Part shown: in pieces, positions 1 to 64,000 of the stretch | Layout of the letters: each line of letters starts with the position of its first letter | Numbering within the stretch: the first letter of the stretch is position 1 | From: Minisyncoccota bacterium | GTDB taxonomy: Bacteria > Patescibacteriota > Microgenomatia > UBA1400 > PJMF01 | Assembly (NCBI GenBank): GCA_009991965.1 | Contig: JAACWQ010000004.1 | Location: forward strand, 42,074-106,073 | Direction of reading: 5' to 3' | Length of the DNA stretch: 64,000 nucleotides | The notes under the pieces: generated by a model | Told to the model about the DNA's origin: nothing | Databases searched by the model: none | The model's input: the letters and a program-made list of their open reading frames with translations, nothing else | Program-made: the position numbers and the translations under genes

Positions 1-9369: not shown

Positions 9370-11643
9370 CTAAGGTTTTGATCGATGTACAAAGAGGCCA
9401 ATCACAACTACCAATAACGTGAGACTTGAAATTCCCAAACCATAGTAAAACATCCGCGGCTCATACCACATCTGCACCCTATTCGTGCCCTGCTCAACTG
9501 GCAGCAAGCGCATGCCGTTGTGATTACTTATTTTCACCGAGTGGCCATTAACCGTCGCTCGCCAATCTTTGTCGTAGCGGTCAGCGATGATCATTTTGCT
9601 GGTCTCACTTGCGGTGGCTACAAAGCGTATTTGATTCGGTGTTTCAAGTAAATCCTTGACGTACACAAATCCTGTCTCTGCTGTACGAAATCTTGGCTGA
9701 GCTGGCAATTGATAGAGCATAAGATTTTCAGTTTCTGCCACTATCTGCTCTGGCATCATCGCCCCATAGAGCGGAAACCAAGTGTCGCGAACATAGTAAC
9801 CAACAGACCATTCGGATAATGCTTCGTTTATCACCGCAATTTCTGGCAAATTGTTAATGCTCGTTTCAGCAGAATTTGCCGCACCAAACCGCTCCTGCAC
9901 GTCGAGTGGCAATAACGTGGTGTACCCATTAATGACAGGGACACCGAAGACCATATTCCAATCTGGTGTTGCGCCCGAACGCATGCGTTGCAGATGTGAA
10001 TAGTTGTTCGATTCTTCCGCATCAATATATGAATCAGAAAACGGCTGACGCACTGCGAGCGCATCCCAGTACGCACCAAAATCTGTGTACGGCGTGTTGT
10101 AGTTACGTGTCAATACTCGATATTGAGTCAAGTCCTGTGCTTGCATGAGCGAAGTGATTTCGTTATGCGTGGAATCTATTGAGTAGATCTCTCTCGGAGC
10201 AAAGAAAAATAAATGAGCAGTGTTGAAAATAAGATCAAATGCAATACAAATCAGCAAAAGTTTATATTTTTTTTGCAGCCAAAAAAACAGAGACGCTACC
10301 AACACCGCACTTGTAATAATAAATGACCTTAGTATGTTTGAAAGCAGTAAAAAATCTCTTGCAAGTGTATGAAACGGGCTGAGAGATAATCTGCCAGAAA
10401 GTATTTGGTCTGCCTTGTGCCAAATTGGTGAAAATCCTGATTGCATCACAAGCCAACCAATGCCGGAAAGCACAGCGAGCACTGACACCGACCAAAGCAC
10501 ATACCGCCAGCGGAGTGATTTTTTTGGTTTACATTGATCAAAACTCCAACCGATCAACAGTGCACCCGAAAACGCGGTTAACTGTAAGATTCCACTTGCA
10601 CCTCTCGAAGCACCAAGCAGCGGAATTTTGCTCAAGAACGAAAACCATGGCAATGCATCGCCAAATGCAAACAGCAGCGAAGCAACAGCCACCATCCAAA
10701 GCGTACGGATAAAAAGCGGAGCTCTCCTGAGATTCCGTAAACTAAAACCAAGCAAGAGCAGTCCAAACCAACCAAAGTACACTACAATATTTGGCTGAGC
10801 ATTCCATAGCAAACCCCATTTTATGCCTATAATTGGGTTATAGAAAAACGTTGGGAGTATCACATGTATTAGTTCACCAATTGAGAGCGACCCTGCTGCC
10901 GCTTGGTCAAGCGACTGTACAACTCGCGTAGAATTCGCCAGTGTCGGTAAAAAGGGCAACCAAACGATTGCACTCGCACCAACAGCAATAATGCCCGCTA
11001 GCAACCAAGTTCGAATAAACTTTGTCTCCCACCGCCACGACAGACTGAGAATGAAACTAAACGTCACGGCGTACAAAACATACTGTGGGTATCCTCCGAG
11101 TAATTGCAGTGCAACCAATAAACCAAGAAATATTGCAGAACGAATAGTATGGCGCTTTGCAACCCCAGCCCAGACTATCCATGGCAAAAAACTCAATGAT
11201 TGCAGCGTTGCAATATTATTAATTGAACCGGCAATTTGTGGCGAACACGACCACAAGATAGCAACAAGGTAGGAAGCAGTTTTGGAAAAAGCCAATCTTC
11301 GAGCCAAAAAGTACGCACCTGCAAAAGTAAGCAACACCTGTGCCAAAACTGTCATATTAAGCGCAGTTGCAGGTGAAAACACAAGAAATAATAATGTTGA
11401 TGGATACAGCATTGATTGGTTGATATCACCAATCCAACTAATACCAGCAAATAGCAACGGGTTCCAGAGTGGCAAGATACCTTGACGCAACCAAGTGATA
11501 GTAAATAGCTTTCCCGGTACCATCAACGAGAAGTTGTCGCCAAAAAAAATTGTCTTGTCGAAAAAAAACTGCCAAAAACGTGTAGACGCGAGAAAAAGGC
11601 CAGCGAGCCAAACGTGCAAAATTTGTTTGGAATTCGCCTGCAT
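9370..11643 (-). CDS. YfhO-family polytopic membrane protein (putative glycosyl-carrier lipid flippase/glycosyltransferase partner)
   Basis: 757 aa, many predicted TM helices and a large C-terminal extracytoplasmic domain; tightly coupled to an upstream GT2 gene, as in csbB-yfhO pairs. Confidence 0.5.
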   Translation of the reverse strand: MQANSKQILHVWLAGLFLASTRFWQFFFDKTIFFGDNFSLMVPGKLFTITWLRQGILPLWNPLLFAGISWIGDINQSMLYPSTLLFLVFSPATALNMTVLAQVLLTFAGAYFLARRLAFSKTASYLVAILWSCSPQIAGSINNIATLQSLSFLPWIVWAGVAKRHTIRSAIFLGLLVALQLLGGYPQYVLYAVTFSFILSLSWRWETKFIRTWLLAGIIAVGASAIVWLPFLPTLANSTRVVQSLDQAAAGSLSIGELIHVILPTFFYNPIIGIKWGLLWNAQPNIVVYFGWFGLLLLGFSLRNLRRAPLFIRTLWMVAVASLLFAFGDALPWFSFLSKIPLLGASRGASGILQLTAFSGALLIGWSFDQCKPKKSLRWRYVLWSVSVLAVLSGIGWLVMQSGFSPIWHKADQILSGRLSLSPFHTLARDFLLLSNILRSFIITSAVLVASLFFWLQKKYKLLLICIAFDLIFNTAHLFFFAPREIYSIDSTHNEITSLMQAQDLTQYRVLTRNYNTPYTDFGAYWDALAVRQPFSDSYIDAEESNNYSHLQRMRSGATPDWNMVFGVPVINGYTTLLPLDVQERFGAANSAETSINNLPEIAVINEALSEWSVGYYVRDTWFPLYGAMMPEQIVAETENLMLYQLPAQPRFRTAETGFVYVKDLLETPNQIRFVATASETSKMIIADRYDKDWRATVNGHSVKISNHNGMRLLPVEQGTNRVQMWYEPRMFYYGLGISSLTLLVVVIGLFVHRSKP

Positions 11644-11645
11644 GA

Positions 11646-12350
11646 CTACTGGTTACTCAGCCGCAAACCAATAATCGTCCGCACCGCCGAAATGCCATCT
11701 CGCCAAGTGATTTTTTTACCTTCAGAAAAATCTCTGCCAATATAACTAATGGGAACTTCAAAAATTTTGTAACCTCGTTTGAGCAACTTACAAGTTATTT
11801 CTGGCTCTATGTCAAAAGCATTACTTGCTAAATTAAGATCCCGCAAAACTTCTGTTGGCACAACTTTGTAGCAGGTTTCCATATCGGAAAGTGTTGTGTT
11901 GAACAAAATATTTACCAAAAAGTTTAGTGCTGAGTTCCCCACTCGGTGCCAAAAAAGCAAGTTGAGGTGTGGGCCCAAAAACCGTGAACCGTACACGATA
12001 TCAACTCTCCCTCGCTTGATCGGCTCGAGTAATGCTGGGATATCTTCCGGGTCGTATTCAAGGTCAGCGTCCTGAATTAACACAAACTTTCCCGTCACAT
12101 GCTCGAGACCAAAACGAATTGCACTCCCTTTACCGCCATTTTCTTTGCGAAATATTTTCAGTTTGGGGTGCTTCAGTTGTGCAAGAATTTGTGGGGTGCT
12201 ATCGGTCGAACCATCGTCGACCACGATCACCTCGGTAACTTCCGAAACGCTCAAGAGCTTCTGCAGCACTTCCTTGAGCGTCTGTTCTTCGTTATAAATC
12301 GGGACGAGGACTGAGAGTTTGAGAGCGCGTTTCATACGCCTATCATACAT
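11646..12350 (-). CDS. family 2 glycosyltransferase (polyprenol-phosphate sugar transferase, CsbB/GtrB-like)
   Basis: GT2 motifs VLVPIYNEE, VVDDGSTDST, DADLEYDP. Confidence 0.8.
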   Translation of the reverse strand: MYDRRMKRALKLSVLVPIYNEEQTLKEVLQKLLSVSEVTEVIVVDDGSTDSTPQILAQLKHPKLKIFRKENGGKGSAIRFGLEHVTGKFVLIQDADLEYDPEDIPALLEPIKRGRVDIVYGSRFLGPHLNLLFWHRVGNSALNFLVNILFNTTLSDMETCYKVVPTEVLRDLNLASNAFDIEPEITCKLLKRGYKIFEVPISYIGRDFSEGKKITWRDGISAVRTIIGLRLSNQ

Positions 12351-14299
12351 TACTCTTTGATAACTTCGCCCTCTTCGGCGTCCTTGCTCGGCTCTTCCTC
12401 CTTGGCGTCTTTTCCGTCGTCAGGCTTTTTGTCGTCTTCGGCTGCCGCTTCTGGATTTGGCGCTGCTTCAGCTTGTGCTTTCTGCATTACTTCACCAATT
12501 TTTTGAGCAGAAGCAAAGGTAGCTTCGACAGCTTTGTCCAACTCCTCTTTGGTGGCATCATCTTTTGCTGCCAATTCTTTGAGTTGCTTGACATTGGTTT
12601 CGATTGACTCTTTGTCTTTGGCCTCGAGCTTGTCGCCGTACTCTTTGAGTTGTTTCTCTATTTCGAAAGAAACACTGGTGGCTTGATTGCGCGCCTCGAC
12701 CAACTCCTTTTTCTGTTTGTCTTCGTCGGCGTGCAGCTCTGCATCTGCCTTCATTTTTTCGACTTCTTCCTCAGAAAGGTTGGTAGAGTTTTGAATCGTA
12801 ATCTTTTGTTCTTTACTCGTGTTCTTGTCTTTCGCCGTGACGTGCAAGATACCATTGGAATCTATATCAAAGGTGACTTCAATCTGTGGCGTACCACGCA
12901 TAGCTGGAGGTATACCATCGAGTACGAAGCGACCAAGTGACTTGTTATCGGTCGCCATTTCACGCTCACCTTGCAAAACATTGATCTCTACCTGAGTTTG
13001 ATTATCTGCCGCGGTAGAAAAGACCTGTGACTTGCTCGTTGGAACAGTGGTATTGCGTTCGATCAGGGGAGTTCTCACTCCGCCGAGGGTTTCGAGTCCC
13101 AAAGTCAGTGGAGTAACATCGAGCAGTACAACATCCGAGACATCACCACCGATGACACCAGCTTGAATAGCGGCGCCAATTGCGACCACCTCATCTGGAT
13201 TTACTCCCTTATGTGGCTCTTTGCCGAAGAATTTCTTGACTGCTTCGACCACCTTTGGCATACGGGTCATGCCACCAACCAACACGATGTCATTAATATC
13301 TGATGGTTTGAGCTTGGCGTCTTTAAGCGCCTTCTCGACAGGTACGAAAGAACGTTGAATTAAATCATCAACTAACTCCTCCAATTTTGCTCTTGAGAGA
13401 GTTAACGTAAGATGCAGCGGTTGTCCTTCGTCACCCTGGGTAATAAATGGCTGATTAATTTCAGTTGTTTGTGCACTTGAGAGCTCAATCTTTGCTTTCT
13501 CTGCCACGTCCTTGACGCGTTGAAGTGCCTGAGGATCTTTGGTCAAATCTTTGCCAAATTCTTTTTTGAACTCTGCGACAATCCACTCGATAATTACGTG
13601 ATCAAAGTCATCTCCACCTAGGAACGTGTCGCCATTGGTAGACTTCACTTCAAAAACGCCATCACCAATTTCGAGAATGGAAATATCAAAGGTACCGCCA
13701 CCAAGGTCATAGACAGCAATAGTACTTGAGCCTTTTTTGTCGAGACCGTATGCCAGTGCTGCTGCAGTTGGTTCATTGACAATACGCTCGACAGTCAGGC
13801 CAGCGATTTCTCCTGCTTGTTTGGTAGCTTGGCGTTGAGAGTCATCGAAGTATGCAGGAACAGTAATAACTGCTCTTGAAACAGTAGTGCCCAAGTAGCT
13901 TTCTGCGTCAGCTTTCGCTTTGGATAAAATCTTGGCGGAAATTTCTTGTGGCGTGTAAGACTTGTTGTCAATTTTGACGACAGCCATGCCCTCTTTTCCC
14001 TCTTCAATGGTGTACGAAACATGCTTGATTGCTTCTTTGACAGCCGCATCTTTGAGTTTGCGACCCATAAAACGCTTAACTGAATTGACCGTTTTAGTAG
14101 GATTCAGCACCATCTGGCGCTTGGCAATGTCTCCGACTGTTACATCTGAACCCTTGAACGAAACAATCGAAGGAAACGTATTGCGACCCTCGGCTGTTGG
14201 AATGATTTTTGCAGTTCCACCTTCCATCACCGCAACGGCTGAGTTGGTGGTTCCAAGATCAATTCCAATGATTTTTCCGGTTTGTTTTGTATCTGACAT
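12350..14299 (-). CDS. dnaK: molecular chaperone DnaK (Hsp70)
   Basis: [22 protein letters not shown], substrate-binding domain, acidic C-terminal tail. Confidence 0.95.
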
Positions 14300-14387
14300 A
14301 GTCCCTTTCTATCTGGTTTATATCTTTTTTTATATTGTGCGAATAGAATATCACGAATTAGCAGTCATGTAAAGAGACTGCCAATTA

Positions 14388-14846
14388 TCAACCTACAACT
14401 ACCTTTGCGTGCTGCAAAATTTCTCCATTGAGCGTGAAGCCTGGTCGCACTACAGTTGTCGCTACTGGCGTAGTAATGTCAGGTGAAATTGCCTCAACTG
14501 CTTCCATTGTGGCGGCATCAAACGGTTTGCCGATGACTTCGATTTGCTCCAAACCATGCGCTTGCAGAGTTTTCCAAAGTTGGTCGATCACCATCTGCAA
14601 ACCTGGGTCTGCCAATTGCTCACTCGCCAGAGACAAGTGTGCCAATGGATCGAGTAGGTCCGTCAGTAAGTGCTTTGTTGCAAGCTTGCTGTGCTGCAAC
14701 TTTTCTTCTCTGGTCCTGCGAACAATATTTTGATAATCGGCTTGTAAACGTCGTTCTCGCTCGACTAGTTCTGCAACCTGTGCTTCCAACTCCGCAACTT
14801 CTGGTACTGCAATTTTTTCAACTGGTGGCGTATTTTTTTTACTCAT
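14388..14846 (-). CDS. grpE: nucleotide exchange factor GrpE
   Basis: Coiled-coil N-terminus and GrpE C-terminal beta domain; sits between hrcA and dnaK. Confidence 0.85.
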   Translation of the reverse strand: MSKKNTPPVEKIAVPEVAELEAQVAELVERERRLQADYQNIVRRTREEKLQHSKLATKHLLTDLLDPLAHLSLASEQLADPGLQMVIDQLWKTLQAHGLEQIEVIGKPFDAATMEAVEAISPDITTPVATTVVRPGFTLNGEILQHAKVVVG

Positions 14847-14852
14847 ATGTGG

Positions 14853-15575
14853 TTACTCAACTATATCCTGAATCAGGGTACGCATATACTTCATCATCGG
14901 AATTATGTACGGGTAGTCAAATCGACTCGAGCCAATAACCGCTAATTCGCACTGCACCTCACCAACTTTAAACGACGTGTGAATCACTCCAAGAGACACA
15001 AGGTTTCGGTTGCCCAGTTCTGGACCATAAACGACTTGAATAATATTGTCGCTCGTATTGGTCGCAAAAATTTCACTCAAAAGCGAAACTTCTTCGATCA
15101 ACTGCAAAACAGTACGCATGACTTTGATGTCATAAAACTCAGGCATCTGCAGTAAGTTGGCATAACCGGAGTGATAGAGCTTATGCTTATCAAGCATCGC
15201 GAGACCAAGGGCGTGCGATTTATCTGCCAGAACTCGAGTAATCTGTGAAAAAACTTCATCGATTTCCTTGCGGGAGTCCCAGACTTTTTCCTTGGCTGCA
15301 ACTTCATCGGCCACGGTCAATTCTTTCTCACGCATCAATTCATTGACGTATAACTTAAGCGCAACTGGAGTCGGGATACGACCAGCGCTCGAGTGACCTT
15401 TTTTTAGATACCCTTGTTTGGTGAGTTGCACCATTTCATTGCGAATGGTGGCAGGCGAAACGCCAATCGAAAACTTTCGATCAATCGTGTCTGAACCAAC
15501 TGGTTCGGCCGTCTCAATAAAATCTTGAATCACGGCGCGCAAAATTTGGATTTGTCTGGCTGTGAGGTCAATCAT
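14853..15575 (-). CDS. hrcA: heat-inducible transcription repressor HrcA (short form)
   Basis: N-terminal wHTH (LTARQIQILRAVIQDFIETAEPVGSDTI); first gene of the hrcA-grpE-dnaK operon; CIRCE-like site upstream. Confidence 0.85.
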   Translation of the reverse strand: MIDLTARQIQILRAVIQDFIETAEPVGSDTIDRKFSIGVSPATIRNEMVQLTKQGYLKKGHSSAGRIPTPVALKLYVNELMREKELTVADEVAAKEKVWDSRKEIDEVFSQITRVLADKSHALGLAMLDKHKLYHSGYANLLQMPEFYDIKVMRTVLQLIEEVSLLSEIFATNTSDNIIQVVYGPELGNRNLVSLGVIHTSFKVGEVQCELAVIGSSRFDYPYIIPMMKYMRTLIQDIVE

Positions 15576-15593
15576 ACGTATATATTTTCGTGC

Positions 15594-15620
15594 TTAGCAG
15601 AAGACTTGAGTTACTGCTAA
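15594..15620 (-). promoter_or_regulatory. CIRCE-like HrcA operator (TTAGCAGAA-N9-TACTGCTAA)
   Basis: 9-N9-9 inverted repeat with TTAGCA...TGCTAA arms, 19-45 bp upstream of the hrcA start. Confidence 0.6.
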
Positions 15621-15674
15621 TAATAACTACAGAGTGATAGAATGTCAATCAATATCCTGCTAGGATAAACTCAA

Positions 15675-17087
15675 ATGAAACGACAGAAAAAAGTTCGAGC
15701 ACATCTGTTTGCAACTGGAGTAGTGTTGCTACTTTTGTTGACTGCGACAATTCTCGGCGCGACCCAAATCCGCATTGTACGAGAACTCTTCACTTTTGCC
15801 AATAATCCACAACCGGCTGATATTGTTATTGATACCGAAGGAATCCTGGGTCCCCTCCCACGACCGTGGCGTAATCTGGCACAAGGCGGTGAAGAAGCAA
15901 GCTGGCAACTGGAACCAGTCGCTGTGCAAGTCAAACAACTACATCCAGACTACATTCGTATCGACCATATTTTTGATTTTTACGAAATTGTCCAAGGTTC
16001 TCCGGGCAATCTCACGTTTGATTTTTCTCAGTTCGACAAAATCCTCGATGGCATCGCTACCACTGGCGCCAAACCGTATATTGCGCTTTCGTATCTGCCA
16101 CCTGCTTTGGGAGGCAGCGACATCGTTTCAAGTCCTGAGCGCTATGAAGATTGGCAGTTGGTCGTGCAGAAAACAATCGAACACGTCTCTGGCACCAGAG
16201 GATTGAGAGATGTTTATTACGAAGTCTGGAATGAACCAGATTTGTTTGGCGATTGGAAATATTACGGAGACAAAAATTATCTCAACTTATATGGTGCGGC
16301 AGCTCGGGGAGCACAACAAGCTCGAGGCGTACAGCCATTTAAAATTGGCGGTCCAGCCACCACAGGATTTTATAAATCTTGGTTTGATGCCCTGGCAAAA
16401 TACACGAGTGAAAATAATTTGCGGCTCGATTTTATTTCTTGGCATCGCTATGACTCAGATGTTGAACAATTCAGAGAAGATATCATAGATATCCGCACTT
16501 GGGCAGAAAAGTATCCGCAACTAGCGCCAACTCTAGAATTTCACATCACCGAGTGGGGTCATGATAGTGAAAACAACCCCGGGTATGACAACAACTATGG
16601 CGCTGCACACACCGTTGCCGCTGCGATAGAAATGGTTGGTGTTGTCGAACGGGCCTTTGTATTTGAGATTCAGGATGGCAAAGATCCAGAGGGCAAAGAA
16701 CATTGGGGTCGATGGGGACTACTTACGCACAAAGATTTTGGCTCTAAACCAAAACCACGTTACCACGCACTGAAAATGCTTGATTCTCTCGGAGAGCAAC
16801 GTGTGCAACTACTCGGCAAAGGGACCTATGTAAAAGCGCTCGCGAGCAAATCTATCGAGGGTGTGTATGGCGTCGTCATAGCAAATTTTGACGAAACAGG
16901 CAAAAATGCTGAGAGTGTTCCAGTGGCTTTTCAAAATCTTACTCCAGGAAATTACACACTCAAAAAAGAGTATCTGAGTAAATCAGGCACAACGGAAACA
17001 GTTGCCGTCGGCATAGAACCACTACAAATTATTGTTCCGCTCGGGCCATACGATGTGGCAAAAATTACGCTGACTCAGGTTAATTGA
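15675..17087 (+). CDS. secreted/membrane-anchored glycoside hydrolase, clan GH-A (GH39-like)
   Basis: N-terminal hydrophobic anchor; YYEVWNEPDL, where WNEP carries the catalytic acid of GH39/GH5-type (beta/alpha)8 hydrolases. Confidence 0.5.
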   Translation: MKRQKKVRAHLFATGVVLLLLLTATILGATQIRIVRELFTFANNPQPADIVIDTEGILGPLPRPWRNLAQGGEEASWQLEPVAVQVKQLHPDYIRIDHIFDFYEIVQGSPGNLTFDFSQFDKILDGIATTGAKPYIALSYLPPALGGSDIVSSPERYEDWQLVVQKTIEHVSGTRGLRDVYYEVWNEPDLFGDWKYYGDKNYLNLYGAAARGAQQARGVQPFKIGGPATTGFYKSWFDALAKYTSENNLRLDFISWHRYDSDVEQFREDIIDIRTWAEKYPQLAPTLEFHITEWGHDSENNPGYDNNYGAAHTVAAAIEMVGVVERAFVFEIQDGKDPEGKEHWGRWGLLTHKDFGSKPKPRYHALKMLDSLGEQRVQLLGKGTYVKALASKSIEGVYGVVIANFDETGKNAESVPVAFQNLTPGNYTLKKEYLSKSGTTETVAVGIEPLQIIVPLGPYDVAKITLTQVN

Positions 17088-18178
17088 GCAATAAACTCTG
17101 TAATTTTTTTCTTAAACTGTGCAAGTGAAAACTGCTGACTATGTTTGTAAAGTTCTAGAGGTGAAAAGCTACTTTTCTCCGCCTGTTGCATTGCCTGCCA
17201 AAGTCCTGCGGCAGAAAGTTCGCTAAAAAGTACCCCTGTTCTCCCAGGCAAAACTGTCTCTCTAGGACCACCAGAGTCATGTGCTATTACGGGTACGCCG
17301 TGCGCCATAGCTTCAACTGGAACTATGCCAAAGTCTTCATCTTCGACTGGGTACAACAGTGCCTTCGCTCCCGCATACAACTCATTCAGTTTTTCATCAC
17401 TGACTGCCCCGCAAAACTCGATGCTAGATCCCGCCATCGCTTGCAAACCTGCTAGCATCTTACCCGACCCGACTACTTTGAGCGGTAAGTTCTGCTCCGT
17501 ACATACTTGCACTGCAAGCTCTGGATGCTTCGCCAGCGCCAAGCGATTGACATAGAGATAGTACGAGCGATCATTTGCCAACGGAGGTTGAGCGGGAATG
17601 TGGACCGGTGGGTAAATAATGATTGAGTCTCGACGATAAAACTTAGTGATTCTGCGCGCAGTTTCCCAAGAGTTTGCGATAAAGAAATCGACTTTTTGTG
17701 CCACGTAGTAATCGACCACGCGCAAATAATGATTGATCAGCGTACCAAATACTCGCGTGATCGGATTTGCTCGCCAATTACTCATGGTGGTGTAGCCATA
17801 CAACGAGCGCGCGGGCGTGTGACAGTAACAAACGTGTTTGCCATTTGGGACGATAACCGCTTTGGCAAAATAAGCGTTTGACGAGGAAATAACCAGATCA
17901 AATTCTGAAAGATCCAGCGCTTTGAAGTAATTTGGCGCCCAAATACGTAGCGGTGAAAACAACAATGTATAGCCGGGAATCTTTGTTAGCCAAGTCGTGC
18001 GAATATCCCAATCGACAAATCGTTGCCAATGTAAACCTAATTGCTTCTGATCTACGAAAGCAGTAAATACTGGCGCCTCAGGATAGAGCTCGTGCAGCGA
18101 TTCCAAAACGCGCTCTGCACCACCGTATTCTCGCAGGTAATCGTGAACTAAGGCAACTTTTTGCTGTTTTTTTTGCAT
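17075..18178 (-). CDS. family 4 glycosyltransferase (GT4)
   Basis: C-terminal EDEDFGIVPVEAMAHGVPVIAHDSGGPRETV (E-X7-E region); start trimmed to MQKKQQ to avoid overlapping the upstream gene. Confidence 0.75.
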   Translation of the reverse strand: MQKKQQKVALVHDYLREYGGAERVLESLHELYPEAPVFTAFVDQKQLGLHWQRFVDWDIRTTWLTKIPGYTLLFSPLRIWAPNYFKALDLSEFDLVISSSNAYFAKAVIVPNGKHVCYCHTPARSLYGYTTMSNWRANPITRVFGTLINHYLRVVDYYVAQKVDFFIANSWETARRITKFYRRDSIIIYPPVHIPAQPPLANDRSYYLYVNRLALAKHPELAVQVCTEQNLPLKVVGSGKMLAGLQAMAGSSIEFCGAVSDEKLNELYAGAKALLYPVEDEDFGIVPVEAMAHGVPVIAHDSGGPRETVLPGRTGVLFSELSAAGLWQAMQQAEKSSFSPLELYKHSQQFSLAQFKKKITEFIAQLT

Positions 18179-18179
18179 G

Positions 18180-19121
18180 TTAAAAGAGCGCTTTCTGAAC
18201 GGAAAGTTCGAATGCATCTTTGGGCAGCAATCGTTTGAGTGAGGTAAATTTCAATTTTTCAAAAAACTCACTGGCAGCTTCCTTATTGTAGTGAGAAACT
18301 CTGCACGGCTCGAGCGCAAAATCGATTGGGATAGCTCGATCAATTGTGGCGAGTTGCTGGCTCAAAAATGCCATCTCTCGATCTTCGAGCATTTTCTTGA
18401 GGGTTGATCCGACTAGAACTTCGCCGGCAACAGGAGGTTCTCCGGCGACAAGCTCGTCTACTCGTTGGTAAATGCCCTCGAGCGATTTGTGTCGCTCAAG
18501 TAACTTGCGCGCAGTCTTCGGGCCGACACCTTTGACACCAGGGATATTATCTGACGCATCTCCCATCAAGGCTTTCAAATCTATAATTTGCGAAACAGGC
18601 ACGCCCATTTTTTTCTGGACTTCTTCCGCATCGTACTCTGTATCGAGAGATCCCCTGCCTCTGCCAGGCAACCAAGCGTGGGTTTGCTCACTCACGAGCT
18701 GGAACATATCTTTGTCGCCGGTGACGATAATAGAGCGAACATCCGCATGCTCTTTCTCTACTTGCTGCGTAATCGTACCGAGTAAATCATCTGCTTCGAT
18801 ACCAGATTGGGAAAACTGTGGGATGTTGAGGGCCGTCACCACCTCTTTGACCAAGGCAATTTGGGGAATTAGATCATCCGGCATTGCAGCTCGATTGGCT
18901 TTATATTCCTTATATTCCTCGGCGCGTTTTGTCTTCCCTTTACTGTCAAAAGTAGCCGCTATATAGGTTGGTTGCAGATCACGAATCGCGGTCAGAACGC
19001 TACGACTGAAGCCGTAAACTGCGTTGACAAGCGTGCCATCTGGTGCGGTAAGATCGGGAAATGCGTGGTACGCACGATAGATCAGTGCGTGACTGTCGAT
19101 CAGGACGAATGTTTTTGACAC
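18180..19121 (-). CDS. stand-alone 5'-3' exonuclease (FEN/Pol I N-terminal domain)
   Basis: LIDSHALIYRAYHAF, acidic metal-binding residues, H3TH region (GIPGVKGVGPKTARKLL). Confidence 0.8.
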   Translation of the reverse strand: MSKTFVLIDSHALIYRAYHAFPDLTAPDGTLVNAVYGFSRSVLTAIRDLQPTYIAATFDSKGKTKRAEEYKEYKANRAAMPDDLIPQIALVKEVVTALNIPQFSQSGIEADDLLGTITQQVEKEHADVRSIIVTGDKDMFQLVSEQTHAWLPGRGRGSLDTEYDAEEVQKKMGVPVSQIIDLKALMGDASDNIPGVKGVGPKTARKLLERHKSLEGIYQRVDELVAGEPPVAGEVLVGSTLKKMLEDREMAFLSQQLATIDRAIPIDFALEPCRVSHYNKEAASEFFEKLKFTSLKRLLPKDAFELSVQKALF

Positions 19122-19128
19122 AAGGTGA

Positions 19129-21081
19129 TTATACCTGAGTTGCAGAGGAGTTAGGCACGGTAGCTTTTATCTGGCCCATCAGTGCAGCGAACTCATCGCC
19201 ATCGAGTGTTTCTTTTTCGAGTAGTTGGAGTGAAACCAAATCGAGCTGCTTGCGATACTTCGTGATAAGCATCATCGCACGTTTTTGACCAGCGGAGATG
19301 AAATCTTGAATAGCTGCATCAACTTTTTCTTGCAGGGCGTCAGAAATTTTCATTGGCTCACCAAATGCACGATTGTAGTTGGACGTTTCAAATTGTGGTG
19401 CAAAATTCATTGCTCCGAGTTCACTCATGCCGTACTCAACAACCATAGCGCGGGCAATTCTGGTCGCTCGATCAATATCACTACTTGCGCCAGCAGTCAG
19501 TTCTTTAAAAACCAGTTGCTCTGCTGCTCGTCCACCAAGTAAAACTGCGATCTCATCGATCAACTCTGATTTTGTCGTTTGCAATTTATCTCGCTCGGGA
19601 GGAGTGAGAGTAAAACCGAGTGCTCGTCCACGTGACACGATTGAAATACGATGCACTGGATCTGCAAAATTTGAGACATGTGCAACTACTGCGTGACCAG
19701 CCTCATGAAAGGCAGTCATTTTACGCTCGATCTCGTCATGCAAACGCTTCTTGCTCGGACCCAACTTTACCTTGAGCGATGCTTCTTCTATGTCATTCAT
19801 GTTGATTTCAGTCTTGTTGGCGCGAGCAATACCAATCGCCGCTTCGTTGAGCATATTTTCGATATCTGCCCCAGAGAAACCAACGGTGCGCTTTGCCACG
19901 CGAGCCCAATTGACATCAGCTGCAAACGGCTTGGATTTGGCATGAATTGAGAGAATATATTTGCGCTCTTCGAGATCTGGGAGGTTAACTGTTACTCTAC
20001 GATCAAACCGACCCGGACGAACAAGTGCGGGATCGAGCATGTCGCCACGGTTAGTCGCGGCCATCACAATCACATTGTCATTTTGGGTAAAACCATCCAT
20101 CTCGACTAGAATTTGATTTAACGTTTGTTCGCGCTCGTCGTGACCACCCATGTTGCCCTGACCACGCATGCGGCCAATGGCGTCAATTTCGTCGATGAAG
20201 ATAATAGACGGCGCAATTTTTTTGGCAGTAGCAAACAGATCTCGTGCGCGTGAAGCACCGACGCCAACCAGCATTTCCATAAACTCACTGCCTGCAATCG
20301 AGAGAAACTGTACATTTGCTTCGCCTGCAACTGCACGTGCGAGCAGTGTTTTACCAGTTCCAGACGGACCAACGAGGAGCACGCCACGAGGGGTGCGTGC
20401 ACCAACCTTATGATATTTTTTGGGATTCTTGAGAAAATCAACAATTTCTTCGAGCTCTTGTTTCGCCTCATCCATACCACCAACGTCTTTGAACTTCGTA
20501 TTCTGCTTGCCTTTGACAAATAGTTTTGCCTTGCTACGACCGATGCCCATCATGCCATCCTGGGCACCGCGCGCTTGGCGGAAAATGAAAAAGAAAAACA
20601 CAAACATCAGGAGGACAGGCAAAATATTGATCGCCAATTCCCATGCCATTTCACCGAATGAAAGATTGGTAACCTCGACATCTGCCTCTGCCAAATCAAT
20701 GCCCGATGCGACGAGAATACTCAAAACTTCTTGATTATCTTCTTTGCGAGAGGTTTTTTCGGCTCCGTCTTTGTAGGTAATTCTGAGCTCATCACCGGCG
20801 ACTTTCACTTCACTTACTTGCTGGTCACGGACGTCTTTGACAAATTGACTCAGGCTAATACTCTTATCTTCGTTTCGGGAAAACAGAGAAATGATGAAAG
20901 GAAGAAATAACAACGCCAGCAATACATATAGTAAGCCGCGACTAAAAAACTGCGAGAGGTTAATCTCCATGCGGAATTGCTTGCCCTCAGGTTTTTTGGC
21001 GGGTGGTGTTTCAGTTGGTTTTTGTGTTTTGGTAGTCTTTGGGGTAGCCATAATTCTCCGGATCGAGCTGTATTGTAACAC
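19129..21081 (-). CDS. ftsH: ATP-dependent zinc metalloprotease FtsH
   Basis: N-terminal TM helices, AAA module [18 protein letters not shown], zinc site HEAGHAVVA. Confidence 0.9.
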
Positions 21082-21090
21082 GCAAAAATG

Positions 21091-21432
21091 CTAGCGCAGG
21101 ATGGATCCTGCAGGCAGTGATTGGTCTGGATGCAGTAAAATTGCGCGGGTTCCGTCGTCGGCCGCAACGATCATGCCCTGGCTCTCAACTCCTCGCAATA
21201 TGCGTGGTTCTAGATTTGCCAAGTAGCTCACTTGTTTGCCAACTAAATCTTCTGGTACATACCAACCTTTGATGCCTGCTGCGACTGTTCGTTCTCCCAA
21301 CTCGCCAACATCGAGGGTGATTTTGAGCAATTTGTCTGCATTTTCGATTGGTTCGGCGGCGATAATCGTCGCAATGCGCAAGTCTAAACTGGCAAAAACT
21401 TCAAAGTTAATTAGTGGTTTTGCTTCTGACAT
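21091..21432 (-). CDS. CsaA-like tRNA-binding domain protein
   Basis: OB-fold tRNA-binding domain pattern shared with CsaA/Trbp111 and the MetRS C-terminus (LDLRIATI...KLLKITLDVGE...HPDQSLPAGS). Confidence 0.75.
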   Translation of the reverse strand: MSEAKPLINFEVFASLDLRIATIIAAEPIENADKLLKITLDVGELGERTVAAGIKGWYVPEDLVGKQVSYLANLEPRILRGVESQGMIVAADDGTRAILLHPDQSLPAGSILR

Positions 21433-21437
21433 ACTTA

Positions 21438-22418
21438 TCAGAGTCCCATTTTTTCTTTTACTTCGTTGAGCGTTTTGCGTGCGACGGCTTGGGCTTTGGC
21501 AGCTCCAGTTGTAATGACTTCGTCGACAAATTTTGGGTTGGCTATAAGCTCTTGTCGTTTTTCTTGTAGTGGCTGCAGCTCTGCAAAAATGCTGGCTGCC
21601 AACTCTTTTTTGAGATCTCCATAGCGGATACCTGTGCCTTCATACTGTGACGCATATTCTGCTCGCTTGTCTGCACCAGAGAAAAGTTCTACAAATTGCA
21701 AGAGATTCTTCACTCCTTGCGGCATAGTCTCTACGGTTCCCGTTCCACCGTCAGTTGGCGCTGCTTTGAGCCTCTCGAGAATTTCTGCTTCGGTATCGGT
21801 CAGGGAAATGTAACTGCCTTCGACACTTTTGCTCATCTTGCCAGTACCTTGCAGTGATGGCACATACTCACCTTTGGTCGCAAAGCGCGTTGGTTCGGGG
21901 AAATCGGTGTCATACGCCTCATTCATTTTTCGCGCTATCTGGCGAGCAATTTCGAGGTGTGGTTCTTGATCGATACCAACGGGTACCAAATTTGCCTTGT
22001 ACAGCAAAATATCTGAGGCCATCAATAGTGGGTAATTGAGCAGCGCCATCGTAGCGTGATCGGGATATTGTTTTATTTTGTCTTTAAACGTCGGCAGATG
22101 CTGCATGCGGGCAATGCTCATGACCGAGGAAAAGAGAAAAGCCAATTCGAGGTGTTCTCCCACCATGGACTGCAAAAACAACGTCGAGCGTTCTGGATCA
22201 AGGCCGGCTGCCAGGTAATCAACAATCACCTCACGGCGATTTACACGCAGTTCGTCGATATCGTAAGGAGTAGTAATAGTATGGACATCGGCCACCATAA
22301 AAAAGGTGTCAATCGCTTGGTCTGCTTGCACGGCAAACATACCTTTGACCGCACCGAGGTAATTACCAAGATGCAAGCGACCGGTGGCGCGGATACCAGA
22401 GAGAACAGTCTGTTTCAT
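21438..22418 (-). CDS. trpS: tryptophan--tRNA ligase
   Basis: Class I motifs HLGNYLGAV and KMSKS. Confidence 0.9.
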   Translation of the reverse strand: MKQTVLSGIRATGRLHLGNYLGAVKGMFAVQADQAIDTFFMVADVHTITTPYDIDELRVNRREVIVDYLAAGLDPERSTLFLQSMVGEHLELAFLFSSVMSIARMQHLPTFKDKIKQYPDHATMALLNYPLLMASDILLYKANLVPVGIDQEPHLEIARQIARKMNEAYDTDFPEPTRFATKGEYVPSLQGTGKMSKSVEGSYISLTDTEAEILERLKAAPTDGGTGTVETMPQGVKNLLQFVELFSGADKRAEYASQYEGTGIRYGDLKKELAASIFAELQPLQEKRQELIANPKFVDEVITTGAAKAQAVARKTLNEVKEKMGL

Positions 22419-22456
22419 GATGGGGTTATTGTACCATCAGAGACCGATATGAAAAT

Positions 22457-23323
22457 TTACAACTCTTCAATTCGAATATTTGGCTCCATATCTGGAGCTT
22501 CGATCAATTTGAGATATTTTTCGGTAGTAGTGATACGTTTGTGACCTACCAGTTGGGAAACATACACGAGTGGTGTACCAGCCTTGAGCTGCTCAACGAC
22601 AAAGGTGTGTCGCAAGTCGTTGACTTTCGCACCACGGATTCCACCTAGGCGGAAATAGCGATCAATAGCGGTACGGATATTACGAACGAGGAACGGTCGG
22701 CATGTTTTGGTCAAAAACAGTGATTTTTCTCGTGCTCTCGGTCTCATCTGCATATATTCCATAAGCGCGTGCTTGGCTGCTTGGTTTAATGGAATACGTC
22801 GACTACCACGTGAGTTTTGCGGCCGAATAGTAATTATGTTACGATCAAAGTCCACGTCCGATAGTTCGAGTGCTGCGAGCTCACTGATACGCATACCTGT
22901 CTGCAACAACAACTCTACGACCGCATACATTCTTGCATCTGCGCGACACGCATCACGAAGTGCTCGATACTCCAATTTTGACAAAATCCGTGGTGGATTT
23001 TGGTCATACTTTGGATGAGAAACTTGCTCTGCTGGATTTTCGATTGTGCTGTCAGTACTAGAGACGTAACGGAAAAATGCTTTAATAGAATTGATTTTTC
23101 TAGAAATTGATTTACCGGTGTATCGCTGCTTTTTTAATAATTCTTTGAATTCGTTGATGTCATCTGGGATAACATCAGTAACCATGAGTCGCTGTTTCTT
23201 TGCCTCAAACTCAATGAGCTGCTCAATATCTTTGCTGTATGCAATCACTGTGGCATGGGCTTTGCCCGTATCCTCCAAATGTGAAACAAATTGCGTACGC
23301 GAAGTAGTTAGCGGTGTACTCAT
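22457..23323 (-). CDS. tyrosine site-specific recombinase, XerC/XerD-like
   Basis: N-terminal SAM-like domain; C-terminal catalytic region (HTFVVEQLKAGTPLVYVSQLVGHKRITTTEKY). Confidence 0.8.
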   Translation of the reverse strand: MSTPLTTSRTQFVSHLEDTGKAHATVIAYSKDIEQLIEFEAKKQRLMVTDVIPDDINEFKELLKKQRYTGKSISRKINSIKAFFRYVSSTDSTIENPAEQVSHPKYDQNPPRILSKLEYRALRDACRADARMYAVVELLLQTGMRISELAALELSDVDFDRNIITIRPQNSRGSRRIPLNQAAKHALMEYMQMRPRAREKSLFLTKTCRPFLVRNIRTAIDRYFRLGGIRGAKVNDLRHTFVVEQLKAGTPLVYVSQLVGHKRITTTEKYLKLIEAPDMEPNIRIEEL

Positions 23324-23433
23324 GGAAGCTACCTGTCAGTGATGTATACTTTTAACATGAGGAAACTTGATACAGCACAATATTTCTTTTACTTGGATCC
23401 TCTAGGGCTTATAGTAACATTGGCTAAGATTAT

Positions 23434-23796
23434 TTGCAAATGAAAAAAGTTCTCTCAAATCAAGTTGTTTTGCTCGGATTTGCTCTTTTTATAACTTTCA
23501 CCGTGTTCTCAATGAGACAAAGTAGCAAGAAAATAATCAATCAGGATCAAAACCTACAACAAGTGGGTCAAATAAATCAAGAAATTCGACAAGAAATTTC
23601 TGGTTTAGAAACAAAAATTACCACGGTAACCAGCGATTTTTCCAAAGAAAAACGTCTGCGAGATGAGTTATTGCTCCAAAAACCAGGTGAATATATCGTA
23701 TTGCTTGATGAAAGTGAGTCAGAAGAGTTGGAAGTTACTGTGCCACAGAACGCTGAAACGTCTGTTTGGGAGCAGTGGCGAGCGGTGTTGTGGTAA
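23434..23796 (+). CDS. FtsB/DivIC-like septum formation protein (tentative)
   Basis: N-terminal TM helix followed by a coiled-coil segment. Confidence 0.35.
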   Translation: MQMKKVLSNQVVLLGFALFITFTVFSMRQSSKKIINQDQNLQQVGQINQEIRQEISGLETKITTVTSDFSKEKRLRDELLLQKPGEYIVLLDESESEELEVTVPQNAETSVWEQWRAVLW

Positions 23797-23850
23797 ATAA
23801 TAGTATATTTAGTATATTGTTATTTTGTATATCTTTGATATATTGAAAAT

Positions 23851-24276
23851 ATGCTACAAAGAATCGAATCTCTTTTCAGTCATCGACCTGCCAACCAAGT
23901 GAAGGCTGGAGGTGAGGAGGCAGTCTCTCCCTTATTTAACTTCGATGGCTACCCGCAAGAAGTTAGAGATTCGTTTCTGACTGAAGCTGATGCAACTGCT
24001 GTAGATAGAATTGTCGCACATCTTCGTGAAAGTGAGGAAACTCCCAAGGCTATTCAACTAGAACATACCAATACTGGAAGTTGGGTCCATCTTGCTTATC
24101 TTGGTACATCAATTGGAGTAAACTGGGCAAATCCCCAAAAATATCCTAAAGATTATCCAGAATATGAAAGAACATACTATGGTCCAATTGGACCTAAAGA
24201 CGTCCAGACTAGAAGAGCAAATTTACTCAGTGTAAAACTTGGTATTCCGCTAGAAACTACAAACAAGCGTTACTAG
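23851..24276 (+). CDS. hypothetical protein
   Basis: 141-aa ORF, no recognisable motif. Confidence 0.4.
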   Translation: MLQRIESLFSHRPANQVKAGGEEAVSPLFNFDGYPQEVRDSFLTEADATAVDRIVAHLRESEETPKAIQLEHTNTGSWVHLAYLGTSIGVNWANPQKYPKDYPEYERTYYGPIGPKDVQTRRANLLSVKLGIPLETTNKRY

Positions 24277-24296
24277 CTTGTTTCCGACGAGATGTC

Positions 24297-24953
24297 CTAT
24301 TTCGCCCGAAGTTTCCCAATGATAATTACGTTGGCATTTGCAAACGGATAGTTGTACTTTGGCATTTTCTTGAGCACTCGCTTGTCTACCTCCAACCAAG
24401 AGTTAAAGACTGTCTTGCGCTGCAGGAAAAAAGCTTTATCAAACGCAATCTTGTTCGTTCTTAAATGCTCATCTAAATACAGATTATATCCCAAAGGAAG
24501 AGTAATAAATACAGTACCACCAGGCGCAAGTAAAGATTTTAGATGTTCCAATGCCCGAGGAATTTTTTGCTTATTCTTGACTTTTTCATCCCAACCCACG
24601 TGTTCTAAAGTAGAAATTGAGACTATCAGTTTAAATTTTTTTGAACTCTTAAAATTAATCACATCTTTGTTGATTACACCTGGAGCTACTTCATACTTAT
24701 CAACAACTTGATGACTGATCGGAAAATAATGCGAAAGGACATTGCCAACTTCTAGCACCTCACTGCTTTGGTATTTTTGAACTTCTGCCCAAGCGATCGG
24801 CAACTCAACTGCACGCTCATTTATGTGAGGCGAATTATATTTATGACAAAAGTAGTGATACTGTTTATTTTGAAATCTAAAAGTTCGCAGTGGCTGCACC
24901 AGCTTGTGAATGAAATAGCTTTTATTTATCCTGGCAATAAGTTGTTTTAGCAT
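24297..24953 (-). CDS. class I SAM-dependent methyltransferase-like protein (tentative)
   Basis: VLEVGNV (motif I-like), ISTLEHV, PGGTVFIT. Confidence 0.35.
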   Translation of the reverse strand: MLKQLIARINKSYFIHKLVQPLRTFRFQNKQYHYFCHKYNSPHINERAVELPIAWAEVQKYQSSEVLEVGNVLSHYFPISHQVVDKYEVAPGVINKDVINFKSSKKFKLIVSISTLEHVGWDEKVKNKQKIPRALEHLKSLLAPGGTVFITLPLGYNLYLDEHLRTNKIAFDKAFFLQRKTVFNSWLEVDKRVLKKMPKYNYPFANANVIIIGKLRAK

Positions 24954-24964
24954 ACTTTCTTTAA

Positions 24965-25243
24965 CTAACTATGATGAACTGTATAATTCTGCAACAGCAC
25001 GCTATACATCAAATACTTCTCTGCTGTTTGTAACGAAGTTTCTTGTTCGGTATCCCCTCTGACATCAGCTGCAATATTTTTGATATACGCTGCTTCTTCA
25101 CAACTTTGCAATTGCAATGCCCATCGCTTTGCTTCAAACAAAAATCGTTGCGCCGCAGTGGTAGAGCCTCTCTGGGTAAGACTCGCCACTCGTAGCAAAT
25201 CGCTTGAGAGCGAACCTACTAACAAACGCGTGTCGTCTGTCAT
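24965..25243 (-). CDS. hypothetical protein
   Basis: 92-aa ORF, tightly packed with same-strand neighbours. Confidence 0.3.
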   Translation of the reverse strand: MTDDTRLLVGSLSSDLLRVASLTQRGSTTAAQRFLFEAKRWALQLQSCEEAAYIKNIAADVRGDTEQETSLQTAEKYLMYSVLLQNYTVHHS

Positions 25244-25578
25244 AAAATACTCGCAAAAAAATACTCAGTGAGTTCTCGATATTGTTTGCGAATTTTTTCG
25301 CTTTGAATGTCATTTTTTGTGTTGTCGTCTCGCGGCCTAATGTTTATAAACGAACTAAAATCAATTTCCTTTGTTTCAAGATCGATTCCCCCTCCCCAAA
25401 TATTCCTCTGCTTAGATCCCTGTTGCAGCAATAATTGTTCACCTTCAAAGTGTCTATTCATGCCAGCAGAACAAACTTTATTCTCAAGATCAATTACGGT
25501 TTTGATATATACCTCAAATTCTGCTGCCAGCTGATCAATTTGTTCTATAGAAAATGGTTGCGATTGCGTGATAATCAT
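25240..25578 (-). CDS. hypothetical protein
   Basis: 112-aa ORF, 4-bp overlap with the downstream ORF. Confidence 0.35.
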   Translation of the reverse strand: MIITQSQPFSIEQIDQLAAEFEVYIKTVIDLENKVCSAGMNRHFEGEQLLLQQGSKQRNIWGGGIDLETKEIDFSSFINIRPRDDNTKNDIQSEKIRKQYRELTEYFFASIL

Positions 25579-25583
25579 CTGGC

Positions 25584-26156
25584 TTATGATAACAGATCAT
25601 CAGCGACTGCCTTCATATGCTCTTCAATAAGTCCCCTCAAAAAAACAGAACGAGGAATACGTTTTTCTCGAGACACCTTGTTGAGATACTCCCCAATTTC
25701 TGGCGAAATATAAAAATCAAAGCGTACGTCTTTGTTACCCTTTGCATACTCGAGTGCTGAAGCCAAAATCTCTTCGAGCGTTTCTCGATCGTATGCGAGT
25801 ATGACAATCTTATCGCTTGCCGAACTATCAAGCATAAAAGGCTTTTTGCCATCCGTGTACAAAACAATGACTTGCTTACCAAAATGTAACGCTTGGTTGA
25901 TGAGATGACCTACGCCAAGGCTTGGGTATGTTGCCTCAAATATACAAACCTCCGCCTTTTTGATGGCTCGGATAGTATCTTTGTAGTATTTTTTTCGCTG
26001 CTCAGCATCCCAAGAATAAAACTCTTCTTCGCTAATATTTCGAATCACATCATCAGTTAGATGCACCTTAACTGAATCAAAATAGTTATAAATTCGCTCG
26101 ATTTCCTGTGAGTAATCCTGCTTTGCCCTTGGAGAAGTTGAGAAGAAAATTTTCAT
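25584..26156 (-). CDS. NDT/SLOG-like Rossmann domain fused to a C-terminal ribbon-helix-helix
   Basis: Core EVCIFEATYPSLGVGHLINQALHFGKQVIVLY resembles the nucleoside 2-deoxyribosyltransferase/DNPH1 fold; C-terminal KRIPRSVFLRGLIEEHMK looks like a CopG-type RHH. Confidence 0.4.
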   Translation of the reverse strand: MKIFFSTSPRAKQDYSQEIERIYNYFDSVKVHLTDDVIRNISEEEFYSWDAEQRKKYYKDTIRAIKKAEVCIFEATYPSLGVGHLINQALHFGKQVIVLYTDGKKPFMLDSSASDKIVILAYDRETLEEILASALEYAKGNKDVRFDFYISPEIGEYLNKVSREKRIPRSVFLRGLIEEHMKAVADDLLS

Positions 26157-26168
26157 CTTTGGGTGGAA

Positions 26169-26747
26169 TTATACAGCCAACTTTGTGCCATCGATAATAA
26201 TATCGGCAAATATTTTTGGTGCGTGGTTTTTAAAATACTCTTGCTCTTCTGTCGCCCATTTTCGCCATACTGTCTCAAGCGCTGCTCTCGATTTTTTTGA
26301 TCCGTCAGCGATGTCTCGCTGAACACCTCTCTTTATGCAAAGCTCAAGCGGCGTATCCACAAATATGCCAAGTGAAATATATTGTCGAAATTCTTTGCGC
26401 AGCGCACTGACACCCTCAATTATCATGATTGGAGTAACTTGCTTCGACACAAGTTTTCGTTTCTGATCAGGATTCTCCCACCACCGTGAGCACTCATACT
26501 GCAAAGTTGTATGGCCATTTTGAATTGGTATAAAAATGGTTGGTGCCAACAGTTTCCACCACTCGAGAGGATTATCCTCACTCGCAAAGTCATCGGTCTG
26601 AATAATCTCTGCCGACAATTCTTTCGCCAATGAGTCTGCTAGTGTCAATTTGCCCGCACCACCATGCCCGTCTATACCGATAAACAAGGTGTCACCAACT
26701 TTTGGCTTTGTTGTTTTGAGCAGTTTTGTGATATCAGTTTTTAGCAT
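26169..26747 (-). CDS. P-loop nucleoside/nucleotide kinase, uridine kinase-like
   Basis: Walker A FIGIDGHGGAGKLTLADSL, then DDF and a lid region as in the uridine kinase/PRK family. Confidence 0.55.
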   Translation of the reverse strand: MLKTDITKLLKTTKPKVGDTLFIGIDGHGGAGKLTLADSLAKELSAEIIQTDDFASEDNPLEWWKLLAPTIFIPIQNGHTTLQYECSRWWENPDQKRKLVSKQVTPIMIIEGVSALRKEFRQYISLGIFVDTPLELCIKRGVQRDIADGSKKSRAALETVWRKWATEEQEYFKNHAPKIFADIIIDGTKLAV

Positions 26748-26956
26748 TGTAGTGACAATTAAAAAAATTTACTCAAAAGCAAACATGGGATATTTGTAGA
26801 TTCATTAGGCTGCCAAGCAACTTTATTTGTGTCAATTATATAGCCCGCTTTGACATAAAATCCAAAAGAATCAAACTTCGGATTCTTCTCTTTACTATAT
26901 GGGTGGTCAACCGCCAAGGCCTCCCAGACAGCTTTGCAACCCAGTTTGTTAGCCGT

Positions 26957-27286
26957 TTACTCCACAGCTTTCAAGAGGGCTTCATCAGCCCACATATTCT
27001 CAATCTCATAGTTCGATTTTGTCGTAAATTGTTGCAAAAAAAGAACGGTGCTATGCTGAGGAAATGGACCTAGATATCCAGTTGGATTTGCTGTTGTTTC
27101 CAACACTTCAAAAATTGCGAAACCAACAAGAATATCATCTACAAAGAGAACAATGTTTTTGTCGGGATATTTGACCGCAACCGCTAATTCCTGCTCTGAA
27201 ATTGCGTGTTTGCCAAACCACTTGCTATCTAATTCTGCTGCAGATGTGGTATCAGCTTCCCGCAATGATCTATGAGAAAAAATCAT
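26957..27286 (-). CDS. hypothetical protein
   Basis: 109-aa ORF, 4-bp overlap with the PIN gene stop. Confidence 0.3.
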   Translation of the reverse strand: MIFSHRSLREADTTSAAELDSKWFGKHAISEQELAVAVKYPDKNIVLFVDDILVGFAIFEVLETTANPTGYLGPFPQHSTVLFLQQFTTKSNYEIENMWADEALLKAVE

Positions 27287-27732
27287 ATGAGTTCGCCCTC
27301 AGAAGCTACTGTTTCTAAAAATGCTTTTGGTGAAATAATCCGAAGCTTCTTTAAGCTAGGCTCACTAGCCAAAACAAGCAAGTCACGATCTCCCGAAATC
27401 AAAAAGTCAGCTTTCGCAGACAGAGCCAAATCCAATAAAAACTGATCTTTTGGATCACGAACTCGTAGTTCGTTAGATTTTAAAACAATTTTCTTCCCTC
27501 TTTGTTGTAGTAATTCGATAAGTTTGTGTACGGAGGTATTAGTCAGATGGTACCTCGTTTTGATTTTTTTTCGGTTCAAAACGTTGATTATTTCATTAAG
27601 TAACTCGTCACTCAATGCTAGTTCAATTCTCGACTTTTGCCACAATTGTATGATCTTGTACGGATGACCGCTTGGAACAATGAGTCCACTTATGAATACA
27701 TTAGTATCAATTATTACTAGAGGTTTTTTCAT
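27283..27732 (-). CDS. PIN-domain toxin
   Basis: LVIIDTNVFISGL, acidic residues at PIN positions, DFLISGDRDLL. Confidence 0.6.
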   Translation of the reverse strand: MKKPLVIIDTNVFISGLIVPSGHPYKIIQLWQKSRIELALSDELLNEIINVLNRKKIKTRYHLTNTSVHKLIELLQQRGKKIVLKSNELRVRDPKDQFLLDLALSAKADFLISGDRDLLVLASEPSLKKLRIISPKAFLETVASEGELI

Positions 27733-28006
27733 AACGTCCAAGTCTACTGGACTCTACCTCTTGTGAAATTTCACGAAAAGCTGCAACAGCAGCAAGATCT
27801 TTATTTTTGGTACGAATTGACTCCAAAAATGCAAAAGACTTAAGGCGCTCGTACTCATCAAGCAGCTCAAGACTAATCATGGCTAGTTGTGATTGGCTTC
27901 GGTTCATGACAATGACGGGTCTGTCAGAATTTTGAACAGTTGCGACAACATCTTTATACTGTCTTTGTACGGATCTAATTGAAACTGTCTTGTTAAGATA
28001 AGGCAT
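27707..28006 (-). CDS. Phd/YefM-family antitoxin
   Basis: Pattern VSIRSVQRQYKDVVATVQNSDRPVIVMNRSQSQLAMISLELLDEYE; overlaps the PIN gene start. Confidence 0.55.
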   Translation of the reverse strand: MPYLNKTVSIRSVQRQYKDVVATVQNSDRPVIVMNRSQSQLAMISLELLDEYERLKSFAFLESIRTKNKDLAAVAAFREISQEVESSRLGRYEKTSSNN

Positions 28007-28026
28007 AGCCCTATGATAACATTTGT

Positions 28027-28281
28027 TTATTTTTTGTCAATCATTTGTCTGACAAACTGCAACTTTATCTCCCTACTCCAACTTTTAATCTCGTATTCTC
28101 GTTTGAGCGCTTCGCTTCTTGTGCCAACTGCTTCCAAATAGACTTGCCGTACTGGTTTGTGTGAACGTGTGTAGTGACCACCTTTGCCCACAAGGTGTTC
28201 CTGAAATCTTCTTGCTGGATCGGTGGAAATGCCAGTGTAGAGCGTGCCATCTGCGCACAAGAGAATGTAAACGGACCACAT
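28027..28281 (-). CDS. GIY-YIG nuclease superfamily protein (YhbQ/UPF0213-like)
   Basis: VYILLCADGTLYTGISTDPARRFQEH...GGHYTR...KREYEIKSW. Confidence 0.75.
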   Translation of the reverse strand: MWSVYILLCADGTLYTGISTDPARRFQEHLVGKGGHYTRSHKPVRQVYLEAVGTRSEALKREYEIKSWSREIKLQFVRQMIDKK

Positions 28282-28290
28282 AGTTGTTGC

Positions 28291-29625
28291 CTAACGATCA
28301 AGTAACTTCATAATCCTCTGCCCTGTATACAGCTCTGTGCCAAACTTGTTGCCACTCGCTTCCTTTTCAAAAAGAACAAAACTGCTGATCGATAGTACGT
28401 TTATCGAAACAAAAACTCCGACAAATATCCAGAGAATGATCTTCGAGTATCGCCCCTCAATCCATTCGAGTATTTTAGCAAGCAGTATTAAAAAAAGTGG
28501 CAGTGAAGAAATAAACATTCTGCCGCCGTAGGCCGCCGCTTTCCAACCACCTTGTAACACGATGATTGCGTACTGAAAACAGAAAAAGATGAAAAGTACT
28601 TTTAGAAAGTAATCCAATTTCTTTTTATACGCCAAACGAACAAACAGAGCTGCAGATACAAATAGAATTGGCGTTCTGGTAAATAAACCATTGGTGAAGT
28701 GAAAAAGTGTTCCAGCCAAATCTCTCATCGAACTTTGACTTTGTTGAGCGGTCATCCAAAGGAAATATGGGTGAGAATCAAATGTATCAAAAGTAGTAAT
28801 CCACTGCAGTACGAGTGGTAAAAACATTAGAAATTGTATTCCAAAGAATACAAAAAGATTTTTTAGTATCTGTTGCCAATGACTTTTATTTTTCTTGAAT
28901 AACACGGCCACAGCAACTAAAACAACTACAGAAATTACAGCGTCCTGTGGACGGGTAATGCTCAGCAAACCAGCAATCAACCCCAGAACAAAGTAATTTT
29001 TGGTACTGAGTCTTTGCTTTTGTTTATAAAAATAGAAGAAAAATAGTGTTGCTAAGAAAAATGAAGCAAAGTGCGAGTTGAGCACATCGAACGAACCATA
29101 GTACAAAAGATTGGTGGATAGCAACAGCAAGAGAACAGCAACACGACCGACACTTTGTTTGAAACGAAGCATCAACAGCAATTTTTCACTGAGCCATGCT
29201 ACTGCTACAACGTACAGAATCGCACCTACTCCAGACAGCATTTGGTATGTATCTGAGTAGCCAGTGCGAGCAAGCGATGCTCCAAAAAAATTTGCAACCA
29301 CAACTACGCCATCTGCCAGAGCGTAAAACGGTAGCAGTAGTAGTGCCGTCCCAGGAGAAAAATGGTTGAGCGCTTTTCCTTGTGAATTTGTCCCAACAAT
29401 CTGCACTATAGGAGAGCTAAGAGGTCGCTGCGAATTATTATTTTCGTGGTTATAGATGTGCCTGTATTCATTGGTAAAATCATTGTCAGCGTCAAAATAC
29501 CAAGAATGCAAATACGCGTAGTACCCTATGCCATCTCCATAAACTGCTTGGCCGGATACAAAATAGTGAATTGAAAATATACTAACAAATGAAATAAAAA
29601 GCAGTGGGAAATAGAATTTCTTCAC
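28291..29625 (-). CDS. polytopic membrane protein, GT-C-fold glycosyltransferase-like (PMT/ArnT-like, tentative)
   Basis: About 11 predicted TM helices and an Asp-containing N-terminal loop (YFDADNDF). Confidence 0.4.
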   Translation of the reverse strand: MKKFYFPLLFISFVSIFSIHYFVSGQAVYGDGIGYYAYLHSWYFDADNDFTNEYRHIYNHENNNSQRPLSSPIVQIVGTNSQGKALNHFSPGTALLLLPFYALADGVVVVANFFGASLARTGYSDTYQMLSGVGAILYVVAVAWLSEKLLLMLRFKQSVGRVAVLLLLLSTNLLYYGSFDVLNSHFASFFLATLFFFYFYKQKQRLSTKNYFVLGLIAGLLSITRPQDAVISVVVLVAVAVLFKKNKSHWQQILKNLFVFFGIQFLMFLPLVLQWITTFDTFDSHPYFLWMTAQQSQSSMRDLAGTLFHFTNGLFTRTPILFVSAALFVRLAYKKKLDYFLKVLFIFFCFQYAIIVLQGGWKAAAYGGRMFISSLPLFLILLAKILEWIEGRYSKIILWIFVGVFVSINVLSISSFVLFEKEASGNKFGTELYTGQRIMKLLDR

Positions 29626-29713
29626 ACGGTTTTCAGTAGATTTGCGAAGTATTCATCATAAGCGTAGTATAACGTTTCCAAGAAACCACGTATCCATACA
29701 CACAAAAATTGCG

Positions 29714-30985
29714 ATGAGAAGTCCCGATCGGAAAATTGGCCTCGTAGAAAAAACCACACGCTGGATTTCGGCAATTGCTCTACTAGCAGTAGCTTCTCTG
29801 CCAGAACAGCAAAAACCTATTTTCAAATCCCTTGGACTTGATATGCCCGGCTCTGCAGATCTTATTTCTGAACCGCCTCCACTCGATGGTGACATAGAAA
29901 AGAACTGGCAAGTCAGAGAGTTAAAAATAAAAGAAGCTTGGGAACTTATACAAAGCGTCATTGGTGATAGAAAAATCGTGCCAGCCAATATTGCTTTTAT
30001 TGACAGTGGATATAGTGCTGCTGCAATGCCGGAAGATCTTAGAGAAATTCCCATTACGAATACATTGCTACTTAACCATCCCCCAGAAGAATACTACGAC
30101 CACGGACTCGCTATGGCAGCTCTCTCTGTTGGGGCTGTGTGGGACAATGAAGCAGGCATTGATCCAATTTGCGCTGCAGAGCTCTGTAATTTCCTGATAG
30201 AAAATGCGGCTAGCGGCGAAACCTACGACAATCCAACTGGGTTCTTTGTGTTTAACTACAGTGACTTGGTGGCGGCTCTCAACTGGCTAACTACACTAAC
30301 AGATGAAAATGGAGAGCCTCAAATTTCTGTGATCAATATGTCTTGGGGTGGTTGGAGCGATGTGACTAGTTTACGAAAAGCGGTAGAGCTGGCGCACGAA
30401 AAAGGCATTCTGCTTGTTGCCGGTACTGGAAACGAAGGAGAAGAAAATCGCTGCTTTTTTCCTGCCAAATATCCTGACGTAATTTCTGTGCGTGCTGTAC
30501 TTCATCTAGAAGGTGATCCAGCAAATTGGGGCAAAGATCTAGCAATAGCTTCATTCTCCAACTCCTGTGACGATAAAAAAGGCGTAGCTGCCCCAGGGTC
30601 ACTTATTAACGCCCCACAGACCAATGCCGAGGGAGTAACTACCCTCGAGTGGATAGCCGGCACCTCTCCTGCTACGGCCGAAGTTACTGGCATGCTTGGG
30701 ATGTTGATTACATTTTTGCAAACTATGGGTATCGATAAAATAGAAGCGGGACTCAGCGCAGAGGAAGCTTTACTGGCCAGCGCAACTATCCCTATATATG
30801 TCGAAGAGACGCAAATAGTAAAATGGGGCTTGGGCATGCCTGATCAAGAAAAGGCAGTAGCATATCTTATGAAAAAATATGGATATACTGTACCAATACC
30901 GACATTTGAAATATTTTTGCCGCAAATTAGTCTGGAGAACAACTACGTTTTATATCTTCCAATGATAAAAAGCGCTCTTACTTAA
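29714..30985 (+). CDS. subtilisin-like serine peptidase (S8)
   Basis: Catalytic triad contexts IAFIDSGYS (Asp), DHGLAMAAL (His), GTSPATAEVTGM (Ser); N-terminal anchor; ORF may start as early as 29642. Confidence 0.7.
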   Translation: MRSPDRKIGLVEKTTRWISAIALLAVASLPEQQKPIFKSLGLDMPGSADLISEPPPLDGDIEKNWQVRELKIKEAWELIQSVIGDRKIVPANIAFIDSGYSAAAMPEDLREIPITNTLLLNHPPEEYYDHGLAMAALSVGAVWDNEAGIDPICAAELCNFLIENAASGETYDNPTGFFVFNYSDLVAALNWLTTLTDENGEPQISVINMSWGGWSDVTSLRKAVELAHEKGILLVAGTGNEGEENRCFFPAKYPDVISVRAVLHLEGDPANWGKDLAIASFSNSCDDKKGVAAPGSLINAPQTNAEGVTTLEWIAGTSPATAEVTGMLGMLITFLQTMGIDKIEAGLSAEEALLASATIPIYVEETQIVKWGLGMPDQEKAVAYLMKKYGYTVPIPTFEIFLPQISLENNYVLYLPMIKSALT

Positions 30986-31208
30986 AAATCCCCTTAAAGA
31001 AAGCTTGAAATCGCATAATAATTTGCTTCAAAGCCGACCACAGCATGAAACAGCTATTGAAAGCAAATATCAGAAGTGGAAAATTAATTAAATTTCCTAA
31101 TAAATTCATGCTAGAAAAACATGACTTATACTCTCTTATATTTAAGAAATCATGTTCTAAAACAAGATCTTGCCTGGTAGAAGCACTCTCTTATAATCTC
31201 TTATCATT

Positions 31209-32660
31209 TTAAAATCCTGGTTCATAATATGTTCCGCTAGCTGCCCCCCTTAATTTAATGAGTTGAACTTGAACCAAACCTTGCAGATCTTTATTTATTG
31301 TAGGTCGTGAAGCGCTGGGTGAAAGCTTAACACATTCTTTTGCAGTAATTGTTGGATTCTCTTGTAAAAAATGCCATATTTTTATTTGTCTTTCATTTAA
31401 ATGTGAGAATGTATCTCCCAACAAAACAACTTTAAAACTGTTTGCTGCATTTTTGAAGATGGGCTCTAGTAGAGACCATTCTTCCATTCTAGATAAAACT
31501 ATATTAATTCCTCTTCCATACTCCTCAAGATAATCTAAGTCTTTTAGTAAAGAAGCGATAATTTCATTTCTACTAAACTGAGAGTCTCTGAGGTTTTCAA
31601 TTGTAATTCCCGGAGGAAGATTTCCTGGATTTGAAATTTCTATCCTATTAGAAAAAATGTTAATTTGAGTATACGTTTCAGTTATAAGATAATCTCTATG
31701 AATAACCGCATTTGCCACAAGTTCTCGAATTGCCTCAGGAGGATACTCGTATTTTTCAACCCTCTTCGAACCAATAATTTCTGCTCTCAGAGAAATATTT
31801 CTAAGTATAAATTGGTGAATTAAATCAATTTGTTCATCAAGGGTCCCAAGAATATCCTGCTTGTCTAAAATTGGAGTAGAAACAGAAAATCCTGCATATC
31901 GCACACATCTAACCACATAACGGGAAAAAGGAAGTAAGGTCTGGGGCTGGACATTAGAAAATATGAGAAAACCTCCAACAGTTGGAAAATAATTACCATT
32001 AAAATTATCTATCACGCCAAGATTTTTCATCACTTTGTTTGTTGGTGCACTATCAACAAATTTTCTTTTAGCTTTTTCAGCACTCTTAATGAGTAATTCT
32101 TTAATCTTGCCAACATCTAAAAGATCTATGCTAGCCTGAGATGCCTGAGTCTTATCAAATTTAAAAATGTCTGAATTCCTAATGAATGCCCTCATTTCTT
32201 CATCAGTAATAACTCTATCCACATTGCCTTCTCGAATACAGGCGCCCCTAGGTAACCCCAGTCTCTTATTAAAGCAAGGCTTTCGCTCCTCGTTTGTTTC
32301 GGAAACACAAAGAACTAGAAGCTCTTTTTTATCAAGCTCAACAATTCTCAAACTATAAATACCATGATTTTGCATTACTTCATTTAAAAAACTTACTATT
32401 TTTTCTTGAAGAAATGCCAAGTCTAGTCCACCCACTATTTCAATTTTGCCACTGTCTCTATCTTCATAAATTCCAAAAACTATAATTCCTCCTCCGGGTT
32501 TGTGAGAGAAGGAAGAAATTGATTTCCAACAGCTACTTGGGAACCCACCTCTAGCGTCTTTAAATTCGACATTGTCTGTCTCAGTTTTATGATGTCTGGC
32601 TTTTTTAATTAATGCAACTAATTGCTCATCATCGAATTTCATAATGAGATTATACTTCAT
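31209..32660 (-). CDS. Schlafen/AlbA_2 domain ATP-binding protein with C-terminal RecG-C-like wHTH
   Basis: N-terminal AlbA_2 motif (ETDNVEFKDARGGFP); C-terminal HATPase_c_4/wHTH-like region. Confidence 0.5.
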   Translation of the reverse strand: MKYNLIMKFDDEQLVALIKKARHHKTETDNVEFKDARGGFPSSCWKSISSFSHKPGGGIIVFGIYEDRDSGKIEIVGGLDLAFLQEKIVSFLNEVMQNHGIYSLRIVELDKKELLVLCVSETNEERKPCFNKRLGLPRGACIREGNVDRVITDEEMRAFIRNSDIFKFDKTQASQASIDLLDVGKIKELLIKSAEKAKRKFVDSAPTNKVMKNLGVIDNFNGNYFPTVGGFLIFSNVQPQTLLPFSRYVVRCVRYAGFSVSTPILDKQDILGTLDEQIDLIHQFILRNISLRAEIIGSKRVEKYEYPPEAIRELVANAVIHRDYLITETYTQINIFSNRIEISNPGNLPPGITIENLRDSQFSRNEIIASLLKDLDYLEEYGRGINIVLSRMEEWSLLEPIFKNAANSFKVVLLGDTFSHLNERQIKIWHFLQENPTITAKECVKLSPSASRPTINKDLQGLVQVQLIKLRGAASGTYYEPGF

Positions 32661-32878
32661 GGTCTGAGCTCTATTTCTTTTCTACCTATCAAGCCCAACT
32701 CTATTAACTAAGTCAATTTACATGGAACTTTACGAAATTCAGAGGAAAAGTTGTTGACGCTGGGAGAATATTAAAACTCATGCTTCCCCAAACAACTTTT
32801 TAGCCGCCTCATACAACGGCAAAACTATTTCCTTTGCCTCAGGCAACAACTTTTTCCAACTTCGAGCCAACTTTTTCA

Positions 32879-33346
32879 TCACAAACTCTCTGCCTTCGCC
32901 TGTTTCCATTTTTTTACTTTGAAAGCAAGAGAAAAAAGTGCGTCAAGATTATCAAAGTGTGCCATAGAATCAGCGCTTGCCAGTATCTCCGCCTCGATCG
33001 TTTCTCTAGGTATCTCTCTGCTCCCCCGATGAGAAAGAATGCAGTGCTCTACTTGCGAAATTTTCTGCTCGGGATACTTATAATTTTCCAAAAGCTCACG
33101 GGCCAACCGAGCTGAGTGAACATGATGTTCAGAATATAGTTTACTGTCTGAAATCTGGGCATAGTCGTGCAACAGCGCAGCAAGCACTGCAACTTCGACA
33201 TCAGCTTGCTTCTTTTTTGCAAGTTTTTTGGAAAAAGCTACAACACTCTGGATGTGATGTGTCCAGGCGCTAAAGCCGTAAATATTATTCTCTGATTTAC
33301 AAGTGTCTTCGACAATTTTTGCTATTTTTGAAACTACTTGACTCAC
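32879..33346 (-). CDS. HD-domain phosphohydrolase
   Basis: H..HD..H..H..D motif set (WTHH, LLHDY, HHVHS, ILSHRG, ASADSMAH). Confidence 0.7.
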   Translation of the reverse strand: MSQVVSKIAKIVEDTCKSENNIYGFSAWTHHIQSVVAFSKKLAKKKQADVEVAVLAALLHDYAQISDSKLYSEHHVHSARLARELLENYKYPEQKISQVEHCILSHRGSREIPRETIEAEILASADSMAHFDNLDALFSLAFKVKKWKQAKAESL

Positions 33347-33361
33347 AATTAGAGCCTATTT

Positions 33362-33763
33362 TTAAACAAATACTTTAGCTAATAACCAGAATAATATCCC
33401 AGCCATACCCCAAAGTGGGATAGACAAAAGACTAGTATACCCTCCTAAGGAATATCTATGATAACTCCATAACCTCTGGCCCATTATTTGATGATAAAAA
33501 TAACCAATGGTCCATTCTAGGAACGTTCCCACCAGCGCAAAAAATAAATATACAGTCATCAGTGATGAACCAAATTTTGATATGTATATACCAACAGCCA
33601 AAAATGTGGGAAGTAGCAAGTAAAAATACTTGCTCCAAGAAAAGTGGTATATTCGAATTTTCTTACCAGATAACTTAAAATATAATTGCTGGGTAGCTGC
33701 TTCAAAAACAACTCCCCCGACCACCATTGAGAGAAAAATAATGATATCCTGAATAGTTACCAT
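33362..33763 (-). CDS. small integral membrane protein
   Basis: 133 aa, four predicted TM helices. Confidence 0.4.
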   Translation of the reverse strand: MVTIQDIIIFLSMVVGGVVFEAATQQLYFKLSGKKIRIYHFSWSKYFYLLLPTFLAVGIYISKFGSSLMTVYLFFALVGTFLEWTIGYFYHQIMGQRLWSYHRYSLGGYTSLLSIPLWGMAGILFWLLAKVFV

Positions 33764-33880
33764 AAACAGAATGGTATTTCATTTGAGCAAGTAAATCAAT
33801 TCAATGTTGACACTCTGGGAGGAAGTTAGAACCTATTTTTACTCTGCTGGGACGAAAGTTTACGTCAGTATAAGCTAGCT

Positions 33881-34678
33881 TTAAGTAGCAACATCCCGAA
33901 CTCTTCTCTCCTGACGAATTGTCAATACTGACAAAAGATTTTCTGCAATCGATGCTTGCAAAATCGCGTTTGTAGAAGCAAGTTCTAGCACTCTCTGTCT
34001 GTATTCCGCACAAAGTTTGGGATCTGGCGTAAACCCAGCATAACCGGTAATTAAGATAGCTGCGCCCATCATATCCATACTTATGTCCATGCAATTAGAT
34101 GTAATGAACTCAAGATTTCCATTGCCAATCTCAGTGGCATACTCGCGAATATCTTCCAAACCAACAAATGTTAGATGACCTCCATACCCTACGAGGGAAT
34201 CCCACGGATGATCTAGTTCCTTCATCCAATCTATCAAAGTGGAAACAAATTCTTTCGCATGTGAAGGAACCACACACAGTATGTCGTAATCTAAATTTAC
34301 AGGATCGTCATAGCGCATTGACCCATAAACCAAAACCACAATCTTGTTGTCTCTCAGATACTGCAAACGTTCTGTAAAAAATACTTTGAGCACCCTGTAA
34401 CCCTCAATCACTCTTGGACTTTTTGCTGAATCTGGGTTAACTTGAAGTGTTTCTAACGCTCTACGAGTATCTGCAATTACTTCAGGGATGCTATTAGGAT
34501 TAAGGAGTAAATTGAATAGAGGTAGTATCGTTCTCTCCGAGTGATATTCTCCAAGAAGTGGTTTTACAAAACTTCTGGATAATGGCGGAAGTAAATCCCA
34601 GTTAGGTGTTGGTAGTTCTGTCATTGCCCCAATCATATCAAACAAAAAAAACGCCGAGTGGCGATTTCTTCGTTTCAT
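33881..34678 (-). CDS. Pol-beta-superfamily nucleotidyltransferase domain protein
   Basis: hG[GS]x9-13Dh[DE] signature (VLVYGSMRYDDPVNLDYDILCVV), unusually placed mid-protein. Confidence 0.45.
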   Translation of the reverse strand: MKRRNRHSAFFLFDMIGAMTELPTPNWDLLPPLSRSFVKPLLGEYHSERTILPLFNLLLNPNSIPEVIADTRRALETLQVNPDSAKSPRVIEGYRVLKVFFTERLQYLRDNKIVVLVYGSMRYDDPVNLDYDILCVVPSHAKEFVSTLIDWMKELDHPWDSLVGYGGHLTFVGLEDIREYATEIGNGNLEFITSNCMDISMDMMGAAILITGYAGFTPDPKLCAEYRQRVLELASTNAILQASIAENLLSVLTIRQERRVRDVAT

Positions 34679-35039
34679 TGTTGACTATCTGGGATGATAT
34701 CCGAACATGGATTGAAAGTCAAAAATTGTTCATGTTTCCAGATACAGCAATGGCTGTGCCTGCTGCTGCTGAATACCTGCGGTGGAAATGTCTGAGTTGA
34801 TGACCACTTCAAACAACAACTAAGCAAGTTGCGTATATTGTTTGTATTGACAAACTTATACTTTTTGTATATGTTAGAAGATGCTCTTTAACATGGTTTA
34901 ATTGTGAAACTCATTCATACTCCATTATTTTAGACCCTTGAGGTCTGAACTTATTTTCCTTGCAAAAAAATGAGTGTTTCCGTCCAGTGACTATTCTTAT
35001 GTAATAATTTTTCACTTGATCAGGGAGATACTAAATAGC

Positions 35040-35320
35040 TCGTGGCTCTTTAGTTGTAGCGGAACGCTATCATATGCGAGCCTGAATGAGCCACATACTA
35101 GGAAGTATCGACCTACTATTATTAAATAAACAGTTTTAGTAAGAAAGGCGCCGATTATGGATACAACGCTTCTTAATTTGTCACAAGTTAAACCTAGCGT
35201 TCCGTTCATAAGGGCGGTCACTTCTGAAAATAATACTCTTGATCATCAGAGTAATCAGACTAATTGTCTGGATTATTCGACTCATGATCGAGTTAAAACA
35301 GATGTAGCCGCCCTTTAGCT
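35040..35320 (+). ncRNA. candidate structured ncRNA upstream of the HTH-RT pair (retron msr/msd-like)
   Basis: Nested inverted repeats gcggaacgct (35060-35069) with agcgttccg (35196-35204), and aagggcgg (35210-35217) with ccgccctt (35308-35315); long imperfect hairpin at about 35229-35290 with apical stem aatcagac/gtctggatt; a TTGACA -35-like hexamer at 34847. Confidence 0.3.
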
Positions 35321-35337
35321 CGAAACAGATTATAACT

Positions 35338-35664
35338 ATGAACTCTTTACCCATATTTTTAAAACAACTTAGAAAAGCGAGTTCTCTGACACAAATAGAG
35401 CTTGCAAATGCTCTAGGAGTATCTACTGTACTAATATCGATGCTTGAGTCTGGTCAAAAAAAAGCCTCGCTTAAATTCTTGCACATATTAGCTCGGAAAT
35501 TGAAAGTTCATCCTGGAGCTATTGCTCCACTCGCTTTCAATGACCATGCTAGCGCGAATCAAAGCGAAACCAGCCAACTAGAAAAAAAATTGATCAATTT
35601 AGGCATTAAACTACAAGAAGAACTGATAAAGAAAAAGGCGAAGTACCTTAAAATAGATGGCTAA
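35338..35664 (+). CDS. XRE-family HTH protein
   Basis: HTH_3 (LTQIELANALGVSTVLISMLESGQKKASLKFLHILARKL); 8-bp overlap with the RT gene start. Confidence 0.65.
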   Translation: MNSLPIFLKQLRKASSLTQIELANALGVSTVLISMLESGQKKASLKFLHILARKLKVHPGAIAPLAFNDHASANQSETSQLEKKLINLGIKLQEELIKKKAKYLKIDG

Positions 35665-36622
35665 TATTTACCCTCAAATTAGTATTAGAAGCAAGAATGA
35701 GCTTGCAAAGCAAATAAGCTCAGTAAAGCTCCCCTTTGAGGGAGCGTTAAGCCTGATTAATAATGTAATTGAAAACTACGACACGTACTGGAAAGACAGC
35801 AAAAAATCAGAACCTCAAAAAAGAAAATATGTAAGGACAGCTGTAGGCACCCCTCTTGATACCCTTCTGAAAGCTATTGATAAAAAGCTCTTGCAGACTC
35901 ATGACAAGCTCATACCTGGCTTTATTTTCGGCGGTGTAAAAGGTAAGAGTCACATTGCAGCTGCATACCATCTTGTAGGAAATAGAAATAAAAGAATCTT
36001 GTTAAAGATGGATATTTCAAGATTCTTCGAGAAAATTACACGAGAACGCGTCTTTTATTTCTTTAACAAAAAATGCAACTGCAGCGTCAAAGCCTCTAAT
36101 TTGCTTGCCGACCTATGCTGTGTACCAAAAGGTAAAAAGGGTAGTACTGACCCTACTAAGACCATAGCTAGAGGTTTCCCAACTTCATCAAGGTTAGCCA
36201 TATGGACCAACTTGGAAACATTTCTTAAATTGCGGCATACAGTAACCAAGAAACTAAAAAATCATGACCCACAAACAGTAATCTTTGTTGACGACATAGG
36301 TATTTCGGCAAGTCGAACATCCAAAGAATCGCTAGATGAAATAAGAAAGTCAGTGCAAAAAATTCTTCTGTCACATGATCGAAATCAACCGCTCCCTGCA
36401 AATAAGGGAAAAACAAAAATCATTCCCTTTTCTGAAGGAGCAGAACATCTTGGACTACTCCTAGGAAGAAATAAAATTAGTATAGGCAGGAAAACCAAAT
36501 CAAGAATGGCAACGATAAGAAGTTTGGTCGGTAAATCGCGTGGTGAAACAAAAAAATCACTAATTAAAAGAGAGGCATCTTACTACAGATACAAAAAACA
36601 AATTGAAGAAACTATCATTTGA
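35657..36622 (+). CDS. reverse transcriptase (small, retron/Abi/DRT-like)
   Basis: RT motifs: LKMDISRFFEKI (motif 2), GFPTSSRLAIWTNLE (motif 4/B'), VIFVDDIGIS (YxDD-type motif 5/C), KTKIIPF...HLGLLLG (motifs 6/7). Confidence 0.6.
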   Translation: MANIYPQISIRSKNELAKQISSVKLPFEGALSLINNVIENYDTYWKDSKKSEPQKRKYVRTAVGTPLDTLLKAIDKKLLQTHDKLIPGFIFGGVKGKSHIAAAYHLVGNRNKRILLKMDISRFFEKITRERVFYFFNKKCNCSVKASNLLADLCCVPKGKKGSTDPTKTIARGFPTSSRLAIWTNLETFLKLRHTVTKKLKNHDPQTVIFVDDIGISASRTSKESLDEIRKSVQKILLSHDRNQPLPANKGKTKIIPFSEGAEHLGLLLGRNKISIGRKTKSRMATIRSLVGKSRGETKKSLIKREASYYRYKKQIEETII

Positions 36623-36773
36623 GCGAACTACATCAATTTTCATTAGTGGTTCACTTTTACACTGCAAAGCTTTGAATCAAACTCTGGATTTCCAATCTTG
36701 CCTGATGTAGCAGCTCGCTATCCAAGAAATCAACCATTTCTTGCGTATTCATTTTTACTTTTAACAACATATT

Positions 36774-37589
36774 TTAACTCTCTTTTGCCACTTCTTCAGC
36801 CAGCTGGGGATTGAGTACTACAACAATAATTCCTAGACTTTTATAAAACGAAAGCCACCAAATACCTCCGCTCTTATCATCTTTGATAGCTACGTTCTTG
36901 TAGGAAAGTACTTCTCCAAATCTACCGACAGTTGGACTTTGCTTGCTTAGCAATTCTGGTAGCCAGTTTGGAGGATCCCAGTACACTTGAAACACTTGCT
37001 CATCAAGAATGCGATCTCCACAATTCTGATAGTAAAGACCCTTAACAATCTTAATTGCTACTCTGTCTACTCTGTCACTATCGATTTTTATTCCATCGAC
37101 TTTTCTGGTTATTAAACCATCAGATGAGGTTGTGACAACGGTAACGATGTCTCTTCTAATAAGGTCTAACTTAGAAACAGTTTTACTTCGTTCATACGGT
37201 CTCATATAACTGGGCTGAGTTCCCTCTTTGAAGACTTGCCGGGCAATGGTATTTTGACCAACTATAGAGAAGCGGTCTCTAATATACTCCTCATCGAGGT
37301 TGAGGAGATTATTACACGCTTTACAAGTTGGTAATTTGTAGCCTCGTGAGTTTGACATCCGATCTAAGGTAAGTGCTAGATGCTCAACACCTTTTTTTGG
37401 AAACAAAGTCTTAGGTGGAACATGATCCCAAGATTCTGCTTCATTTTTCCCACATAAATAGCAAATTAATCCAGATTTCATTAGTTGATATTGTACAGGG
37501 GGAAGATTTGTTTCGCTTATATTGACCGGCCATAATCTTGGCTGCAACATTATGAATTTTTGGTATAGACAACTAATGTCGAGGTGCAC
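36774..37589 (-). CDS. HNH endonuclease domain protein
   Basis: CYLCGK...WDHVPPK...CKACNNLL (CxxC...DH..P...CxxCN); divergent from the TerS gene. Confidence 0.5.
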   Translation of the reverse strand: MHLDISCLYQKFIMLQPRLWPVNISETNLPPVQYQLMKSGLICYLCGKNEAESWDHVPPKTLFPKKGVEHLALTLDRMSNSRGYKLPTCKACNNLLNLDEEYIRDRFSIVGQNTIARQVFKEGTQPSYMRPYERSKTVSKLDLIRRDIVTVVTTSSDGLITRKVDGIKIDSDRVDRVAIKIVKGLYYQNCGDRILDEQVFQVYWDPPNWLPELLSKQSPTVGRFGEVLSYKNVAIKDDKSGGIWWLSFYKSLGIIVVVLNPQLAEEVAKES

Positions 37590-37658
37590 TTGAATTTCTC
37601 AAGGAACATGTAATATTAAAGTGAGCTACTTCAAAAATTAGTTATCAGGTAACTTTAT

Positions 37659-38138
37659 ATGGGCAGAGAAGCAAAACAAAGCAATAACCTAACTAGAAAG
37701 CAATCATCTTTTGTTAAAAGGCTAATTTTGGGTGATTCAGCCACTCAAGCTGCATTGGCTACTTATGGTACTTCCGACCCCAAAGTTGCCTCTTCAATAG
37801 CCAGTGAGAACCTGAATAAACCTGCTATTAGAGAAGCTATTGAGCAGGCTTTCAGATCAAAGGGTCTATCCTTGGATGTAATTGTTTCAAATATTGGAGA
37901 ATTAGCAAATCACAAACCAACAAAAATCAGTGGAGAAACCAAACTAAAAGCTAATATCGAACTCTTAAAGCTGTTGGGGGCATATTATCTAGATAGAAAA
38001 AGATCGAGCATTAGTGTCTCATTCTCATCACAAGTTAGCGCCATGACTTTCAGTGAAGCTAAAGCAAGCATGCTTGAGCTACAAGCAACTACAGAAGAGT
38101 TAATGGCAGACATTGAAACTACCCCCCACACCACCTAA
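37659..38138 (+). CDS. phage terminase small subunit (Terminase_2/P27 family)
   Basis: LTRKQSSFVKRLILGDSATQAALATYGTSDPKVASSIASENLNKPAIREAIEQA matches the TerS family consensus pattern. Confidence 0.65.
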   Translation: MGREAKQSNNLTRKQSSFVKRLILGDSATQAALATYGTSDPKVASSIASENLNKPAIREAIEQAFRSKGLSLDVIVSNIGELANHKPTKISGETKLKANIELLKLLGAYYLDRKRSSISVSFSSQVSAMTFSEAKASMLELQATTEELMADIETTPHTT

Positions 38139-38202
38139 AGTGAATCATAAATAATAATGACTTAGCCCCTTTTCAATGGGCGATAATTTTTTTAGGAAAT
38201 TC

Positions 38203-38484
38203 TCAAAATGGTAATAACTCCGAAGCAGGTACTTTCAAAGCTTTTGCTACTTTATAAAGCGTTCTTATTGTTGGGTTTCTTTCCCCTCGTTCAATCAAAC
38301 CGATATAAGTTCTATGCATTGATAGCAATTCAGCTAACTTTTCTTGAGAGATGCCCCTAGACTGTCTAACTTTTTGCATTTTTTGCCCAAACTTCAGTAA
38401 AATTGAGTGATGAGTTATTGGCTTTCCCATTAAGGGAATATTAGAGACTACTAGTCTCAACTTCGACAGACTCCTTGTCATCAT
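38203..38484 (-). CDS. XRE-family HTH regulator
   Basis: HTH_3 (ISQEKLAELLSMHRTYIGLIERGERNPTIRTLYKVAKAL); divergent from the downstream plus-strand genes. Confidence 0.6.
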   Translation of the reverse strand: MMTRSLSKLRLVVSNIPLMGKPITHHSILLKFGQKMQKVRQSRGISQEKLAELLSMHRTYIGLIERGERNPTIRTLYKVAKALKVPASELLPF

Positions 38485-38562
38485 ACTGTTTCGTTTGTAT
38501 AATCGATAAAACCTTTATCTAATCCTCTGTAACTAAACTCGCTTCAAGACGGGAAAAAATAT

Positions 38563-38868
38563 ATGGCTACTTTTCTTTTGCTTATACTCGTGATTTGGAT
38601 TGTTGTAGTTCCGATTTTGAATTGGTTCTGGCAGTTGCATGAAGACGGTGAACAGTGGAAAAGAGAAGAAGCAGAAGTACAAAAGGAAATGCAAACACAA
38701 AAGGACTGGGAGGCTTATCAAGCAGGGGAAATTCCAATGACAGAAGACGTTGACATGATGCTTCTGCGTAATATGTTTGATTTGCCAATTGAAGAACGGG
38801 CTTCAAGTGTTTGGGCGAAAGCTCTGAGACAAGAGCAGCAAAGAAAGAAAATGGGCATAAAACTCTAA
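38563..38868 (+). CDS. hypothetical small membrane-anchored protein
   Basis: N-terminal TM helix and a charged C-terminus. Confidence 0.35.
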   Translation: MATFLLLILVIWIVVVPILNWFWQLHEDGEQWKREEAEVQKEMQTQKDWEAYQAGEIPMTEDVDMMLLRNMFDLPIEERASSVWAKALRQEQQRKKMGIKL

Positions 38869-38902
38869 GAATACACATAAGTTACCCTGATATGATTGGG
38901 AC

Positions 38903-39553
38903 ATGACAGATAGGGTCATCAAAGTTGAGGTTGATATTAAAGATAAACGGAAATTTCAAGACATTGTACTTCTGGTTGATAGAAAAGACTTTCTTCAAGA
39001 TCTGAACATTTACCTTGAACATTGCGCGCAGGAAATAAATGAAGATAGATCTATCACTAATCAATATATGAGGCCAGTACTACATGACGAGGCATTAAGA
39101 TTAGTACGGAAGTATAGATATCCTGACGGTTTCTCGAGTGCGATTAGCGCAATAGCTCTAAAAGGAATTGTTACAGATTCAGACCTAAGACATTGTTACT
39201 TAGCGAAATTGATCTCTCCCTCGTCTTACGTTGACTCTTACTCAAACACTTTTACTAAAGAAGACCTAGTTATTTTTATTGATCCGAGCATTATCACCTG
39301 GAGAAAAAAAGCAATTCTCGATCAGGTAAAGGGCTTTTTGCTTGATGCCGAGGTAAATATTTCAAAATTTCCCCGAAATCACCCCCTTTGTAGAGATATA
39401 AAACGAGAAATAAAGTGTATGAGAAAATTGTATTTGGATAGAGAACTAAATAATCTAAGCACAAAAAAAATGTCTCAAATATATGAAAGGGAAGAAAAAA
39501 CGATTGACACTTATATTGATAGGTATCGTAATTCCCTTAAATACGACATTTAG
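38903..39553 (+). CDS. hypothetical protein
   Basis: 216-aa ORF followed by a terminator hairpin. Confidence 0.4.
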   Translation: MTDRVIKVEVDIKDKRKFQDIVLLVDRKDFLQDLNIYLEHCAQEINEDRSITNQYMRPVLHDEALRLVRKYRYPDGFSSAISAIALKGIVTDSDLRHCYLAKLISPSSYVDSYSNTFTKEDLVIFIDPSIITWRKKAILDQVKGFLLDAEVNISKFPRNHPLCRDIKREIKCMRKLYLDRELNNLSTKKMSQIYEREEKTIDTYIDRYRNSLKYDI

Positions 39554-39609
39554 AGAAACACTTGCTGTAGATTTTAATTAAGATCATTTTCAGTTAGTTT
39601 CTATCTGAG

Positions 39610-39660
39610 ATATACAGATAGGATAAAAAACCCGAGCAACCTATCTGCCCGGGTTTTTTA
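39610..39660 (+). terminator. intrinsic terminator (two hairpins plus a T-run)
   Basis: ctatctgagatatacagatag hairpin followed by aaaaacccgagcaacctatctgcccgggtttttt. Confidence 0.55.
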
Positions 39661-39669
39661 AAACAACTA

Positions 39670-39903
39670 ATGGTAAATAGCATCCCTTTCATTTCAATAA
39701 AAGTCACTAATAGAGATGGTAAGACTGTGGAAACCCTAGGCAGCCGACGAACAAGACGGGTTTTCCGTTTTATCCAGAGGGAAAAATCTCCAGACGAATT
39801 GTTTGAAGTCTCAGTCACCTACTCAAATGGGATGACTAATGCTACTCCTCCACAATCAAGAGAAAAGACTATTAGAACCTTACAAGTGTTTTTAGAAAAA
39901 TGA
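39670..39903 (+). CDS. hypothetical small protein
   Basis: 77-aa ORF whose stop overlaps the next gene's ATG (ATGA coupling). Confidence 0.3.
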   Translation: MVNSIPFISIKVTNRDGKTVETLGSRRTRRVFRFIQREKSPDELFEVSVTYSNGMTNATPPQSREKTIRTLQVFLEK

Positions 39904-40529
39904 AAAATATTGATCCCAAATCAGGCCTCAAACAGATCGTTACTGGAAAACTTTATCTCCCTAGAAGAGCCATACTTGAACTAATCAGAAGTAGAAGGAT
40001 CACTCCTACTCAGCTAGGTTATTTCGTTATTGCACTAATATCAGCTGATTGGAATCAGGGTGAGTATAGATATGGTCTTATAAGGCATGATATTCGCAGG
40101 TTGGCAGCTATCTGGAATGTTCCATATTCAACTCTCTCAGATAATTTTAAAAAGTTGCAAATAAGTGGGCAATTAACAACGAAGAACAAGTTACTATCGA
40201 TCGTTGACTTCAACGATTTTCAAACATTCAGAGGTCAGTACGCTAACAAAAATTGCATCAGCGACGAAGTTCGGGATCAGATATTTGGAAAATCGTTTTT
40301 ACAATCCGAAATATCAGATTCTAACTCGATCACAGAACCTAAATCTCTTAAGATTCCCTTTAAGGTTGAATTTAATAAGACCCCACCTGGTCCATTACCA
40401 AGTCGCTTAGAAAGAACAATTGAGGACTATCAGCGCATCTATGCTGAAGGTCCATACACAACATTTGGCACTGATGAGATGATGTATCTTGACCAACACA
40501 TGGATGCTGAGGGGAAATACATCCCATGA
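39900..40529 (+). CDS. hypothetical protein (possible island replication or regulatory function)
   Basis: 209-aa ORF in the island; no confident motif. Confidence 0.4.
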   Translation: MKNIDPKSGLKQIVTGKLYLPRRAILELIRSRRITPTQLGYFVIALISADWNQGEYRYGLIRHDIRRLAAIWNVPYSTLSDNFKKLQISGQLTTKNKLLSIVDFNDFQTFRGQYANKNCISDEVRDQIFGKSFLQSEISDSNSITEPKSLKIPFKVEFNKTPPGPLPSRLERTIEDYQRIYAEGPYTTFGTDEMMYLDQHMDAEGKYIP

Positions 40530-40817
40530 TTCTCAGCCAAGAAGCGGTCTCAAGCTTTCAAATTCTGTATCAAAAGAAATGCGGGGAGGAAATTGAGTTT
40601 GAGCAAGCGCGGGTTATGGCTACAAAGGAATTAAGGCGATTTGCCCTGATATATAGACCGGTCCGAATCGAAAACAAAGATTTCTTTAGTAATCTCGTTA
40701 ACGAAAATGGTGAAGATTAGTATAAGATGAACTTGCACTCAGATTATCGATTGGGCTTTTTGATACCCTCGTCGGACAGAGCCTAATCGTTCTGAGTGCA
40801 CCGGCGGGGGTATTAAA

Positions 40818-42545
40818 ATGCAAACCAATATCAAACTTCAAAACCTTAAATGGATCATTTACTGTAGAAAAAGTACCGACACCGAAGATAAACAGATAGA
40901 ATCGTTGCCTGCCCAAAAGAAAGAATTGCTTGATCTTGCTAAACGTAGCGGATTTAATCAGATAGTAAAGATATACACCGAATCGCACTCGGCATTTCAC
41001 CCAGGTAGACCAGAGTTTAATGACATGATTGATCGTCTTTATAAGGGCGAGGCAAACGCAGTGATGGTATGGGCAGGTAATAGAATTGCTCGAAACTCCA
41101 AAGATGCTGGTAGCTTTATTTATGCGATGGATCAGGGGAAAATACTGGCCGTGAGAACTATCGGTGGCACTTACTTTAACACCCCAGACAACAAATTCGC
41201 ACTCAGCATAGACTTCACAGTTTCCAAAAAATCGTCTGATGATCTGAGCGAAGCGGTGCTCAGAGGAAATAGGGTTAAGTTTTTTGAAAACAAGGAATGG
41301 ATTGGACCAGCCAAGCAAGGCTTTATAAATTTTACCGAGCCATATACAAAAAAACGTGACGTTCAGGTCGACCAAGATAGATTCAATCTACTGCAGCTAG
41401 CAGGAGGAAAAATAGTGAGTGGCGAACTAACACCATTAGAATCACTAAATTGGCTGAATCATGATATGGGATATCGAACTCTTCCTCAGAGGAAACAAGG
41501 TGGTGGTCCACTATCAGAAACAACTTTCTATAATGTATTGTCCGATCCCTTTTACTATGGTGTCATGAGCAGAAATGTTCAAGGTGAGGTCCAAGAAGCA
41601 GAACATAAATACTCCAAGATGTTTAGCAAAACAGAGTGGGACATTATCCAGGTCAGACTTGGTAAAAAAAGCCGGTCAAAACAAAAGAAGCATGACTTCC
41701 CTTACAAGGGGGTCATGAGCTGTGGGGAGTGCGGAGGATTTGTGACGGCCGAAGAAAAATGGCAGATCATCTGTCCTGCTTGTAAAACAAAGTTTGCCAA
41801 GACCAAAAAACGCACAAGCTGCATCTCTTGCGGTTTGGAAATTGATCAAATGAAAAATCCCACTATCTTGAACTACGTTTATTATCACTGCACTAAAAAA
41901 GTTAACAAAAACTGTGCCCAGGGTTATCTTGAAATGAGCGAACTAGAACGGCAGATTGATTCGGAACTCCAGCGATTCGAGATTGACCCAGACTTCAAGG
42001 ACTGGGCAATCAACCACTTGAGTGAGCTGAATGAACACGAGTCGAAGCAAGATGAGCGAGCTACTGTACGCAATACTGGCAATTATGAGAACCTGAAAAC
42101 ACAACTTAGGCGGATGACAAAACACCGGTTCTCTGACTCGTACGAGGAATCAAGCCAAGAAGAGAAAGAGGTTTTCGAAGATGAACTAAATAAGCTCAAG
42201 GCACAAATAGAAACAACAAAAGATAGCATTAAAAATACTGATGAGAAACAGTATGATTGGATTGAGCTATCAAGGAAAACGTTCGAGTTTGCTTGTTATT
42301 CCAGATACTGGTTCCGTCACGGGGACATTAAAACTAAGACACAAATCCTCCAGTTACTTGGTCAGAACCTAAAGCTGTATAACAAGAAAGTGTTGGTAGA
42401 CGAGGATAATCTTTGGTGGCTAATTGAAAAAGCAAAGAAAGAAGTTGAAATCTTAGGAGTCAGGGTCGAACCTACAAAAAAAGCGAGTCAATCAAGCTTT
42501 AATGCCCTCTTTGATCCCGCCATTCCCACATTGTTGCGGGACTAG
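40818..42545 (+). CDS. large serine recombinase
   Basis: N-terminal resolvase catalytic domain (IIYCRKSTDTEDKQ, Ser nucleophile), recombinase domain, zinc ribbon (CGECGG...CPAC; CISCG...HC), coiled coil. Confidence 0.8.
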   Translation: MQTNIKLQNLKWIIYCRKSTDTEDKQIESLPAQKKELLDLAKRSGFNQIVKIYTESHSAFHPGRPEFNDMIDRLYKGEANAVMVWAGNRIARNSKDAGSFIYAMDQGKILAVRTIGGTYFNTPDNKFALSIDFTVSKKSSDDLSEAVLRGNRVKFFENKEWIGPAKQGFINFTEPYTKKRDVQVDQDRFNLLQLAGGKIVSGELTPLESLNWLNHDMGYRTLPQRKQGGGPLSETTFYNVLSDPFYYGVMSRNVQGEVQEAEHKYSKMFSKTEWDIIQVRLGKKSRSKQKKHDFPYKGVMSCGECGGFVTAEEKWQIICPACKTKFAKTKKRTSCISCGLEIDQMKNPTILNYVYYHCTKKVNKNCAQGYLEMSELERQIDSELQRFEIDPDFKDWAINHLSELNEHESKQDERATVRNTGNYENLKTQLRRMTKHRFSDSYEESSQEEKEVFEDELNKLKAQIETTKDSIKNTDEKQYDWIELSRKTFEFACYSRYWFRHGDIKTKTQILQLLGQNLKLYNKKVLVDEDNLWWLIEKAKKEVEILGVRVEPTKKASQSSFNALFDPAIPTLLRD

Positions 42546-42602
42546 GGGTCGAACCTAGCCTGTGAGATTATGAGCCTCACGTGCACCGTACACTATCCCG
42601 CG
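42534..42602 (-). tRNA. tRNA-like gene, anticodon CAT; C1xA72 mismatch suggests an initiator tRNA-fMet; D-loop unusually short
   Basis: Reverse strand folds as acceptor CGCGGGA/TCCCGCA, D stem GTGT/GCAC, anticodon stem-loop TGAGG-CTCATAA-TCTCA, T arm CTAGG-TTCGACC-CCTAG; 3' end overlaps the recombinase stop codon. Confidence 0.45.
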
Positions 42603-42665
42603 GTCAAGATTATACAGCTTATCTGGTAAAGGTCAAAAGTTTGGTATACTATAGCCTGGTTTCGT

Positions 42666-42739
42666 GCCAGGGTAGCTCAGTTGGTTAGAGCATGGGATTC
42701 ATAAACCCAAGGTCGAGAGTTCGAATCTCTCCCCTGGTA
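42666..42739 (+). tRNA. tRNA-Met (anticodon CAT; possibly the Ile2/lysidine isoacceptor)
   Basis: GCCAGGG acceptor, D arm GCTC-AGTTGGTTA-GAGC, anticodon loop TTCATAA, T arm GAGAG-TTCGAAT-CTCTC, discriminator A. Confidence 0.8.
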
Positions 42740-42745
42740 CACTGT

Positions 42746-43360
42746 ATGCAAAAAATTCCTCATCTATTTTCAAATGCCGATGGTGTCGCAGCAAGCTTCA
42801 GTCGCGACGAGTCACTTGCCAATGCGCAAGCCTTTGCCGATACCAATAAGCTCGCACTTGTGAGAATGCTACAACGACACACAGCGAAGTATATGATCGT
42901 CACGGAGCGCAAGCCGCAGGTTATCGATGCCGTCGATGCGCTCATCACCAAACAACGTGGCGTGCTCCTTGCTGTCAAAGTCGCAGACTGCCTCCCCATT
43001 CTCTTTTCTCACCCCTCGGGAATCGTCGGTGCCATCCATGCGGGACGCGCTGGAACGACCAAAAAGATTACACAGAAAACGCTGCAAGCGCTGACGACAG
43101 AATTTGGAATACGAGAAAATCTAACCGTTTGGTTTGGTCCGCGCATTTGCAAGGAGTGCTATCAGGTAAATAAACAGACTGACGAACACTACGATTTAGT
43201 GACTGAAAATTCCAAACAAGTTCAAGCAGTTTTCTCTGACTCACAAGCAAAAATCATCATTTCTGAACACTGTACTGCGCACCACAATAGCGAGTGGTAC
43301 TCCTACCGAACAGAAGGCAAAGGGGTGGCAATGAATTGGTTTGTGGTGGGACTATTGTAA
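42746..43360 (+). CDS. YfiH/PgeF-family protein (purine nucleoside phosphorylase / peptidoglycan editing factor, DUF152)
   Basis: VADCLPILF and AIHAGRAGT (HAGWRG-like) motifs; start trimmed so it does not overlap the tRNA. Confidence 0.75.
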   Translation: MQKIPHLFSNADGVAASFSRDESLANAQAFADTNKLALVRMLQRHTAKYMIVTERKPQVIDAVDALITKQRGVLLAVKVADCLPILFSHPSGIVGAIHAGRAGTTKKITQKTLQALTTEFGIRENLTVWFGPRICKECYQVNKQTDEHYDLVTENSKQVQAVFSDSQAKIIISEHCTAHHNSEWYSYRTEGKGVAMNWFVVGLL

Positions 43361-43411
43361 GGCTTGTTTGATATACTTTGACAGATTATGTGCTAAAATT
43401 GAAAACACAAA

Positions 43412-44398
43412 ATGCCAAATAACTCACCAGATATATCGCACGATAAAACAACTGTTACTATAAATTTGTCTAACTCGCAATTGGAAAATTTGTCTTTTTC
43501 TATCCAAGGAGATCCGGGTATTGAATTATTAGAGCAACTTTCAGATGATCCAGATTTTGAACTGCTGTCTGCTACTTTTGTTTTTGCTCTGATAGACAAA
43601 GCTCGTGAGGAGAAAAAAACGGATATCGCCGACAAAGAACCTGTGCCAAAAAAAAGTGAAATAAGCTCAATATCCCAACAACTTCCACTTGAACAACTAA
43701 GAACTATGCTTAGAGAAGTTGAGAACTGGAAAGATGATGCAATCAAGCTGACTGGCAGTAGGCTTCAGAATAATAATGGAATTTTTACTGATGCCACTCA
43801 TACTTTTCTTCAACCTGAATTTGTGCAATCGATTATTGCTTACAGCTCACCAAACGAGTGGAATCTTGCCCAGAAAAAAGGTGTTATTGATCAAAAGTTT
43901 TCTATCAGGGGATTGGGAGGAACAACTTATCCAATCATACGAAGATGCATCGTTTCCTGGGCAATAAGTAGTGGTCAACTCGATGAGAATGATGCACCCA
44001 AAATAAGAGCTAAACCAAAAGAAGAGACAGCCGTTGAAAATCCTTTCTTCACAATTCCTGAAGAACAACTGCACACAGATTTCGAAACACTGATTACACA
44101 AAACCCCGATTTACTGGAACGCAAGATTGACCGAGACGAGATAACAAGAATTCTTGCACAAAGCAATATAGTGAACTCGACTCGTTACAAAAATACATTT
44201 ATTAGAAATCATTTTTTTGAAAATAAAAAAAATAGTAGATTCATAGTAAACCTACTTGCCACAACAAATACTACTATCGATTTTAAAACTAGAATAGCGT
44301 CAGAAAAACCGGATGATATAGAGATTACTTATCGCCTAATAGGTCCAGAAGGCTACCTAGTGTTAAAACGAGCTATTTTCCAAATTCTTTCAAACTAA
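43412..44398 (+). CDS. hypothetical protein (AT-rich, orphan-like)
   Basis: 328-aa ORF, base composition unlike its neighbours, ends at a bidirectional terminator. Confidence 0.45.
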   Translation: MPNNSPDISHDKTTVTINLSNSQLENLSFSIQGDPGIELLEQLSDDPDFELLSATFVFALIDKAREEKKTDIADKEPVPKKSEISSISQQLPLEQLRTMLREVENWKDDAIKLTGSRLQNNNGIFTDATHTFLQPEFVQSIIAYSSPNEWNLAQKKGVIDQKFSIRGLGGTTYPIIRRCIVSWAISSGQLDENDAPKIRAKPKEETAVENPFFTIPEEQLHTDFETLITQNPDLLERKIDRDEITRILAQSNIVNSTRYKNTFIRNHFFENKKNSRFIVNLLATTNTTIDFKTRIASEKPDDIEITYRLIGPEGYLVLKRAIFQILSN

Positions 44399-44426
44399 GC
44401 CTGTCAAGAAGTTCAGTAAACAACCA

Positions 44427-44460
44427 AAGACCCCCACCAACGGCGGGGGTCTTTAAACCT
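44427..44460. terminator. bidirectional intrinsic terminator
   Basis: gacccccaccaacggcgggggtc hairpin (7-bp GC-rich stem) flanked by A/T runs, between convergent genes. Confidence 0.6.
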
Positions 44461-44478
44461 TTTCAGTTTTTATGTGAA

Positions 44479-46119
<1,641 letters not shown>

Positions 46120-46123
46120 CTAT

Positions 46124-46432
46124 TTATTTAGTTACTACGGCTAAAATGTCCTCAAACTTGAGGAATTGGTACTCTATGTCACCAATTTGAAATTCGTTGC
46201 CACCCCATTTTTTGTAGATGACTGCGTCTTTCACTTTGACTGGACAAGAAACTTCGACTCCATCGACCATGGCCGGTGCACCGACAGCAAGCACAGTGCC
46301 GTGTTGTGGTTTTTCTTCGTGCGAATCGGGCAAATAAATGCCAGATGCGGTTTTTTTATCGACCTTGGCTGGCTCGACCAAAACGTAGCCAGGATTTGGT
46401 TTGATAGAAGAAACAGAAATTGTCTGTGTCAT
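46124..46432 (-). CDS. groS: co-chaperonin GroES
   Basis: 102 aa; mobile loop and GroES fold pattern (IKPLGDRVLV-like, here IKPNPGYVLVEP). Confidence 0.9.
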   Translation of the reverse strand: MTQTISVSSIKPNPGYVLVEPAKVDKKTASGIYLPDSHEEKPQHGTVLAVGAPAMVDGVEVSCPVKVKDAVIYKKWGGNEFQIGDIEYQFLKFEDILAVVTK

Positions 46433-46466
46433 ATAGAACTCCTTTGTGATACTTTTTGAGTGCCTG

Positions 46467-46493
46467 TAAGCAGTTATAGTAATCGACTGCTAA
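46467..46493 (-). promoter_or_regulatory. CIRCE-like HrcA operator upstream of groES (TTAGCAGTC-N9-AACTGCTTA)
   Basis: 9-N9-9 inverted repeat, same TTAGCAG arm variant as upstream of hrcA, 35-61 bp upstream of the groES start. Confidence 0.55.
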
Positions 46494-46518
46494 TTTTTCG
46501 TCAACGGGGAGGTTACAG

Positions 46519-47130
46519 TTATAAGGATGCGTCGGGTGCTGCCACCACGAGTACTTCTTCTTTGCCACCAGATTGAACCCGAGTAACTCTGGAGAGCAAG
46601 AAGCCCTCGCAATTGAGTCCTCGATCTGCGAAGTAATTATTCAGCTCTTTTTGCACCAAGCCCTCTACTTCGCTGCGATTTCGCAGAATTTGGTCGGTCG
46701 TCAATTGTGAAAAAATATTTGCAATACGACTGCGAGAAATTGGTCGAACTACTTTTGACACCATATTTTCACCGATATTTTCCCAGAGTTCTGGTGCATT
46801 CACTCGATCAACACGAAAAAGAATGGAGCCTTCTACCGTAATATCTTGGCCGTCTTGGGTTGAAACAGATATGACATCGTCGCCCAACGCTTCATTATTC
46901 TTGCTGAGATCAAATCCTTGACGAATTGAATACTCTAAAACCTGCGCATTGAACATCTTTGCTACCTGCCAAAATGGAATTTTGAAGTGAAGGCCTGGTC
47001 CCCACACTCGAGGTAATACGCCACGACCACGATCATACACACAAGCTACGTGACCAGGAGGTACAGAGATAAAAAAACCGCCGACAACTTCATCGACCAA
47101 AAAAGAAACAACGAGACGATCAAATTCCAT
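46519..47130 (-). CDS. SPFH/band-7 domain protein
   Basis: SPFH core (VISVSTQDGQDITVEGSILFRV) and N-terminal hydrophobic segment. Confidence 0.65.
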   Translation of the reverse strand: MEFDRLVVSFLVDEVVGGFFISVPPGHVACVYDRGRGVLPRVWGPGLHFKIPFWQVAKMFNAQVLEYSIRQGFDLSKNNEALGDDVISVSTQDGQDITVEGSILFRVDRVNAPELWENIGENMVSKVVRPISRSRIANIFSQLTTDQILRNRSEVEGLVQKELNNYFADRGLNCEGFLLSRVTRVQSGGKEEVLVVAAPDASL

Positions 47131-47150
47131 AGATGGCCCTTATTGTACTT

Positions 47151-47942
47151 CTACCCAACTGTCTGCACAACAGGGGTGTCACTCGCATCCATCTGTTCTT
47201 CTGCATCTTTCTTGAGGCGATGTTCTTCCATCTTTAGGCGGAACACCATGATCAACTTGAGGATGATGCTAAATATGAGCGCAGTAATGACGAAAACTTT
47301 CTTTCCTGCCGGCAACCCCATGAAAATTAGAAACGACACAACAGGTAAAACAAGTTGATAACGGACTACCTCGTCTTTGCTCACTTTGTAAATTGAAGTG
47401 TACATACTCAAGACCTCAAAGAGAAAAATCAGGGCAGATTGGATAAGATTGAGCCTAAAACTAGTGTGAGTCAGATCGATCGCACCCAAAAACATCAGGT
47501 TAAAAGGTAGTTCAACCTTTGGCATAAATGAATAAATCAGATGAATATCTTCGCCCGGCAACCCTGTTTTGAAAATTCTCCAGAGCATAAGAGCTATCGC
47601 GACTTGCACAACGAGGGAAACGATTTCGCCAAACAACACACCTCTACTCGAATTGAGTACTTTTCTACTCAATTTCTTCCGCAAAACTGGCTCGCCAGCG
47701 TGCTTTTCTTCGATGGCCTTGATCTTGGCCGCAATCGCTCTGCGATCTTTTTCACTTTTATAACCAGACAAAGAAAGCGGCAGTATCAAAAAGCGAATAA
47801 GAATTGTCAATAAAATAACCGCAATTCCCATATCTGGATGACCGCCCGTCACCAAACCGATGAGCCAATAAAAAAAGACCAAAACGTTGAGAAATGGCTG
47901 ATAAATAACAGTCGTATACAGGACAGCTATAGAGGAAAACAT
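47151..47942 (-). CDS. yidC: membrane protein insertase YidC (short form)
   Basis: 60 kDa IMP motif GIAVILLTILIRFLILPL and five TM helices. Confidence 0.7.
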   Translation of the reverse strand: MFSSIAVLYTTVIYQPFLNVLVFFYWLIGLVTGGHPDMGIAVILLTILIRFLILPLSLSGYKSEKDRRAIAAKIKAIEEKHAGEPVLRKKLSRKVLNSSRGVLFGEIVSLVVQVAIALMLWRIFKTGLPGEDIHLIYSFMPKVELPFNLMFLGAIDLTHTSFRLNLIQSALIFLFEVLSMYTSIYKVSKDEVVRYQLVLPVVSFLIFMGLPAGKKVFVITALIFSIILKLIMVFRLKMEEHRLKKDAEEQMDASDTPVVQTVG

Positions 47943-47951
47943 ACAGTAACT

Positions 47952-48260
47952 CTAACTTCGCAAGTGTTTCTTGTCTGCTGCAACTATATGTTGCACCGCA
48001 ACCAAAGTATCTCGTAAAGAAATAATCAGATCTTGGGAAAGCTCCATGGTCGAAGAATCAAACGAGACGTCACGCAAGACAGAGTTCGAGTCATCTATAA
48101 AGTGTTCAAATGCTTGGTGCACCATATCGCCGTACTGCTCTGCCCAAACTGCACGTTCTTTGGTCGGTAAATTACCGATTTGCTCGAGGACTGCTGCCGC
48201 CTGCTTGATTTCTCGCAGTTTAATATAGAGGTCAAATTGGACGTTGCTGGGACTTCTCAT
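47952..48260 (-). CDS. hypothetical protein
   Basis: 102-aa ORF. Confidence 0.3.
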   Translation of the reverse strand: MRSPSNVQFDLYIKLREIKQAAAVLEQIGNLPTKERAVWAEQYGDMVHQAFEHFIDDSNSVLRDVSFDSSTMELSQDLIISLRDTLVAVQHIVAADKKHLRS

Positions 48261-48296
48261 AATTCAATTATAGCAAAGTTTATAATAGTCCCTCTG

Positions 48297-49382
48297 ATGC
48301 AGATTTTACAGCTAAAAAAAGACAACCAGAAAACCGTGTTGGCAGCCGCAAAAAAAGTGCTTGCTGCTGGCGGTCTAGTGATTTTCCCGACAGAAACAAC
48401 ATATGGGGCTGGAGTGTTGGCGACCAGTCAGTCAGCTGTTACAAAACTTTTAACCTACAAATCCCGCCGAGAAGGCAAACCACTCTCGATCGCAGTGGCA
48501 GATCAAGCGATGGCAGAGCAATATGTTTCTCTCAACGAACAAGCCAAGACGCTCTACAGCCAATTACTCCCTGGCCCTGTCACCGTCGTATCTCTAGCCA
48601 AGCAAGGAAAACTAGCGCCTGGCGTGACTTCAGAGTTTGGCACCCTTGGCGTACGCATTCCAGATTATTCGTTTGTACTGGAGTTGGTGCACGATCTTGG
48701 CATACCAATCACCGCCACTTCTGCCAATGGTTCTGGCAAACCGAGACCATACTCGATCGAGTTGCTGCTCAAGAACTTGTCTGCAAAGCAGCAGTCACTA
48801 ATTGACCTAGTGATCGACGCAGGAACTTTGCCAAATAATCCGCCCTCAACCGTGATTGACACCACACTCTCGACACCAGTAACGCTGCGGCAGGGGGCGA
48901 TTGCCATAACAGCAGGTGGAACAGCAACGCTGCTCGAGTCAGGATCTGCTGAAGAAACAAAACGAATTGCTGGTCAGCTGAGCCTACAACACTGGGATAC
49001 AGTTGGAAAAAATGGCCTGGTGTTTGCCCTCGACGGACCACTGGGTGCCGGTAAAACTGTTTTTGCACAGGGGGTGGCGCAGTTTTTAGGAATTGCTGAA
49101 CGATTAACTTCGCCTACCTATAGTTACATCCAGGAATATGATTTTACCAGACACCAAACAAAGGGATTGCTCTATCACTGTGACCTCTGGAAAATTGATT
49201 CAGCCGAAGCCTGTGAGCGATTGGAATTAGAAAAGCTACTCGGCCCAAACAAGATTGTAGTTATAGAGTGGTTTGCGCAGGTAGAGAATTATATACAACC
49301 GCTGCTAGCAAAAAATAATTCCAAACTTGTTCGTATACGACTCGATGAAACACCAACTGGTCACACCCTCACCCTCTCATGA
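48297..49382 (+). CDS. fused TsaC/Sua5 (YrdC) and TsaE t6A biosynthesis protein
   Basis: N-terminal YrdC (GGLVIFPTETTYGAGV...GKPLSIAVAD); C-terminal TsaE P-loop (LDGPLGAGKTVFAQGVAQFLGI...TSPTYSYIQEY). Confidence 0.7.
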   Translation: MQILQLKKDNQKTVLAAAKKVLAAGGLVIFPTETTYGAGVLATSQSAVTKLLTYKSRREGKPLSIAVADQAMAEQYVSLNEQAKTLYSQLLPGPVTVVSLAKQGKLAPGVTSEFGTLGVRIPDYSFVLELVHDLGIPITATSANGSGKPRPYSIELLLKNLSAKQQSLIDLVIDAGTLPNNPPSTVIDTTLSTPVTLRQGAIAITAGGTATLLESGSAEETKRIAGQLSLQHWDTVGKNGLVFALDGPLGAGKTVFAQGVAQFLGIAERLTSPTYSYIQEYDFTRHQTKGLLYHCDLWKIDSAEACERLELEKLLGPNKIVVIEWFAQVENYIQPLLAKNNSKLVRIRLDETPTGHTLTLS

Positions 49383-50455
49383 AAAACAACCTCATCCTCG
49401 CCATTGATACCTCGTGCGACGATACATCTGTTGCGGTCACCTCTGGACCATATGTGCTCGGTAATGTCATCGCCTCTCAGACAGAACTGCACCGCCAATA
49501 TGGTGGCGTCTTCCCAACTGTTGCTAAACAAGCCCATAAAGAAAATATCGCCCCAACTGTAACTTCTGCTCTGCGGCGCGCTGGCATAACCTGGGATGAG
49601 ATCACGGCGATAGCCGTCACCCAAGGACCTGGGTTGGCTCCTGCCCTCGAAGTCGGAATCAGAGCTGCCCAAACGTATGCGAGCGAACACAACCTACCAC
49701 TCATTCCAGTCAATCACCTAGAAGGCCATTTACTCTCTGTTCTCGCAAGACCGAAACCACGAGACGCAAACGTGCAAAAGTTGTCAAGCGATTTGCCCGT
49801 AGTAAAAAATGCGCTTGGCATTCTTGTGTCAGGTGGTAATACGCTGTTTGTGCAGGTAAAGCAGATCGGCAAGTACGAAGTCCTCGGCCAAACACTTGAT
49901 GATGCAGCTGGTGAGTGCTTGGATAAGATCGGGCGCATGCTCAATTTGGGCTATCCAGCTGGCCCCGTGATCGAACAATTTGCCAAATTGGGCAACCCGA
50001 AAGCAATTCCTTTTCCGCTGCCGCTCACCATGACCAAAACCTATGATCTTAGTTTCTCTGGGCTTAAAACATCAGCCCGAAACTTACTCGAAGATAATGG
50101 GGTACTGCAACCCCTCAAAAAACAGGAAGTATATGACTTCTGTGCGAGCATACAGTTTGCGGTATTTCGACATATTACATACAAATTGAACAAATTACTT
50201 GTGGATCAAAAGTTCTCTCAAATTTGGCTTGGTGGTGGCGTGGCTGCCAACGCAACGCTTCGGCGAATGATACGCGAAACGATACAAGCGAATAGTGACC
50301 GGGTGGCAAACCCGAAACTACTGACTCCCTATAGCAAAAAACTGTGTATGGATAACGCTGCGATGATTGGAGTTGCGGCGAGGACTAAACGAATACAAAA
50401 GGGTGGTGGCGAACAAATTGGACGACGACCGAGGTGGGGGTTGGAGGAAATCTAA
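49379..50455 (+). CDS. tsaD: tRNA N6-adenosine threonylcarbamoyltransferase TsaD (Kae1/YgjD)
   Basis: ILAIDTSCDDTSVAV and metal-binding VNHLEGHLLS; 4-bp overlap with the tsaC::tsaE stop. Confidence 0.85.
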   Translation: MKNNLILAIDTSCDDTSVAVTSGPYVLGNVIASQTELHRQYGGVFPTVAKQAHKENIAPTVTSALRRAGITWDEITAIAVTQGPGLAPALEVGIRAAQTYASEHNLPLIPVNHLEGHLLSVLARPKPRDANVQKLSSDLPVVKNALGILVSGGNTLFVQVKQIGKYEVLGQTLDDAAGECLDKIGRMLNLGYPAGPVIEQFAKLGNPKAIPFPLPLTMTKTYDLSFSGLKTSARNLLEDNGVLQPLKKQEVYDFCASIQFAVFRHITYKLNKLLVDQKFSQIWLGGGVAANATLRRMIRETIQANSDRVANPKLLTPYSKKLCMDNAAMIGVAARTKRIQKGGGEQIGRRPRWGLEEI

Positions 50456-50456
50456 A

Positions 50457-50738
50457 CTAAGCTGCTTCGTACTCCGCCAGTAATTTCTCAACCACTTGCA
50501 TACGATAGCTATCAATGGTTTGACCTGCTTTTTCCTGAAACAATCTGGCAATTTCCGCCTGTTGAGTATTGATGACATCTTCGCCAACTGTATTTTTTAT
50601 GTGCTCAGCAACTTCCTCCACGATTTTTCGCAAAATCCGTCCCAAAATAAATCCAGTCTCTTGCTCTGGAACTCCACTTGCCAGCAAATGCTCTTTGAAT
50701 GTGTCTAGAACTTGTTGATAATCAGAATTTGTGTTCAT
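50457..50738 (-). CDS. hypothetical small protein
   Basis: 93-aa ORF directly downstream of the large hypothetical protein gene. Confidence 0.35.
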   Translation of the reverse strand: MNTNSDYQQVLDTFKEHLLASGVPEQETGFILGRILRKIVEEVAEHIKNTVGEDVINTQQAEIARLFQEKAGQTIDSYRMQVVEKLLAEYEAA

Positions 50739-50752
50739 AGGATATCCTTATC

Positions 50753-53464
50753 TTATCTTGCTGGTGGTACAAAATTGAAGTTTTTCAGCGTAGCCGTGAC
50801 TTGATTCACCCAGGGAGTAATTTGTGCTGCTCTTTGATCTGCAGTCATGCCAGAAACCTGATCCATCAGCGTGTTAATGCTTGCTACCGCTTGTTTGGAT
50901 GATTCACCTAGTTGATTCGTTTGCTCAAGCGTCAAAACCTGCTGTGGTGCAGCTACATCAAATTTTTCCACCACTTCTCTGATCTGGTGCATTCTTTCGG
51001 GAGTAAAGTACTGCTGTACTGCTTTTATGGCAGTGTCTAGTTGTTCAGAACCCTGTGGGGACTGTTGGAAAAGCTTGCTCAACTGTTCCGCAGTTTGAGC
51101 GAATGAATTATTTATCACTACGGCTGCGTCTGGTGTTACTTGAGCACCTTGTGAGGTTGCATCTGTAATCGTACGCAGGACCTCATCTGATAGTATTTTG
51201 TTTATTGGACTAGCAGCTATTTCACCTGCTGGTGGTGTTACTACAACAGCACTGGCTTGGGTTTCATTCAAAAGCTTATAACCAACCTCTGCCACGGACT
51301 CTCCCAACGCTCCACTAAAAAATGCAAAAAGAAATCGTGATCTGGCTTGAACACCATGCGCAATGCCACTTGCTCCCTGAGCCATCTTTCTGAGGAAAGC
51401 AGGCAGAGCTTCATTTTCACTCATACCAGCTAATCCTCCGCGCACGTAGGTGCCTAGCACTGTTTCGCCCAATGCCGCTGTTGTCAACAAACCCGCACTA
51501 GATAAAGTTATTCTTGTTCCTGGATCAACTCCCATTACACCAAATGCAGCTGAAGCAGCTGCGCCAGTTAATACTGTACCTGTTGTCTGCAGAGCCTTTT
51601 TGAAAAATTCTTTTTTACCAGAAGATAAGCTAGAAGCCTCGACAGCTTTTTGAGAAGCATCTAACTGTTCACTCTCGAAGGGGCGTTCTTGAGCGTGTTC
51701 GGCATTGGGATGAATTTTGGCTTTTTCGATGAGTTTTCTAAATTTTTTCTCTGATTCAGCATCAAATCCCAATTCTCCAAACGTATCTATCGCATGTTGC
51801 GCTAAAGCAAGTATTAGTTCACCTACTGCGCGATTGCTTTTTGCTGTTCCATCCTTGATCATCACATCGGTAACTCGAGAAACATATTCCAAATCCAACT
51901 TAGATAGCCGCTTTTCTTCTTCACGAGCACCATGTTCCGCTTTTAGTTTAGCTTCAATTTCTTGTTGTCTAGCAGACGAAGCCATTTCACCAGATTCAAC
52001 TGTCTGTTTGGCTACTGTGTCAGGAGACTTTGGCGCCTTACCTGGGAAGAATTTCTGCCACCATCCCCCCTGCTTTTTCGGTTTTTCTGTAGCTGGCTGT
52101 TGAACTTCTTGCTGTAATTTTGCAAGTTTTTCCTTGTCTGCCGCAATTTCACGATTGAGCTGTAAAATTGCCGAGGAATCTGTAGCAATCTTAGCTTGCT
52201 CTAGTTTTATTTCATTAGCTTGGATTCTGTCAGAAATTGTGTTGCTATCTTCTGCTTGTGTCGCTTTTTCTTCAAGAGGTTGTACTTCCTGTTGAAATTC
52301 TTCCTCAGTATTTTTGACCTCACCAGCTTCTGGCACTCCATACGCATCAATCAACTGATCTGCATCTGAAATTAGTAGTTCAGACAGTGCTGGTTTCACC
52401 TTAGAAGCAAACCACCCTCTCATTTTGCTCAAAAAACCTTGCCTTGCCGGTGGCTTCCATTCTGTATCCAAAAAGCTAGCTACTATTTCCCCGATAAGCT
52501 GAGATCGTTCGCTATCATTCAAAATTTTGAATGATTCTTGATATTTTCTGTCAAGAGCTTTTTGTAATTCTTGAGACAAGACTTCATTGGTCAAAAGTTG
52601 ATCAAAAGCAGTTTTCAAACCTGCTTCTATAGCAGTGCGGAGTTCTTCTGGCTCGCCCGCACCATCAGTCAGAGCGGTGATAAATCCACCTTTGTAGGTT
52701 GCAACGACATTGAGTCGATCTGCCAATGCATTCCAGACCGGTTTTCCCGAATTCTTTAAAATCTTAAGTAATCTGCTGTATCTGTTTTCTGGAGATTTTG
52801 GAATACCAGCGAGAGGATTTTCTACCTTGGCTGTTGGCTCTGCTTGCGTTTCAGCATGAACTATTGTTTGGTCGACAGTCTGCGAAGCAGCTTCCAAACG
52901 AGTAGGATCGAGCAATGAAAGCAGATAGTGGACTTGATTAGAATCGGGGAGAATTTTAACACCCGTCTCAGTGTCATAATTACTCACTACTTGCCACTGC
53001 TGAGCAGCCGTACTTACATCTTTACTGAACCGTATACTCGATGCCAAAGCCCTTTGTCCTGAGAGCGTTATTTCAATTATTCCGGAGGGTTCTACTGTAA
53101 CTGTATATGAAAAATCTTCAGCTTTGCTTGTAAAAGTGGCGCTCTCACCTTGCTTCGCACCCAGCTGCAATAGCCGTGCATCGAGCTCCGCTAACTTGGC
53201 CATATCACTAGGATCAGTTATCTCAAAACCTGATTTTTGCTCATCATTAGCAGCTGGTGGCCTACCTTCCACCACCTCGCCACCGAGACTGTGACCTCTC
53301 TCTAGGTGCTCTTCTATCGCTGCGTCACGTTCTTTATCAAATGATGTGAAATGACCACCAGAATCTCTGACACGTCCCGCATCACTGTTCCAAGACTGTT
53401 GCCAAGCAGGTGCTCCATTTCCTTCTACCATACTATCTTCCTTGTGTACGTTAACCGCGTTCAT
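50753..53464 (-). CDS. large hypothetical protein (coiled-coil, low complexity, Gly/Ala-rich hydrophobic C-terminal segment)
   Basis: 903-aa uninterrupted ORF; no signal peptide or recognisable catalytic motif. Confidence 0.5.
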   Translation of the reverse strand: MNAVNVHKEDSMVEGNGAPAWQQSWNSDAGRVRDSGGHFTSFDKERDAAIEEHLERGHSLGGEVVEGRPPAANDEQKSGFEITDPSDMAKLAELDARLLQLGAKQGESATFTSKAEDFSYTVTVEPSGIIEITLSGQRALASSIRFSKDVSTAAQQWQVVSNYDTETGVKILPDSNQVHYLLSLLDPTRLEAASQTVDQTIVHAETQAEPTAKVENPLAGIPKSPENRYSRLLKILKNSGKPVWNALADRLNVVATYKGGFITALTDGAGEPEELRTAIEAGLKTAFDQLLTNEVLSQELQKALDRKYQESFKILNDSERSQLIGEIVASFLDTEWKPPARQGFLSKMRGWFASKVKPALSELLISDADQLIDAYGVPEAGEVKNTEEEFQQEVQPLEEKATQAEDSNTISDRIQANEIKLEQAKIATDSSAILQLNREIAADKEKLAKLQQEVQQPATEKPKKQGGWWQKFFPGKAPKSPDTVAKQTVESGEMASSARQQEIEAKLKAEHGAREEEKRLSKLDLEYVSRVTDVMIKDGTAKSNRAVGELILALAQHAIDTFGELGFDAESEKKFRKLIEKAKIHPNAEHAQERPFESEQLDASQKAVEASSLSSGKKEFFKKALQTTGTVLTGAAASAAFGVMGVDPGTRITLSSAGLLTTAALGETVLGTYVRGGLAGMSENEALPAFLRKMAQGASGIAHGVQARSRFLFAFFSGALGESVAEVGYKLLNETQASAVVVTPPAGEIAASPINKILSDEVLRTITDATSQGAQVTPDAAVVINNSFAQTAEQLSKLFQQSPQGSEQLDTAIKAVQQYFTPERMHQIREVVEKFDVAAPQQVLTLEQTNQLGESSKQAVASINTLMDQVSGMTADQRAAQITPWVNQVTATLKNFNFVPPAR

Positions 53465-53509
53465 TCTACAACTAAATAACTCTTGTACACAACTAGGGTT
53501 GTGTCTAAC

Positions 53510-56500
53510 CTATATCGGACACGCTCCGCTCTCACACTGCAAATGCACGTAGTCGATGTCTTCAAATAGTGATTCATCCTTTTCAATCTCATCGAGTACA
53601 CGCATGAACTCACTGATGGTCACCGGTTGCTCTGGCTGGTACTCATACGCGGTCGCATCTTGTTGTGGCATAACCGAGCAACACTTGACTAAACCCTGGT
53701 ATTTACGCACCATCTCAGCATACTTTTTGAAAGTGATTTTGATGGGATCGTACTTGAGCGTGTAAGACACTTGGTTGCCCGTATCTTCGAGTGGCTTGTT
53801 GTTTTCATCGACACCAACAATCCAGTATTTTTCGAGAAGCATCAGCCATTTGTACTGTTCTTCTGGGGTAGCCTCACCGGCAGTGACGAGTTCACCATTC
53901 ATACCCAGTCTGCAAATCAGTGGTTGGGTGGGAAATCCGACGGCCGTCGATCCTTGGTAACTTTGCAAGACTTTAATCGGATAGTGCTTGTCTTTGTATT
54001 TTTTCACTTGCGGATCATCGGAGCGATACTGCACCCAGCGAATATACTCACGCATACTTGGCAAATGAGCGCCCTCGGTTAGCGCAAACAGCTTGGAAAT
54101 CGTACCCGATGGTTTGATGGTCGTATTGGTATGTGGCACTACTACCTTCAGTTTTTTGGAGTAGTTCTCGGCCTCATCAACCACGGCACGCTTGAAACGA
54201 GCAATCGTTTGCCAAAATGCTTGTGATTTTCCTTCGTCAATCAAATCTCGGAAAGAAAATCCAAAGGTGTTCCAGGCAAATTCGTGGATACCAGTCATAC
54301 CTACACCAATCCGGTTGGTGCGCTTGACCTCACGGTTGTACAAACTATCCATGTAGGTGTTGACCCGAATCAGTGCGCGCGTGGCCGCACGAAAACCTTC
54401 TTCGGCGTCATCTATCGTTGGCGCATAGTACGGCACTACATCGGCAATCACACAGTAGCCACCAAGCATGTTGAGGGAAATCTCGCCGCAAGGGTTGGGA
54501 ATCTGTGAGTATAGCTTGGCGCCTGCATTGCGAGCCAAGTGTGAGAGCATTTTTTCGGTGCGCTTGAGCGGCTGATATTTTTTGCTCTGGGCATATTTAC
54601 CATCTTGGTAACCCTCATAGCCAGCATCATTTTGCACCAATCGGTGTTGATTAATAAATCCCGGTTCACCCGTACCATCTTCGTAACTTGCTTTGAGAAT
54701 CATTTCTAGCACTTTGCGAGCGTGGCTACTTTTTTGTTTCCAAAATTTCTCATCGACCGCTACTGAGTTATTGGCACTCCACAAAAAGCCACCGCGCTTG
54801 ATCGAGATAAAATCAAAAATCTCAGGATCAGTCCACACCTTGGTCGCGATACGGGCACTTCTCCTAGCCCCACCCACCAAAACACATTCTGCCAAGTAGT
54901 GATCGACAAACATGGCTTGTTTCCAAAGTGGTAAATCAGCACCCTTGATAGTGGCAAGCTTGTCAATCGAGTTCATCAGTGGCTTAGGACCAGAAGATGG
55001 CCGATCTTGCATCCCTTTAATTGGCATACCTTTGGCGCGTACTTTGGAAAAATCTAGAATTAAGAGATCATCTTTAAACTTTTTTTCGTACGCCATGATC
55101 TCGATCATCTCAACTGCCTGCGCCCAACCTTCTCGGCTATCGGGCACTTCAAACCAGTGAATATTATCACCATCGCCATATTTGTGTTTGGCATCGCGCA
55201 CACTCTCATCGACCCCCCAAACAAAATCTGGGTGCTCTGCCGACATGACACAGCGCACATTGGGCATGTTATCCCAATTGACTATGCACATGTCATCGTC
55301 GTATGGTCGGCCGACTCCTGAGCCATTCATGAGCAAGTAAAAAAGCGTGTAAGAACTTGATGCCGTACTGCAATTGCCCGTCAACAATCCATTTGCTAAA
55401 ACAAAACCGGTGGTGACTGGTTCTTCGACACAATAGACTTCTTCTTCGCCGACTGGCTCGATAGTGGCAACCTTGCGTACAGCTGAACGAGACAACCGCA
55501 CACAATGCAAGTCCTTACCATTGGGATAACTACCATCACCCTCTTTTCTCTCGAGAACTCGGTGTGAAGTAATAATATATCCAGCATATGCTGCGTAGTC
55601 TTCAAGCCAGGCTATTGCATCCTCTCTGGTTGTGGATATTTCAATACTTTTGGTAGTAGTAAGAGTTTTTGAACCATCAGCCAACCACCACCCTTTAATA
55701 AAGCCAGCAATGTACGTCGGATCGAGTGTGAATGGCAAATCTTTTAGGAAAGATTTTCTGCCTAAATATGCAACTGGATCACCAGCAGCATGTTTTGGAT
55801 AAGAAACAACGTAGTTTTCAAAGTATTTGAGAAATTTTTTGTCTCCACCACACAAACGAATGGCAGGATAGTCTCTGCCTTGAGCAGCTATCACGTCTGG
55901 ATAATCGCGTCGATTTTTATGCGCTGAGCCGTCACCAAAAATAAGTCCGTGTTGAATACCTTCTAGGGCTTCTTCTTCAAGTGTTGGTGCTGTTGCCAAG
56001 GATTGACCAACTTGCAAATCATCAGTTATTGAGCCGTCTTCGAGAAACCAGCGGTGATTGCGGGTTGCTAGTACCTCATGTGAGTAGTTGCTTGTGCCTG
56101 TTTTTGGTACAAATGTTATCTTAAAGAGCTTTTGCTTGCCGTACGCTTTTACATTCGCCTCTCTCCACTCCCCATCAGCTGCTTTGACTGTAACGACTTG
56201 TCCAACTACTTTGTGAATCTCTATTGGTCCATTCTCTTGAGTCAAAATTTTGGTATTTTTTTCGAGGCAATTAGTAAAAACTTCCATATTGCGCTTTGGC
56301 TGCGTTTTATCTCCGTGTTGCAGATGTCTGCCAGACATGAGAACAGAACCATTGGCAATATGCTTGGCCAAAAGCTTACGCTCTGCTGTTTTGTGCGCGG
56401 GGAATTGTGAACCCAAGAGAGCAGTATTTCCCAACGCAACGCGCTCTGCCACCTCGTGCCAAGTTTCCCAGCGCTCTCGCTTGGTGTTCCTATCGATTAT

Positions 56501-56608
56501 CCTACGCAAATATGTTCGTCTTGCTACTGCTCTGCCCATGCCGTTATCGAGTTTGCGATCGGTGAACTTCATTTTTACTTTTGGTAAGGTTGGTGTAGCT
56601 GATGACAT
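53510..56608 (-). CDS. nrdJ: class II (adenosylcobalamin-dependent) ribonucleotide reductase NrdJ containing an intein
   Basis: NPCGEI active-site motif; C-terminal redox pair QCESGACPI; intein block A (CLEKNTKILT), block B (TRNHRWF), LAGLIDADG-like motifs, block G ending GN followed by +1 Cys. Confidence 0.85.
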   Translation of the reverse strand: MSSATPTLPKVKMKFTDRKLDNGMGRAVARRTYLRRIIDRNTKRERWETWHEVAERVALGNTALLGSQFPAHKTAERKLLAKHIANGSVLMSGRHLQHGDKTQPKRNMEVFTNCLEKNTKILTQENGPIEIHKVVGQVVTVKAADGEWREANVKAYGKQKLFKITFVPKTGTSNYSHEVLATRNHRWFLEDGSITDDLQVGQSLATAPTLEEEALEGIQHGLIFGDGSAHKNRRDYPDVIAAQGRDYPAIRLCGGDKKFLKYFENYVVSYPKHAAGDPVAYLGRKSFLKDLPFTLDPTYIAGFIKGWWLADGSKTLTTTKSIEISTTREDAIAWLEDYAAYAGYIITSHRVLERKEGDGSYPNGKDLHCVRLSRSAVRKVATIEPVGEEEVYCVEEPVTTGFVLANGLLTGNCSTASSSYTLFYLLMNGSGVGRPYDDDMCIVNWDNMPNVRCVMSAEHPDFVWGVDESVRDAKHKYGDGDNIHWFEVPDSREGWAQAVEMIEIMAYEKKFKDDLLILDFSKVRAKGMPIKGMQDRPSSGPKPLMNSIDKLATIKGADLPLWKQAMFVDHYLAECVLVGGARRSARIATKVWTDPEIFDFISIKRGGFLWSANNSVAVDEKFWKQKSSHARKVLEMILKASYEDGTGEPGFINQHRLVQNDAGYEGYQDGKYAQSKKYQPLKRTEKMLSHLARNAGAKLYSQIPNPCGEISLNMLGGYCVIADVVPYYAPTIDDAEEGFRAATRALIRVNTYMDSLYNREVKRTNRIGVGMTGIHEFAWNTFGFSFRDLIDEGKSQAFWQTIARFKRAVVDEAENYSKKLKVVVPHTNTTIKPSGTISKLFALTEGAHLPSMREYIRWVQYRSDDPQVKKYKDKHYPIKVLQSYQGSTAVGFPTQPLICRLGMNGELVTAGEATPEEQYKWLMLLEKYWIVGVDENNKPLEDTGNQVSYTLKYDPIKITFKKYAEMVRKYQGLVKCCSVMPQQDATAYEYQPEQPVTISEFMRVLDEIEKDESLFEDIDYVHLQCESGACPI
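55373..56269 (-). mobile_element. intein with LAGLIDADG homing-endonuclease domain inside nrdJ (residues 114-412)
   Basis: Cys1; motifs IQHGLIFGDGS and IAGFIKGWWLADGS; C-terminal ...VLANGLLTGN followed by Cys+1; a non-canonical Gly replaces the penultimate His. Confidence 0.75.
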
Positions 56609-57078
56609 TAAGTTCCTTGTGGGGTTGGTACTGTGGTTAATCGATCAAGTTCATTGCGGAAGTCTTCGATACTATCAAAATCTCGATAGACACTGGCAAA
56701 GAGAAGATATGATAATTCATCAAGTTTGCGCAGACGATTGAGAACCAAGTTGCCGATCTCCCAACTTTTTACTTCTGCGGTCTCTTTGCGACGCAAGCGG
56801 CGCTCTACATCGTTGAGTAATTCGTTAACATCGCTCATAGGAATTGGTCGCTTCCAGGTTGCTTTCATCAGGCCTCGTTGTAATTTCTCTCGAGAGAAGT
56901 CTTCTTTTGTGCCGTCTTTTTTTAACACTTTGAGATCAATGCCTTCGATGCGCTCATAGGTCGTAAAGCGCTTTTCGCACAAACCACATTGGCGGCGGCG
57001 GCGGATTGTGGTCTGGTCTTCTGCCTCGCGGGAATCAACAACGCTGGTCTCCGCAGTATCGCAGTACGGACATTTCAT
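56608..57078 (-). CDS. nrdR: transcriptional repressor NrdR
   Basis: Zinc ribbon (KCPYC...CGLC) and ATP-cone domain; directly upstream of and overlapping nrdJ. Confidence 0.85.
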   Translation of the reverse strand: MKCPYCDTAETSVVDSREAEDQTTIRRRRQCGLCEKRFTTYERIEGIDLKVLKKDGTKEDFSREKLQRGLMKATWKRPIPMSDVNELLNDVERRLRRKETAEVKSWEIGNLVLNRLRKLDELSYLLFASVYRDFDSIEDFRNELDRLTTVPTPQGT

Positions 57079-57108
57079 AAACAATTCCTACATATGTATT
57101 ATGTAAAA

Positions 57109-57156
57109 ACACTTCAAGTTGTGTTTTTAGACAAACTGATGCACTATATGTTGTGC
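57109..57156. promoter_or_regulatory. tandem NrdR boxes (ACACTTCAAGTTGTGT and GCACTATATGTTGTGC), 32 bp apart
   Basis: Two 16-bp palindromes with ACAC...GTGT-type arms and AT-rich centres, 31-78 bp upstream of the nrdR start; they match the published NrdR-box palindrome at 12/16 and 13/16 positions. Confidence 0.55.
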
Positions 57157-57183
57157 TTCTCAGTTCTTTTGGAGAACAAGAAT

Positions 57184-57201
57184 CTCACATTCTGTTGTGA
57201 G
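57184..57201 (-). terminator. possible terminator hairpin (CTCACA-N6-TGTGAG)
   Basis: 6-bp stem downstream of the 57238-57783 gene; the following U-tract is weak. Confidence 0.3.
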
Positions 57202-57237
57202 CGTCAACTGATATAAAAGATATCAATCACAAACGAA

Positions 57238-57783
57238 CTAGTGAGTCTCAGACGGAAGGTTTTGGTAGAGCGAAATGCTTTCTGTGAGCATGTCGGACAC
57301 TTGTTGTTGGTCTTCCATCGGGAATGACGAAAGAAGTTGGGTTGTTCGTTTAATGTGGGCGCGGAGCGCGCGGCGGAGGTACTGCTTGGTCGCGATAGGA
57401 CAGCTCCCTTCTGCAGTTGCTTCGTTGTTTGCTACAAGCAAGTAGTGTTGCGATTTTTTGAGCGTTATAAGGGCAAGTTGTGGTTTGTTCTTTTGCAGTA
57501 AGCTGGCGGCAGACTTAAGACGATCAAATGCGAGCGAGACTTCTTTCGTCGCTCGATTTTCTGGAGAAGTGGTGAGCAGTGCCACTCTGTCGATAATCAT
57601 AGCTGCTGGATAGAGTACGTGGTCGGGCAACATGCGTGTGCCAACATAGAGCGAGGTCTCTCGTTCCGGAGGGGCGTCGTAAGCAAACGGCTGGCTTGCT
57701 GATAATAAGGATATTCCAAGGATCGCGCCACCGAATAGGAGACTACCGGTATACGAAATAGCTTTGGCTCGTTTTGACAACAT
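57238..57783 (-). CDS. hypothetical protein with N-terminal TM anchor
   Basis: 181-aa ORF. Confidence 0.4.
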   Translation of the reverse strand: MLSKRAKAISYTGSLLFGGAILGISLLSASQPFAYDAPPERETSLYVGTRMLPDHVLYPAAMIIDRVALLTTSPENRATKEVSLAFDRLKSAASLLQKNKPQLALITLKKSQHYLLVANNEATAEGSCPIATKQYLRRALRAHIKRTTQLLSSFPMEDQQQVSDMLTESISLYQNLPSETH

Positions 57784-57837
57784 AATTTCTCTAGGTCAAC
57801 AATCAGGAAGTACAGATTCTAACACTCCAAGCAGCAA

Positions 57838-58521
57838 TTACCAACCGTAGCTTAATAGCACTAATCCCCAAATTGTATGACTCAATACCAATGCATAGGC
57901 ATTCTTGCGAGCGGCAAACAGATACGCTTGCCCCAGCGCAAATAAGAATAATAAAAACAACACTCCAGAAACTGCGCCTATCTCAAAACGCAGAAACGCA
58001 TTTGGGATGTGAAATAGTACAAAAATACTACTCGTCAATACTGCCTGCCGAGAGAGCGACCATTTGGGGTACTTTTCTCGAATCATCGTCATCGCAAAGC
58101 TGTAGAAAACAAGCGTTTCCCAAAAGGCGGTGCAGATGGCGAGCACAAACTCTCCCCAAAACTCTGGCGCAACAAACAAAGGTGTAGCCTGCAACAGCGT
58201 ACCTTTACTGAATACTGACAAAATTGCTGCAACAAATCCAAACACCCCACCGATCGCAACTCCCAAGAGTAGACCTTTATATAATCTGCCAGGAGCAAAA
58301 CTATCTACAATCGCTTTGTTGCGCGTCATGGTGACAAATAACCATACGGGCACGCCAAAAAAGAGTGCTTTACCTATTGATTCGTCAAACCACACAGGAA
58401 AGGCGAAGAGCGACCGATACAGCATCCAGAGGATGAAAATGAGGGTGAGGACGGGAAAAAAGGCTATGCGGGCGGCTTTGGGATATGCGGTGAGTGAGTT
58501 ACTTTTTTTGGGTGATGGCAT
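57838..58521 (-). CDS. CPBP-family intramembrane metalloprotease (Abi/CAAX protease-like)
   Basis: Polytopic; EExxxR-like (FWETLVFYSF) and FxxxH (FVLFHIPNA) motifs. Confidence 0.5.
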   Translation of the reverse strand: MPSPKKSNSLTAYPKAARIAFFPVLTLIFILWMLYRSLFAFPVWFDESIGKALFFGVPVWLFVTMTRNKAIVDSFAPGRLYKGLLLGVAIGGVFGFVAAILSVFSKGTLLQATPLFVAPEFWGEFVLAICTAFWETLVFYSFAMTMIREKYPKWSLSRQAVLTSSIFVLFHIPNAFLRFEIGAVSGVLFLLFLFALGQAYLFAARKNAYALVLSHTIWGLVLLSYGW

Positions 58522-59182
58522 GTACTACTCGCTCCAATGATTCTTGTTGGTTGCTCGCAAACGTATCTATCACTAGATCGTACAAACCCTGGTGCCAAAA
58601 ATCAATGGGATCACTCGGCCTCATTGTGCCCGGCTTGACCACCCACTCCTGCCATTGCTCCTTATACATACGACGCCATTTTTGCGCATTTACCTCATAG
58701 CGATAATTCATGTTGGCAATTGCTTTGTCTGGCGTCACCCCATCGCGGTTCACAATCCGATCAACACGAACTGATTTATCACTACACTTCATCAAAATTT
58801 TGAGCGTTCCTGGCACCTGCTGTGCCAAAAATCCAGACAACCAAGACTCCAACACCCAGTGCGACTCTGTTTGTAGTTTCGTGCGCATATCCATATCTAC
58901 TTGTAAATCAAAATCATCAGGGTAGGCACCGGCACTATGATGAAGCTCTCCCGCTGCGTCAAGTAAACCTTGTTGCTTGGCAAAATCACGCATGTAACCG
59001 CCGCCGTTATATCCCACCCAACCATCAAACTTGAGTTCTTCGCGCAATGAATCGAGCAGCGTCGTTGAGCCAGAACCAGGTAAGCCAGAAATTGTTATGT
59101 TGTTGTACAAATAACTATCATGCATGACATTACCTTGTCTAAGATGAGGCGCATTATACGCATAGCCCCCCCGTTTACTCAA
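58499..59182 (-). CDS. P-loop NTPase, cytidylate/nucleoside-monophosphate kinase-like
   Basis: Walker A ISGLPGSGSTTLLDSL. Confidence 0.45.
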   Translation of the reverse strand: MSKRGGYAYNAPHLRQGNVMHDSYLYNNITISGLPGSGSTTLLDSLREELKFDGWVGYNGGGYMRDFAKQQGLLDAAGELHHSAGAYPDDFDLQVDMDMRTKLQTESHWVLESWLSGFLAQQVPGTLKILMKCSDKSVRVDRIVNRDGVTPDKAIANMNYRYEVNAQKWRRMYKEQWQEWVVKPGTMRPSDPIDFWHQGLYDLVIDTFASNQQESLERVVHAITQKK

Positions 59183-59712
59183 GCGCTCTTCTCTCTACGC
59201 TGTAATCGCAGTTCATCCCACTGACAAGCGACAGCTGCTTTCATTGCAGTTGCAAGCATTTCAAGCCGTTTCCCTGCCGTGGGCAAATCAATTTGAGAAG
59301 TCTTTTTGGGGAAAAAATGAAACGTTTGATTGCGACAAATAAGCCAAGTATCCCAGAGCATACGCGTGGTACGTTGACCACACAAACGAGCAACATCGTC
59401 AAATAACCACCACTCGTCTCGCTGGTTTTCATGCACGTCTGGGTTGAGTGCGCGCCCAATGCGAAATCGCTCGCCTTCATATGTTTGAGTCGTAATTAGA
59501 CCGAGATCAAAAAAGTACTGTTTCAAGAAACCCTCGTAACCTTTCGACATCGGAAATACGACAAATGAATAATCTAGAAACTTGTTCGGCTCCTTACACT
59601 CACGCTCATACAACTTGAGCGCTGTCGCGACTTGCGTCTGTACTTCTGGCAAGAGGTATGAACTCCATGATGCATTGCTTAACTCGAGTAGAAATTGTGA
59701 TGAGGGTGACAT
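59179..59712 (-). CDS. hypothetical protein
   Basis: ORF; start ambiguous because the longest frame overlaps the PBP1A gene. Confidence 0.35.
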   Translation of the reverse strand: MSPSSQFLLELSNASWSSYLLPEVQTQVATALKLYERECKEPNKFLDYSFVVFPMSKGYEGFLKQYFFDLGLITTQTYEGERFRIGRALNPDVHENQRDEWWLFDDVARLCGQRTTRMLWDTWLICRNQTFHFFPKKTSQIDLPTAGKRLEMLATAMKAAVACQWDELRLQRREKSA

Positions 59713-59746
59713 AAATTCTGCTACACTAGTAGTCTCAAAAGCATAC

Positions 59747-62083
59747 ATGAAATTTAGTAGACAACACAAGCAAGCTGGCAAAGATTTACAACAAATTATC
59801 GGCGGTCTATTTGTCGGTGTTACGACAAGAAAAAATCGATCAAAGCGCTCGCTCCGTCCCTGGGTATGGTTGGCGCTCGGAGGATTATTTGCTGTAGTAG
59901 TCGGGCTCCTCTACTTACTGCGAGATTTACCCTCGCCAAAAAAACTGCAAACAAGCGAATCATACGCGGTGAGCTCGCAAATTTTTGATCGTAATGGCGT
60001 GCTGCTCTACGAAATTATTGGCAATGAACACCGCATTCCTATCAAGCTGTCCGATCTTCCTGACCATGTCGTACAAGCCGTCGTGGCCATTGAGGACAAG
60101 AATTTTTATACACATTGGGGTTTTGATATTAGTGGAATTGCCCGCGCGCTCAAGGCAAATATTACCGGTGGCCAAGTACAAGGTGGCTCGACTATTACCC
60201 AACAATTGGTAAAAAATGCATTGCTAAGTCGAGAAAAAACCTTTACCAGAAAAATTAAAGAAGGCGTACTCGCCATGATTACCGAGCTCATCTACAGCAA
60301 AGATGAAATTATGGAAATGTACCTTAACTACATTTCGTATGGTGGTAACTCAGTTGGGATAGAGGCGGCCGCACAAACGTACTTTGATAAAAGTGCCAAA
60401 GATCTCACGTTATCCGAAGCCGCATTATTGGCTGGTCTGCCACAAGCGCCAACAAAGTACTCTCCGTTTGGTTCCACACCAGAAAAAGGTAAAGAGCGAC
60501 AACAAGCAGTTCTTCGCCGCATGGCAGAAGATGGCTATATTACCAAGATCGAAGAAGCGGCTGCGGCCAGTGATCCAATCCAATTTGCAATTAGTCGCAG
60601 TGATATAGAGGCACCTCACTTCGTTTTTTATGTTCGTGATTTATTGTATGAAGAGTTTGGTGTTGATACTGTTGAGCGTGGCGGTTTGCGCGTTACAACT
60701 ACCCTCGATCTTGAATTGCAAAAAACCGCAGAGGCTTCGCTCAGCGCAGAGCTCGCGACGCTCGAGCGCTACGATGTTAGCAATGGTGCAGCCCTCGTCA
60801 TCAAGCCAAATACTGGTGAGATCCTTGCCATGGTTGGGAGCAAAGATTACTTTGATAGCGAAAATGATGGGCAAGTAAATGTCACTCTGGCAGAACGGCA
60901 ACCAGGTAGTTCAATCAAGCCACTCATGTACGCAACTGCATTTCAAGACAAGACGCTCAATCCTGGCAGTATTCTGATCGACGCACCTACCTGTTTTACT
61001 TCTGCGGGTCAAAAACCATATTGTCCAAAAAATTATGATGGTTCGTATAGCGGACCTGTTCCTGTCCGACGCTCACTTGCCAACTCGCTCAACATTACTG
61101 CTGTCAAAGCGTTGCGCACTATAGGAGTAGAACGTTTTATGGAAATGGCCACCGCACTTGGCATAACCACCTGGACCGATCCAAGTCGCTATGGTCTGTC
61201 ACTCACCCTGGGCGGCGGTGAAGTTCGCATGATTGATATGGCACAGGCGTTCGGCACACTCGCCAATGAGGGGATCAAGGTACCACTGAGTTCCATTTTA
61301 AAAATCGAAGATTACAAAGGTACTGTTTTTCGTGAGCTCGATCGCGACAAACGAGTGGCTGATTTAGAATTTTTGTCTGAGTACGACGAACAAACTGCTG
61401 GCGATTTATCCAGAGTAATGGATCGCGCACCAGCCTATTTAGTCAGTCATATTTTGCAAGACAATGCAGCGCGACAACAAGCCTTTGGTTTGCGATCAGA
61501 ACTCGTAGTTCCCAATCAAATCGTCAGTGTCAAAACTGGCACAACCAATGACCTGCGCGATAACTGGACTATCGGGTACACGCCAGAATATTTGGTAGCA
61601 ACCTGGGTGGGAAATAATAACAATACTCGTATGAACGGCCGGGTGGTGTCTGGAGTCACCGGTGCTGCCCCTATTTTCAATGACATCATGCGATTTATTT
61701 TGGCAGGCAAAGATCCTGTTTGGCAAAGCAAGCCACCTGACGTACTCTCTGCCCAAGTGTGCGCTCACGGCTTACCACCAACGCCTGGTGACAACTGCCA
61801 CGCCAAAGATCAAGAACTGTACTGGGATCAAAGCGTTCCCTCACGCTCGCTCGCAGTTCGTAAGAACACTTGGATTGATCCAACCACTGGCTTACCACCA
61901 AAGCCTGGCGAACAAATTGAAGGACTCATACTTGAAGAACGATCGCTTTTTCAAGATCCTGTTACCGATTATTATTGTTCTGACTGTTCAAGACCAATCG
62001 ATGCAGAAGGCAGAGTTCAGTACGAACAACGCACCGTGCCACAAGAATATCAAATTCAGCCATATTCTGGCACAGAACAATGA
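59747..62083 (+). CDS. class A penicillin-binding protein (PBP1A: glycosyltransferase GT51 plus transpeptidase)
   Basis: TM anchor; GT51 motifs AIEDKNFYTHWGFD and GGSTITQQLVKN; transpeptidase SxxK (GSSIKP), SxN and KTG(T) motifs. Confidence 0.85.
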   Translation: MKFSRQHKQAGKDLQQIIGGLFVGVTTRKNRSKRSLRPWVWLALGGLFAVVVGLLYLLRDLPSPKKLQTSESYAVSSQIFDRNGVLLYEIIGNEHRIPIKLSDLPDHVVQAVVAIEDKNFYTHWGFDISGIARALKANITGGQVQGGSTITQQLVKNALLSREKTFTRKIKEGVLAMITELIYSKDEIMEMYLNYISYGGNSVGIEAAAQTYFDKSAKDLTLSEAALLAGLPQAPTKYSPFGSTPEKGKERQQAVLRRMAEDGYITKIEEAAAASDPIQFAISRSDIEAPHFVFYVRDLLYEEFGVDTVERGGLRVTTTLDLELQKTAEASLSAELATLERYDVSNGAALVIKPNTGEILAMVGSKDYFDSENDGQVNVTLAERQPGSSIKPLMYATAFQDKTLNPGSILIDAPTCFTSAGQKPYCPKNYDGSYSGPVPVRRSLANSLNITAVKALRTIGVERFMEMATALGITTWTDPSRYGLSLTLGGGEVRMIDMAQAFGTLANEGIKVPLSSILKIEDYKGTVFRELDRDKRVADLEFLSEYDEQTAGDLSRVMDRAPAYLVSHILQDNAARQQAFGLRSELVVPNQIVSVKTGTTNDLRDNWTIGYTPEYLVATWVGNNNNTRMNGRVVSGVTGAAPIFNDIMRFILAGKDPVWQSKPPDVLSAQVCAHGLPPTPGDNCHAKDQELYWDQSVPSRSLAVRKNTWIDPTTGLPPKPGEQIEGLILEERSLFQDPVTDYYCSDCSRPIDAEGRVQYEQRTVPQEYQIQPYSGTEQ

Positions 62084-63330
62084 GTTACGGTACTTTTGTC
62101 AAACAGCATCGTGACAAAAAACCGCACTGGTTGCGTCGTCATAAGTGGCATATAAAATTGAGTGTCGTTGGTGTCTGTATATTTATTGCCGCGATGGCTA
62201 TCGCACTTTGGTGGTTCTGGGATCAACCGTTAGTTACTCCACTAACCAATCTTTCTTCTTTTCGCTTTTTGCAAAAACCTGAGTCACAACATGGTCATAA
62301 TAAAGTTGTATATGGCTTTCTTCCATACTGGAATCTCTCAGATGCAATCCTGCAGCCAGAGCTTACTCACTTGTCCTACTTTGCACTGACCATTGGTGGC
62401 AACGGAGAAGTTCGTTTGCAAGATGATGGCAATGTGGAACCTGGATATAACAAACTCAAGAGTGATCAGCTACTCGACCTCATCAATCTGGCTGCAAACC
62501 AAGACACTCAGTTTGAGCTCGTTCTATCTCAGTTTCTAGTTGATGATATTTCGGCGTTTTTAGCTTCAGAAAAAGCACAGCAAAAACTGATTGAAACACT
62601 CGATGGCGTCATCCTCGCGTATCCAATCAGTGGCATCAATATCGATATCGAACTCAATGGCACACCAAGTGAAAGACAACGCCAGCAGCTTGTTACGTTT
62701 GTGACAAATTTACGCCAGCATTTAGATGCTCGCTATAAAGGCATGATGCTCAGCATCGATATGTATGCCGGTGCATCAAACAATAAACAACTATGGGACA
62801 TTCCCGCCCTCGCGCCAGTGGTCGATTATGTCATCGTTATGGCTTACGACTTTCACCAGAGAAGCTCGCCACAAGCCGGTCCTGTTGCTCCATTATTTGG
62901 TGGCAATGAGCTTTGGGACAGCGACATCAATGAACATCTGAAAAGATTTTTGGAATATATGCCACGAGAAAAAGTTTTATTGGGTGTACCGTTTTATGGT
63001 TATGAATGGCAAACCGAAAACCGTGGTGCACAGTCATCTACTTTTCCAGAAACTGGCTCTGCGGCAAAGATCACTCGGGTCAAGGAATTACTTTCCAAAT
63101 CGAAAGAACTCAGGGTAGAAGAACACTGGAATGAGGAAGCGCTCTCACCCTACCTGACCTACATGGAGGATGGAGAAACATTTGTCTTGTACTATGAAGA
63201 TTCTCGCTCTCTTTCTTATAAACTAGACTACGTCAATCAATTAGATCTCGCTGGCATTGCCATTTGGGCGCTTGGATACGAAGGTGATTCTCGTGAACTT
63301 TGGGATGTCATTAATCGCAAGTTAGATTAA
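62080..63330 (+). CDS. GH18-family glycoside hydrolase-like protein (chitinase/YaaH-like)
   Basis: N-terminal TM; GH18 catalytic motif region SGINIDIE (DxxDxDxE-like) and MAYDFH. Confidence 0.6.
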   Translation: MSYGTFVKQHRDKKPHWLRRHKWHIKLSVVGVCIFIAAMAIALWWFWDQPLVTPLTNLSSFRFLQKPESQHGHNKVVYGFLPYWNLSDAILQPELTHLSYFALTIGGNGEVRLQDDGNVEPGYNKLKSDQLLDLINLAANQDTQFELVLSQFLVDDISAFLASEKAQQKLIETLDGVILAYPISGINIDIELNGTPSERQRQQLVTFVTNLRQHLDARYKGMMLSIDMYAGASNNKQLWDIPALAPVVDYVIVMAYDFHQRSSPQAGPVAPLFGGNELWDSDINEHLKRFLEYMPREKVLLGVPFYGYEWQTENRGAQSSTFPETGSAAKITRVKELLSKSKELRVEEHWNEEALSPYLTYMEDGETFVLYYEDSRSLSYKLDYVNQLDLAGIAIWALGYEGDSRELWDVINRKLD

Positions 63331-63361
63331 GCACACTTTCTGTAGTAAAAGTGCTGCATTC

Positions 63362-64000
63362 ATGGTAATATCCGGATCGGTGAAAGCGCACAAAAAGAAT
63401 ACTACTGAATCAGAATCACTCAGAAAATATCTAATTGATTTTGCTGCATCTCGCTCTCTTCGGTACCAAAAAAAAGAAGCAAAAAGTAAAAAGTCCACAA
63501 CTGTTTTTTCTCAGTCAAGACAGCGCAGATCAGAACAATTGGTTTCTCTCCTCAAATACCTCTGGTTACTAAAGTATTCAGCTACTTTTTCTTATAAAAA
63601 CCTGCTGCCTTCGCTGCTCAAGCAGCTGAAAACTCGGATACGAATAAGAGTACGAGTGCCAAAAATACTACGAAATCTTCTTATACATATTTTCCGCCCC
63701 TATGCGCTTACATTCCGTTTTTATCCAAAACAAACCGGCATTGTTATCACAATACTCGCAACGCTATTTGCTGGCGCATTTTTTGTACACGAATACATTT
63801 TTCGAGATTTACCTGATGCACAACTACTTACAACAACCCAACCCGCACTCACGACCAGAATTCTCGATCGCAATGGCGAAGTTTTATATCGCATTTACAA
63901 AGATGAGAATAGAACACCTATAGCGCTATCAGAAATTCCCGATACGCTCATCAATGCAACAATTGCAATTGAAGATCAAGAGTTCTATCTACATCACGGC
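63362..64000 (+). CDS. second class A PBP, 5' portion only (runs off the window)
   Basis: ATG at 63362; TM segment (IVITILATLFAGAFFV) then the start of GT51 (RILDRNGEVLY...IAIEDQEFYLHHG); this frame was read by hand and is not in the supplied ORF track. Confidence 0.6.
   Translation, partial: MVISGSVKAHKKNTTESESLRKYLIDFAASRSLRYQKKEAKSKKSTTVFSQSRQRRSEQLVSLLKYLWLLKYSATFSYKNLLPSLLKQLKTRIRIRVRVPKILRNLLIHIFRPYALTFRFYPKQTGIVITILATLFAGAFFVHEYIFRDLPDAQLLTTTQPALTTRILDRNGEVLYRIYKDENRTPIALSEIPDTLINATIAIEDQEFYLHHG

Follow-up and report, generated by a model that had tools for sequence, protein, structure and literature searches.

A tightly packed five-gene string in a Candidatus Pacebacteria genome is probably a mosaic of independently inherited units

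Introduction

Five closely spaced genes on the minus strand of a Candidatus Pacebacteria (CPR/Microgenomates) chromosome, called K, N, D, S and M here, are probably a mosaic of independently inherited units and not one dedicated system. They lie in a stretch of 64,000 nucleotides (the window, meaning the whole DNA analysed), and a sequence-only reading had taken them for one compact operon of unknown function that bears signatures of nucleoside or nucleotide handling. Across distinct genomes, their order is not conserved as a five-gene unit; K, N and M vary independently, and D-S is the sole conserved linkage. Four of the five genes showed no linkage that is kept from genome to genome, which is the outcome that the sequence-only reading had named as speaking against itself, and the idea of a five-gene system is not to be carried forward.

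Results

The five minus-strand ORFs were found exactly where they had been placed, in the order K, N, D, S, M. They and the features around them are as follows.

28013..28040, minus strand, best sigma-70-like promoter of the region (predicted), TTGACA-16-TATCAT with TG, 11/12 match
27283..28006, minus strand, Phd-PIN toxin-antitoxin pair (Phd 27707-28006, PIN 27283-27741)
26759..27286, minus strand, ORF X (split ORF) between PIN and K, with an in-frame TAA at 26957-26959
26169..26747, minus strand, K, 192 aa
26168..26173, minus strand, TATAAT hexamer, predicted N promoter, 11 nt upstream of the N start and overlapping the K stop codon
25584..26156, minus strand, N, 190 aa
25752..26156, minus strand, N-terminal domain of N, DNPH1/Rcl-like (NDT superfamily), aa 1-135, from the family profile against PDB
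25602..25730, minus strand, C-terminal ribbon-helix-helix (RHH) of N, ~aa 143-185, from RHH profile matches and conservation
25586..25594, minus strand, predicted extended -10 element TGTTATCAT, 7 nt upstream of the D start and overlapping the N end
25240..25578, minus strand, D, 112 aa
24965..25243, minus strand, S, 92 aa
24297..24953, minus strand, M, 218 aa
24261..24283, minus strand, terminator-like hairpin after M, between M and orf141 (consensus scan only)
22457-23323, Xer-type recombinase gene in the flank on the M side, from a profile match

Spacing is 12 nt between K and N, 5 nt between N and D and 11 nt between S and M, while D and S overlap by 4 nt (ATGA). The group had been thought to begin at K, but the same-strand string runs further upstream and comprises ten genes, namely a 444-aa gene, GIY-YIG, Phd, PIN and the split ORF X, followed by K-N-D-S-M. 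The predicted promoter at 28013..28040 is directly upstream of Phd, and both toxin-antitoxin genes have profile matches (PIN_3, 5.5e-22, for PIN; PhdYeFM, 4.4e-5, for Phd). The Xer and Phd/PIN genes described earlier as flanks are both present, with ORF X intervening on the K side and a DivIC-like gene and a 141-aa ORF convergent to M (orf141) on the other. Exact counterparts of N, K, M and orf141 occur in a Candidatus Pacebacteria MAG.

The tight spacing of K-N-D-S-M is ordinary for the host genome, in which coding density is 92% and same-strand gaps have a median of 20 nt, with 45% of them at 15 nt or less. Since nearly half of the same-strand gaps here are equally tight, calling tightly packed CPR genes operons over-calls systems. 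Two tRNA-Met genes, both away from K-N-D-S-M, were the only RNA elements that Rfam gave in the window, and a repeat scan of 23300-28400 yielded pairs at chance level only. ORF X is uninterrupted in the closest relative (locus L029), with 176 aa; a by-eye guess that it is a GNAT protein was dropped, as Pfam, NCBIfam and PDB gave no support even for this intact form.

Neighbourhoods were compared in fetched flanks of roughly 5-6 kb or less on each side of N-family and D loci, and within them neither K nor M was found near other N-family or D loci, except at the sister locus L029/L030, which keeps K and has lost N. In L029, whose D is 94% identical to that of the window, 444aa-GIY-YIG-Phd-PIN-X-K and D-S are kept; N has been removed by a clean deletion of ~500 bp, so that codons 166-181 alone remain, and M and orf141 are absent, in line with the earlier description of an accessory, variable region. 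In L029 it is K that the remnant of N follows, and the K-N adjacency is therefore ancestral to the window and L029 lineages. A wider co-occurrence of the kinase with the NDT-RHH fusion, for which the sequence-only reading had proposed to look, was not seen in the loci compared: N is present without K in L009, and K without N in L031. The N-D-S adjacency is seen again in L009/L010, and the closest N homolog (75%) stands in the order GIY-YIG-N-D-S without K or M. The order Phd-PIN-(X)-K is kept in L029 and in L031, the flanks of which are otherwise different; with three K-bearing genomes recovered, this linkage rests on few, related genomes. Neighbourhoods in relatives also include BrnT/CopG, additional PIN pairs and transposases.

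The assignment of K as a uridine-kinase-like P-loop protein was upheld by Pfam PF00485 (PRK/uridine kinase; 1.5e-8, 35.2 bits vs a cut-off of 22) and by PDB matches to 1rz3 and to uridine kinase, UCK2 and NRK1 structures. Its scores are far under the NCBIfam equivalog cut-offs (44.8 vs 220.3 bits for udk TIGR00235; 57.5 vs 173 for PRK06547), and K is, judged from these profiles, a divergent member of the uridine-kinase/PRK family. A DDF motif follows the P-loop, as in Udk/NRK1. The Walker A motif GxxxxGK[ST] is not intact, since K reads GHGGAGKLT with Leu (codon TTG) at the Mg-binding Ser position (Ser34Leu), while L029 has GAGKST and L031 GSGKST. The K sequence, with Ser34Leu included, is identical in four assemblies. 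Pseudogenisation of K was considered and set aside: in the pairwise comparison with L029, dN/dS is 0.15 and dS is close to saturation, and therefore no general decay signal is seen, the Walker A change alone standing out.

M can be called methyltransferase-like, as had been proposed, with a marginal match to Methyltransf_23 (27.7 bits vs a cut-off of 27) that covers residues 83-167 only; the NCBI annotation is class I SAM-dependent methyltransferase. Its Gly-rich SAM motif I is degenerate (VLEVGNVLS, with one Gly only, vs E/DxGxGxG), and no PDB sequence match below E 0.2 was found. M is a singleton 90% cluster, absent from L029 and L009, and by these comparisons it is, together with orf141, strain-specific.

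The fusion of an NDT/DNPH1-like domain to an RHH in N is supported at the family level. As a single sequence, N matched the DNPH1/Rcl structures with E 1e-4 (PDB 4fyh); the family profile matched PDB Rcl/DNPH1 with E 2e-16. This alignment spans residues 3-135 and is of high confidence through the active-site motif, and homology thus extends over the whole catalytic domain. PF05014 was matched singly by 31 of the 61 members searched. None of the three catalytic residues of DNPH1 (Tyr, Asp and Glu) is present in N, which has F4, T61 and L85 instead. Rcl E93 (GVGYELG), the catalytic Glu nucleophile, aligns with L85 (GVGHLIN) at high posterior probability, and among 154 family members tallied this position is Leu in 61 and Glu in 57. 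Rcl D69, whose column is pinned by the PDB mutant chains D69A and D69N, aligns with T61, and Asp occurs there in none of the 154. Rcl Y13 aligns with F4 (73 Phe and 63 Tyr in the family).

Phosphate-binding residues are retained in N as S8 and R10 of the N-terminal S-x-R and as S79, the counterpart of Rcl S87; in the same 154 members S79 is Ser in 134, S8 is Ser in 105 and R10 is Arg in 71. The Rcl S117 contact is not kept, because S117 aligns with a largely conserved Pro (P106; 122/154). This pattern suggests that N would be a nucleotide-binding regulator or a pseudoenzyme, although another kind of catalysis, relying on H84 or on E74, which is invariant, is conceivable.

For the C-terminal part, N itself is just below the RHH_3 cut-off (1.1e-3, 19.4 bits vs 21.6). 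Among the 61 members, seven match RHH_3 and five RHH_1 (best 1.9e-6), with further matches to CopG_antitoxin, HicB-like and NikA-like profiles of the RHH clan. R145, F146 and R174 are nearly invariant across the family, and so is the RHH beta-strand across paralogs, which is unusual for diversified transcription factors. A search of eight upstream regions of N-family genes for a shared operator (9-mers, one mismatch allowed) found A-runs only. A TATAAT or TATACT hexamer precedes the N orthologues of L009, L011 and L012, whose upstream genes differ, and N is thus predicted to have its own promoter.

The N family is large, uncharacterised and unnamed, with about 1400 clusters at 50% identity. 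Homologs of 40-56% identity form paralog arrays beside pilMNO, PF00383 deaminase and NUDIX genes, with none of K, D, S or M near them; pilMNO was beside N-family members in seven of ten distinct contexts examined, and genes for ribosomal protein S16 and RNase III were in the fetched flank of most pilMNO-type contexts. Scans of viral contigs found no N relatives, and our literature search found no paper on NDT + RHH fusions or on DNPH1 in Patescibacteria.

D and S had both been described as small proteins with no recognisable domain, which does not hold for D. D is DUF5674 (PF18924; 4e-18, 65.8 bits vs a cut-off of 27), with residues 7-102 of the 109-position profile covered; all 120 homologs listed share this Pfam assignment, and identity is at least 71% over the top 120 clusters. 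Across Pace-, Woese- and Daviesbacteria, D is 62-77% identical with a uniform length of 112 aa, and dN/dS is 0.03. S is a four-helix bundle (AF2 pLDDT 90) for which structure search returned generic helical-bundle matches only. The two genes are adjacent in 16 of 16 GTDB species loci, plus L009 and L029, all other neighbours being variable, and each fetched locus holds one D-S copy (within ~5 kb each side). Scans of viral contigs gave a single D match, at a contig end. On this comparative evidence D-S is under strong purifying selection.

Ahead of D, the motif TGnTAnnnT occupies -15 to -18 both in the window and in each of the 19 further D loci (20/20), against a background of 0.0011 per position; 6 of 69 window genes carry the motif at D's distance. 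TGTTATCAT is predicted to be the pair's own promoter, and the D-S mRNA is probably leaderless. We found no paper on DUF5674 in the library searched.

Discussion

We favour the reading in which three or four pieces abut in a gene-dense, indel-prone stretch of the chromosome. The first unit would be Phd-PIN-X-K, in which a divergent gene of the nucleoside-kinase family comes after a type II toxin-antitoxin pair, with K altered by Ser34Leu and X broken by a stop in this strain. The second would be N, one dispersed member of a large family of Microgenomates paralogs that combines the DNPH1-like domain with an RHH; most likely it is a DNA-binding regulator that works through the dimeric RHH and binds, but does not cleave, a (deoxy)nucleoside monophosphate, or alternatively it may serve as a non-catalytic partner of Glu-bearing paralogs. 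The third would be D-S, an autonomous, highly conserved and translationally coupled pair with a predicted extended -10 promoter of its own, and the fourth M with the convergent orf141, a putative strain-specific insertion that is probably read through from the D-S promoter. Several observations count against this reading. All ten genes point the same way, and a consensus scan gave no convincing terminator between them, so that read-through co-transcription of all five is possible; K and N both suggest nucleoside or nucleotide chemistry; and N-D-S stand together again in L009/L010. The regulator role proposed for N has against it the failure of the operator search and the near-invariant RHH beta-strand, and the Phd-PIN-K linkage has against it the small number of genomes behind it. 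Given the ancestral adjacency, a local functional link between K and N is possible.

The rival reading that survives best makes such a link the essence of the locus: K would phosphorylate a salvaged (deoxy)nucleoside, N would sense the monophosphate through its inactive pocket, and the RHH would repress or activate, in a small self-regulating salvage module to which D, S and M are bystanders. Of the three functions proposed by the sequence-only reading, this came closest, and it did so for N alone, whose family lies beside deaminase and NUDIX genes elsewhere. The superfamily and structure matches of K (uridine kinase, NRK1), the 5'-phosphate-binding residues retained in N and the ancestral K-N adjacency are consistent with it, and CPR bacteria depend on nucleotide salvage. 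We nevertheless consider it unlikely, since the adjacency was seen in one lineage only, in which a sister genome kept K and deleted N, the two genes occur apart in L009 and L031, K has Leu at the Walker A Ser position in this strain, and no operator motif was found.

A further rival concerns D-S, which could be a toxin-antitoxin-like pair in a stretch made up entirely of successive addiction modules. D and S are small and overlap by 4 nt, have their own predicted promoter, move as a unit between unrelated neighbourhoods and here stand in a stretch adjoining a genuine Phd-PIN pair, which gives them the look of such a system. The reading is nonetheless improbable, as D is more conserved in sequence, length and dN/dS than is usual for such a component, neither protein resembles a known toxin or antitoxin family or fold, and each fetched locus has a single copy; D-S would rather behave as a constrained housekeeping pair.

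The idea of an anti-phage defence or toxin system in a defence/TA island, in which a kinase, an N-glycosidase-like effector and a methyltransferase deplete or modify the nucleotide pool, has little left to commend it, and we regard it as very improbable. Phd-PIN and GIY-YIG nearby, the BrnT/CopG, PIN pairs and transposases of relatives, the indels between close genomes and weak ThsB_TIR matches in 3 of 61 N-family members point that way. Against this, PADLOC gave no significant match (P-loop-only hits for K at E 0.003-0.02, a weak mad2 hit for M at E 0.006, nothing for N, D and S), PHROG gave no support, and N is missing the effector residues. Both the N family and D-S are widespread, the latter under strong purifying selection and the former often beside pilMNO, S16 and RNase III genes, and the genes do not stay together as a set from genome to genome.

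Hardly any credence is due to a modified-nucleoside or DNA pathway (kinase, DNPH1-like 5-hydroxymethyl-dUMP-type hydrolase, methyltransferase), for which DNPH1 structures annotated as 5-hydroxymethyl-dUMP N-hydrolase among the N matches, a sub-threshold match of K to the 5-hmdU DNA kinase family (E 0.21) and the methyltransferase-like M might speak, as that kinase match is far below significance (11.5 vs 27 bits), N has lost the catalytic residues, M is a singleton of this strain whose SAM motif is degenerate, and K, N and M are not conserved together.

A broader proposal can be put forward only tentatively, as a speculation that we think has a small chance of being right. The N family could be a new class of one-component factors by which CPR bacteria respond to nucleotides: a pocket derived from DNPH1, no longer catalytic in roughly half of the paralogs, would sense (deoxy)nucleoside monophosphates and pass the signal on through the fused RHH. 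Dead and active paralogs beside deaminase and NUDIX genes would jointly control nucleotide scavenging, K-N of the window would be a dispersed kinase-plus-sensor offshoot, and in parallel DUF5674 and its helical partner would be a pair of enzymes conserved in Microgenomates, with a fold that PDB does not yet contain. In CPR bacteria, which are believed to subsist on nucleotides that they scavenge, a set of pseudoenzyme and enzyme could help to handle or sense deoxynucleotides. Two subjects may merit specialist time: the N family, with Glu- and Leu-bearing paralogs in arrays, and the strongly conserved pair of DUF5674 and four-helix bundle with its own predicted leaderless-type promoter.

Comparison with known systems

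K resembles P-loop kinases of the uridine kinase/NRK1/PRK06547 type in exceeding the Pfam PRK threshold and in its matches to uridine kinase, UCK2 and NRK1 structures. It differs from them in being under every NCBIfam equivalog cut-off, in the GAGKLT Walker A of this strain, and in having the Phd-PIN pair as its conserved genomic partner.

In N and its family, the first ~135 residues can be aligned over their whole length with DNPH1 of rat and human; the hallmark motif (A/F)E(V/A)(T/S)xPS(L)GVG is kept, and so is the N-terminal S-x-R loop, which binds phosphate. Unlike DNPH1, N has Leu, Thr and Phe for Rcl E93, D69 and Y13, and its family occurs in arrays of 2-5 paralogs in which Glu-type and Leu-type copies are mixed; unlike DNPH1 and NDT enzymes, which are without an RHH, N carries one fused at its C-terminus. 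The C-terminal ~45 residues fit the strand-helix-helix pattern of CopG/Arc/MetJ-type proteins (DVRFNFxISP...YL...PRSVFLRxLIE). In contrast to RHH antitoxins, this RHH is C-terminal on an enzyme-like domain, not N-terminal, with no cognate toxin adjacent, and in contrast to typical RHH proteins, the DNA-contacting strand of the family is near-invariant among paralogs with no shared operator found.

D is a full-length, high-scoring member of DUF5674, a family that is itself uncharacterised. New for this family are an alpha/beta fold with no PDB fold match, a conserved, predicted extended -10 promoter, and an obligate partner gene encoding a four-helix bundle.

Gene organization

Five closely packed minus-strand genes had been read from the sequence as one operon with nucleoside/nucleotide-handling signatures. 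All five ORFs were confirmed with exactly matching coordinates, and they end a longer string of minus-strand genes separated by small gaps, which starts with a 444-aa gene and continues as follows:

28027-28281 (-), GIY-YIG gene
27707-28006 (-), Phd
27283-27741 (-), PIN
26957-27286 and 26759-26917 (-), X, the ORF after PIN and before K, interrupted by an in-frame TAA
26169-26747 (-), K, uridine-kinase-family P-loop protein
25584-26156 (-), N, DNPH1/NDT-like domain fused to a predicted ribbon-helix-helix (RHH)
25240-25578 (-), D, DUF5674 protein
24965-25243 (-), S, 92-aa four-helix-bundle protein
24297-24953 (-), M, class I methyltransferase-like protein

The domain assignments were mostly right: K is kinase-like and N is DNPH1-like with an RHH, the assignment of M is marginal, and D, which had been regarded as domainless, belongs to DUF5674. 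The spacings along K-N-D-S-M are 12, 5, -4 (an ATGA overlap) and 11 nt. Because tight gaps are common in this genome (coding density 92%, median same-strand gap 20 nt, 45% of these gaps of 15 nt or less), four consecutive tight junctions are weak evidence of an operon. A stretch of 4.5-5 kb of this region is 100% identical across four independent assemblies, and exact matches to N, K, M and orf141 (a 141-aa ORF convergent with M) were found in one Candidatus Pacebacteria MAG (CPR/Microgenomates group).

Linkage across genomes

The N homologs at 40-56% identity adjoin pilM/N/O, ribosomal protein S16 and RNase III genes and form arrays of 2-5 paralogs with PF00383 deaminase, NUDIX or SAM_HAT genes; no K, D, S or M was found within about 6 kb of them. 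The closest N (75%, L009/L010) is found in the order GIY-YIG-N-D-S. Since this GIY-YIG gene is orthologous to that of the window (66%), the Phd-PIN-X-K block is an indel between GIY-YIG and N. Beside the N relatives of L011 (73%) and L012 (68%), D-S and K are both missing. In the sister genome L029, whose D is 94% identical, 444aa-GIY-YIG-Phd-PIN-X-K and D-S are retained, and N codons 1-165 are gone through a clean deletion of some 500 bp that left codons 166-181. This remnant (L029 7918-7965, residues 166-181, 94% identical) directly follows the K stop codon, and therefore N was recently lost in the sister lineage. These comparisons resolve the string into the units [Phd-PIN-X-K], [N], [D-S] and [M + orf141].

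A single functional operon, be it for defence, toxicity or modification, is thus not upheld, because among the five genes only the D-S linkage is conserved and K, N and M vary independently. Lack of conserved linkage across genomes, which the sequence-only reading had itself named as evidence against it, was observed for all but D-S. As for defence, no PADLOC model was matched by any of the five genes beyond P-loop noise. The nucleotide theme survives for K and N individually, in keeping with the deaminase and NUDIX genes that usually neighbour the N family, but K and N are not conserved as a unit; judged from these comparisons, their pairing is lineage-specific and dispensable. The remaining interest lies in the DNPH1-like-RHH family, which is without characterisation, and in the DUF5674 pair, both of which are outside the original claim.

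Predicted promoters and transcription units

The following signals were predicted:

28040-28013 (-), best sigma-70-like site of the region by consensus match, TTGACA-16-TATCAT with TG, before Phd
26173-26168 (-), TATAAT hexamer 11 nt before N, overlapping the K stop codon
25594-25586 (-), extended -10 element TGnTAnnnT before D, overlapping the N end
24283-24261 (-), terminator-like hairpin after M, from a consensus scan

The TGnTAnnnT element, at -15 to -18 relative to D and with 6-9 nt between it and the start codon, is present in the window and in 19 of the 19 other D loci (L009, L013-L029, L032); its background is 0.0011 per position, and six of the 69 window genes carry one at that distance. 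This spacing suggests a leaderless or near-leaderless D-S mRNA. Orthologues of N have TATAAT or TATACT at 11-15 nt before ATG, whatever the upstream gene, and no such -10 element was found in the upstream regions of K, S and M. The pattern of promoters and terminator predicts the units Phd-PIN-X-K, N and D-S(-M), as consensus matches backed by conservation and with read-through possible. A D-like extended -10 arrangement is also present before Phd (28013-28040), TrpRS (21438-22418) and orf141 (23851-24276).

K and its neighbours

K passes the Pfam PRK/uridine kinase threshold (35.2 bits vs 22), and its structure matches are uridine kinase, UCK2 and NRK1; at the NCBIfam equivalog level it is far under every cut-off. 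Its Walker A motif is GAGKLT in the window, compared with GAGKST or GSGKST in the relatives L029 and L031. With this replacement of Ser by Leu at codon 34 (TTG, 26646-26648), Mg-ATP binding is likely lost or altered in this strain, yet for K as a whole dN/dS remains 0.15. The only K relative recovered besides that of L029 is in L031 (66% identity), where PIN and K overlap at their stop and start in a Phd-PIN-K order with unrelated flanks. Phd-PIN-K may be a three-gene cassette of a toxin-antitoxin pair and a P-loop kinase, as seen in three related genomes.

The kinase-like gene is downstream of Phd-PIN in all three K-bearing genomes (window 26169-28006, L029 6075-7912, L031 896-2182). The stop interrupting X (26759-27286, -) is at 26957-26959 and is identical in four independent assemblies, and the L029 orthologue (6795-7325) is an intact 176-aa protein. 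Even with this intact form, no match was obtained in Pfam, NCBIfam or PDB, and a GNAT identity proposed from by-eye likeness was unconfirmed in these searches.

M and flanking genes

The Methyltransf_23 match of M is marginal (27.7 bits vs 27) with a degenerate Gly-rich motif, and at the 90% level M clusters with no other sequence. L029 lacks both M (24297-24953, -) and the convergent orf141 (23851-24276, +) and has another ORF, of 91 aa (L029 8617-8892), in their place. Of the genes in this region, the Xer-type recombinase gene (22457-23323, -), which TrpRS and FtsH genes adjoin, is the best conserved in the comparison with L029 (97% aa identity, dN/dS 0.02); its product looks like a chromosomal XerC/D-type enzyme, not a mobile-island integrase. 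Elsewhere in the window, two divergent tRNA-Met (CAT) genes at 42533-42602 (-) and 42666-42740 (+) are spaced by 63 nt, and the minus-strand copy scores 42.8 bits, much under the 69.5 bits of the plus-strand copy.

The D-S pair

D clearly belongs to DUF5674 (4e-18), and its homologs fall into 2809 clusters; the best 120 all show 71% identity or more, and almost every one is exactly 112 aa long. In the comparison with L029 its dN/dS is 0.03, and dS is close to saturation. Its many invariant polar residues (C36, R42, H43, E45, E47, D66, D73, R81 and K88) suggest that D is an enzyme or has a specific binding site. For S, no sequence match was found in any database searched, Pfam and NCBIfam among them; its structure is predicted with confidence as a four-helix bundle (pLDDT 90), and the fold matches are to generic bundles only. 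When one genome per species was scanned with D, S directly followed D in 16 of 16 loci, with no other neighbour in common (Pace-, Woese- and Daviesbacteria). The strong sequence conservation of D speaks against a toxin-antitoxin reading of the pair.

Six of the 16 species loci (L013, L016, L018, L019, L020, L028) are titled "uncultured Pseudomonadales bacterium". These labels are probably wrong, because the GC content (34-40%) and gene content are like those of Microgenomates loci. Only one match fell on a "viral" contig: L032 (IMG/VR UViG_3300008255_004742, 37 kb) carries a homolog of D, 76% identical, at its extreme end. The contig may be CPR DNA wrongly classed as viral, or the site may mark a prophage border.

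N and its family

The DNPH1/Rcl match has an E-value of 1e-4 for N alone and 2e-16 for the family profile across residues 3-135. RHH_3 is matched by N at 1e-3, slightly short of the cut-off, and other members match RHH_1 at up to 1.9e-6 and several other RHH-clan models. In a profile search of a library of 50%-identity representatives, 1404 clusters passed E<=1e-3, and 784 of them also passed E<=1e-10. Since nearly all of the best 150 matches span both domains (180-195 aa), the fusion is a large family, for which Pfam holds no dedicated model.

The recurrent locus of this family in other Microgenomates (L037 3334-6524; L038 3427-5579; L003 4401-8225; L005/L007 6001-7780) contains a PF00383 gene of the TadA/dCMP-deaminase type, 2-5 N paralogs that lie in tandem or face each other, and a NUDIX gene, and pilM/N/O, rpsP and RNase III adjoin it.

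Residues were tallied in an alignment of 154 family members with rat Rcl, whose decisive stretch is printed in the profile alignment to the PDB structures.

Rcl residues and their counterparts in the N family and in N of the window
Rcl E93, nucleophile: family 61 Leu, 57 Glu; window L85
Rcl D69, catalytic: family never Asp; window T61
Rcl Y13, catalytic: family 73 Phe, 63 Tyr; window F4
Rcl S87, phosphate binding: family largely kept, Ser 134/154; window S79
Rcl N-terminal S-x-R, phosphate binding: family partly kept, Ser 105/154, Arg 71/154; window S8, R10

Copies of the Glu type and the Leu type, named for the residue at the nucleophile position, are mixed within arrays of other genomes (L037 3835-4404 is one Glu-type copy), and R145, F146 and R174 of the RHH are near-invariant across the family. 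The role of N would be that of a DNA-binding regulator of the RHH type or that of a catalytically inactive partner to Glu-type paralogs. A simple regulator model is weakened, because no operator motif common to the upstream regions of N-family genes was found (eight regions compared) and the DNA-reading strand of the RHH hardly varies between paralogs. In comparison with DNPH1/Rcl, N of the window is without all three catalytic residues, and it would bind a nucleoside monophosphate without cleaving it.

Follow-up and report, generated by a model that had tools for sequence, protein, structure and literature searches.

The window, the whole 64,000-nucleotide stretch of DNA analysed here, very probably contains an integrative element of Candidatus Pacebacteria (Patescibacteria/CPR) at positions 34684-42536, with insertion by a large serine recombinase (LSR) into the very 3' end of a tRNA(CAU) gene, as judged from sequence comparison. 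The element, bounded by the attL and attR cores, spans 7,853 bp (~7.85 kb) and comprises a type VI retron, an HNH-like gene, a TerS-like gene, an XRE switch, the conserved p77/p209/p64 module and the LSR gene. The attachment site is located inside the LSR gene, such that integration exchanges the C-terminal tail of the enzyme.

Boundaries of the element

The features of the element and its flanks are as follows.

33805-33878 (+): older attL scar of the same family (P' part 33805-33839), outside the present element; nhmmer P' model, E 2.2e-9
34646-34675: B arm of attL, a hairpin terminator with a T-rich tail (AAAAAAAACGCCGAGTGGCGATTTCTTCGTTT) that formed the tRNA 3' flank before integration
34676-34683 (+): attL core CATTGTTG, 8 bp, identical to the attR core
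34684-34800 (+): P' arm (about 34684-34710) and tail ORF; nhmmer P' model, homology to other attL sites, reading frame
34847-35156 (+): putative retron promoter and ncRNA (msr/msd) region
35157-35318 (+): 53-aa ORF, called on all contigs
35338-35664 (+): HTH protein of type VI retron, XRE; PADLOC HTH_VI 1.4e-12, Pfam HTH_3 5.6e-12
35657-36622 (+): retron type VI reverse transcriptase; PADLOC RT_VI 2.9e-31 over the full length, RVT_1 1.3e-10
36774-37589 (-): HNH-like protein (gene callers: 258 aa, 36774-37550); HNH_5 at E 0.031 only, with a CxxC..DH..CxxCN motif
37659-38138 (+): TerS-like protein; Terminase_2 3.1e-08, phrog_51 1.2e-11
38203-38484 (-): XRE-family repressor candidate; HTH_3 3.1e-17, divergent from the p101-to-LSR operon
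38563-39553 (+): p101 and p216; p101 with an N-terminal hydrophobic helix read from the sequence
39670-39903 (+): p77, member of the conserved LSR-adjoining module
39900-40529 (+): p209, winged-helix DNA-binding protein of the conserved module
40526-40720 (+): p64, directly upstream of every related LSR
40818-42545 (+): LSR, integrated short form, 575 aa; Resolvase 5.8e-16, weak Recombinase domain, phrog_95 'integrase' 6.8e-46
42529-42536 (+): attR core CATTGTTG, identical to the attL core
42533/4-42602 (-): target tRNA(CAU), a tRNA-Met gene of 70 nt; ARAGORN, Rfam 42.8 bits

The initial annotation had delimited an AT-rich island at 31000-42602 that ended in an LSR overlapping the tRNA(CAU) gene. 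While the element is genuine and its right end is as described, its left end lies at 34684 and not at 31.0 kb, the real left junction being the attL core, whose position was fixed through related elements and 56 species-level genomes sharing the same tRNA. The nhmmer P' model matched 34679-34717 with an E value of 2.4e-9. The window segment 34644-34712 is homologous to the attL of the related element L014, and the P' arm with its tail ORF has homologues in the attL sites of L014 and L040 and in 12 scars spread over 7 other genomes. The abrupt compositional shift that had been taken as the island edge is a real drop in GC (0.47 to 0.33 at about 30.8-31.0 kb), but low GC (0.35-0.43) begins already at 23.0 kb and continues to 42.5 kb except for ~1 kb; this GC-normal stretch left of 31.0 kb is the 3' half of an S8 peptidase gene. 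Repeat and half-site searches found no att-like repeat or half-site at 31.0 kb.

These data bear on whether the whole low-GC block (31.0-42.6 or 23.8-42.5 kb) was moved by the LSR as one island with the Schlafen, HD and nucleotidyltransferase genes as its cargo, a reading that we consider highly improbable. It would account for the near-continuous low GC, for the lack of the block between divIC and the tRNA in three genomes (L036, L041 and L054), and for its presence as a whole on all long contigs of this strain. However, a complete attL (terminator, core and P' arm) is found at 34676-34717 and a second scar at 33805-33839, with nothing comparable at 31.0 or 23.8 kb, and an assembly break falls exactly at 34683, not at 31.0 kb. 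Moreover, homologues of p92/p112 (24965-25578) adjoin the tRNA without an LSR in other genomes, which indicates piecemeal accretion. The preferred reading is that of an element confined to 34684-42536, and the region 23.8-34.7 kb consists of older DNA that occupies a hotspot between divIC and the tRNA.

Consequently, only part of the cargo proposed as defence-related belongs to the element: the reverse transcriptase module, here a type VI retron, lies inside, whereas the Schlafen/AlbA_2 ATPase (SLFN_AlbA_2 and HATPase_c_4 match at 31209-32660), the HD hydrolase (match at 32879-33346) and the putative nucleotidyltransferase (33881-34678), together with a membrane protein gene and all else within 23.8-34.7 kb, lie outside. 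The Terminase_2, XRE, RVT_1, SLFN_AlbA_2 and HD matches agree with the gene content originally described, but the HNH endonuclease and nucleotidyltransferase assignments are weaker than stated, the latter having an NTP_transf_2 match at E=0.081 only.

Attachment sites and the recombinase tail

From symmetry and shared bases, the crossover dinucleotide TG is predicted at 34682-34683 in attL and at 42535-42536 in attR, the latter corresponding to tRNA positions 72/71. In the rebuilt attP, TCCCA-CATTGT-TG-ACTATC-TGGGA, the symmetry centre falls on this TG. Each of the three complete elements (7,853, 10,617 and 6,116 bp) shows the same TCCCA/TGGGA symmetry around TG in its rebuilt attP, and their rebuilt attB sites all resemble real empty sites, about 50 of which carry the same kind of hairpin and T-rich tract directly before (A/T)TGTTGCGG. 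Sequence comparison shows that a circular attP consisting of P arm, TG and P' arm (..GCCATTCCCACATTGT-TG-ACTATCTGGGATGATATCCGAACATGG..) recombined with an attB consisting of T-rich terminator, TG and tRNA 3' end (..TTCGTTTCATTGT-TG-CGGGACTAGGGGTCGAACCTAGCC..), yielding attL and attR at the positions given above. The attB junction predicted for this strain reads ..TTCGTTTCATTGTTGCGGGACTAGG.. The P arm contributes no more than positions 72/73 and the trailer, which leaves the tRNA intact.

The B' half-site is the 3' part of the tRNA (CGGGAC TAGGGG TCGAACCTA). It shares with the P' half-site an inner motif, T(A/G)GGAG, at equal distance from the centre, and an outer motif, (T/C)CGAACCTA, that is displaced outwards by 5 bp in P'. 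Such an arrangement allows the zinc-ribbon and coiled-coil domains of LSRs to tell attP from attB, and the 5-bp outward displacement in P' agrees with Rutherford et al. 2013 (PMC3783163). The 5-bp shift recurs for a 45%-identical LSR targeting tRNA-Ser in a Levybacteria genome.

Domain and family searches identified the recombinase as an integrase-type LSR rather than a small resolvase or invertase, with Resolvase and Recombinase domains followed by a Cys-rich zinc ribbon that contains a long insert. As originally described, the gene runs into the 3' end of the minus-strand tRNA placed by ARAGORN and Rfam, where its stop codon (42543-42545) is completed after 13 nt. Seven independent elements (the present one, L010/L033, L014, L017, L040, L046) end their LSR 13 nt inside the same tRNA; the LSRs of the six others are 61-77% identical, and the seven occupy at least three different chromosomal contexts.

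The integrated LSR ends in ..AIPTLL-RD*, where RD* is read from the antisense strand of the tRNA; across the family, integrated forms end in RD* in some cases and in tRNA read-through in others. In the rebuilt attP, the LSR frame runs on through a 38-aa tail, TIWDDIRTWIESQKLFMFPDTAMAVPAAAEYLRWKCLS* (34684-34800), so that a circle-borne LSR would encode 611 aa with this conserved tail instead of 575 aa. The three complete elements and L083 all keep the tail in the LSR reading frame once attP is rebuilt, and the tail length across the family is 20-38 aa. Its dN/dS is 0.14-0.42, with pS exceeding pN in 6/6 pairs, including beyond the half-site (four sequences, 31 codons); the Arg codons vary (CGA, AGA, CGG, CGT), and tails of the same class keep their stop positions. 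These features suggest purifying selection on the tail, although within ~26 bp of the centre conservation could instead reflect DNA binding. The tail swap may tune LSR activity or directionality. A search of a 5.8-billion-protein database returned no long-form LSR protein.

Target tRNA, hotspot and signs of mobility

The target tRNA(CAU) is initiator-like, with a C1·A72 mismatch, and is accompanied by a promoter-like site (11/12) at 42636-42609 and by a second tRNA(CAU) at 42666-42740 on the plus strand. Its 5' 45 nt are identical across 56 species genomes, and comparison among these located the empty site: 3 are filled, ~50 are empty, with terminator-TGTTG-CGGG and lacking the LSR, and 3 do not extend far enough for a call. 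Ancestrally, the gene order is Xer-DivIC-tRNA-tRNA-(CuOx)-GroEL, and no more than about 100 nt separate DivIC from the tRNA in L036, L041 and L054.

The older scar at 33805-33878 combines a P' arm with a tail of the short type (TLWEEVRTYFYSAGTKVYVSIS*). It bounds on the left a relic whose only remaining gene is the 265-aa putative nucleotidyltransferase. The 12 scars of other genomes are without exception located 3' of the tRNA and oriented as expected, and the family repeatedly uses the divIC-to-tRNA hotspot and leaves scars there. The B arm is only loosely conserved, which may bear on the entry of a new element into a site occupied by a relic.

Assembly data from JGI 3300004210 and Logan provided information on mobility. 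One contig of JGI 3300004210 (L077) terminates at 34683, the final base of the core. Another contig (L003) spans 34624-42588 and covers the element with an overlap of exactly 60 nt measured from each core (end = core start +59). Furthermore, a Logan contig (L005) ends at 42558, core start +29, which is 30 nt from the core start and fits k=31. One metagenome assembly breaks exactly at both cores, the pattern expected if filled and empty alleles (attB with attL and attR) coexist; the left breakpoint alone is strain-specific and comes from one sample, and the right one could stem from co-occurring species sharing the tRNA. Long contigs with the left flank are all filled.

That the element is instead a fixed, immobile remnant, with an inactive or domesticated LSR and a tail ORF conserved as a by-product of DNA-binding sites, appears improbable. 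In keeping with such a remnant, neither attB nor attP of this strain was recovered at read or contig level, a metagenome scan yielding nothing but a relic from a different genome; in many related genomes just scars or truncated LSR relics (such as L078) are left, and the integrated C-termini are unconstrained. Nevertheless, at least four samples show the same sequence for every ORF and both att sites, all of them intact, the assembly-graph signature points to a coexisting empty allele, and family members occupy different chromosomal contexts. The excess of pS over pN in the tail beyond the half-site and the maintenance of its stop positions likewise speak against this reading.

Gene content and comparison with known systems

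The element belongs to a family that combines a conserved LSR-adjoining module with swappable cargo. All seven related elements that were fetched carry p64 and the LSR, and p77-like and p209-like genes also occur in L014 and L040 (a 51% identical p77 homologue in L014; in L040, an 88-aa ORF that is p77-like by position). The p64 homologues, 45-60% identical, hold the same position in L010, L014, L017, L033, L040 and L046; p64 had no family match and is a candidate recombination directionality factor (RDF), and p209 could be a regulator or replication initiator. The XRE gene, with homologues in L014 and L046, may repress the p101-p216-p77-p209-p64-LSR operon, which is faced by a promoter-like site (11/12) at 38475-38503 (+). 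Neither p101 and p216 nor the 53-aa ORF had a significant family match. The retron genes are preceded by a promoter-like site (10/12) at 34847-34875 and a region with a fold z-score of -2.4 (34800-35160), and the reverse transcriptase also matched the NCBIfam retron St85 profile (9.7e-18, below cutoff). Other family members carry type I R-M, Bro-N/Macro or a trypsin-like protease as cargo. The cargo of the window element (type VI retron, HNH-like and TerS-like genes) may serve phage defence or interference.

The resemblance to phage satellites or PICIs noted originally would imply that the element excises on helper infection and that its TerS-like protein, with or without the HNH-like protein, diverts the packaging machinery. 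We regard this as doubtful and the satellite/PICI label as unproven. In its favour are the small size and integrase boundary of the element, the absence of TerL, portal and capsid matches from the searches, in line with the initial description, and the TerS-like gene beside the HNH-like gene; in addition, the divergent XRE repressor and operon have a strong promoter-like site, and the LSR closes this putatively repressible operon. On the other hand, the Terminase_2 match covers residues 11-68 against profile positions 1-56 of 141, only the DNA-binding N-terminus being recognisable, and the only phage hit was the TerS of Pseudoalteromonas phage BS5 (52% over 53 aa). The HNH-like protein, with its marginal HNH_5 match, had no phage match, and both genes are absent from the six other family members fetched. 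Primase, replicase, capsid-size and packaging-interference genes were not recognised, and searches of IMG/VR and GenBank phages gave no relative and no candidate helper. At 7.85 kb, the element is also below typical PICI size.

Compared with PICIs/SaPIs, the element thus shares small size, integrase boundaries, a repressor with a divergent operon, a TerS-like gene and the lack of capsid genes. It differs in having a serine rather than a tyrosine integrase, no identified pri-rep module, capsid-remodelling or packaging-interference genes, a TerS-like gene that is not family-conserved, and no known helper. Its retron resembles type VI retrons (PADLOC RT_VI, HTH_VI) in that the HTH gene overlaps the start of a reverse transcriptase matching RT_VI over its full length, behind a structured 5' non-coding region with a promoter-like site, but its ncRNA region has no Rfam match and its defence role is putative.

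Islander/TIGER tRNA islands, which use tyrosine integrases, likewise lie at tRNA 3' ends, keep the tRNA and form hotspots with decayed islands. They differ from the present element in enzyme family, in crossing over in the anticodon or T loop rather than at 71/72, and in having a long direct repeat of the tRNA 3' segment, in contrast to the 8-bp core found here.

Among large serine integrases (Listeria A118/LI, phiC31, Bxb1, SPbeta SprA, SCCmec CcrB, XisF), the window LSR shares domain order, short att sites with a non-palindromic central dinucleotide, and a shared inner motif with an outer motif shifted 5 bp outwards in attP relative to attB, although its NCBIfam XisF and CcrB matches are far below cutoffs. 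A small conserved ORF, p64, adjoins the integrase here, and some known RDFs are small too (TP901-1 Orf7, SprB). In contrast to these systems, the element targets the 3' end of a tRNA gene, has its attP core within the coding region of the integrase and resides in a CPR host. Use of a t(m)RNA was found for only 14/297 S-Int islands by Mageeney et al. 2020, who termed it previously unreported (PMC7192596). Finally, in Myxococcus phage Mx8 (IntP/IntX), attP lies within int, which on integration becomes a recombinant gene and acquires a different 3' end (PMC6070905). The Mx8 enzyme is a tyrosine recombinase with another mechanism, and its altered activity was shown experimentally, whereas the functional consequence proposed here is a prediction; in both cases integration replaces the end of the integrase, here exchanging a conserved 20-38 aa tail for RD* or tRNA-antisense read-through.

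The element and its boundaries

An integrative element is indeed present where the initial annotation had placed an island of 31.0–42.6 kb, and its junctions are of more interest than its gene list. The element occupies 34684–42536 (7,853 bp) and abuts the 3' end of a minus-strand tRNA(CAU) gene. The extent and cargo originally assigned to it do not hold, as the Schlafen, HD and nucleotidyltransferase (NT265) genes lie outside these limits. The genes listed were mostly found, the "HNH" and "nucleotidyltransferase" labels being sub-threshold matches and the TerS match being confined to the DNA-binding N-terminus of the profile.

Features from the region downstream of divIC to the tRNA(CAU) pair (LSR, large serine recombinase; p-numbers, ORFs)
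24965–25578: DUF5674 pair, outside the element
27283–28006: PIN/antitoxin pair, outside the element
28027–28281: GIY-YIG ORF, outside the element
within 23797–31000: PRK-like kinase gene and methyltransferase-like gene, outside the element
23.8–31 kb: gene for a 444-aa protein with a membrane-bound look from its sequence, outside the element
23.8–31 kb: S8 peptidase gene, outside the element
31.2–34.68 kb: Schlafen/HATPase_c_4, HD, membrane protein and NT265 genes, outside the element
34676–34683: attL core
inside the element: promoter-like site and structured leader (34800–35160 folds with z = -2.4)
inside the element: p53
inside the element: retron HTH and RT genes (PADLOC HTH_VI, 1.4e-12; RT_VI, 2.9e-31, positions 1–274 of 279)
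inside the element: HNH-like p271 (sub-threshold match)
inside the element: TerS-like gene (N-terminal match only)
38203–38484, minus strand: XRE93 gene, divergent from the p101 operon and facing an 11/12 promoter-like site
inside the element: operon p101-p216-p77-p209-p64-LSR
40818–42545, plus strand: LSR gene
42529–42536: attR core
42533–42602, minus strand: target tRNA(CAU) gene, 70 nt
42666–42740: second tRNA(CAU) gene

Core GC content is about 0.45 (0.449 over 1–22400 and 0.453 over 42603–64000), compared with 0.392 over 23797–34675 and 0.384 over 34684–42536. The abrupt shift reported at about 31.0 kb is real, with a drop at 30.8–31.0 kb, and is not the left edge of the element: the GC-normal stretch to its left measures only ~1 kb, corresponds to the 3' half of the S8 peptidase gene, and is preceded by low GC from 23.0 kb. 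Since the 18.7 kb between the end of divIC (23796) and the tRNA 3' end (42533) is all extra relative to L036, L041 and L054 and all low in GC, 31.0 kb has no special status. Where a hotspot is multi-layered, composition breaks by themselves thus put island edges in the wrong place.

The right end was placed correctly, the stop codon of the 575-aa LSR lying 13 nt within the tRNA(CAU) gene. Its domains and size place it among the large serine recombinases. It carries the N-terminal catalytic domain PF00239 (Resolvase; residues 13–150, 5.8e-16), matches phrog_95 "integrase" (6.8e-46) and exceeds the class size of >~450 aa. The Recombinase domain and zinc ribbon of the class are both present: PF07508 (Recombinase) is weak in the LSR itself (1.5e-3), many homologues of 35–47% identity have precomputed PF07508 and PF13408 assignments, and the sequence contains the Cys clusters CGECGG..CPACK..CISCG..HC..C. 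Comparison with PDB sequences found matches to the catalytic domain only, aligning residues 6–156 and the YCRKST motif with the conjugative-transposon recombinase 3g13; we infer that the nucleophile serine lies within this motif. At least 410 homologues were retrieved at E ≤1e-10, almost all from Microgenomates-type CPR bacteria, and the protein is publicly annotated as Candidatus Pacebacteria (Patescibacteria).

The LSRs of the related elements fetched (loci L010/L033, L014/L015, L017, L040 and L046; 61–77% identity) all end 13 nt into the same tRNA(CAU), although the flanking chromosome differs. The target tRNA has a C1·A72 mismatch, which is typical of initiators and suggests one, but it lacks the three G-C pairs of the anticodon stem and has U:A at 11:24; we refer to it as an initiator-like tRNA(CAU).

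Several observations concern the tRNA locus itself. A putative sigma-70-like promoter (11/12) at 42603–42636 drives the target tRNA. After integration, the tRNA transcript would run antisense into the LSR 3' end unless terminated, and expression of the integrated LSR gene could be damped as a result. In L017, L022, L046, L051 and L060, the tRNA(CAU) gene or pair has the opposite orientation with respect to Xer/DivIC and GroEL, and the LSR element always adjoins the tRNA 3' end in either orientation. Across the tRNA 3' trailers of 51 species loci (L018–L073), C-A after discriminator A73 is nearly invariant (..GCAACA), in place of an encoded CCA, and these trailer bases belong to the conserved inner B arm (TGTTG).

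The left junction and the half-sites

Comparison of 30–31.4 kb with 42.4–42.8 kb for the att-like repeats expected of an edge at 31.0 kb, direct or inverted, gave nothing above chance. No copy of the tRNA 3' end (19–32 nt, ≥72% identity) was found elsewhere in the window, which rules out a long repeat of the tyrosine-integrase style and fits a serine recombinase, for which a 2-bp overlap is enough. No inverted copy of the P arm was found at ≥15/20 matches, and the ATRTGGGA motif was uninformative. The junction emerged when L014 sequence from the 10 kb preceding its LSR was aligned to the window, L014 1062–1128 corresponding to window 34644–34712; both segments contain a hairpin terminator, TTG and then ..TGGGA.GA.ATC.GAACATGGAT. 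The sequence CATTGTTG at 34676–34683 recurs as the identical 8 bases at 42529–42536.

A profile of the P' arm, built from 13 sites (the window, L014, L040 and scars in L020, L022, L027, L057 and L073), matched the window twice, at 34679–34717 (E 2.4e-9) and at 33805–33839 (E 2.2e-9), with no match near 31.0 or 23.8 kb. The first match places attL, and the left end moves accordingly from 31.0 kb. All 12 P' sites in other species genomes lay on the 3' side of the tRNA in the expected orientation. Swapping arms at TG, the predicted crossover, in three complete elements (7,853, 10,617 and 6,116 bp) rebuilt attB sequences resembling real empty sites and attP sequences with TCCCA(N6)TG(N6)TGGGA symmetry. 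The predicted window 60-mers, centred on the core, are CGCCGAGTGGCGATTTCTTCGTTTCATTGTTGCGGGACTAGGGGTCGAACCTAGCC for attB and CCCTCTTTGATCCCGCCATTCCCACATTGTTGACTATCTGGGATGATATCCGAACATGG for attP.

Read outward from TG, the tRNA half-site B' is CGGGAC TAGGAG TCGAACCTA, and the P' consensus is AGAATG TGGGAG GATAT CCGAACCTA. The inner motif is equidistant from TG in both, and the outer motif starts 13 nt after TG in B' (TCGAACCTA) and 18 nt after TG in P' (CCGAACCTA), i.e. 5 bp further out. An outer (ZD) motif 5 bp nearer the centre in attB than in attP is the rule for large serine recombinases (Rutherford et al., PMC3783163), and the shared motifs of these half-sites conform to it. The same shift was found in L083, a 5.5-kb element at 6119–11797 of the complete Levybacteria genome CP066685.1 whose LSR is 45% identical: its B' carries TTCGAACCC starting at 12 nt from the core, and its P' carries TTAGAACCT starting at 17 nt. 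This element lies at the 3' end of tRNA-Ser(TGA) in a tandem tRNA-Ser array, with core CTTGGCGG and an in-frame VRTYF-type tail. Serine integrases at tRNA genes have been regarded as rare and unproven (PMC7192596); here a whole LSR clade targets tRNA genes, with at least two different tRNAs used, and the 5-bp rule makes its enzymes and sites directly testable as new orthogonal integrases. The B arm is loosely specified, only TGT by the centre being conserved and the remainder being A/T-rich terminator; this may explain the entry of a new element beside a decayed older one.

A T-arm-like motif (GGAGTCAGGGTCGAACCTA) occurs at 42456–42474 within the LSR gene, the real T arm following 83 nt downstream. 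It was rejected as an att relic, since it codes for a conserved (V/L)EP and its orientation and distance are wrong for a P arm. GTCGAACCTA is invariant in four LSR genes, and a relic in L078 (9534–9620) retains the LSR gene only from exactly this motif on, fused to native flank. The motif might be a secondary recombination site.

The divIC–tRNA hotspot, probable coexisting alleles and cargo

The 45 nt at the 5' end of the tRNA were sought in 185,579 species genomes and matched at 56 loci. Three carried an LSR (L033, L040 and L046), three were too short for judgement, and the ~50 without an LSR showed a hairpin terminator, a T-rich tract and then (A/T)TGTTG-CGGGAC... The conserved order is Xer(-) DivIC(+), a variable 0.1–5 kb, tRNA(CAU)(-) tRNA(CAU)(+) (CuOx) GroEL(-) GroES(-). 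The absence of the block from related genomes was borne out in L036, L041 and L054, in which the end of divIC lies within ~100 nt of the tRNA instead of 18.7 kb.

Evidence for coexisting alleles came from assembly breakpoints. In JGI metagenome 3300004210, the left-flank contig L077 ends at 34683, the last base common to attL and the predicted attB, and contig L003 (7,965 nt) spans 34624–42588, i.e. the element plus exactly 60 nt, counted on the left up to the last core base and on the right from the first core base. Another contig, from Logan (k=31), stops 30 nt past the right core start. The L077/L003 breakpoints are the signature of a de Bruijn-graph bubble, flank-core-P' versus flank-core-B', and thus of a coexisting empty allele; a circle was rejected as their cause, as it would shift them to the other side of each core. 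The attB junction itself was not recovered by contig look-ups, metagenome scan or protein search. Scanning metagenomes with a degenerate pattern for all four att junctions returned only a relic in another genome, L078, the collection evidently lacking the JGI samples that hold the strain, and every contig found through the S8 peptidase and NT265 was filled. Large serine recombinases catalyse attP × attB integration and depend on a recombination directionality factor for excision; the empty and filled sites across species and the breakpoints at the cores point indirectly to such integration by the LSR.

The hotspot is layered. With the older 33805 scar on one side and the present attL on the other, NT265 is a relic of an earlier family member. 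The low-GC segment 23797–31000, between divIC and the S8 peptidase gene, has no recognisable att scar, and its toxin-antitoxin and defence genes look like an older accretion; the DUF5674 pair has homologues that adjoin the tRNA in L069 and L066. In L051 (4073–4088) and L069 (~2690, minus strand), 16 nt of the tRNA 3' end (TTGCGGGACTAGGAGT) are repeated at least 58 nt from the tRNA, which implies that crossover took place elsewhere, in the T loop. A second element family, probably of the tyrosine-integrase type, may use the same tRNA there. Additionally, a conserved segment of ~110–145 nt upstream of the tRNA (L014 943–1096, L021, L030, L050, L060, L065 and L071) consists of TCCTCCGCC..CGGACA..CTCAGAGTTGATGCA.. 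and a terminator; it is bounded on one side by 13 nt partially copying the tRNA 3' end (TTGCGGGACTAGG) and on the other by the tRNA or attL. The segment had no match in Rfam, its L014 motif is absent from the window, and it might represent a miniature element or else a small RNA gene.

Inside the element, the cargo comprises a retron together with HNH-like and TerS-like genes. The retron is classed by profile match as type VI, with a clade VI RT beside an HTH protein; its leader (34800–35160), the putative msr/msd ncRNA region, had no match in Rfam. Four independent assemblies break in the retron leader/HTH (ends at 34961, 35356, ~35374 and 35550), which might reflect abundant msDNA or a variable stretch. 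Other members carry a type I R-M system (L010), Bro-N and Macro genes (L014) or a 554-aa trypsin-like protease (L040). The LSR side is more constant: an ORF of 62–64 aa lies directly upstream of the LSR in all elements fetched, p209 (~210 aa) has homologues in L014 and L040, and a homologue of p77 is present in L014, its place in L040 being taken by an 88-aa ORF. The p209 protein is a winged-helix protein, a few relatives of which match Rep3_N, RP-C or Phage_rep_O.

A prophage was rejected, as the 13 ORFs include no structural, lysis or large-terminase genes (Pfam, PHROGs) within only 7.85 kb. The PICI-like phage satellite originally proposed accords with the integrase, with XRE93 as candidate master repressor of a divergent operon (11/12 promoter-like site), and with a TerS-like gene adjoining an HNH-like gene where structural genes are absent. 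However, the family has no conserved packaging-hijack genes (TerS, Ppi/Rpp, capsid-size redirection): these two genes are peculiar to the window member, being absent from L010, L014, L017, L033, L040 and L046, and the TerS-like match is N-terminal only. Moreover, Pfam, PHROGs and NCBIfam gave neither a primase nor a helicase match, so that beyond the Rep-type matches of p209 relatives no replication module was recognised, an IMG/VR scan with the LSR and GenBank phages gave no phage relative, there is no known helper, and the element is small. We therefore regard a satellite as unlikely, and an LSR-driven integrative cargo element is the safer description. Little is known of mobile elements in CPR/Patescibacteria; the present family is precisely delimited and probably active, and offers mapped attP, attB, attL and attR sites, a conserved LSR-side module and defence cargo that can be exchanged (retron, type I R-M, protease).

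The recombinase gene across attP

The attR core lies within the LSR ORF, which ends at 42545, so that the crossover point is inside the integrase gene. The integrated protein ends in ..AIPTLL-RD*, RD* being encoded by the antisense strand of the tRNA. Where the T stem has TGG instead of TAG, homologues read on through the tRNA (..LLRDWESNPACEIMSLTCTVHYPAR..), and in more distant homologues the C-terminus is W(D/R)SNPR, read from the antisense T arm of other tRNAs. In rebuilt attP, the frame continues as ..PTLL-TIWDDIRTWIESQKLFMFPDTAMAVPAAAEYLRWKCLS* in the window (611 aa), ..PILL-RMWEEIRTWITRQSEFNFPELIAKAPNNEEYWV* in L014 (605 aa) and ..PSLL-TMWEKVRTYFTSKKAVNYVTIS* in L040 (606 aa), with homologous tails; in L083 it continues in frame as ..AWRR-TIDAVRTYFINNYSMVPVYSAL*.

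Among the scars, the same division into long and short tails recurs, and stop positions are conserved. The arginine codons of the tail vary (CGA, AGA, CGG, CGT), and among long tails pS exceeded pN in 6/6 pairs (dN/dS 0.14–0.42), a result that holds also beyond the 26-bp half-site. In-frame continuation, varied arginine codons and pS > pN suggest that the tail is translated as part of the enzyme and would be present only in the excised state. A search for a long-form protein with a chimera of C-terminus and tail returned fragments only.

We tentatively propose, at somewhat less than even weight, that this Patescibacteria clade (Pacebacteria, Levybacteria and probably other Microgenomates) combines an attP core within the gene, tRNA 3'-end targets and two enzyme forms, the tail swap serving as a sensor of integration state. 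A "free" form, made from the circle only, would carry the tail (M/I/L)W(D/E)(D/E)(I/V)RT(W/Y)(F/I).., and an "integrated" form would lack it; the swap could bias directionality or shut off re-integration. The evidence bearing on a difference in activity between the two forms is the purifying selection on the tail. If true, this would be a layer of integration-state control undescribed for serine integrases, and the position of attP within the recombinase gene provides a testable natural coupling of enzyme form to integration state.

A limited literature search found no report of attP inside the int gene for serine integrases. The wider class is already known, and what is new is a family of tRNA-targeting large serine integrases with attP within the gene in CPR bacteria. 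A precedent is phage Mx8, in which attP also lies inside the integrase ORF and integration makes a new 3' end (PMC6070905); the Mx8 Int is a tyrosine integrase, whereas the LSR is a serine recombinase.

What the first reader, a model, noticed from the sequence alone, without database searches (positions are those of the whole stretch)
35040..36622. Retron-like module: structured ncRNA candidate, then an XRE-HTH gene, then a small reverse transcriptase
A 321-aa ORF (35657-36622) carries clear RT motifs: motif 2 LKMDISRFFEKI, motif B' GFPTSSRLAIWTNLE, FVDD catalytic motif, and KTK...HLGLLLG. Its start overlaps the stop of an XRE-family HTH gene (35338-35664). The ~280 bp non-coding stretch upstream of the HTH gene has nested long-range inverted repeats (10 nt at 35060/35196; 8-12 nt at 35210/35308) and a long imperfect hairpin (35229-35290). 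That is what an msr/msd-type ncRNA would look like. The order ncRNA, HTH, RT matches how I recall the HTH-containing retron class (type VI) being described, but Abi-type or DRT/UG-type RTs are alternative readings. The module is cargo in an island of a probably reduced-genome bacterium, where retrons are essentially undescribed. This makes it the best candidate for a novel system in the window.
Basis: partly seen in the sequence, partly recalled or inferred. Interest (0 to 1): 0.8.

Follow-up and report, generated by a model that had tools for sequence, protein, structure and literature searches.

The report
Type VI retron with hidden toxin gene
This is a reverse-transcriptase-based anti-phage system (a type VI retron) in a tiny-genome "Candidatus Pacebacteria" bacterium; the kind is already known, but its "non-coding" leader hides a short toxin-like gene nested inside a second reading frame.

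Summary
The HTH gene (35338-35664), the overlapping 321-aa RT (35657-36622), the RT motifs and the inverted repeats are all present. The type VI retron reading is supported. PADLOC's best models are RT_VI (2.9e-31, full length) and HTH_VI (1.4e-12), and the only solved relatives are retron RTs.

Three corrections:
- **Extent.** The structured leader starts near 34885, after a conserved promoter. At about 450 nt it is as long as the published type VI "hybrid RNA".
- **Coding content.** They tie the upstream RNA domain to a small ORF and enclose that ORF. Frame B (35224-35307, CTG start here, ATG in 40 of 43 relatives) encodes an amphipathic peptide that resembles the C-terminal helix of known type VI small-protein toxins. 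It is under protein-level selection. It lies in the +1 frame inside a 53-codon ORF (35157-35318) whose sequence is unconstrained but which is kept free of stop codons.
- **Novelty.** Type VI retrons from such bacteria are already in the published retron set, and one was tested.

msDNA, toxicity and defence are untested. Verdict: new variant of a known kind, moderate interest.

The parts
34847..34875 (+). Promoter-like site (TTGACA, 17 nt, TATGTT). The -10 region aligns with conserved GTATAAT/GTATATA in related loci.
   Evidence: Consensus scan. Conservation starts here in 49 loci. Transcription itself is not shown.
34885..35337 (+). Conserved structured leader of about 450 nt, the counterpart of the type VI hybrid RNA (hyRNA). 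It has an msr/msd-like domain followed by a domain holding small ORFs.
   Evidence: Conservation profile. Fold z = -5.45. Covariation. Length and layout match the Retron-Vpa2 hyRNA of about 470 nt.
34894..34901 (+). 5' arm of helix H2 (family motif AAAATCAATT). It pairs with 35188-35195 and closes the whole upstream domain, like a1/a2.
   Evidence: 8 bp, 94.8% paired, all 8 pairs with double changes. Also.
34932..34946 (+). Conserved hairpin (AGACC...GGTCT) with a variable distal stem in relatives.
   Evidence: 5 bp, 90.7% paired, 3 pairs with double changes..
34951..35028 (+). Hairpin region of variable length, up to about 200 nt longer in relatives. Candidate msd template stem (inferred only).
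   Evidence: Alignment gaps and insertions. Fold of the window. Compared with the variable SL3 of Retron-Sen3.
35041..35093 (+). Helix Y-Z (35041-35048 with 35086-35093). Its loop carries the 5' arm of H3.
   Evidence: 8 bp, 89.4% paired, all 8 pairs with double changes. RNAalifold consensus.
35060..35069 (+). It pairs with 35195-35204 and crosses H2 and Y-Z, so it forms a pseudoknot or an alternative state.
   Evidence: Exact 10-nt inverted repeat. 6 core bp, 90.3% paired, all with double changes..
35157..35318 (+). Frame A ORF, 53 codons, ATG with AAAGG 9 nt upstream. Its sequence is unconstrained but it is kept open. Its stop lies 19 nt before the HTH ATG here (median 11 nt in relatives).
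   Evidence: Open in 50 of 50 loci examined. 1 stop against 93 and 50 in the other frames upstream of frame B. 1 frame-A stop seen against 62.5 expected inside frame B. Mean BLOSUM62 -0.39.
35188..35204 (+). Adjacent 3' arms of H2 (35188-35195) and H3 (35195-35204), forming the junction just upstream of H1.
35209..35217 (+). 5' arm of helix H1 (TAAGGGCGG), which is also the Shine-Dalgarno-like element of frame B. It pairs with 35308-35316.
   Evidence: 9 bp, 92.5% paired, all 9 pairs with double changes. This region has a low predicted unpaired probability, 0.21 against an average of 0.38.
35224..35307 (+). Frame B ORF, the candidate small-protein (SP) toxin: (M)KIILLIIRVIRLIVWIIRLMIELKQM, 27 aa. 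CTG start here, TTG in close relatives, ATG in 40 of 43 loci. The frame is open from 35212. The ORF also forms a long hairpin.
   Evidence: Codon-position diversity 0.63/0.44/0.71, mean BLOSUM62 +0.76. Indels are multiples of 3. Start codons. Hydrophobic moment 0.66 and likeness to the Yersinia and Shewanella SP helices. Hairpin z = -4.48 here.
35308..35316 (+). 3' arm of H1 (CCGCCCTTT). It starts right after the frame B stop and overlaps the first base of the frame A stop.
35338..35664 (+). Cro/C1-type HTH protein, 108 aa. By analogy with published systems it is the antitoxin and RT partner.
   Evidence: Pfam HTH_3 5.6e-12. PADLOC HTH_VI 1.4e-12 as best hit. Size is within the 91-110 aa of cluster 2_1.
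35657..36622 (+). Retron reverse transcriptase, 321 aa, catalytic FVDD. Its start overlaps the HTH stop by 8 nt.
   Evidence: RVT_1 1.3e-10. RT_VI 2.9e-31 over the full length. 22 of 22 clade members best-hit RT_VI. PDB matches are only the Ec86 and Ec83 retron RTs.

Best explanation
The locus is a type VI retron, an abortive-infection-type anti-phage system. It belongs to a large, divergent subclade that is spread across Patescibacteria (CPR).

**Layout (shown by computation).** One promoter near 34847-34875 drives a structured hybrid RNA of about 450 nt, followed by the HTH and RT genes, whose ends overlap.
- The RNA has an upstream msr/msd-like domain closed by helix H2 (34894-34901 with 35188-35195).
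- A loop of that domain pairs with the junction, forming helix H3, a pseudoknot.
- Helix H1 (35209-35217 with 35308-35316) buries the Shine-Dalgarno-like GGGCGG and encloses a 27-codon ORF.
- That ORF, frame B, encodes a cationic amphipathic helix, the likely membrane-active toxin (SP).
- Frame B sits in the +1 frame of a longer ORF, frame A. Frame A's peptide sequence is free to vary, but selection keeps it open, and it ends just before the HTH start.

**Mechanism (inferred from published type VI retrons).** RT and HTH bind the RNA. The toxin is held off by RNA structure, as in Retron-Vpa2, and/or by the HTH protein, as in Retron-Sen3. A phage cue triggers or exploits reverse transcription of the msd part. 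The RNA then remodels and the toxin arrests the cell.

**My own inference.** Translation of frame A acts as a coupling or leader ORF, as mok does for hok. It would set how often H1 opens and feed ribosomes to the HTH start.
For: **Family placement.**
- RT_VI 2.9e-31 and HTH_VI 1.4e-12 are the best PADLOC models. 22 of 22 clade RTs give RT_VI as best hit.
- The only PDB relatives are retron RTs.
- Gene order, HTH size and the HTH/RT overlap fit the type VI definition.

**Distribution.** The RT is 100% identical to a protein of a Candidatus Pacebacteria MAG, with 295 homologues. 70 loci were found in species-representative genomes, almost all Patescibacteria.

**RNA.**
- Conservation runs from the promoter to the HTH ATG.
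- Fold z = -5.45.
- Five helices are 91.7% paired, 34 of 36 pairs have compensatory changes, and 0 of 500 shuffles reach the observed values.

**Toxin ORF (frame B).**
- It has a coding signature: third codon positions are saturated and second positions are 63% T. Mean BLOSUM62 is +0.76, against -0.39 and -0.42 for the other frames.
- Indels are multiples of three.
- ATG is the start in 40 of 43 loci, and TTG or CTG in the window's subclade.
- Its helix resembles the annotated SPs of the Yersinia and Shewanella type VI retrons: RIAVWIYKLFTD against RLIVWIIRLMIE.

**Frame A kept open.** 1 stop seen against 62.5 expected inside frame B. 1 against 93 and 50 upstream of it.

**Published models.**
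Against: - No transcript, msDNA, toxicity or defence data exist for this locus or for any CPR member.
- The one CPR type VI retron that was tested gave no RT-DNA in E. coli, though with a different, guessed ncRNA.
- The RT is only 24-26% identical to proteobacterial type VI RTs. In place of their NA..H and (V/I)TG motifs it has AAAYH and HLG. The RT_VI score of 107 bits is that of a distant member.
- In the window, frame B has no ATG, GTG or well-placed TTG start, only CTG. The toxin may therefore be weakly made or silent here.
- No branching G or msd boundaries can be assigned.
- H3 crosses H2 and Y-Z, so some of these helices may be alternatives rather than coexisting.
- Shine-Dalgarno use is low in this genome (10 of 49 long ORFs). 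The coupling argument for the HTH therefore rests on spacing alone.
Confidence: 0.8

Rival explanations
1. The RT belongs to a non-retron defence family (an Abi-type or DRT/UG-type RT) that only happens to sit beside an HTH gene. The leader would then be an ordinary regulatory 5' UTR.
For: The RT also matches UG17 (4.7e-11), Drt3a (7.1e-8) and UG26. The canonical retron motifs NAxxH and VTG are altered. There is no Rfam retron hit.
Against: - RT_VI is better by about 20 orders of magnitude and covers the full length of the model. The next nine models are all retron types.
- The HTH's best model is HTH_VI.
- PDB hits are retron RTs only.
- The 450-nt leader has an a1/a2-like closing helix and an SP-like ORF, as in published type VI retrons.
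Confidence: 0.04
2. Frame A (35157-35318) is the real small protein of the system. Frame B would be a by-product of its codon usage or of RNA structure.
For: Frame A has ATG and AAAGG. Gene callers annotate it in relatives (53 aa in L074). Its 48-61 aa size matches the 48-55 aa of Vpa2-type SPs. It is open in every locus examined.
Against: - Within the overlap, frame A's third codon position is the most conserved (0.44) and its first position is saturated (0.71), the reverse of a coding signature.
- Its mean BLOSUM62 of -0.39 equals that of the non-coding third frame.
- Its conserved N-terminal and C-terminal motifs coincide exactly with the arms of helices H2, H3 and H1.
- It has no hydrophobic helix (hydrophobic moment 0.16), unlike known SPs.
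Confidence: 0.06
3. The toxin is made by a programmed +1 ribosomal frameshift from frame A into frame B near the GGGCGG element. The fusion of about 50 aa would be colinear with proteobacterial SPs, with a hydrophilic N-terminus and an amphipathic C-terminal helix.
For: - Frame B is the +1 frame of A in 45 of 49 loci.
- A fusion would match the 48-55 aa size and layout of known SPs.
- An internal Shine-Dalgarno-like element just upstream of the junction recalls the prfB frameshift site (my own knowledge).
- The window lacks a canonical start for frame B.
Against: - 40 of 43 loci have an ATG in frame B at the homologous position, many with GGAGG 5-7 nt upstream.
- Many loci have a frame B stop immediately before the GR codons, which leaves only a few codons for a shift.
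- No conserved slippery motif was seen.
- Frame A is kept open all the way past frame B, which a pure frameshift model does not need.
Confidence: 0.07
4. The copy in this window is a decaying or silenced retron: the toxin start has mutated to CTG and the system no longer defends.
For: CTG occurs at the start position only in the window among the 43 loci scored, and also in its sister locus L073, which was not in that set. One relative (L031) has lost frame B altogether.
Against: - All three ORFs and every helix are intact.
- The peptide sequence is conserved across the subclade, which uses TTG or CTG throughout (L073, L075, L077, L003).
- A weak start is plausible for a toxin gene.
Confidence: 0.08

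Closest known systems
Type VI retrons of the 'Large' lineage, e.g. Retron-Vpa2 of Vibrio parahaemolyticus (Zhang et al., bioRxiv 10.1101/2025.10.22.683967)
   Same: - The order is structured RNA, small toxin ORF, Cro/C1 HTH, RT.
- The hybrid RNA is of similar length (about 470 nt there, about 450 nt here), with arms meeting at a central node.
- An a1/a2-like long-range pairing is present.
- The toxin's ribosome-binding site is sequestered in a stem, and the rest of the toxin ORF forms its own arm.
   Different: - The RT is only about 25% identical to proteobacterial members and its NA..H and VTG motifs are altered.
- The toxin is about 23-27 aa (helix only) rather than 55 aa.
- It is nested in the +1 frame of a second ORF that is kept open. 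No such overlap is mentioned in that paper.
- Here a loop-to-junction helix (H3) covaries, whereas that paper invokes 7-nt direct repeats.
- No msDNA or trigger data exist here.
Retron-Sen3 and the cl2075 type VI lineage (Garcia-Rodriguez et al., bioRxiv 10.64898/2026.04.27.721009); a related copy on Yersinia phage vB_YenM_56.17
   Same: - SP-HTH-RT operon with overlapping HTH and RT genes.
- A conserved ncRNA upstream.
- A distal inverted repeat (IR1-IR2) flanks the SP ORF, comparable to H1 here.
- The SP ORF is under RNA-structure selection.
- The SP has an amphipathic C-terminal helix.
   Different: - The cl2075 SP is 79 aa in Retron-Sen3 and is encoded in a single frame.
- IR1-IR2 showed no significant covariation there, whereas H1 covaries strongly here.
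- The hosts are Beta- and Gammaproteobacteria and their P2-like phages. No close relative of this clade was found in viral contigs.
hok/mok/sok type I toxin-antitoxin locus of plasmid R1 (from my own knowledge, not tested here)
   Same: - A short membrane-active toxin ORF is overlapped by a longer upstream-starting ORF in another frame.
- The toxin's ribosome-binding site is buried by long-range RNA pairing, so translation depends on RNA refolding.
   Different: - No antisense RNA is evident.
- The regulator here would be an RT, msDNA and an HTH protein.
- There is no sequence relationship.
- The coupling role of frame A is an inference.
Candidatus Levybacteria type VI retron (Mestre-729), tested in the retron census (Khan et al., PMC10849725)
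   Same: A type VI retron from a CPR bacterium that is already in the curated retron set.
   Different: - It was tested in E. coli with a guessed ncRNA whose sequence, by eye, does not resemble the leader defined here.
- It gave 0 RT-DNA by PAGE.
- Its relationship to the window's RT was not measured.

Membership tests
Type VI retron (Mestre et al. 2020) | RT belongs to retron RT clade 3, type VI subgroup | tested here: met
   PADLOC RT_VI is the best hit at 2.9e-31 and 107 bits, covering model positions 1-274 of 279. The next is RT_IV at 4e-17. 22 of 22 clade members give RT_VI as best hit, best 2.6e-34. No tree with the curated set could be built.
Type VI retron (Mestre et al. 2020) | Small (91-110 aa) Cro/C1-type HTH protein (cluster 2_1) immediately upstream of, or overlapping, the RT gene | tested here: met
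   108 aa. HTH_3 5.6e-12. HTH_VI 1.4e-12 as best PADLOC model. 8-nt overlap with the RT. Definition taken.
Type VI retron (Mestre et al. 2020) | Small protein (SP) toxin ORF between the ncRNA and the HTH gene, helical with a hydrophobic or amphipathic C-terminus (present in only part of the family) | tested here: met
   Frame B, 35224-35307, is under protein-level selection. Its hydrophobic moment is 0.66, and it resembles the Yersinia and Shewanella SP helices. It is shorter than known SPs, has a non-ATG start here, and is nested in a second ORF. Toxicity was not tested.
Type VI retron (Mestre et al. 2020) | Conserved structured RNA (ncRNA/hyRNA) upstream, with long-range pairing that links the ncRNA and the SP region and sequesters the SP ribosome-binding site | tested here: met
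   Five covarying helices. RNAalifold consensus. The GGGCGG element lies in the 5' arm of H1. Architecture compared.
Retrons in general | RT-dependent synthesis of msDNA primed from a branching G next to the a1/a2 stem | not testable with these tools
   H2 is a1/a2-like, and a G lies within 0-3 nt of its 5' arm in most loci (alignment). Neither the branching G nor the msd ends can be assigned from sequence.
Retrons in general | Signature RT motifs NAxxH and VTG (recalled from my own knowledge of retron RTs) | tested here: not met
   The window has AAAYH and HLG. The two proteobacterial type VI RTs have NARKH/NAQSH and ITG. Only the A and the G are invariant across the alignment. This marks a divergent subclade. 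It lowers the membership claim slightly, but not the architecture-based claim.
Retrons in general | Match to a curated retron RNA family (Rfam msr) | tested here: not met
   No retron family matched at E <= 10 over 34000-37500. No type VI RNA family turned up in this scan, so the result carries little weight.
Retrons in general | Confers anti-phage defence by abortive infection | not testable with these tools
   No cultured host exists. This needs heterologous expression.
DRT/UG or Abi reverse transcriptases | Best profile match to a UG/DRT or Abi RT model | tested here: not met
   The best DRT-type models are UG17 at 4.7e-11 and Drt3a at 7.1e-8, far below RT_VI.
Group II intron, DGR or CRISPR-associated RTs | Best match to those RT classes, with intron RNA domains, a DGR template repeat or adjacent cas genes | tested here: not met
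   The only CRISPR-associated RT model listed scores 1.3e-7. No group II intron or other RNA family matched. PDB profile hits are retron RTs only. No cas genes are among the neighbours.

The most novel reading that the evidence does not exclude
Across Patescibacteria, type VI retrons have been reshaped into a triple-constrained cassette. A 21-30-aa amphipathic toxin ORF also forms the long arm of the regulatory RNA, and it is read through in another frame by a translated ORF that carries no sequence constraint. The act of translating that second ORF, rather than its product, would gate toxin and antitoxin synthesis, as mok does for hok, but here under the control of an RT, msDNA and a pseudoknotted hybrid RNA. 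This would be an undescribed regulatory layer for retrons. It would also explain why the one CPR retron tested with a guessed ncRNA produced nothing.
Probability: 0.45. Interest if true: 0.65.

Novelty: new variant of a known kind. Interest (0 to 1): 0.5.

Why it matters
- **Reach of retrons.** A retron lineage turns out to be common in CPR/Patescibacteria: 70 species-level genomes and hundreds of metagenomic homologues. These are ultra-small, host-dependent bacteria whose defence repertoires are little known.
- **A testable RNA model.** The work gives a covariation-backed model of the type VI hybrid RNA from an independent, very divergent lineage. This supports the idea, so far resting on two preprints, that the toxin gene is embedded in the retron RNA.
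- **A concrete regulatory question.** The nested toxin ORF inside an ORF that is kept open raises a specific question: translation-coupled control of a retron toxin.
- **Practical use.** The native boundaries (34847-36622) tell experimenters what to clone. The earlier census used a different, guessed ncRNA for a CPR type VI retron and saw no RT-DNA.
- **Annotation.** Gene callers annotate frame A and miss the likely toxin.

Tried and rejected
- **Rfam scan.** A permissive scan of 34000-37500 gave only chance-level hits (NrrF at E = 0.12, a CRISPR repeat, a snoRNA) and no retron RNA.
- **Search for a 5'-to-3' closing helix at the HTH start.** An ungapped search for complementarity was noisy and did not support the pairing of 34892-34904 with 35323-35341 seen in the window's MFE fold.
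- **Structure-aware MAFFT.** Q-INS-i is not installed.
- **Full-length tool alignment (A2).** It misaligned H1 and Y-Z. I therefore realigned the conserved blocks joined by A10 linkers (A3). The block borders come from my own E-INS-i alignment, which is a dependence to bear in mind.
- **Helix B3-B7a (about 34918-34925 with 35075-35081).** It has duplex-energy support (z = -4) but only a 4-bp column signal. It crosses Y-Z and is left as tentative.
- **The X-Y local hairpin (35030-35039 with 35045-35054).** Support is weak (z = -1.7).
- **Shine-Dalgarno arguments.**
  - A strict Shine-Dalgarno sequence before frame A is clear in only about a third of loci.
  - The lack of one before the HTH is uninformative, because only 10 of 49 long ORFs in the window have one.
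  - I dropped the claim that the HTH must be translationally coupled and keep only the spacing observation.
- **Predicted accessibility.** Thermodynamic accessibilities are noisy.
- **Viral contigs.** The search gave only 25%-identical hits, so there is no evidence that this clade is phage-borne.
- **Plasmid hits.** All are distant, 28% identity or less over most of the protein.
Full report
**1. The observation**

The two genes are as described. An HTH ORF lies at 35338-35664 (108 aa) and a 321-aa ORF at 35657-36622. Its ATG overlaps the HTH stop by 8 nt.

The inverted repeats are also there:
- an exact 10-nt pair at 35060-35069 / 35195-35204;
- a 28-nt imperfect pair at 35199-35226 / 35299-35326, with core GGGCGG/CCGCCC;
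- an inner hairpin at 35238-35249 / 35281-35292.

The leader 34878-35345 folds at -130.4 kcal/mol, z = -5.45 against dinucleotide shuffles.

**2. What the proteins are**

- *RT.* Pfam gives RVT_1 at 1.3e-10. In PADLOC the best model is RT_VI at 2.9e-31, matched end to end. It is followed by other retron types (RT_IV at 4e-17, then II-A and III-A). DRT/UG models are far behind, the best being UG17 at 4.7e-11.
- *HTH.* Pfam gives HTH_3 at 5.6e-12. Its best PADLOC model is HTH_VI at 1.4e-12.
- *Clade.* All 22 aligned clade members give RT_VI as best hit.
- *Solved structures.* A profile of the clade finds only the retron RTs Ec86 and Ec83.
- *Definition.* Type VI is defined by a clade-3 RT plus a 91-110-aa Cro/C1 HTH (cluster 2_1) upstream of or overlapping the RT, sometimes with a small auxiliary protein. 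The locus fits this definition.
- *Caveats.* The RT is only 24-26% identical to two proteobacterial type VI RTs, from Yersinia phage vB_YenM_56.17 and Shewanella phage MuM16-1. Where those have NA..H and (V/I)TG, it has AAAYH and HLG. This is therefore a divergent subclade. I could not build a tree with the curated RT set.

**3. Host and spread**

The RT is identical to a hypothetical protein of a Candidatus Pacebacteria MAG. 295 homologues passed the threshold, and the best are 50-69% identical. A scan of species-representative genomes returned 70 loci. Almost all are labelled Patescibacteria: Saccharibacteria, Paceibacterota, Collierbacteria, Gottesmanbacteria and others. No close relative was found on viral contigs.

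In the window the module lies in a mobile-looking stretch:
- a terminase small-subunit-like ORF at 37659-38138;
- a large serine recombinase at 40818-42545, ending beside a tRNA-Met gene at 42533-42602.

Relatives sit in varied contexts, with an integrase, HEPN_AbiU2, a HaeIII-type restriction-modification pair and trypsin-like proteases. The flanking genes are therefore not part of the system.

**4. The leader is a hybrid RNA, not a plain ncRNA**

Two 2025-2026 preprints describe type VI retrons.
- In Retron-Vpa2, a hybrid RNA of about 470 nt carries the msr-msd and a translationally repressed small-protein (SP) toxin ORF. msDNA appears only on triggering and derepresses SP.
- In Retron-Sen3, SP is a toxin neutralised by the HTH. 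The ncRNA and the SP ORF form one conserved RNA framework.

Here, conservation across 49 loci runs from a promoter-like site (34847-34875) to the HTH ATG.

A column-wise covariation scan, duplex energies against shuffles and cross-controls, and RNAalifold all pick out the same helices:

| Helix | Arms | Note |
|---|---|---|
| H2 | 34894-34901 with 35188-35195 | The 5' family motif AAAATCAATT closes the upstream domain, like a1/a2 |
| Hairpin | 34932-34936 with 34942-34946 | Conserved hairpin |
| Y-Z | 35041-35048 with 35086-35093 | Its loop carries the 5' arm of H3 |

I tested these on an alignment of the conserved blocks of 24 loci (A3). The five helices are 91.7% paired, against 73.5% in shuffles and 33-43% with slid partners. 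34 of 36 pairs have changes on both sides, and 0 of 500 shuffles reach any measure.

H3 crosses H2 and Y-Z. It is therefore either a loop-to-junction pseudoknot or an alternative state.

Between the hairpin and Y-Z lies a hairpin region of variable length (34951-35028 here, up to about 200 nt longer elsewhere). It is the natural candidate for the msd stem, but that is an inference. No Rfam family matches.

**5. Two overlapping small ORFs**

Every locus examined has an ORF just upstream of the HTH (frame A: ATG start, median 52 aa). All but one or two also have a nested ORF, which is in the +1 frame in 45 of 49 loci (frame B).

*Frame B is the one selected as a protein.*
- Over its last 20 codons in 44 loci, nucleotide diversity is 0.63, 0.44 and 0.71 at codon positions 1, 2 and 3. 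Position 2 is 63% T and position 3 is compositionally flat.
- The mean pairwise BLOSUM62 score is +0.76 for frame B. It is -0.39 for frame A and -0.42 for the third frame.
- Indels in the region are all multiples of three.
- The peptide is a cationic amphipathic helix (consensus M-K/R-x-L-R-I-I-x-x-I-I-R-I-L-x-D-L). In the window it reads (M)KIILLIIRVIRLIVWIIRLMIELKQM, with hydrophobic moment 0.66.
- It resembles the C-terminal helix of the annotated SPs of the two proteobacterial type VI retrons: RIAVWIYKLFTD in Shewanella against RLIVWIIRLMIE here.

*Start codon.* Frame B starts with ATG in 40 of 43 loci, often with GGAGG or GGGCGG upstream. The window and its closest relatives have CTG or TTG at that codon.

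*RNA structure around frame B.* The Shine-Dalgarno-like GGGCGG is the 5' arm of H1. The 3' arm follows the frame B stop directly. The ORF interior is itself a long hairpin in 23 of 25 loci (mean z = -3.95).

*Frame A is not selected for its sequence, yet it is kept open.*
- Inside frame B, a T that would create a frame A stop occurs once in 255 at-risk sites, against 62.5 expected.
- Upstream of frame B, frame A has 1 stop in 643 codons, against 93 and 50 in the other two frames.
- Its conserved "LPY/VPF" and "VAAL" motifs are simply the arms of H2, H3 and H1.
- It ends a median of 11 nt before the HTH ATG.

I read frame A as a translated leader or coupling ORF, comparable to mok in hok/mok. 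That comparison comes from my own knowledge and is not a test. Shine-Dalgarno arguments are weak in this genome.

**6. Mechanism**

*Shown by computation:* family placement, operon layout, a conserved covarying RNA, a toxin-like ORF whose ribosome-binding site is buried, and a second ORF that is kept open.

*Inferred from the preprints:* RT and HTH bind the RNA. SP is held off by RNA structure and/or by the HTH. A phage cue couples reverse transcription to RNA remodelling, SP release and growth arrest.

*Not shown:* the transcript, msDNA, the branching G, toxicity, defence and triggers.

**7. Novelty**

The kind is known. A CPR member (Candidatus Levybacteria, Mestre-729) is already in the retron set. 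It gave no RT-DNA in E. coli, but it was tested with a guessed ncRNA that, by eye, does not resemble the leader defined here.

As far as the papers I searched show, three things have not been described:
- the size and CPR-wide spread of this subclade;
- a covariation-backed pseudoknotted RNA model;
- a miniaturised toxin nested in a second ORF that is kept open.

I rate this a new variant of a known kind, with moderate interest.

Noticed in passing
window 31209-32660 (-): A 483-aa protein with Schlafen/AlbA_2 and HATPase_c_4 domains. It matches PADLOC pAgo-associated models (3.8e-19). It may be another defence-related gene about 2.5 kb from the retron.
   Followed up: partly
window 40818-42740: A large serine recombinase (Resolvase plus Recombinase domains) ends beside a tRNA-Met gene (42533-42602, -). 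A second tRNA-Met follows at 42666-42740 (+). This looks like the integration end of a mobile element that may carry the retron.
   Followed up: partly
window 37659-38484: A terminase small-subunit-like ORF (Terminase_2, 3.1e-8) lies next to a divergent XRE-type HTH gene (38203-38484, -). This suggests a prophage remnant.
   Followed up: no
window 36774-37589 (-): A 271-aa ORF convergent with the RT has only faint HNH and PtuB-like hits (E about 0.01-0.03). It is not conserved next to the RT in relatives.
   Followed up: partly
L001 (JAHKLX010000106.1): The closest genome-collection relative of the RT (63% identity) is on a 5.8-kb contig of a MAG labelled Candidatus Micrarchaeota archaeon. This is either a binning error or a transfer between ultra-small bacteria and archaea.
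   Followed up: no
L031 (JAWKSL010000002.1), about 170 nt upstream of the HTH start at 2670: This one locus keeps frame A open but has stops in frame B. It may be a retron that has lost its toxin. L021 may be similar.
   Followed up: no
L075/L076 and L073/L074: Close relatives of the retron sit beside HEPN_AbiU2, a HaeIII-type restriction-modification pair, an HNH protein, trypsin-like proteases and a phage integrase. These are typical defence-island surroundings, and they differ from locus to locus.
   Followed up: no
window 35657-36622 and alignment A4: The CPR clade's RTs carry an insertion of about 10 residues (KGKKGSTDPT, residues 158-167) before the ARGF motif. The two proteobacterial type VI RTs lack it.
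   Followed up: no
L017, L026, L030, L040, L043, L051 (mostly Saccharibacteria-labelled loci), aligned to window 35030-35060: These loci have an extra segment (e.g. AATCGCGGTTACCAAA) that duplicates the sequence complementary to the Z arm. It gives a perfect 11-12-nt pairing with the downstream TGGTAACCGCGA. Possible alternative pairing partners within the Y-Z region were not resolved.
   Followed up: partly

Follow-up and report, generated by a model that had tools for sequence, protein, structure and literature searches.

A predicted LAGLIDADG intein with hallmarks of two splicing classes in the class II ribonucleotide reductase of a Patescibacteria bacterium

The nrdJ gene of this Patescibacteria (Pacebacteria/Microgenomates-type) bacterium encodes a product in which a ribonucleotide reductase (RNR) is interrupted by a long in-frame segment, and it raises the question of what this segment is, whether and by which route it splices, and whether it moves. 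A first-pass annotation of the window (the whole 64-kb stretch of DNA that was analysed) proposed a 1032-aa NrdJ with an intein at residues 114-412, and re-translation recovered every motif at the residues where it had been placed (Table 1). The element is an ordinary kind of intein that belongs to a very large family with hallmarks of two splicing classes. Residues 114-412 very probably form a genuine, splicing-competent and probably mobile intein, in which a HINT domain and a two-motif LAGLIDADG endonuclease are predicted and a class 1 route is likely.

Table 1. Features of the nrdJ locus; positions are those of the window, residues those of the precursor unless indicated otherwise.
Feature	Positions	Strand	Details	Basis
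nrdJ precursor ORF	53510..56608	-	1032 aa; RTPR-type class II ribonucleotide reductase plus intein	ORF listing, TIGR02505, PF21995, PDB 1L1L
N-extein	56270..56608	-	Residues 1-113; ends ...RNMEVFTN (Asn at -1)	Alignment to intein-less alleles
Intein (predicted)	55373..56269	-	299 aa, residues 114-412; HINT domain plus inserted LAGLIDADG endonuclease	In-frame insertion, AF2, Foldseek
Block A, Cys1	56267..56269	-	N-terminal splice nucleophile; CLEKNTKILT is residues 114-123	Invariant in 61/61 and 133/133 relatives
Block B, TRNHRW	56048..56065	-	Thr B:7, His B:10, Trp B:12; TRNHRWF is residues 182-188	Invariant family-wide; aligned to DnaE block B
LAGLIDADG homing-endonuclease domain	55550..55972	-	Intein residues ~100-240, bounds approximate	AF2 secondary structure, Foldseek to PI-SceI and I-DmoI
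LAGLIDADG motif 1, GLIFGDGS	55925..55948	-	Residues 221-228, catalytic Asp	Asp in 58/61 and 130/133 relatives
LAGLIDADG motif 2, IAGFIKGWWLADGS	55670..55711	-	Residues 300-313 (with WWLADGS), catalytic Asp	Asp in 60/61 and 129/133 relatives
Block F, VYCVEEPVTTGF	55403..55438	-	Cys F:4 at 55430-55432; Thr at usual His F:13 position	Aligned to DnaE VYD...DHNF
Block G, NGLLTGN	55373..55393	-	Residues 406-412; Thr G:5, Gly G:6 replacing the penultimate His, Asn G:7	Re-translation and family alignment
C-extein	53510..55372	-	Residues 413-1032 plus stop; begins at Cys+1 (55370-55372)	Alignment to RTPR
NPCGEI	54479..54496	-	Residues 705-710; thiyl-radical Cys loop of RNR (Cys408 in RTPR)	HMMER alignment to 1L1L residues 405-411
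QCESGACPI	53513..53539	-	Residues 1024-1032; C-terminal redox tail (RTPR Cys731/Cys736)	Aligned to CEGGACPI, C-terminus of 1L1L
nrdR	56608..57078	-	Transcriptional regulator, directly upstream of nrdJ	TIGR00244, E=5.8e-55

The host protein looks like a divergent RTPR subfamily typical of Patescibacteria, as judged from profile comparisons. The RTPR model TIGR02505 matches the ORF with E=1.3e-63 and 215 bits, under the model's 340-bit cut-off, the match to PF21995 exceeds the Pfam cut-off, and a PDB search with a profile of the extein returned 1L1L as the sole match (E=7e-39). NPCGEI and QCESGACPI, from which a class II extein had been proposed, both align to this structure. Booker et al. (1994) reportedly assigned functional roles to five cysteines of RTPR (C119, C408, C419, C731 and C736), and equivalents of all five are present here and invariant in 12 homologues (the C119 segment being weak). 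In a weak HMMER segment (4.9 bits), Cys+1 (Cys413), invariant in all homologues compared, is paired with the L. leichmannii RTPR active-site residue Cys119. The intein would sit between Asn113 and this Cys119 equivalent, using the catalytic cysteine as its +1 nucleophile; since Cys+1 is the Cys119 equivalent, the precursor would have to splice to become active and would not reduce nucleotides before the intein removes itself. The nrdR stop and the nrdJ start overlap by 1 nt, and the same gene order is found in two other loci (L083 and L084), indicating a conserved operon; read from the ATG at 57078, nrdR gives a 156-aa product that matches the L083 call. A B12 riboswitch was not found upstream of nrdJ (Rfam gives only two tRNAs in the window), and regulation via NrdR is more likely than via such a riboswitch. 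No second RNR was seen in the 64-kb window. In public data, close homologues of this gene are labelled "hypothetical protein" or are unnamed.

Excision of residues 114-412, set in advance as the test of whether a contiguous NrdJ underlies the insertion, gives ...RNMEVFTN-CSTASSSY..., which is identical to the junction of intein-less homologues (83-89% identical, ~733 aa). The insert is missing from 78 of 80 species-level Patescibacteria loci, which read ...EVFTN|CSTASS..., and nine intein-bearing alleles (65-99% identical) share both insertion site and architecture. Chance does not account for the insertion, which keeps the reading frame over 299 aa, has exact junctions, is absent from those 78 loci and occurs at one site in nine alleles. 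The intein block A, B and G residues described earlier are present on alignment, and all splicing blocks align to DnaE inteins; Cys1, T182/H185, VYC...GF, Asn412 and Cys413 are all conserved across the family. The AF2 model of the intein (pLDDT 87.9, pTM 0.87) retrieved PI-SceI (2e-11), PI-PfuI (3e-8), mini-inteins and I-DmoI in Foldseek, and the HINT fold was matched with a probability of 1.00 against more than 25 intein structures. The curated models scored under their thresholds, with 16.9 bits for TIGR01445 (cut-off 24.5, E=0.009), 18.2 bits for PF14528 (cut-off 22.5) and no report for PF14890; PHROGs holds no family for the intein itself. A PDB search with the single intein sequence gave only E~1 matches, and a 25-sequence family profile was needed for significant ones. 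Family members in other host proteins are likewise missed by the intein models of Pfam and NCBIfam, and the sub-threshold scores reflect a gap in model coverage and are no defining biological feature.

The family comprises at least 2,500 sequence clusters (2,547 score E<=1e-3 with the family profile), hosted mostly by RNRs of several types and by phage proteins such as a T4 gp55-like late sigma factor. Its signature was read from 61 close relatives and 133 diverse representatives (194 in total) and can be written N|C...TxxHxW...C...T-G-N|C, the listed residues being nearly invariant in the 133 diverse members except for Gly (110/133). Cys1 and Cys+1 are each invariant in 194/194, and the residue at -1 is Asn in 124 of the 133 diverse members. 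In block F, Cys F:4 is invariant (194/194) and F:13 is variable. Block G of the diverse set holds T/S in 133/133 and Asn in 132/133, and the triplet Trp B:12, Cys F:4, Thr G:5 (WCT) is reported as invariant in 194/194, with T/S at G:5 in the diverse members. The penultimate Gly, which had been put forward as a non-canonical feature of this intein, is indeed present, but it is no peculiarity of the copy, given its frequency in diverse relatives and a published precedent (PMC5050341). In the family alignment the Thr-Gly-Asn ending is conserved as a character of this very large family and is not a quirk of one copy. The first-pass annotation did not mention the WCT triplet together with Cys1, the lost His F:13, the equivalence of Cys+1 to Cys119 or the huge RNR/phage family. 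Members also occur in cultured phages, namely in the NrdD of Klebsiella phage vB_KpM_FBKp34 and in the RTPR of Thermobifida phage P318; a literature search for 'Tfu2914' found nothing.

The full-length LAGLIDADG endonuclease that had been described is borne out by both motifs with their Asp and by the predicted alpha-beta-beta-alpha-beta-beta-alpha fold, which matches PI-SceI, PI-PfuI and I-DmoI in Foldseek. The family profile gives a weak match to I-DmoI and VMA inteins, and Pfam LAGLIDADG_3 matches the domain under its cut-off (E=0.003). The enzyme would cut intein-less nrdJ at the strongly conserved ...AAYATGGARGTNTTYACNAAY|TGYAGYACNGC..., after which the intein would be copied in by repair (homing). 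Only 2 of the 80 species-level loci carry the intein, and in an identity-based clustering of exteins the alleles with the intein have intein-free sequences as their nearest neighbours. Relatedness of the inteins disagrees with that of the exteins in either direction: against one allele (P0006) the intein is 81% and the extein 69% identical, and against another (P0005) the values are 64% and 80%. Compared with a 99%-identical allele, dN/dS is 0.105 for the intein and 0.018 for the extein, in a close pair that has only 15 substitutions. With distant alleles, saturation of synonymous sites (pS 0.78, against an intein pN of 0.25) makes dN/dS ratios for L001, L002 and P0002 uninformative; the intein dN equals the extein dN against P0002 and is ~2x the extein dN against L001 and L002. 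The patchy distribution, the incongruence between intein and extein and a dN/dS of ~0.1 together point to an active, horizontally moving element, and this selfish element probably entered the reduced candidate-phylum genome from phages. GC3 was considered as a sign of foreign origin and rejected, the values for intein (0.34) and extein (0.50) differing by 0.16 and both lying inside the spread of the window genes.

It is conceivable, if rather unlikely, that the intein splices while its endonuclease is dead, so that it would be a vertically inherited passenger under loss with no active homing. Decay does occur elsewhere in the family, with a motif 1 Asp->Asn change in one relative (P0003), partly deleted endonuclease domains in two others (P0168 and P0169) and a free-standing degenerate copy (P0166); the rarity of the intein and the low AF2 confidence for residues 116-130, after motif 1, also fit this explanation. 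In the window copy, however, neither catalytic Asp has been lost, and the domain is full-length and appears to be under purifying selection. Vertical descent plus loss fails to explain identities that are incongruent in both directions, and the dN comparisons with P0002, L001 and L002 likewise speak against it.

Regarding the chemistry, a class 1 route appears most likely. Cys1, activated by Thr B:7 and His B:10, would undergo an N-S acyl shift, the N-extein would be moved to Cys+1, Asn412 would cyclise although the customary His G:6 and His F:13 are lacking, and an S-N shift would finish the peptide bond. The typical class 1 helpers Asp F:4, His F:13 and His G:6 are absent here, with Cys, Thr and Gly in their places, and the invariant block-F Cys together with Thr G:5 would replace the coordinating role of the Asp and the histidines. 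The invariance of Cys1 in all 194 relatives argues for its use, and with the family profile the class 1 Ssp DnaE intein scores 32 bits and the mycobacteriophage Bethlehem intein, the class 3 prototype, -0.1 bits; class 3 structures are absent from the PDB sequence matches of this profile. Such departures from the canonical set have precedents: in a natural penultimate-Gly mycobacteriophage intein the G->H change impairs splicing (PMC5050341), the AceL NrdHF intein splices in minutes without His F:13 and His G:6 (PMC7891396), and reviews rank Cys second in frequency among the residues found at F:4 (PMC4031507). The W-C-T triplet has been described as specific to class 3 inteins (PMC7664689), so the F:4 Cys may act as a nucleophile instead of assisting, and this makes the class 1 route less than secure.

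Splicing by a class 3 route, or by a hybrid thiol relay through the block-F Cys280 (F:4), is accordingly to be weighed and is judged improbable. Cys280, held by His B:10 and Thr G:5, would attack the N-terminal junction or take the acyl group from Cys1, a block-F branched intermediate would precede transfer to Cys+1, and Cys1 would be either dispensable or the first relay station. The complete triplet is present, and WCT co-varies with the class 3 mechanism, in which the F:4 Cys is obligatory (PMC2807308); in class 3 structures Cys-His-Thr forms a protease-like triad (PMC7664689), the class 3 AceL NrdHF intein similarly has neither of the two histidines (PMC7891396), and three WCT inteins whose first residue is Ser or Cys were listed by Tori et al. 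as unresolved (PMC2807308). On the other hand, class 3 is defined by the absence of the Cys1 that is invariant here (PMC2807308, PMC7891396), and Thr B:7, invariant in this family, is dispensable in the class 3 prototype (PMC2807308). The profile has no detectable similarity to that prototype and a clear one to DnaE. A class 1 intein that had WCT grafted onto it did not become a class 3 splicer (PMC7664689), and class 1 inteins with Cys F:4 are reported to be polyphyletic and to lie outside the class 3 clade (PMC3196547). Ser/Thr at +1, a class 3 trait, was found in none of the 194 relatives, which all have Cys; a class 3 exception with Cys at this position is known (Bvi IcmO; PMC2807308). A broader proposal, which we regard as doubtful, is that in this large uncharacterised family the class 1 Cys1 and the class 3 residues (His B:10, Trp B:12, Cys F:4, Thr G:5) are invariant side by side, along with Cys+1 and Asn-1. 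Its members might then splice by a three-thiol relay Cys1 -> Cys F:4 -> Cys+1 or by use of either nucleophile, and they might also be what survives of a phage-borne class 1 lineage that gave rise to class 3 when Cys1 was lost. If true, the proposal would contradict WCT being exclusive to class 3, and three active-site cysteines beside a redox-active RNR Cys could make splicing redox-gated.

A degenerate HINT remnant that does not splice, in a pseudogene or a gene with an inactive product, is scarcely credible as an explanation of the insertion. It would fit the sub-threshold scores of the curated intein HMMs and the loss of His F:13 and of the canonical penultimate His. Against it stand the intact reading frame, the conservation of all nucleophiles and of all catalytic residues of the RNR, the low dN/dS in extein and intein, the retention of the architecture in nine alleles, and the conserved nrdR-nrdJ operon in a window where no second RNR was seen. 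With a splicing-competent intein as the preferred explanation, the genome annotation can be corrected, the gene encoding an essential RNR that would need protein splicing for activity. The family also provides a natural set of inteins in which to test how Asn cyclises when both assisting His are missing, and whether WCT dictates a class 3 pathway or coexists with a class 1 start; the members in cultured phages make both questions directly testable. Additionally, compact Cys1/Cys+1 inteins in which a Gly-Asn terminus is tolerated may serve as engineering scaffolds.

Among known systems, PI-SceI (yeast VMA1) and PI-PfuI are the best structural matches and share with the window intein a HINT domain with an inserted double-motif LAGLIDADG endonuclease, Cys1, a C-terminal Asn and insertion in an essential enzyme. 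Identity is only 10-14%, the window intein is smaller (299 aa vs ~454) and it has no obvious extra DNA-recognition region. It carries Cys F:4, Gly G:6 and Thr F:13, whereas canonical class 1 inteins usually have an Asp and two His (PMC4031507, as a general statement). RNR is a classic intein host, with inteins at conserved active-site motifs (PMC3653736). Other RNR inteins are those of Pyrococcus RIR1, SPbeta and P1201 phage RIR1, A. aeolicus NrdA and the GOS NrdJ-1 split intein, the last of which is a structural match to the window intein (8ubs, Foldseek). The NrdJ-1 intein ends in His-Asn.

The class 3 inteins (the Bethlehem 'DnaB'/terminase prototype, Msm/Mch DnaB-1 and AceL NrdHF) share Trp B:12, Cys F:4 and Thr G:5, are likewise phage-associated and mostly carry LAGLIDADG endonucleases, and AceL NrdHF further resembles the window intein in its RNR-related host gene and in the two missing His; they differ in having no Cys/Ser/Thr at position 1 and almost always Ser/Thr at +1. 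The Bethlehem RDF (phosphoesterase gp52) intein, spliced experimentally and treated as class 1, has Cys1, Cys F:4 (VWC), a terminal ...LTGN and a natural penultimate Gly whose change to His led to precursor accumulation (PMC5050341); LAGLIDADG motifs are mentioned in a supplementary figure legend of that study (PMC5050341). It differs in Val B:12, Ser at +1 and another host protein, and its family profile score (2.2 bits) is negligible. The cyanobacterial DnaE inteins (Ssp and Npu; class 1, split) are the closest solved relatives by profile (E~1e-5, 32 bits) and share Cys1, Cys+1, the block B TxxH and the absence of a penultimate His (Ala/Ser before Asn). They differ as split mini-inteins without endonuclease, with Asp F:4, His F:13 and Phe B:12 and so no WCT. 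That their Asn cyclises in the absence of His G:6 is well established.

The nrdJ gene of the window encodes a precursor in which a class II ribonucleotide reductase (RNR) is split by an insert that the first-pass annotation, made from the sequence alone, had taken for a LAGLIDADG intein ending in Gly-Asn. All of the motifs that it had listed were found at the residue numbers it gave by a script working on re-translated coordinates. A search of 5.8 billion proteins yielded 8 further intein-bearing alleles (65–99% identical, 984–1118 aa). Over 100 alleles without the intein, about 733 aa long and 83–89% identical over the extein, were retrieved as well; in these ...RNMEVFTNCSTASSSY... is aligned with a clean gap of 299 columns at the intein position. 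Deletion of residues 114–412 gives exactly this intein-less sequence, and excision thus restores a contiguous NrdJ. At the DNA level, the uninterrupted site and a gene of about 2.2 kb are found in 78 of 80 species-representative loci from Pacebacteria, Woesebacteria, Microgenomates and other Patescibacteria, the intein-bearing gene of about 3.1 kb being confined to the other two (L001 and L002).

Features of the nrdR-nrdJ region (window positions in nucleotides; residues of the nrdJ precursor; motifs located by script in re-translated coordinates; a slash marks a junction here and in the text)
Feature	Position	Strand	Remark
nrdJ precursor ORF	53510..56608	-	1032 aa, ORF translation
Intein	55373-56269	-	299 aa, residues 114-412
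Block A CLEKNTKILT	residues 114-123	-	
Block B TRNHRWF	residues 182-188	-	
LAGLIDADG motif 1 GLIFGDGS	residues 221-228	-	
LAGLIDADG motif 2 IAGFIKGWWLADGS	residues 300-313	-	
Block G NGLLTGN	residues 406-412	-	followed by Cys413
NPCGEI	residues 705-710	-	
QCESGACPI	residues 1024-1032	-	
Palindrome CTCACAACAGAATGTGAG	57184-57201	-	upstream of nrdR
Palindrome GCACAACATATAGTGC	57141-57156	-	upstream of nrdR
Palindrome AAACACAACTTGAAGTGTTT	57107-57126	-	upstream of nrdR
Intein-less insertion site, homologous locus L003			...AATATGGAAGTTTTCACCAAT/TGTAGTACCGCATCAAGT... (DNA level)

The insert stays below the cut-offs of the Pfam models PF14890 and PF14528 (LAGLIDADG_3, E=0.003) and of TIGR01445 from NCBIfam (16.9 bits against 24.5). 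As a single sequence it retrieved DnaE inteins from the PDB at E~1 only, with sensible block alignments (VYCVEEPVTTGFVLANGLLTGN against VYDIGVESDHNFALSDGFIASN), and a profile of 25 family sequences (alignment A2) lifted them to E~1e-5. The AlphaFold2 model built with the same alignment reached a pLDDT of 87.9 and a pTM of 0.87; its best Foldseek matches in the PDB were PI-SceI (E=2e-11) and PI-PfuI, followed by the Ssp/Npu DnaB, DnaE and RecA mini-inteins, and I-DmoI matched the central domain of the insert. The profile, the model and these structural matches identify the insert as a genuine HINT domain into which a predicted two-motif LAGLIDADG endonuclease has been inserted, which supports the first-pass interpretation of the insert.

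The host protein is predicted by alignment to be a monomeric, RTPR-type class II RNR. TIGR02505 matches the extein at E=1.3e-63 (215 bits, below its equivalog cut-off of 340 bits), PF21995 (RNR-II insertion domain) passes its cut-off, and the sole solved relative is the RTPR of Lactobacillus leichmannii (1L1L; E=3.5e-31 with the single sequence, 7e-39 with the extein profile). NPCGEI aligns to RTPR 405–411, which includes Cys408, GGYC to Cys419 and the C-terminal CESGAC to Cys731/Cys736, while the junction cysteine of ...FTN-C aligns to Cys119 in a weak N-terminal segment of the alignment. In established RTPR enzymology, reportedly from work by Booker et al. in 1994, Cys408 carries the thiyl radical and Cys119/Cys419 form the reducing pair. 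Given this alignment and these roles, the intein would directly precede a catalytic cysteine and take it as its +1 nucleophile, so that the unspliced precursor would be inactive. The gene is preceded, with a 1-nt overlap, by nrdR (TIGR00244, E=5.8e-55), an order kept in related contigs. Three palindromes lie upstream of nrdR (57107-57201, minus strand), and the centres of two of them (GCACAACATATAGTGC and AAACACAACTTGAAGTGTTT) are separated by about 30 bp; all three resemble NrdR boxes, which suggests a putative autoregulation of the nrdR-nrdJ operon. Directly downstream of nrdJ (50753-53464, minus strand) there is an ORF of 903 aa with a high content of Ala, Glu, Gln, Lys and Ser; it contains long stretches of low complexity and what looks like a hydrophobic segment rich in Gly and Ala. 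The sole Rfam gathering-level matches in the 64-kb window are two divergent tRNA-Met (CAT) genes, 63 bp apart, at 42533-42740.

The intein belongs to a large family: when 1.84 billion representatives at 50% identity were searched exhaustively with HMMER, 2,547 proteins matched at E<=1e-3, of which 535 reached E<=1e-30. The hosts sampled are mostly RNRs of several architectures, together with a helicase and a glycosyltransferase-like protein; in the sampled host proteins, multi-intein RNRs among them, the Pfam models for inteins missed the family intein at E<=1e-5 even though they picked up others. Because of this gap in what the intein models of Pfam and NCBIfam cover, close homologues are named 'hypothetical protein' or left unnamed. 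With the intein alone as query, 57 clusters were found in other hosts, most of them proteins of about 450–520 aa whose exteins, spliced in silico, are late sigma factors like gp55 of phage T4 (phrog_234, E=1.1e-64). These are the commonest host among the clusters (P0124-P0165), with the insertion ...DGIEN/C...TGN/C.YI.NFD, and we know of no described gp55 intein. The clusters also include another RNR, 4Fe-4S ferredoxins split inside CxxCxxCxxxCP and one free-standing degenerate copy. In the small ferredoxins (P0171-P0177, PEECID/C...T[GSRA]N/CGACEPECP) a cluster-ligand cysteine serves as +1, His F:13 is kept and G:6 varies (G/S/R/A). The free-standing copy (P0166, Neorhizobium sp., 305 aa) is homologous to the whole intein without exteins; it lacks Cys1 (MSLDSKTKILT) and the terminal Asn (LLTGVGA), has Phe at F:4 and keeps both LAGLIDADG motifs intact, and it could represent an intein-derived endonuclease that has been domesticated or left stranded. 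Additionally, some relatives harbor more than one intein: in P0121 the second starts 15 residues past the first (LLLMSG/CFRKETPVLMADGS), and in several representatives (P0193, P0220, P0244, P0249) the family intein is directly followed by one that starts with Cys (...TGN/CFAGDTKII).

Cultured phages hold family members without intein annotation, such as the NrdD of Klebsiella phage vB_KpM_FBKp34 (...TN/CLGRET...ANHRW...VWC...VVTGN/CC...) and the RTPR of Thermobifida phage P318 (L085, MK240575.1), where the intein occupies the same site as in the window (HLFN/C) and ends in TGQ/C. The P318 terminus, Thr-Gly-Gln instead of Asn, is a rare C-terminal Gln variant also seen in 1 of 133 full-length representatives, and its host gene is annotated as ribonucleoside-triphosphate reductase only. 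Phages are probably the reservoir of the intein.

Judged by their exteins, the alleles closest to those with the intein lack it (P0009, 87%, for the window allele; P0094, 92%, for P0002). The identity of the inteins may be higher or lower than that of the exteins: 81% against 69% between the window allele and P0006, 64% against 80% with P0005, and 52% against 77% between P0006 and P0008. Comparison with P0001, an allele 99% identical, gives 11 synonymous changes in the intein against 4 non-synonymous ones (dN/dS 0.105), and 43 against 3 in the extein (dN/dS 0.018); against distant alleles the intein pN is about 0.25, with pS saturated at about 0.78. These discordances, the intein-less neighbours and the low dN/dS favour an intein that selection keeps functional and that spreads by horizontal transfer. 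The intein dN equals that of the extein against P0002 (0.122 and 0.133) and is about twice that of the extein against L001 and L002, which is consistent with a more recent sharing of the intein. GC3 is 0.34 in the intein and 0.50 in the extein, a difference that is weak evidence of foreign origin since both lie within the spread of the window genes (0.41 +/- 0.065). Other family members show decay: in P0003 Asn replaces the Asp of motif 1 (GLIFGNGS), two gp55 inteins (P0168, P0169), cut down to 260-270 aa, have lost part of the endonuclease domain with all splicing residues kept, and P0166 is degenerate.

Candidate-phylum genomes are known to hold endonuclease-bearing rRNA introns, so an intein with a homing endonuclease in such a genome is not in itself surprising. 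RNR is a classic intein host (PMC3653736). The family context lies slightly above routine: a very large clade, linked to RNRs and phages, whose scores do not reach the thresholds of the models tried from Pfam and NCBIfam.

In the block numbering of Tori et al. 2010 (PMC2807308), TRNHRW supplies Thr B:7, His B:10 and Trp B:12; Cys stands at F:4 (VYC), where VYD of DnaE has its Asp in the alignment; the usual position of His F:13 is taken by Thr; and the end reads Thr G:5, Gly G:6, Asn G:7 and Cys+1. The intein therefore carries the complete WCT triplet (Trp B:12, Cys F:4, Thr G:5), which the first-pass annotation did not point out, as well as the class 1 nucleophile Cys1. The triplet defines class 3 inteins (PMC2807308), in which the N-terminal junction is attacked by the block-F cysteine and not by residue 1 (PMC2807308, PMC7664689, PMC4031507) and +1 is almost always Ser or Thr (PMC2807308). 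WCT has been termed exclusive to class 3 (PMC7664689); 3 of the 37 WCT inteins of Tori et al. had Ser1 or Cys1 and were left as open cases (PMC2807308), and a later survey took as its working definition of class 3 that position 1 lacks Cys and F:4 has it (PMC7891396). Reviews rank Cys second in frequency among the residues found at F:4 (PMC4031507), and class 1 inteins with Cys F:4 are reported to be polyphyletic and to lie outside the class 3 clade (PMC3196547).

Among the 133 representatives, Cys1, Thr B:7, His B:10, Trp B:12, Cys F:4, Thr/Ser G:5 and Cys+1 are each present in all 133, Asn G:7 in 132, the Asp of LAGLIDADG motifs 1 and 2 in 130 and 129, Asn at -1 in 124 and Gly G:6 in 110; F:13 is variable, His being the commonest residue yet present in just 31. 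The pattern is the same in 61 closer relatives. As Gly G:6 and Asn G:7 are kept in most family members, the Gly-Asn terminus, rightly noticed at first reading, is a family trait and not a lesion of the window copy. Class 1 and class 3 catalytic signatures are both invariant in the family, and both assisting histidines appear dispensable.

The absolute conservation of Cys1 and Thr B:7 in sequences at most 50% identical argues for the class 1 N-S acyl shift. The class 3 prototype has no nucleophile at position 1 and can dispense with B:7 (PMC2807308). The favoured reading is that Cys1 starts splicing and that Cys F:4 and Thr G:5 have a coordinating role. The conservation of Cys F:4, just as absolute, leaves a small probability for a class 3 route or a relay. 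The family profile scores -0.1 bits against the class 3 prototype of mycobacteriophage Bethlehem (recovered from the terminase gene) and 32 bits against the class 1 Ssp DnaE intein. The same profile gives 2.2 bits against the Bethlehem RDF intein, class 3 structures are absent from the PDB sequence matches at E<=10, and MchDnaB-1 ranks 49 among the Foldseek matches.

There is experimental precedent for an Asn cyclisation that dispenses with His G:6 and His F:13. DnaE inteins lack His G:6. The Bethlehem RDF intein, which has Cys1, Cys F:4 and ...LTGN in common with the window intein, splices, and its Gly to His change causes precursor accumulation (PMC5050341); the class 3 AceL NrdHF intein lacks both histidines and splices within minutes (PMC7891396).
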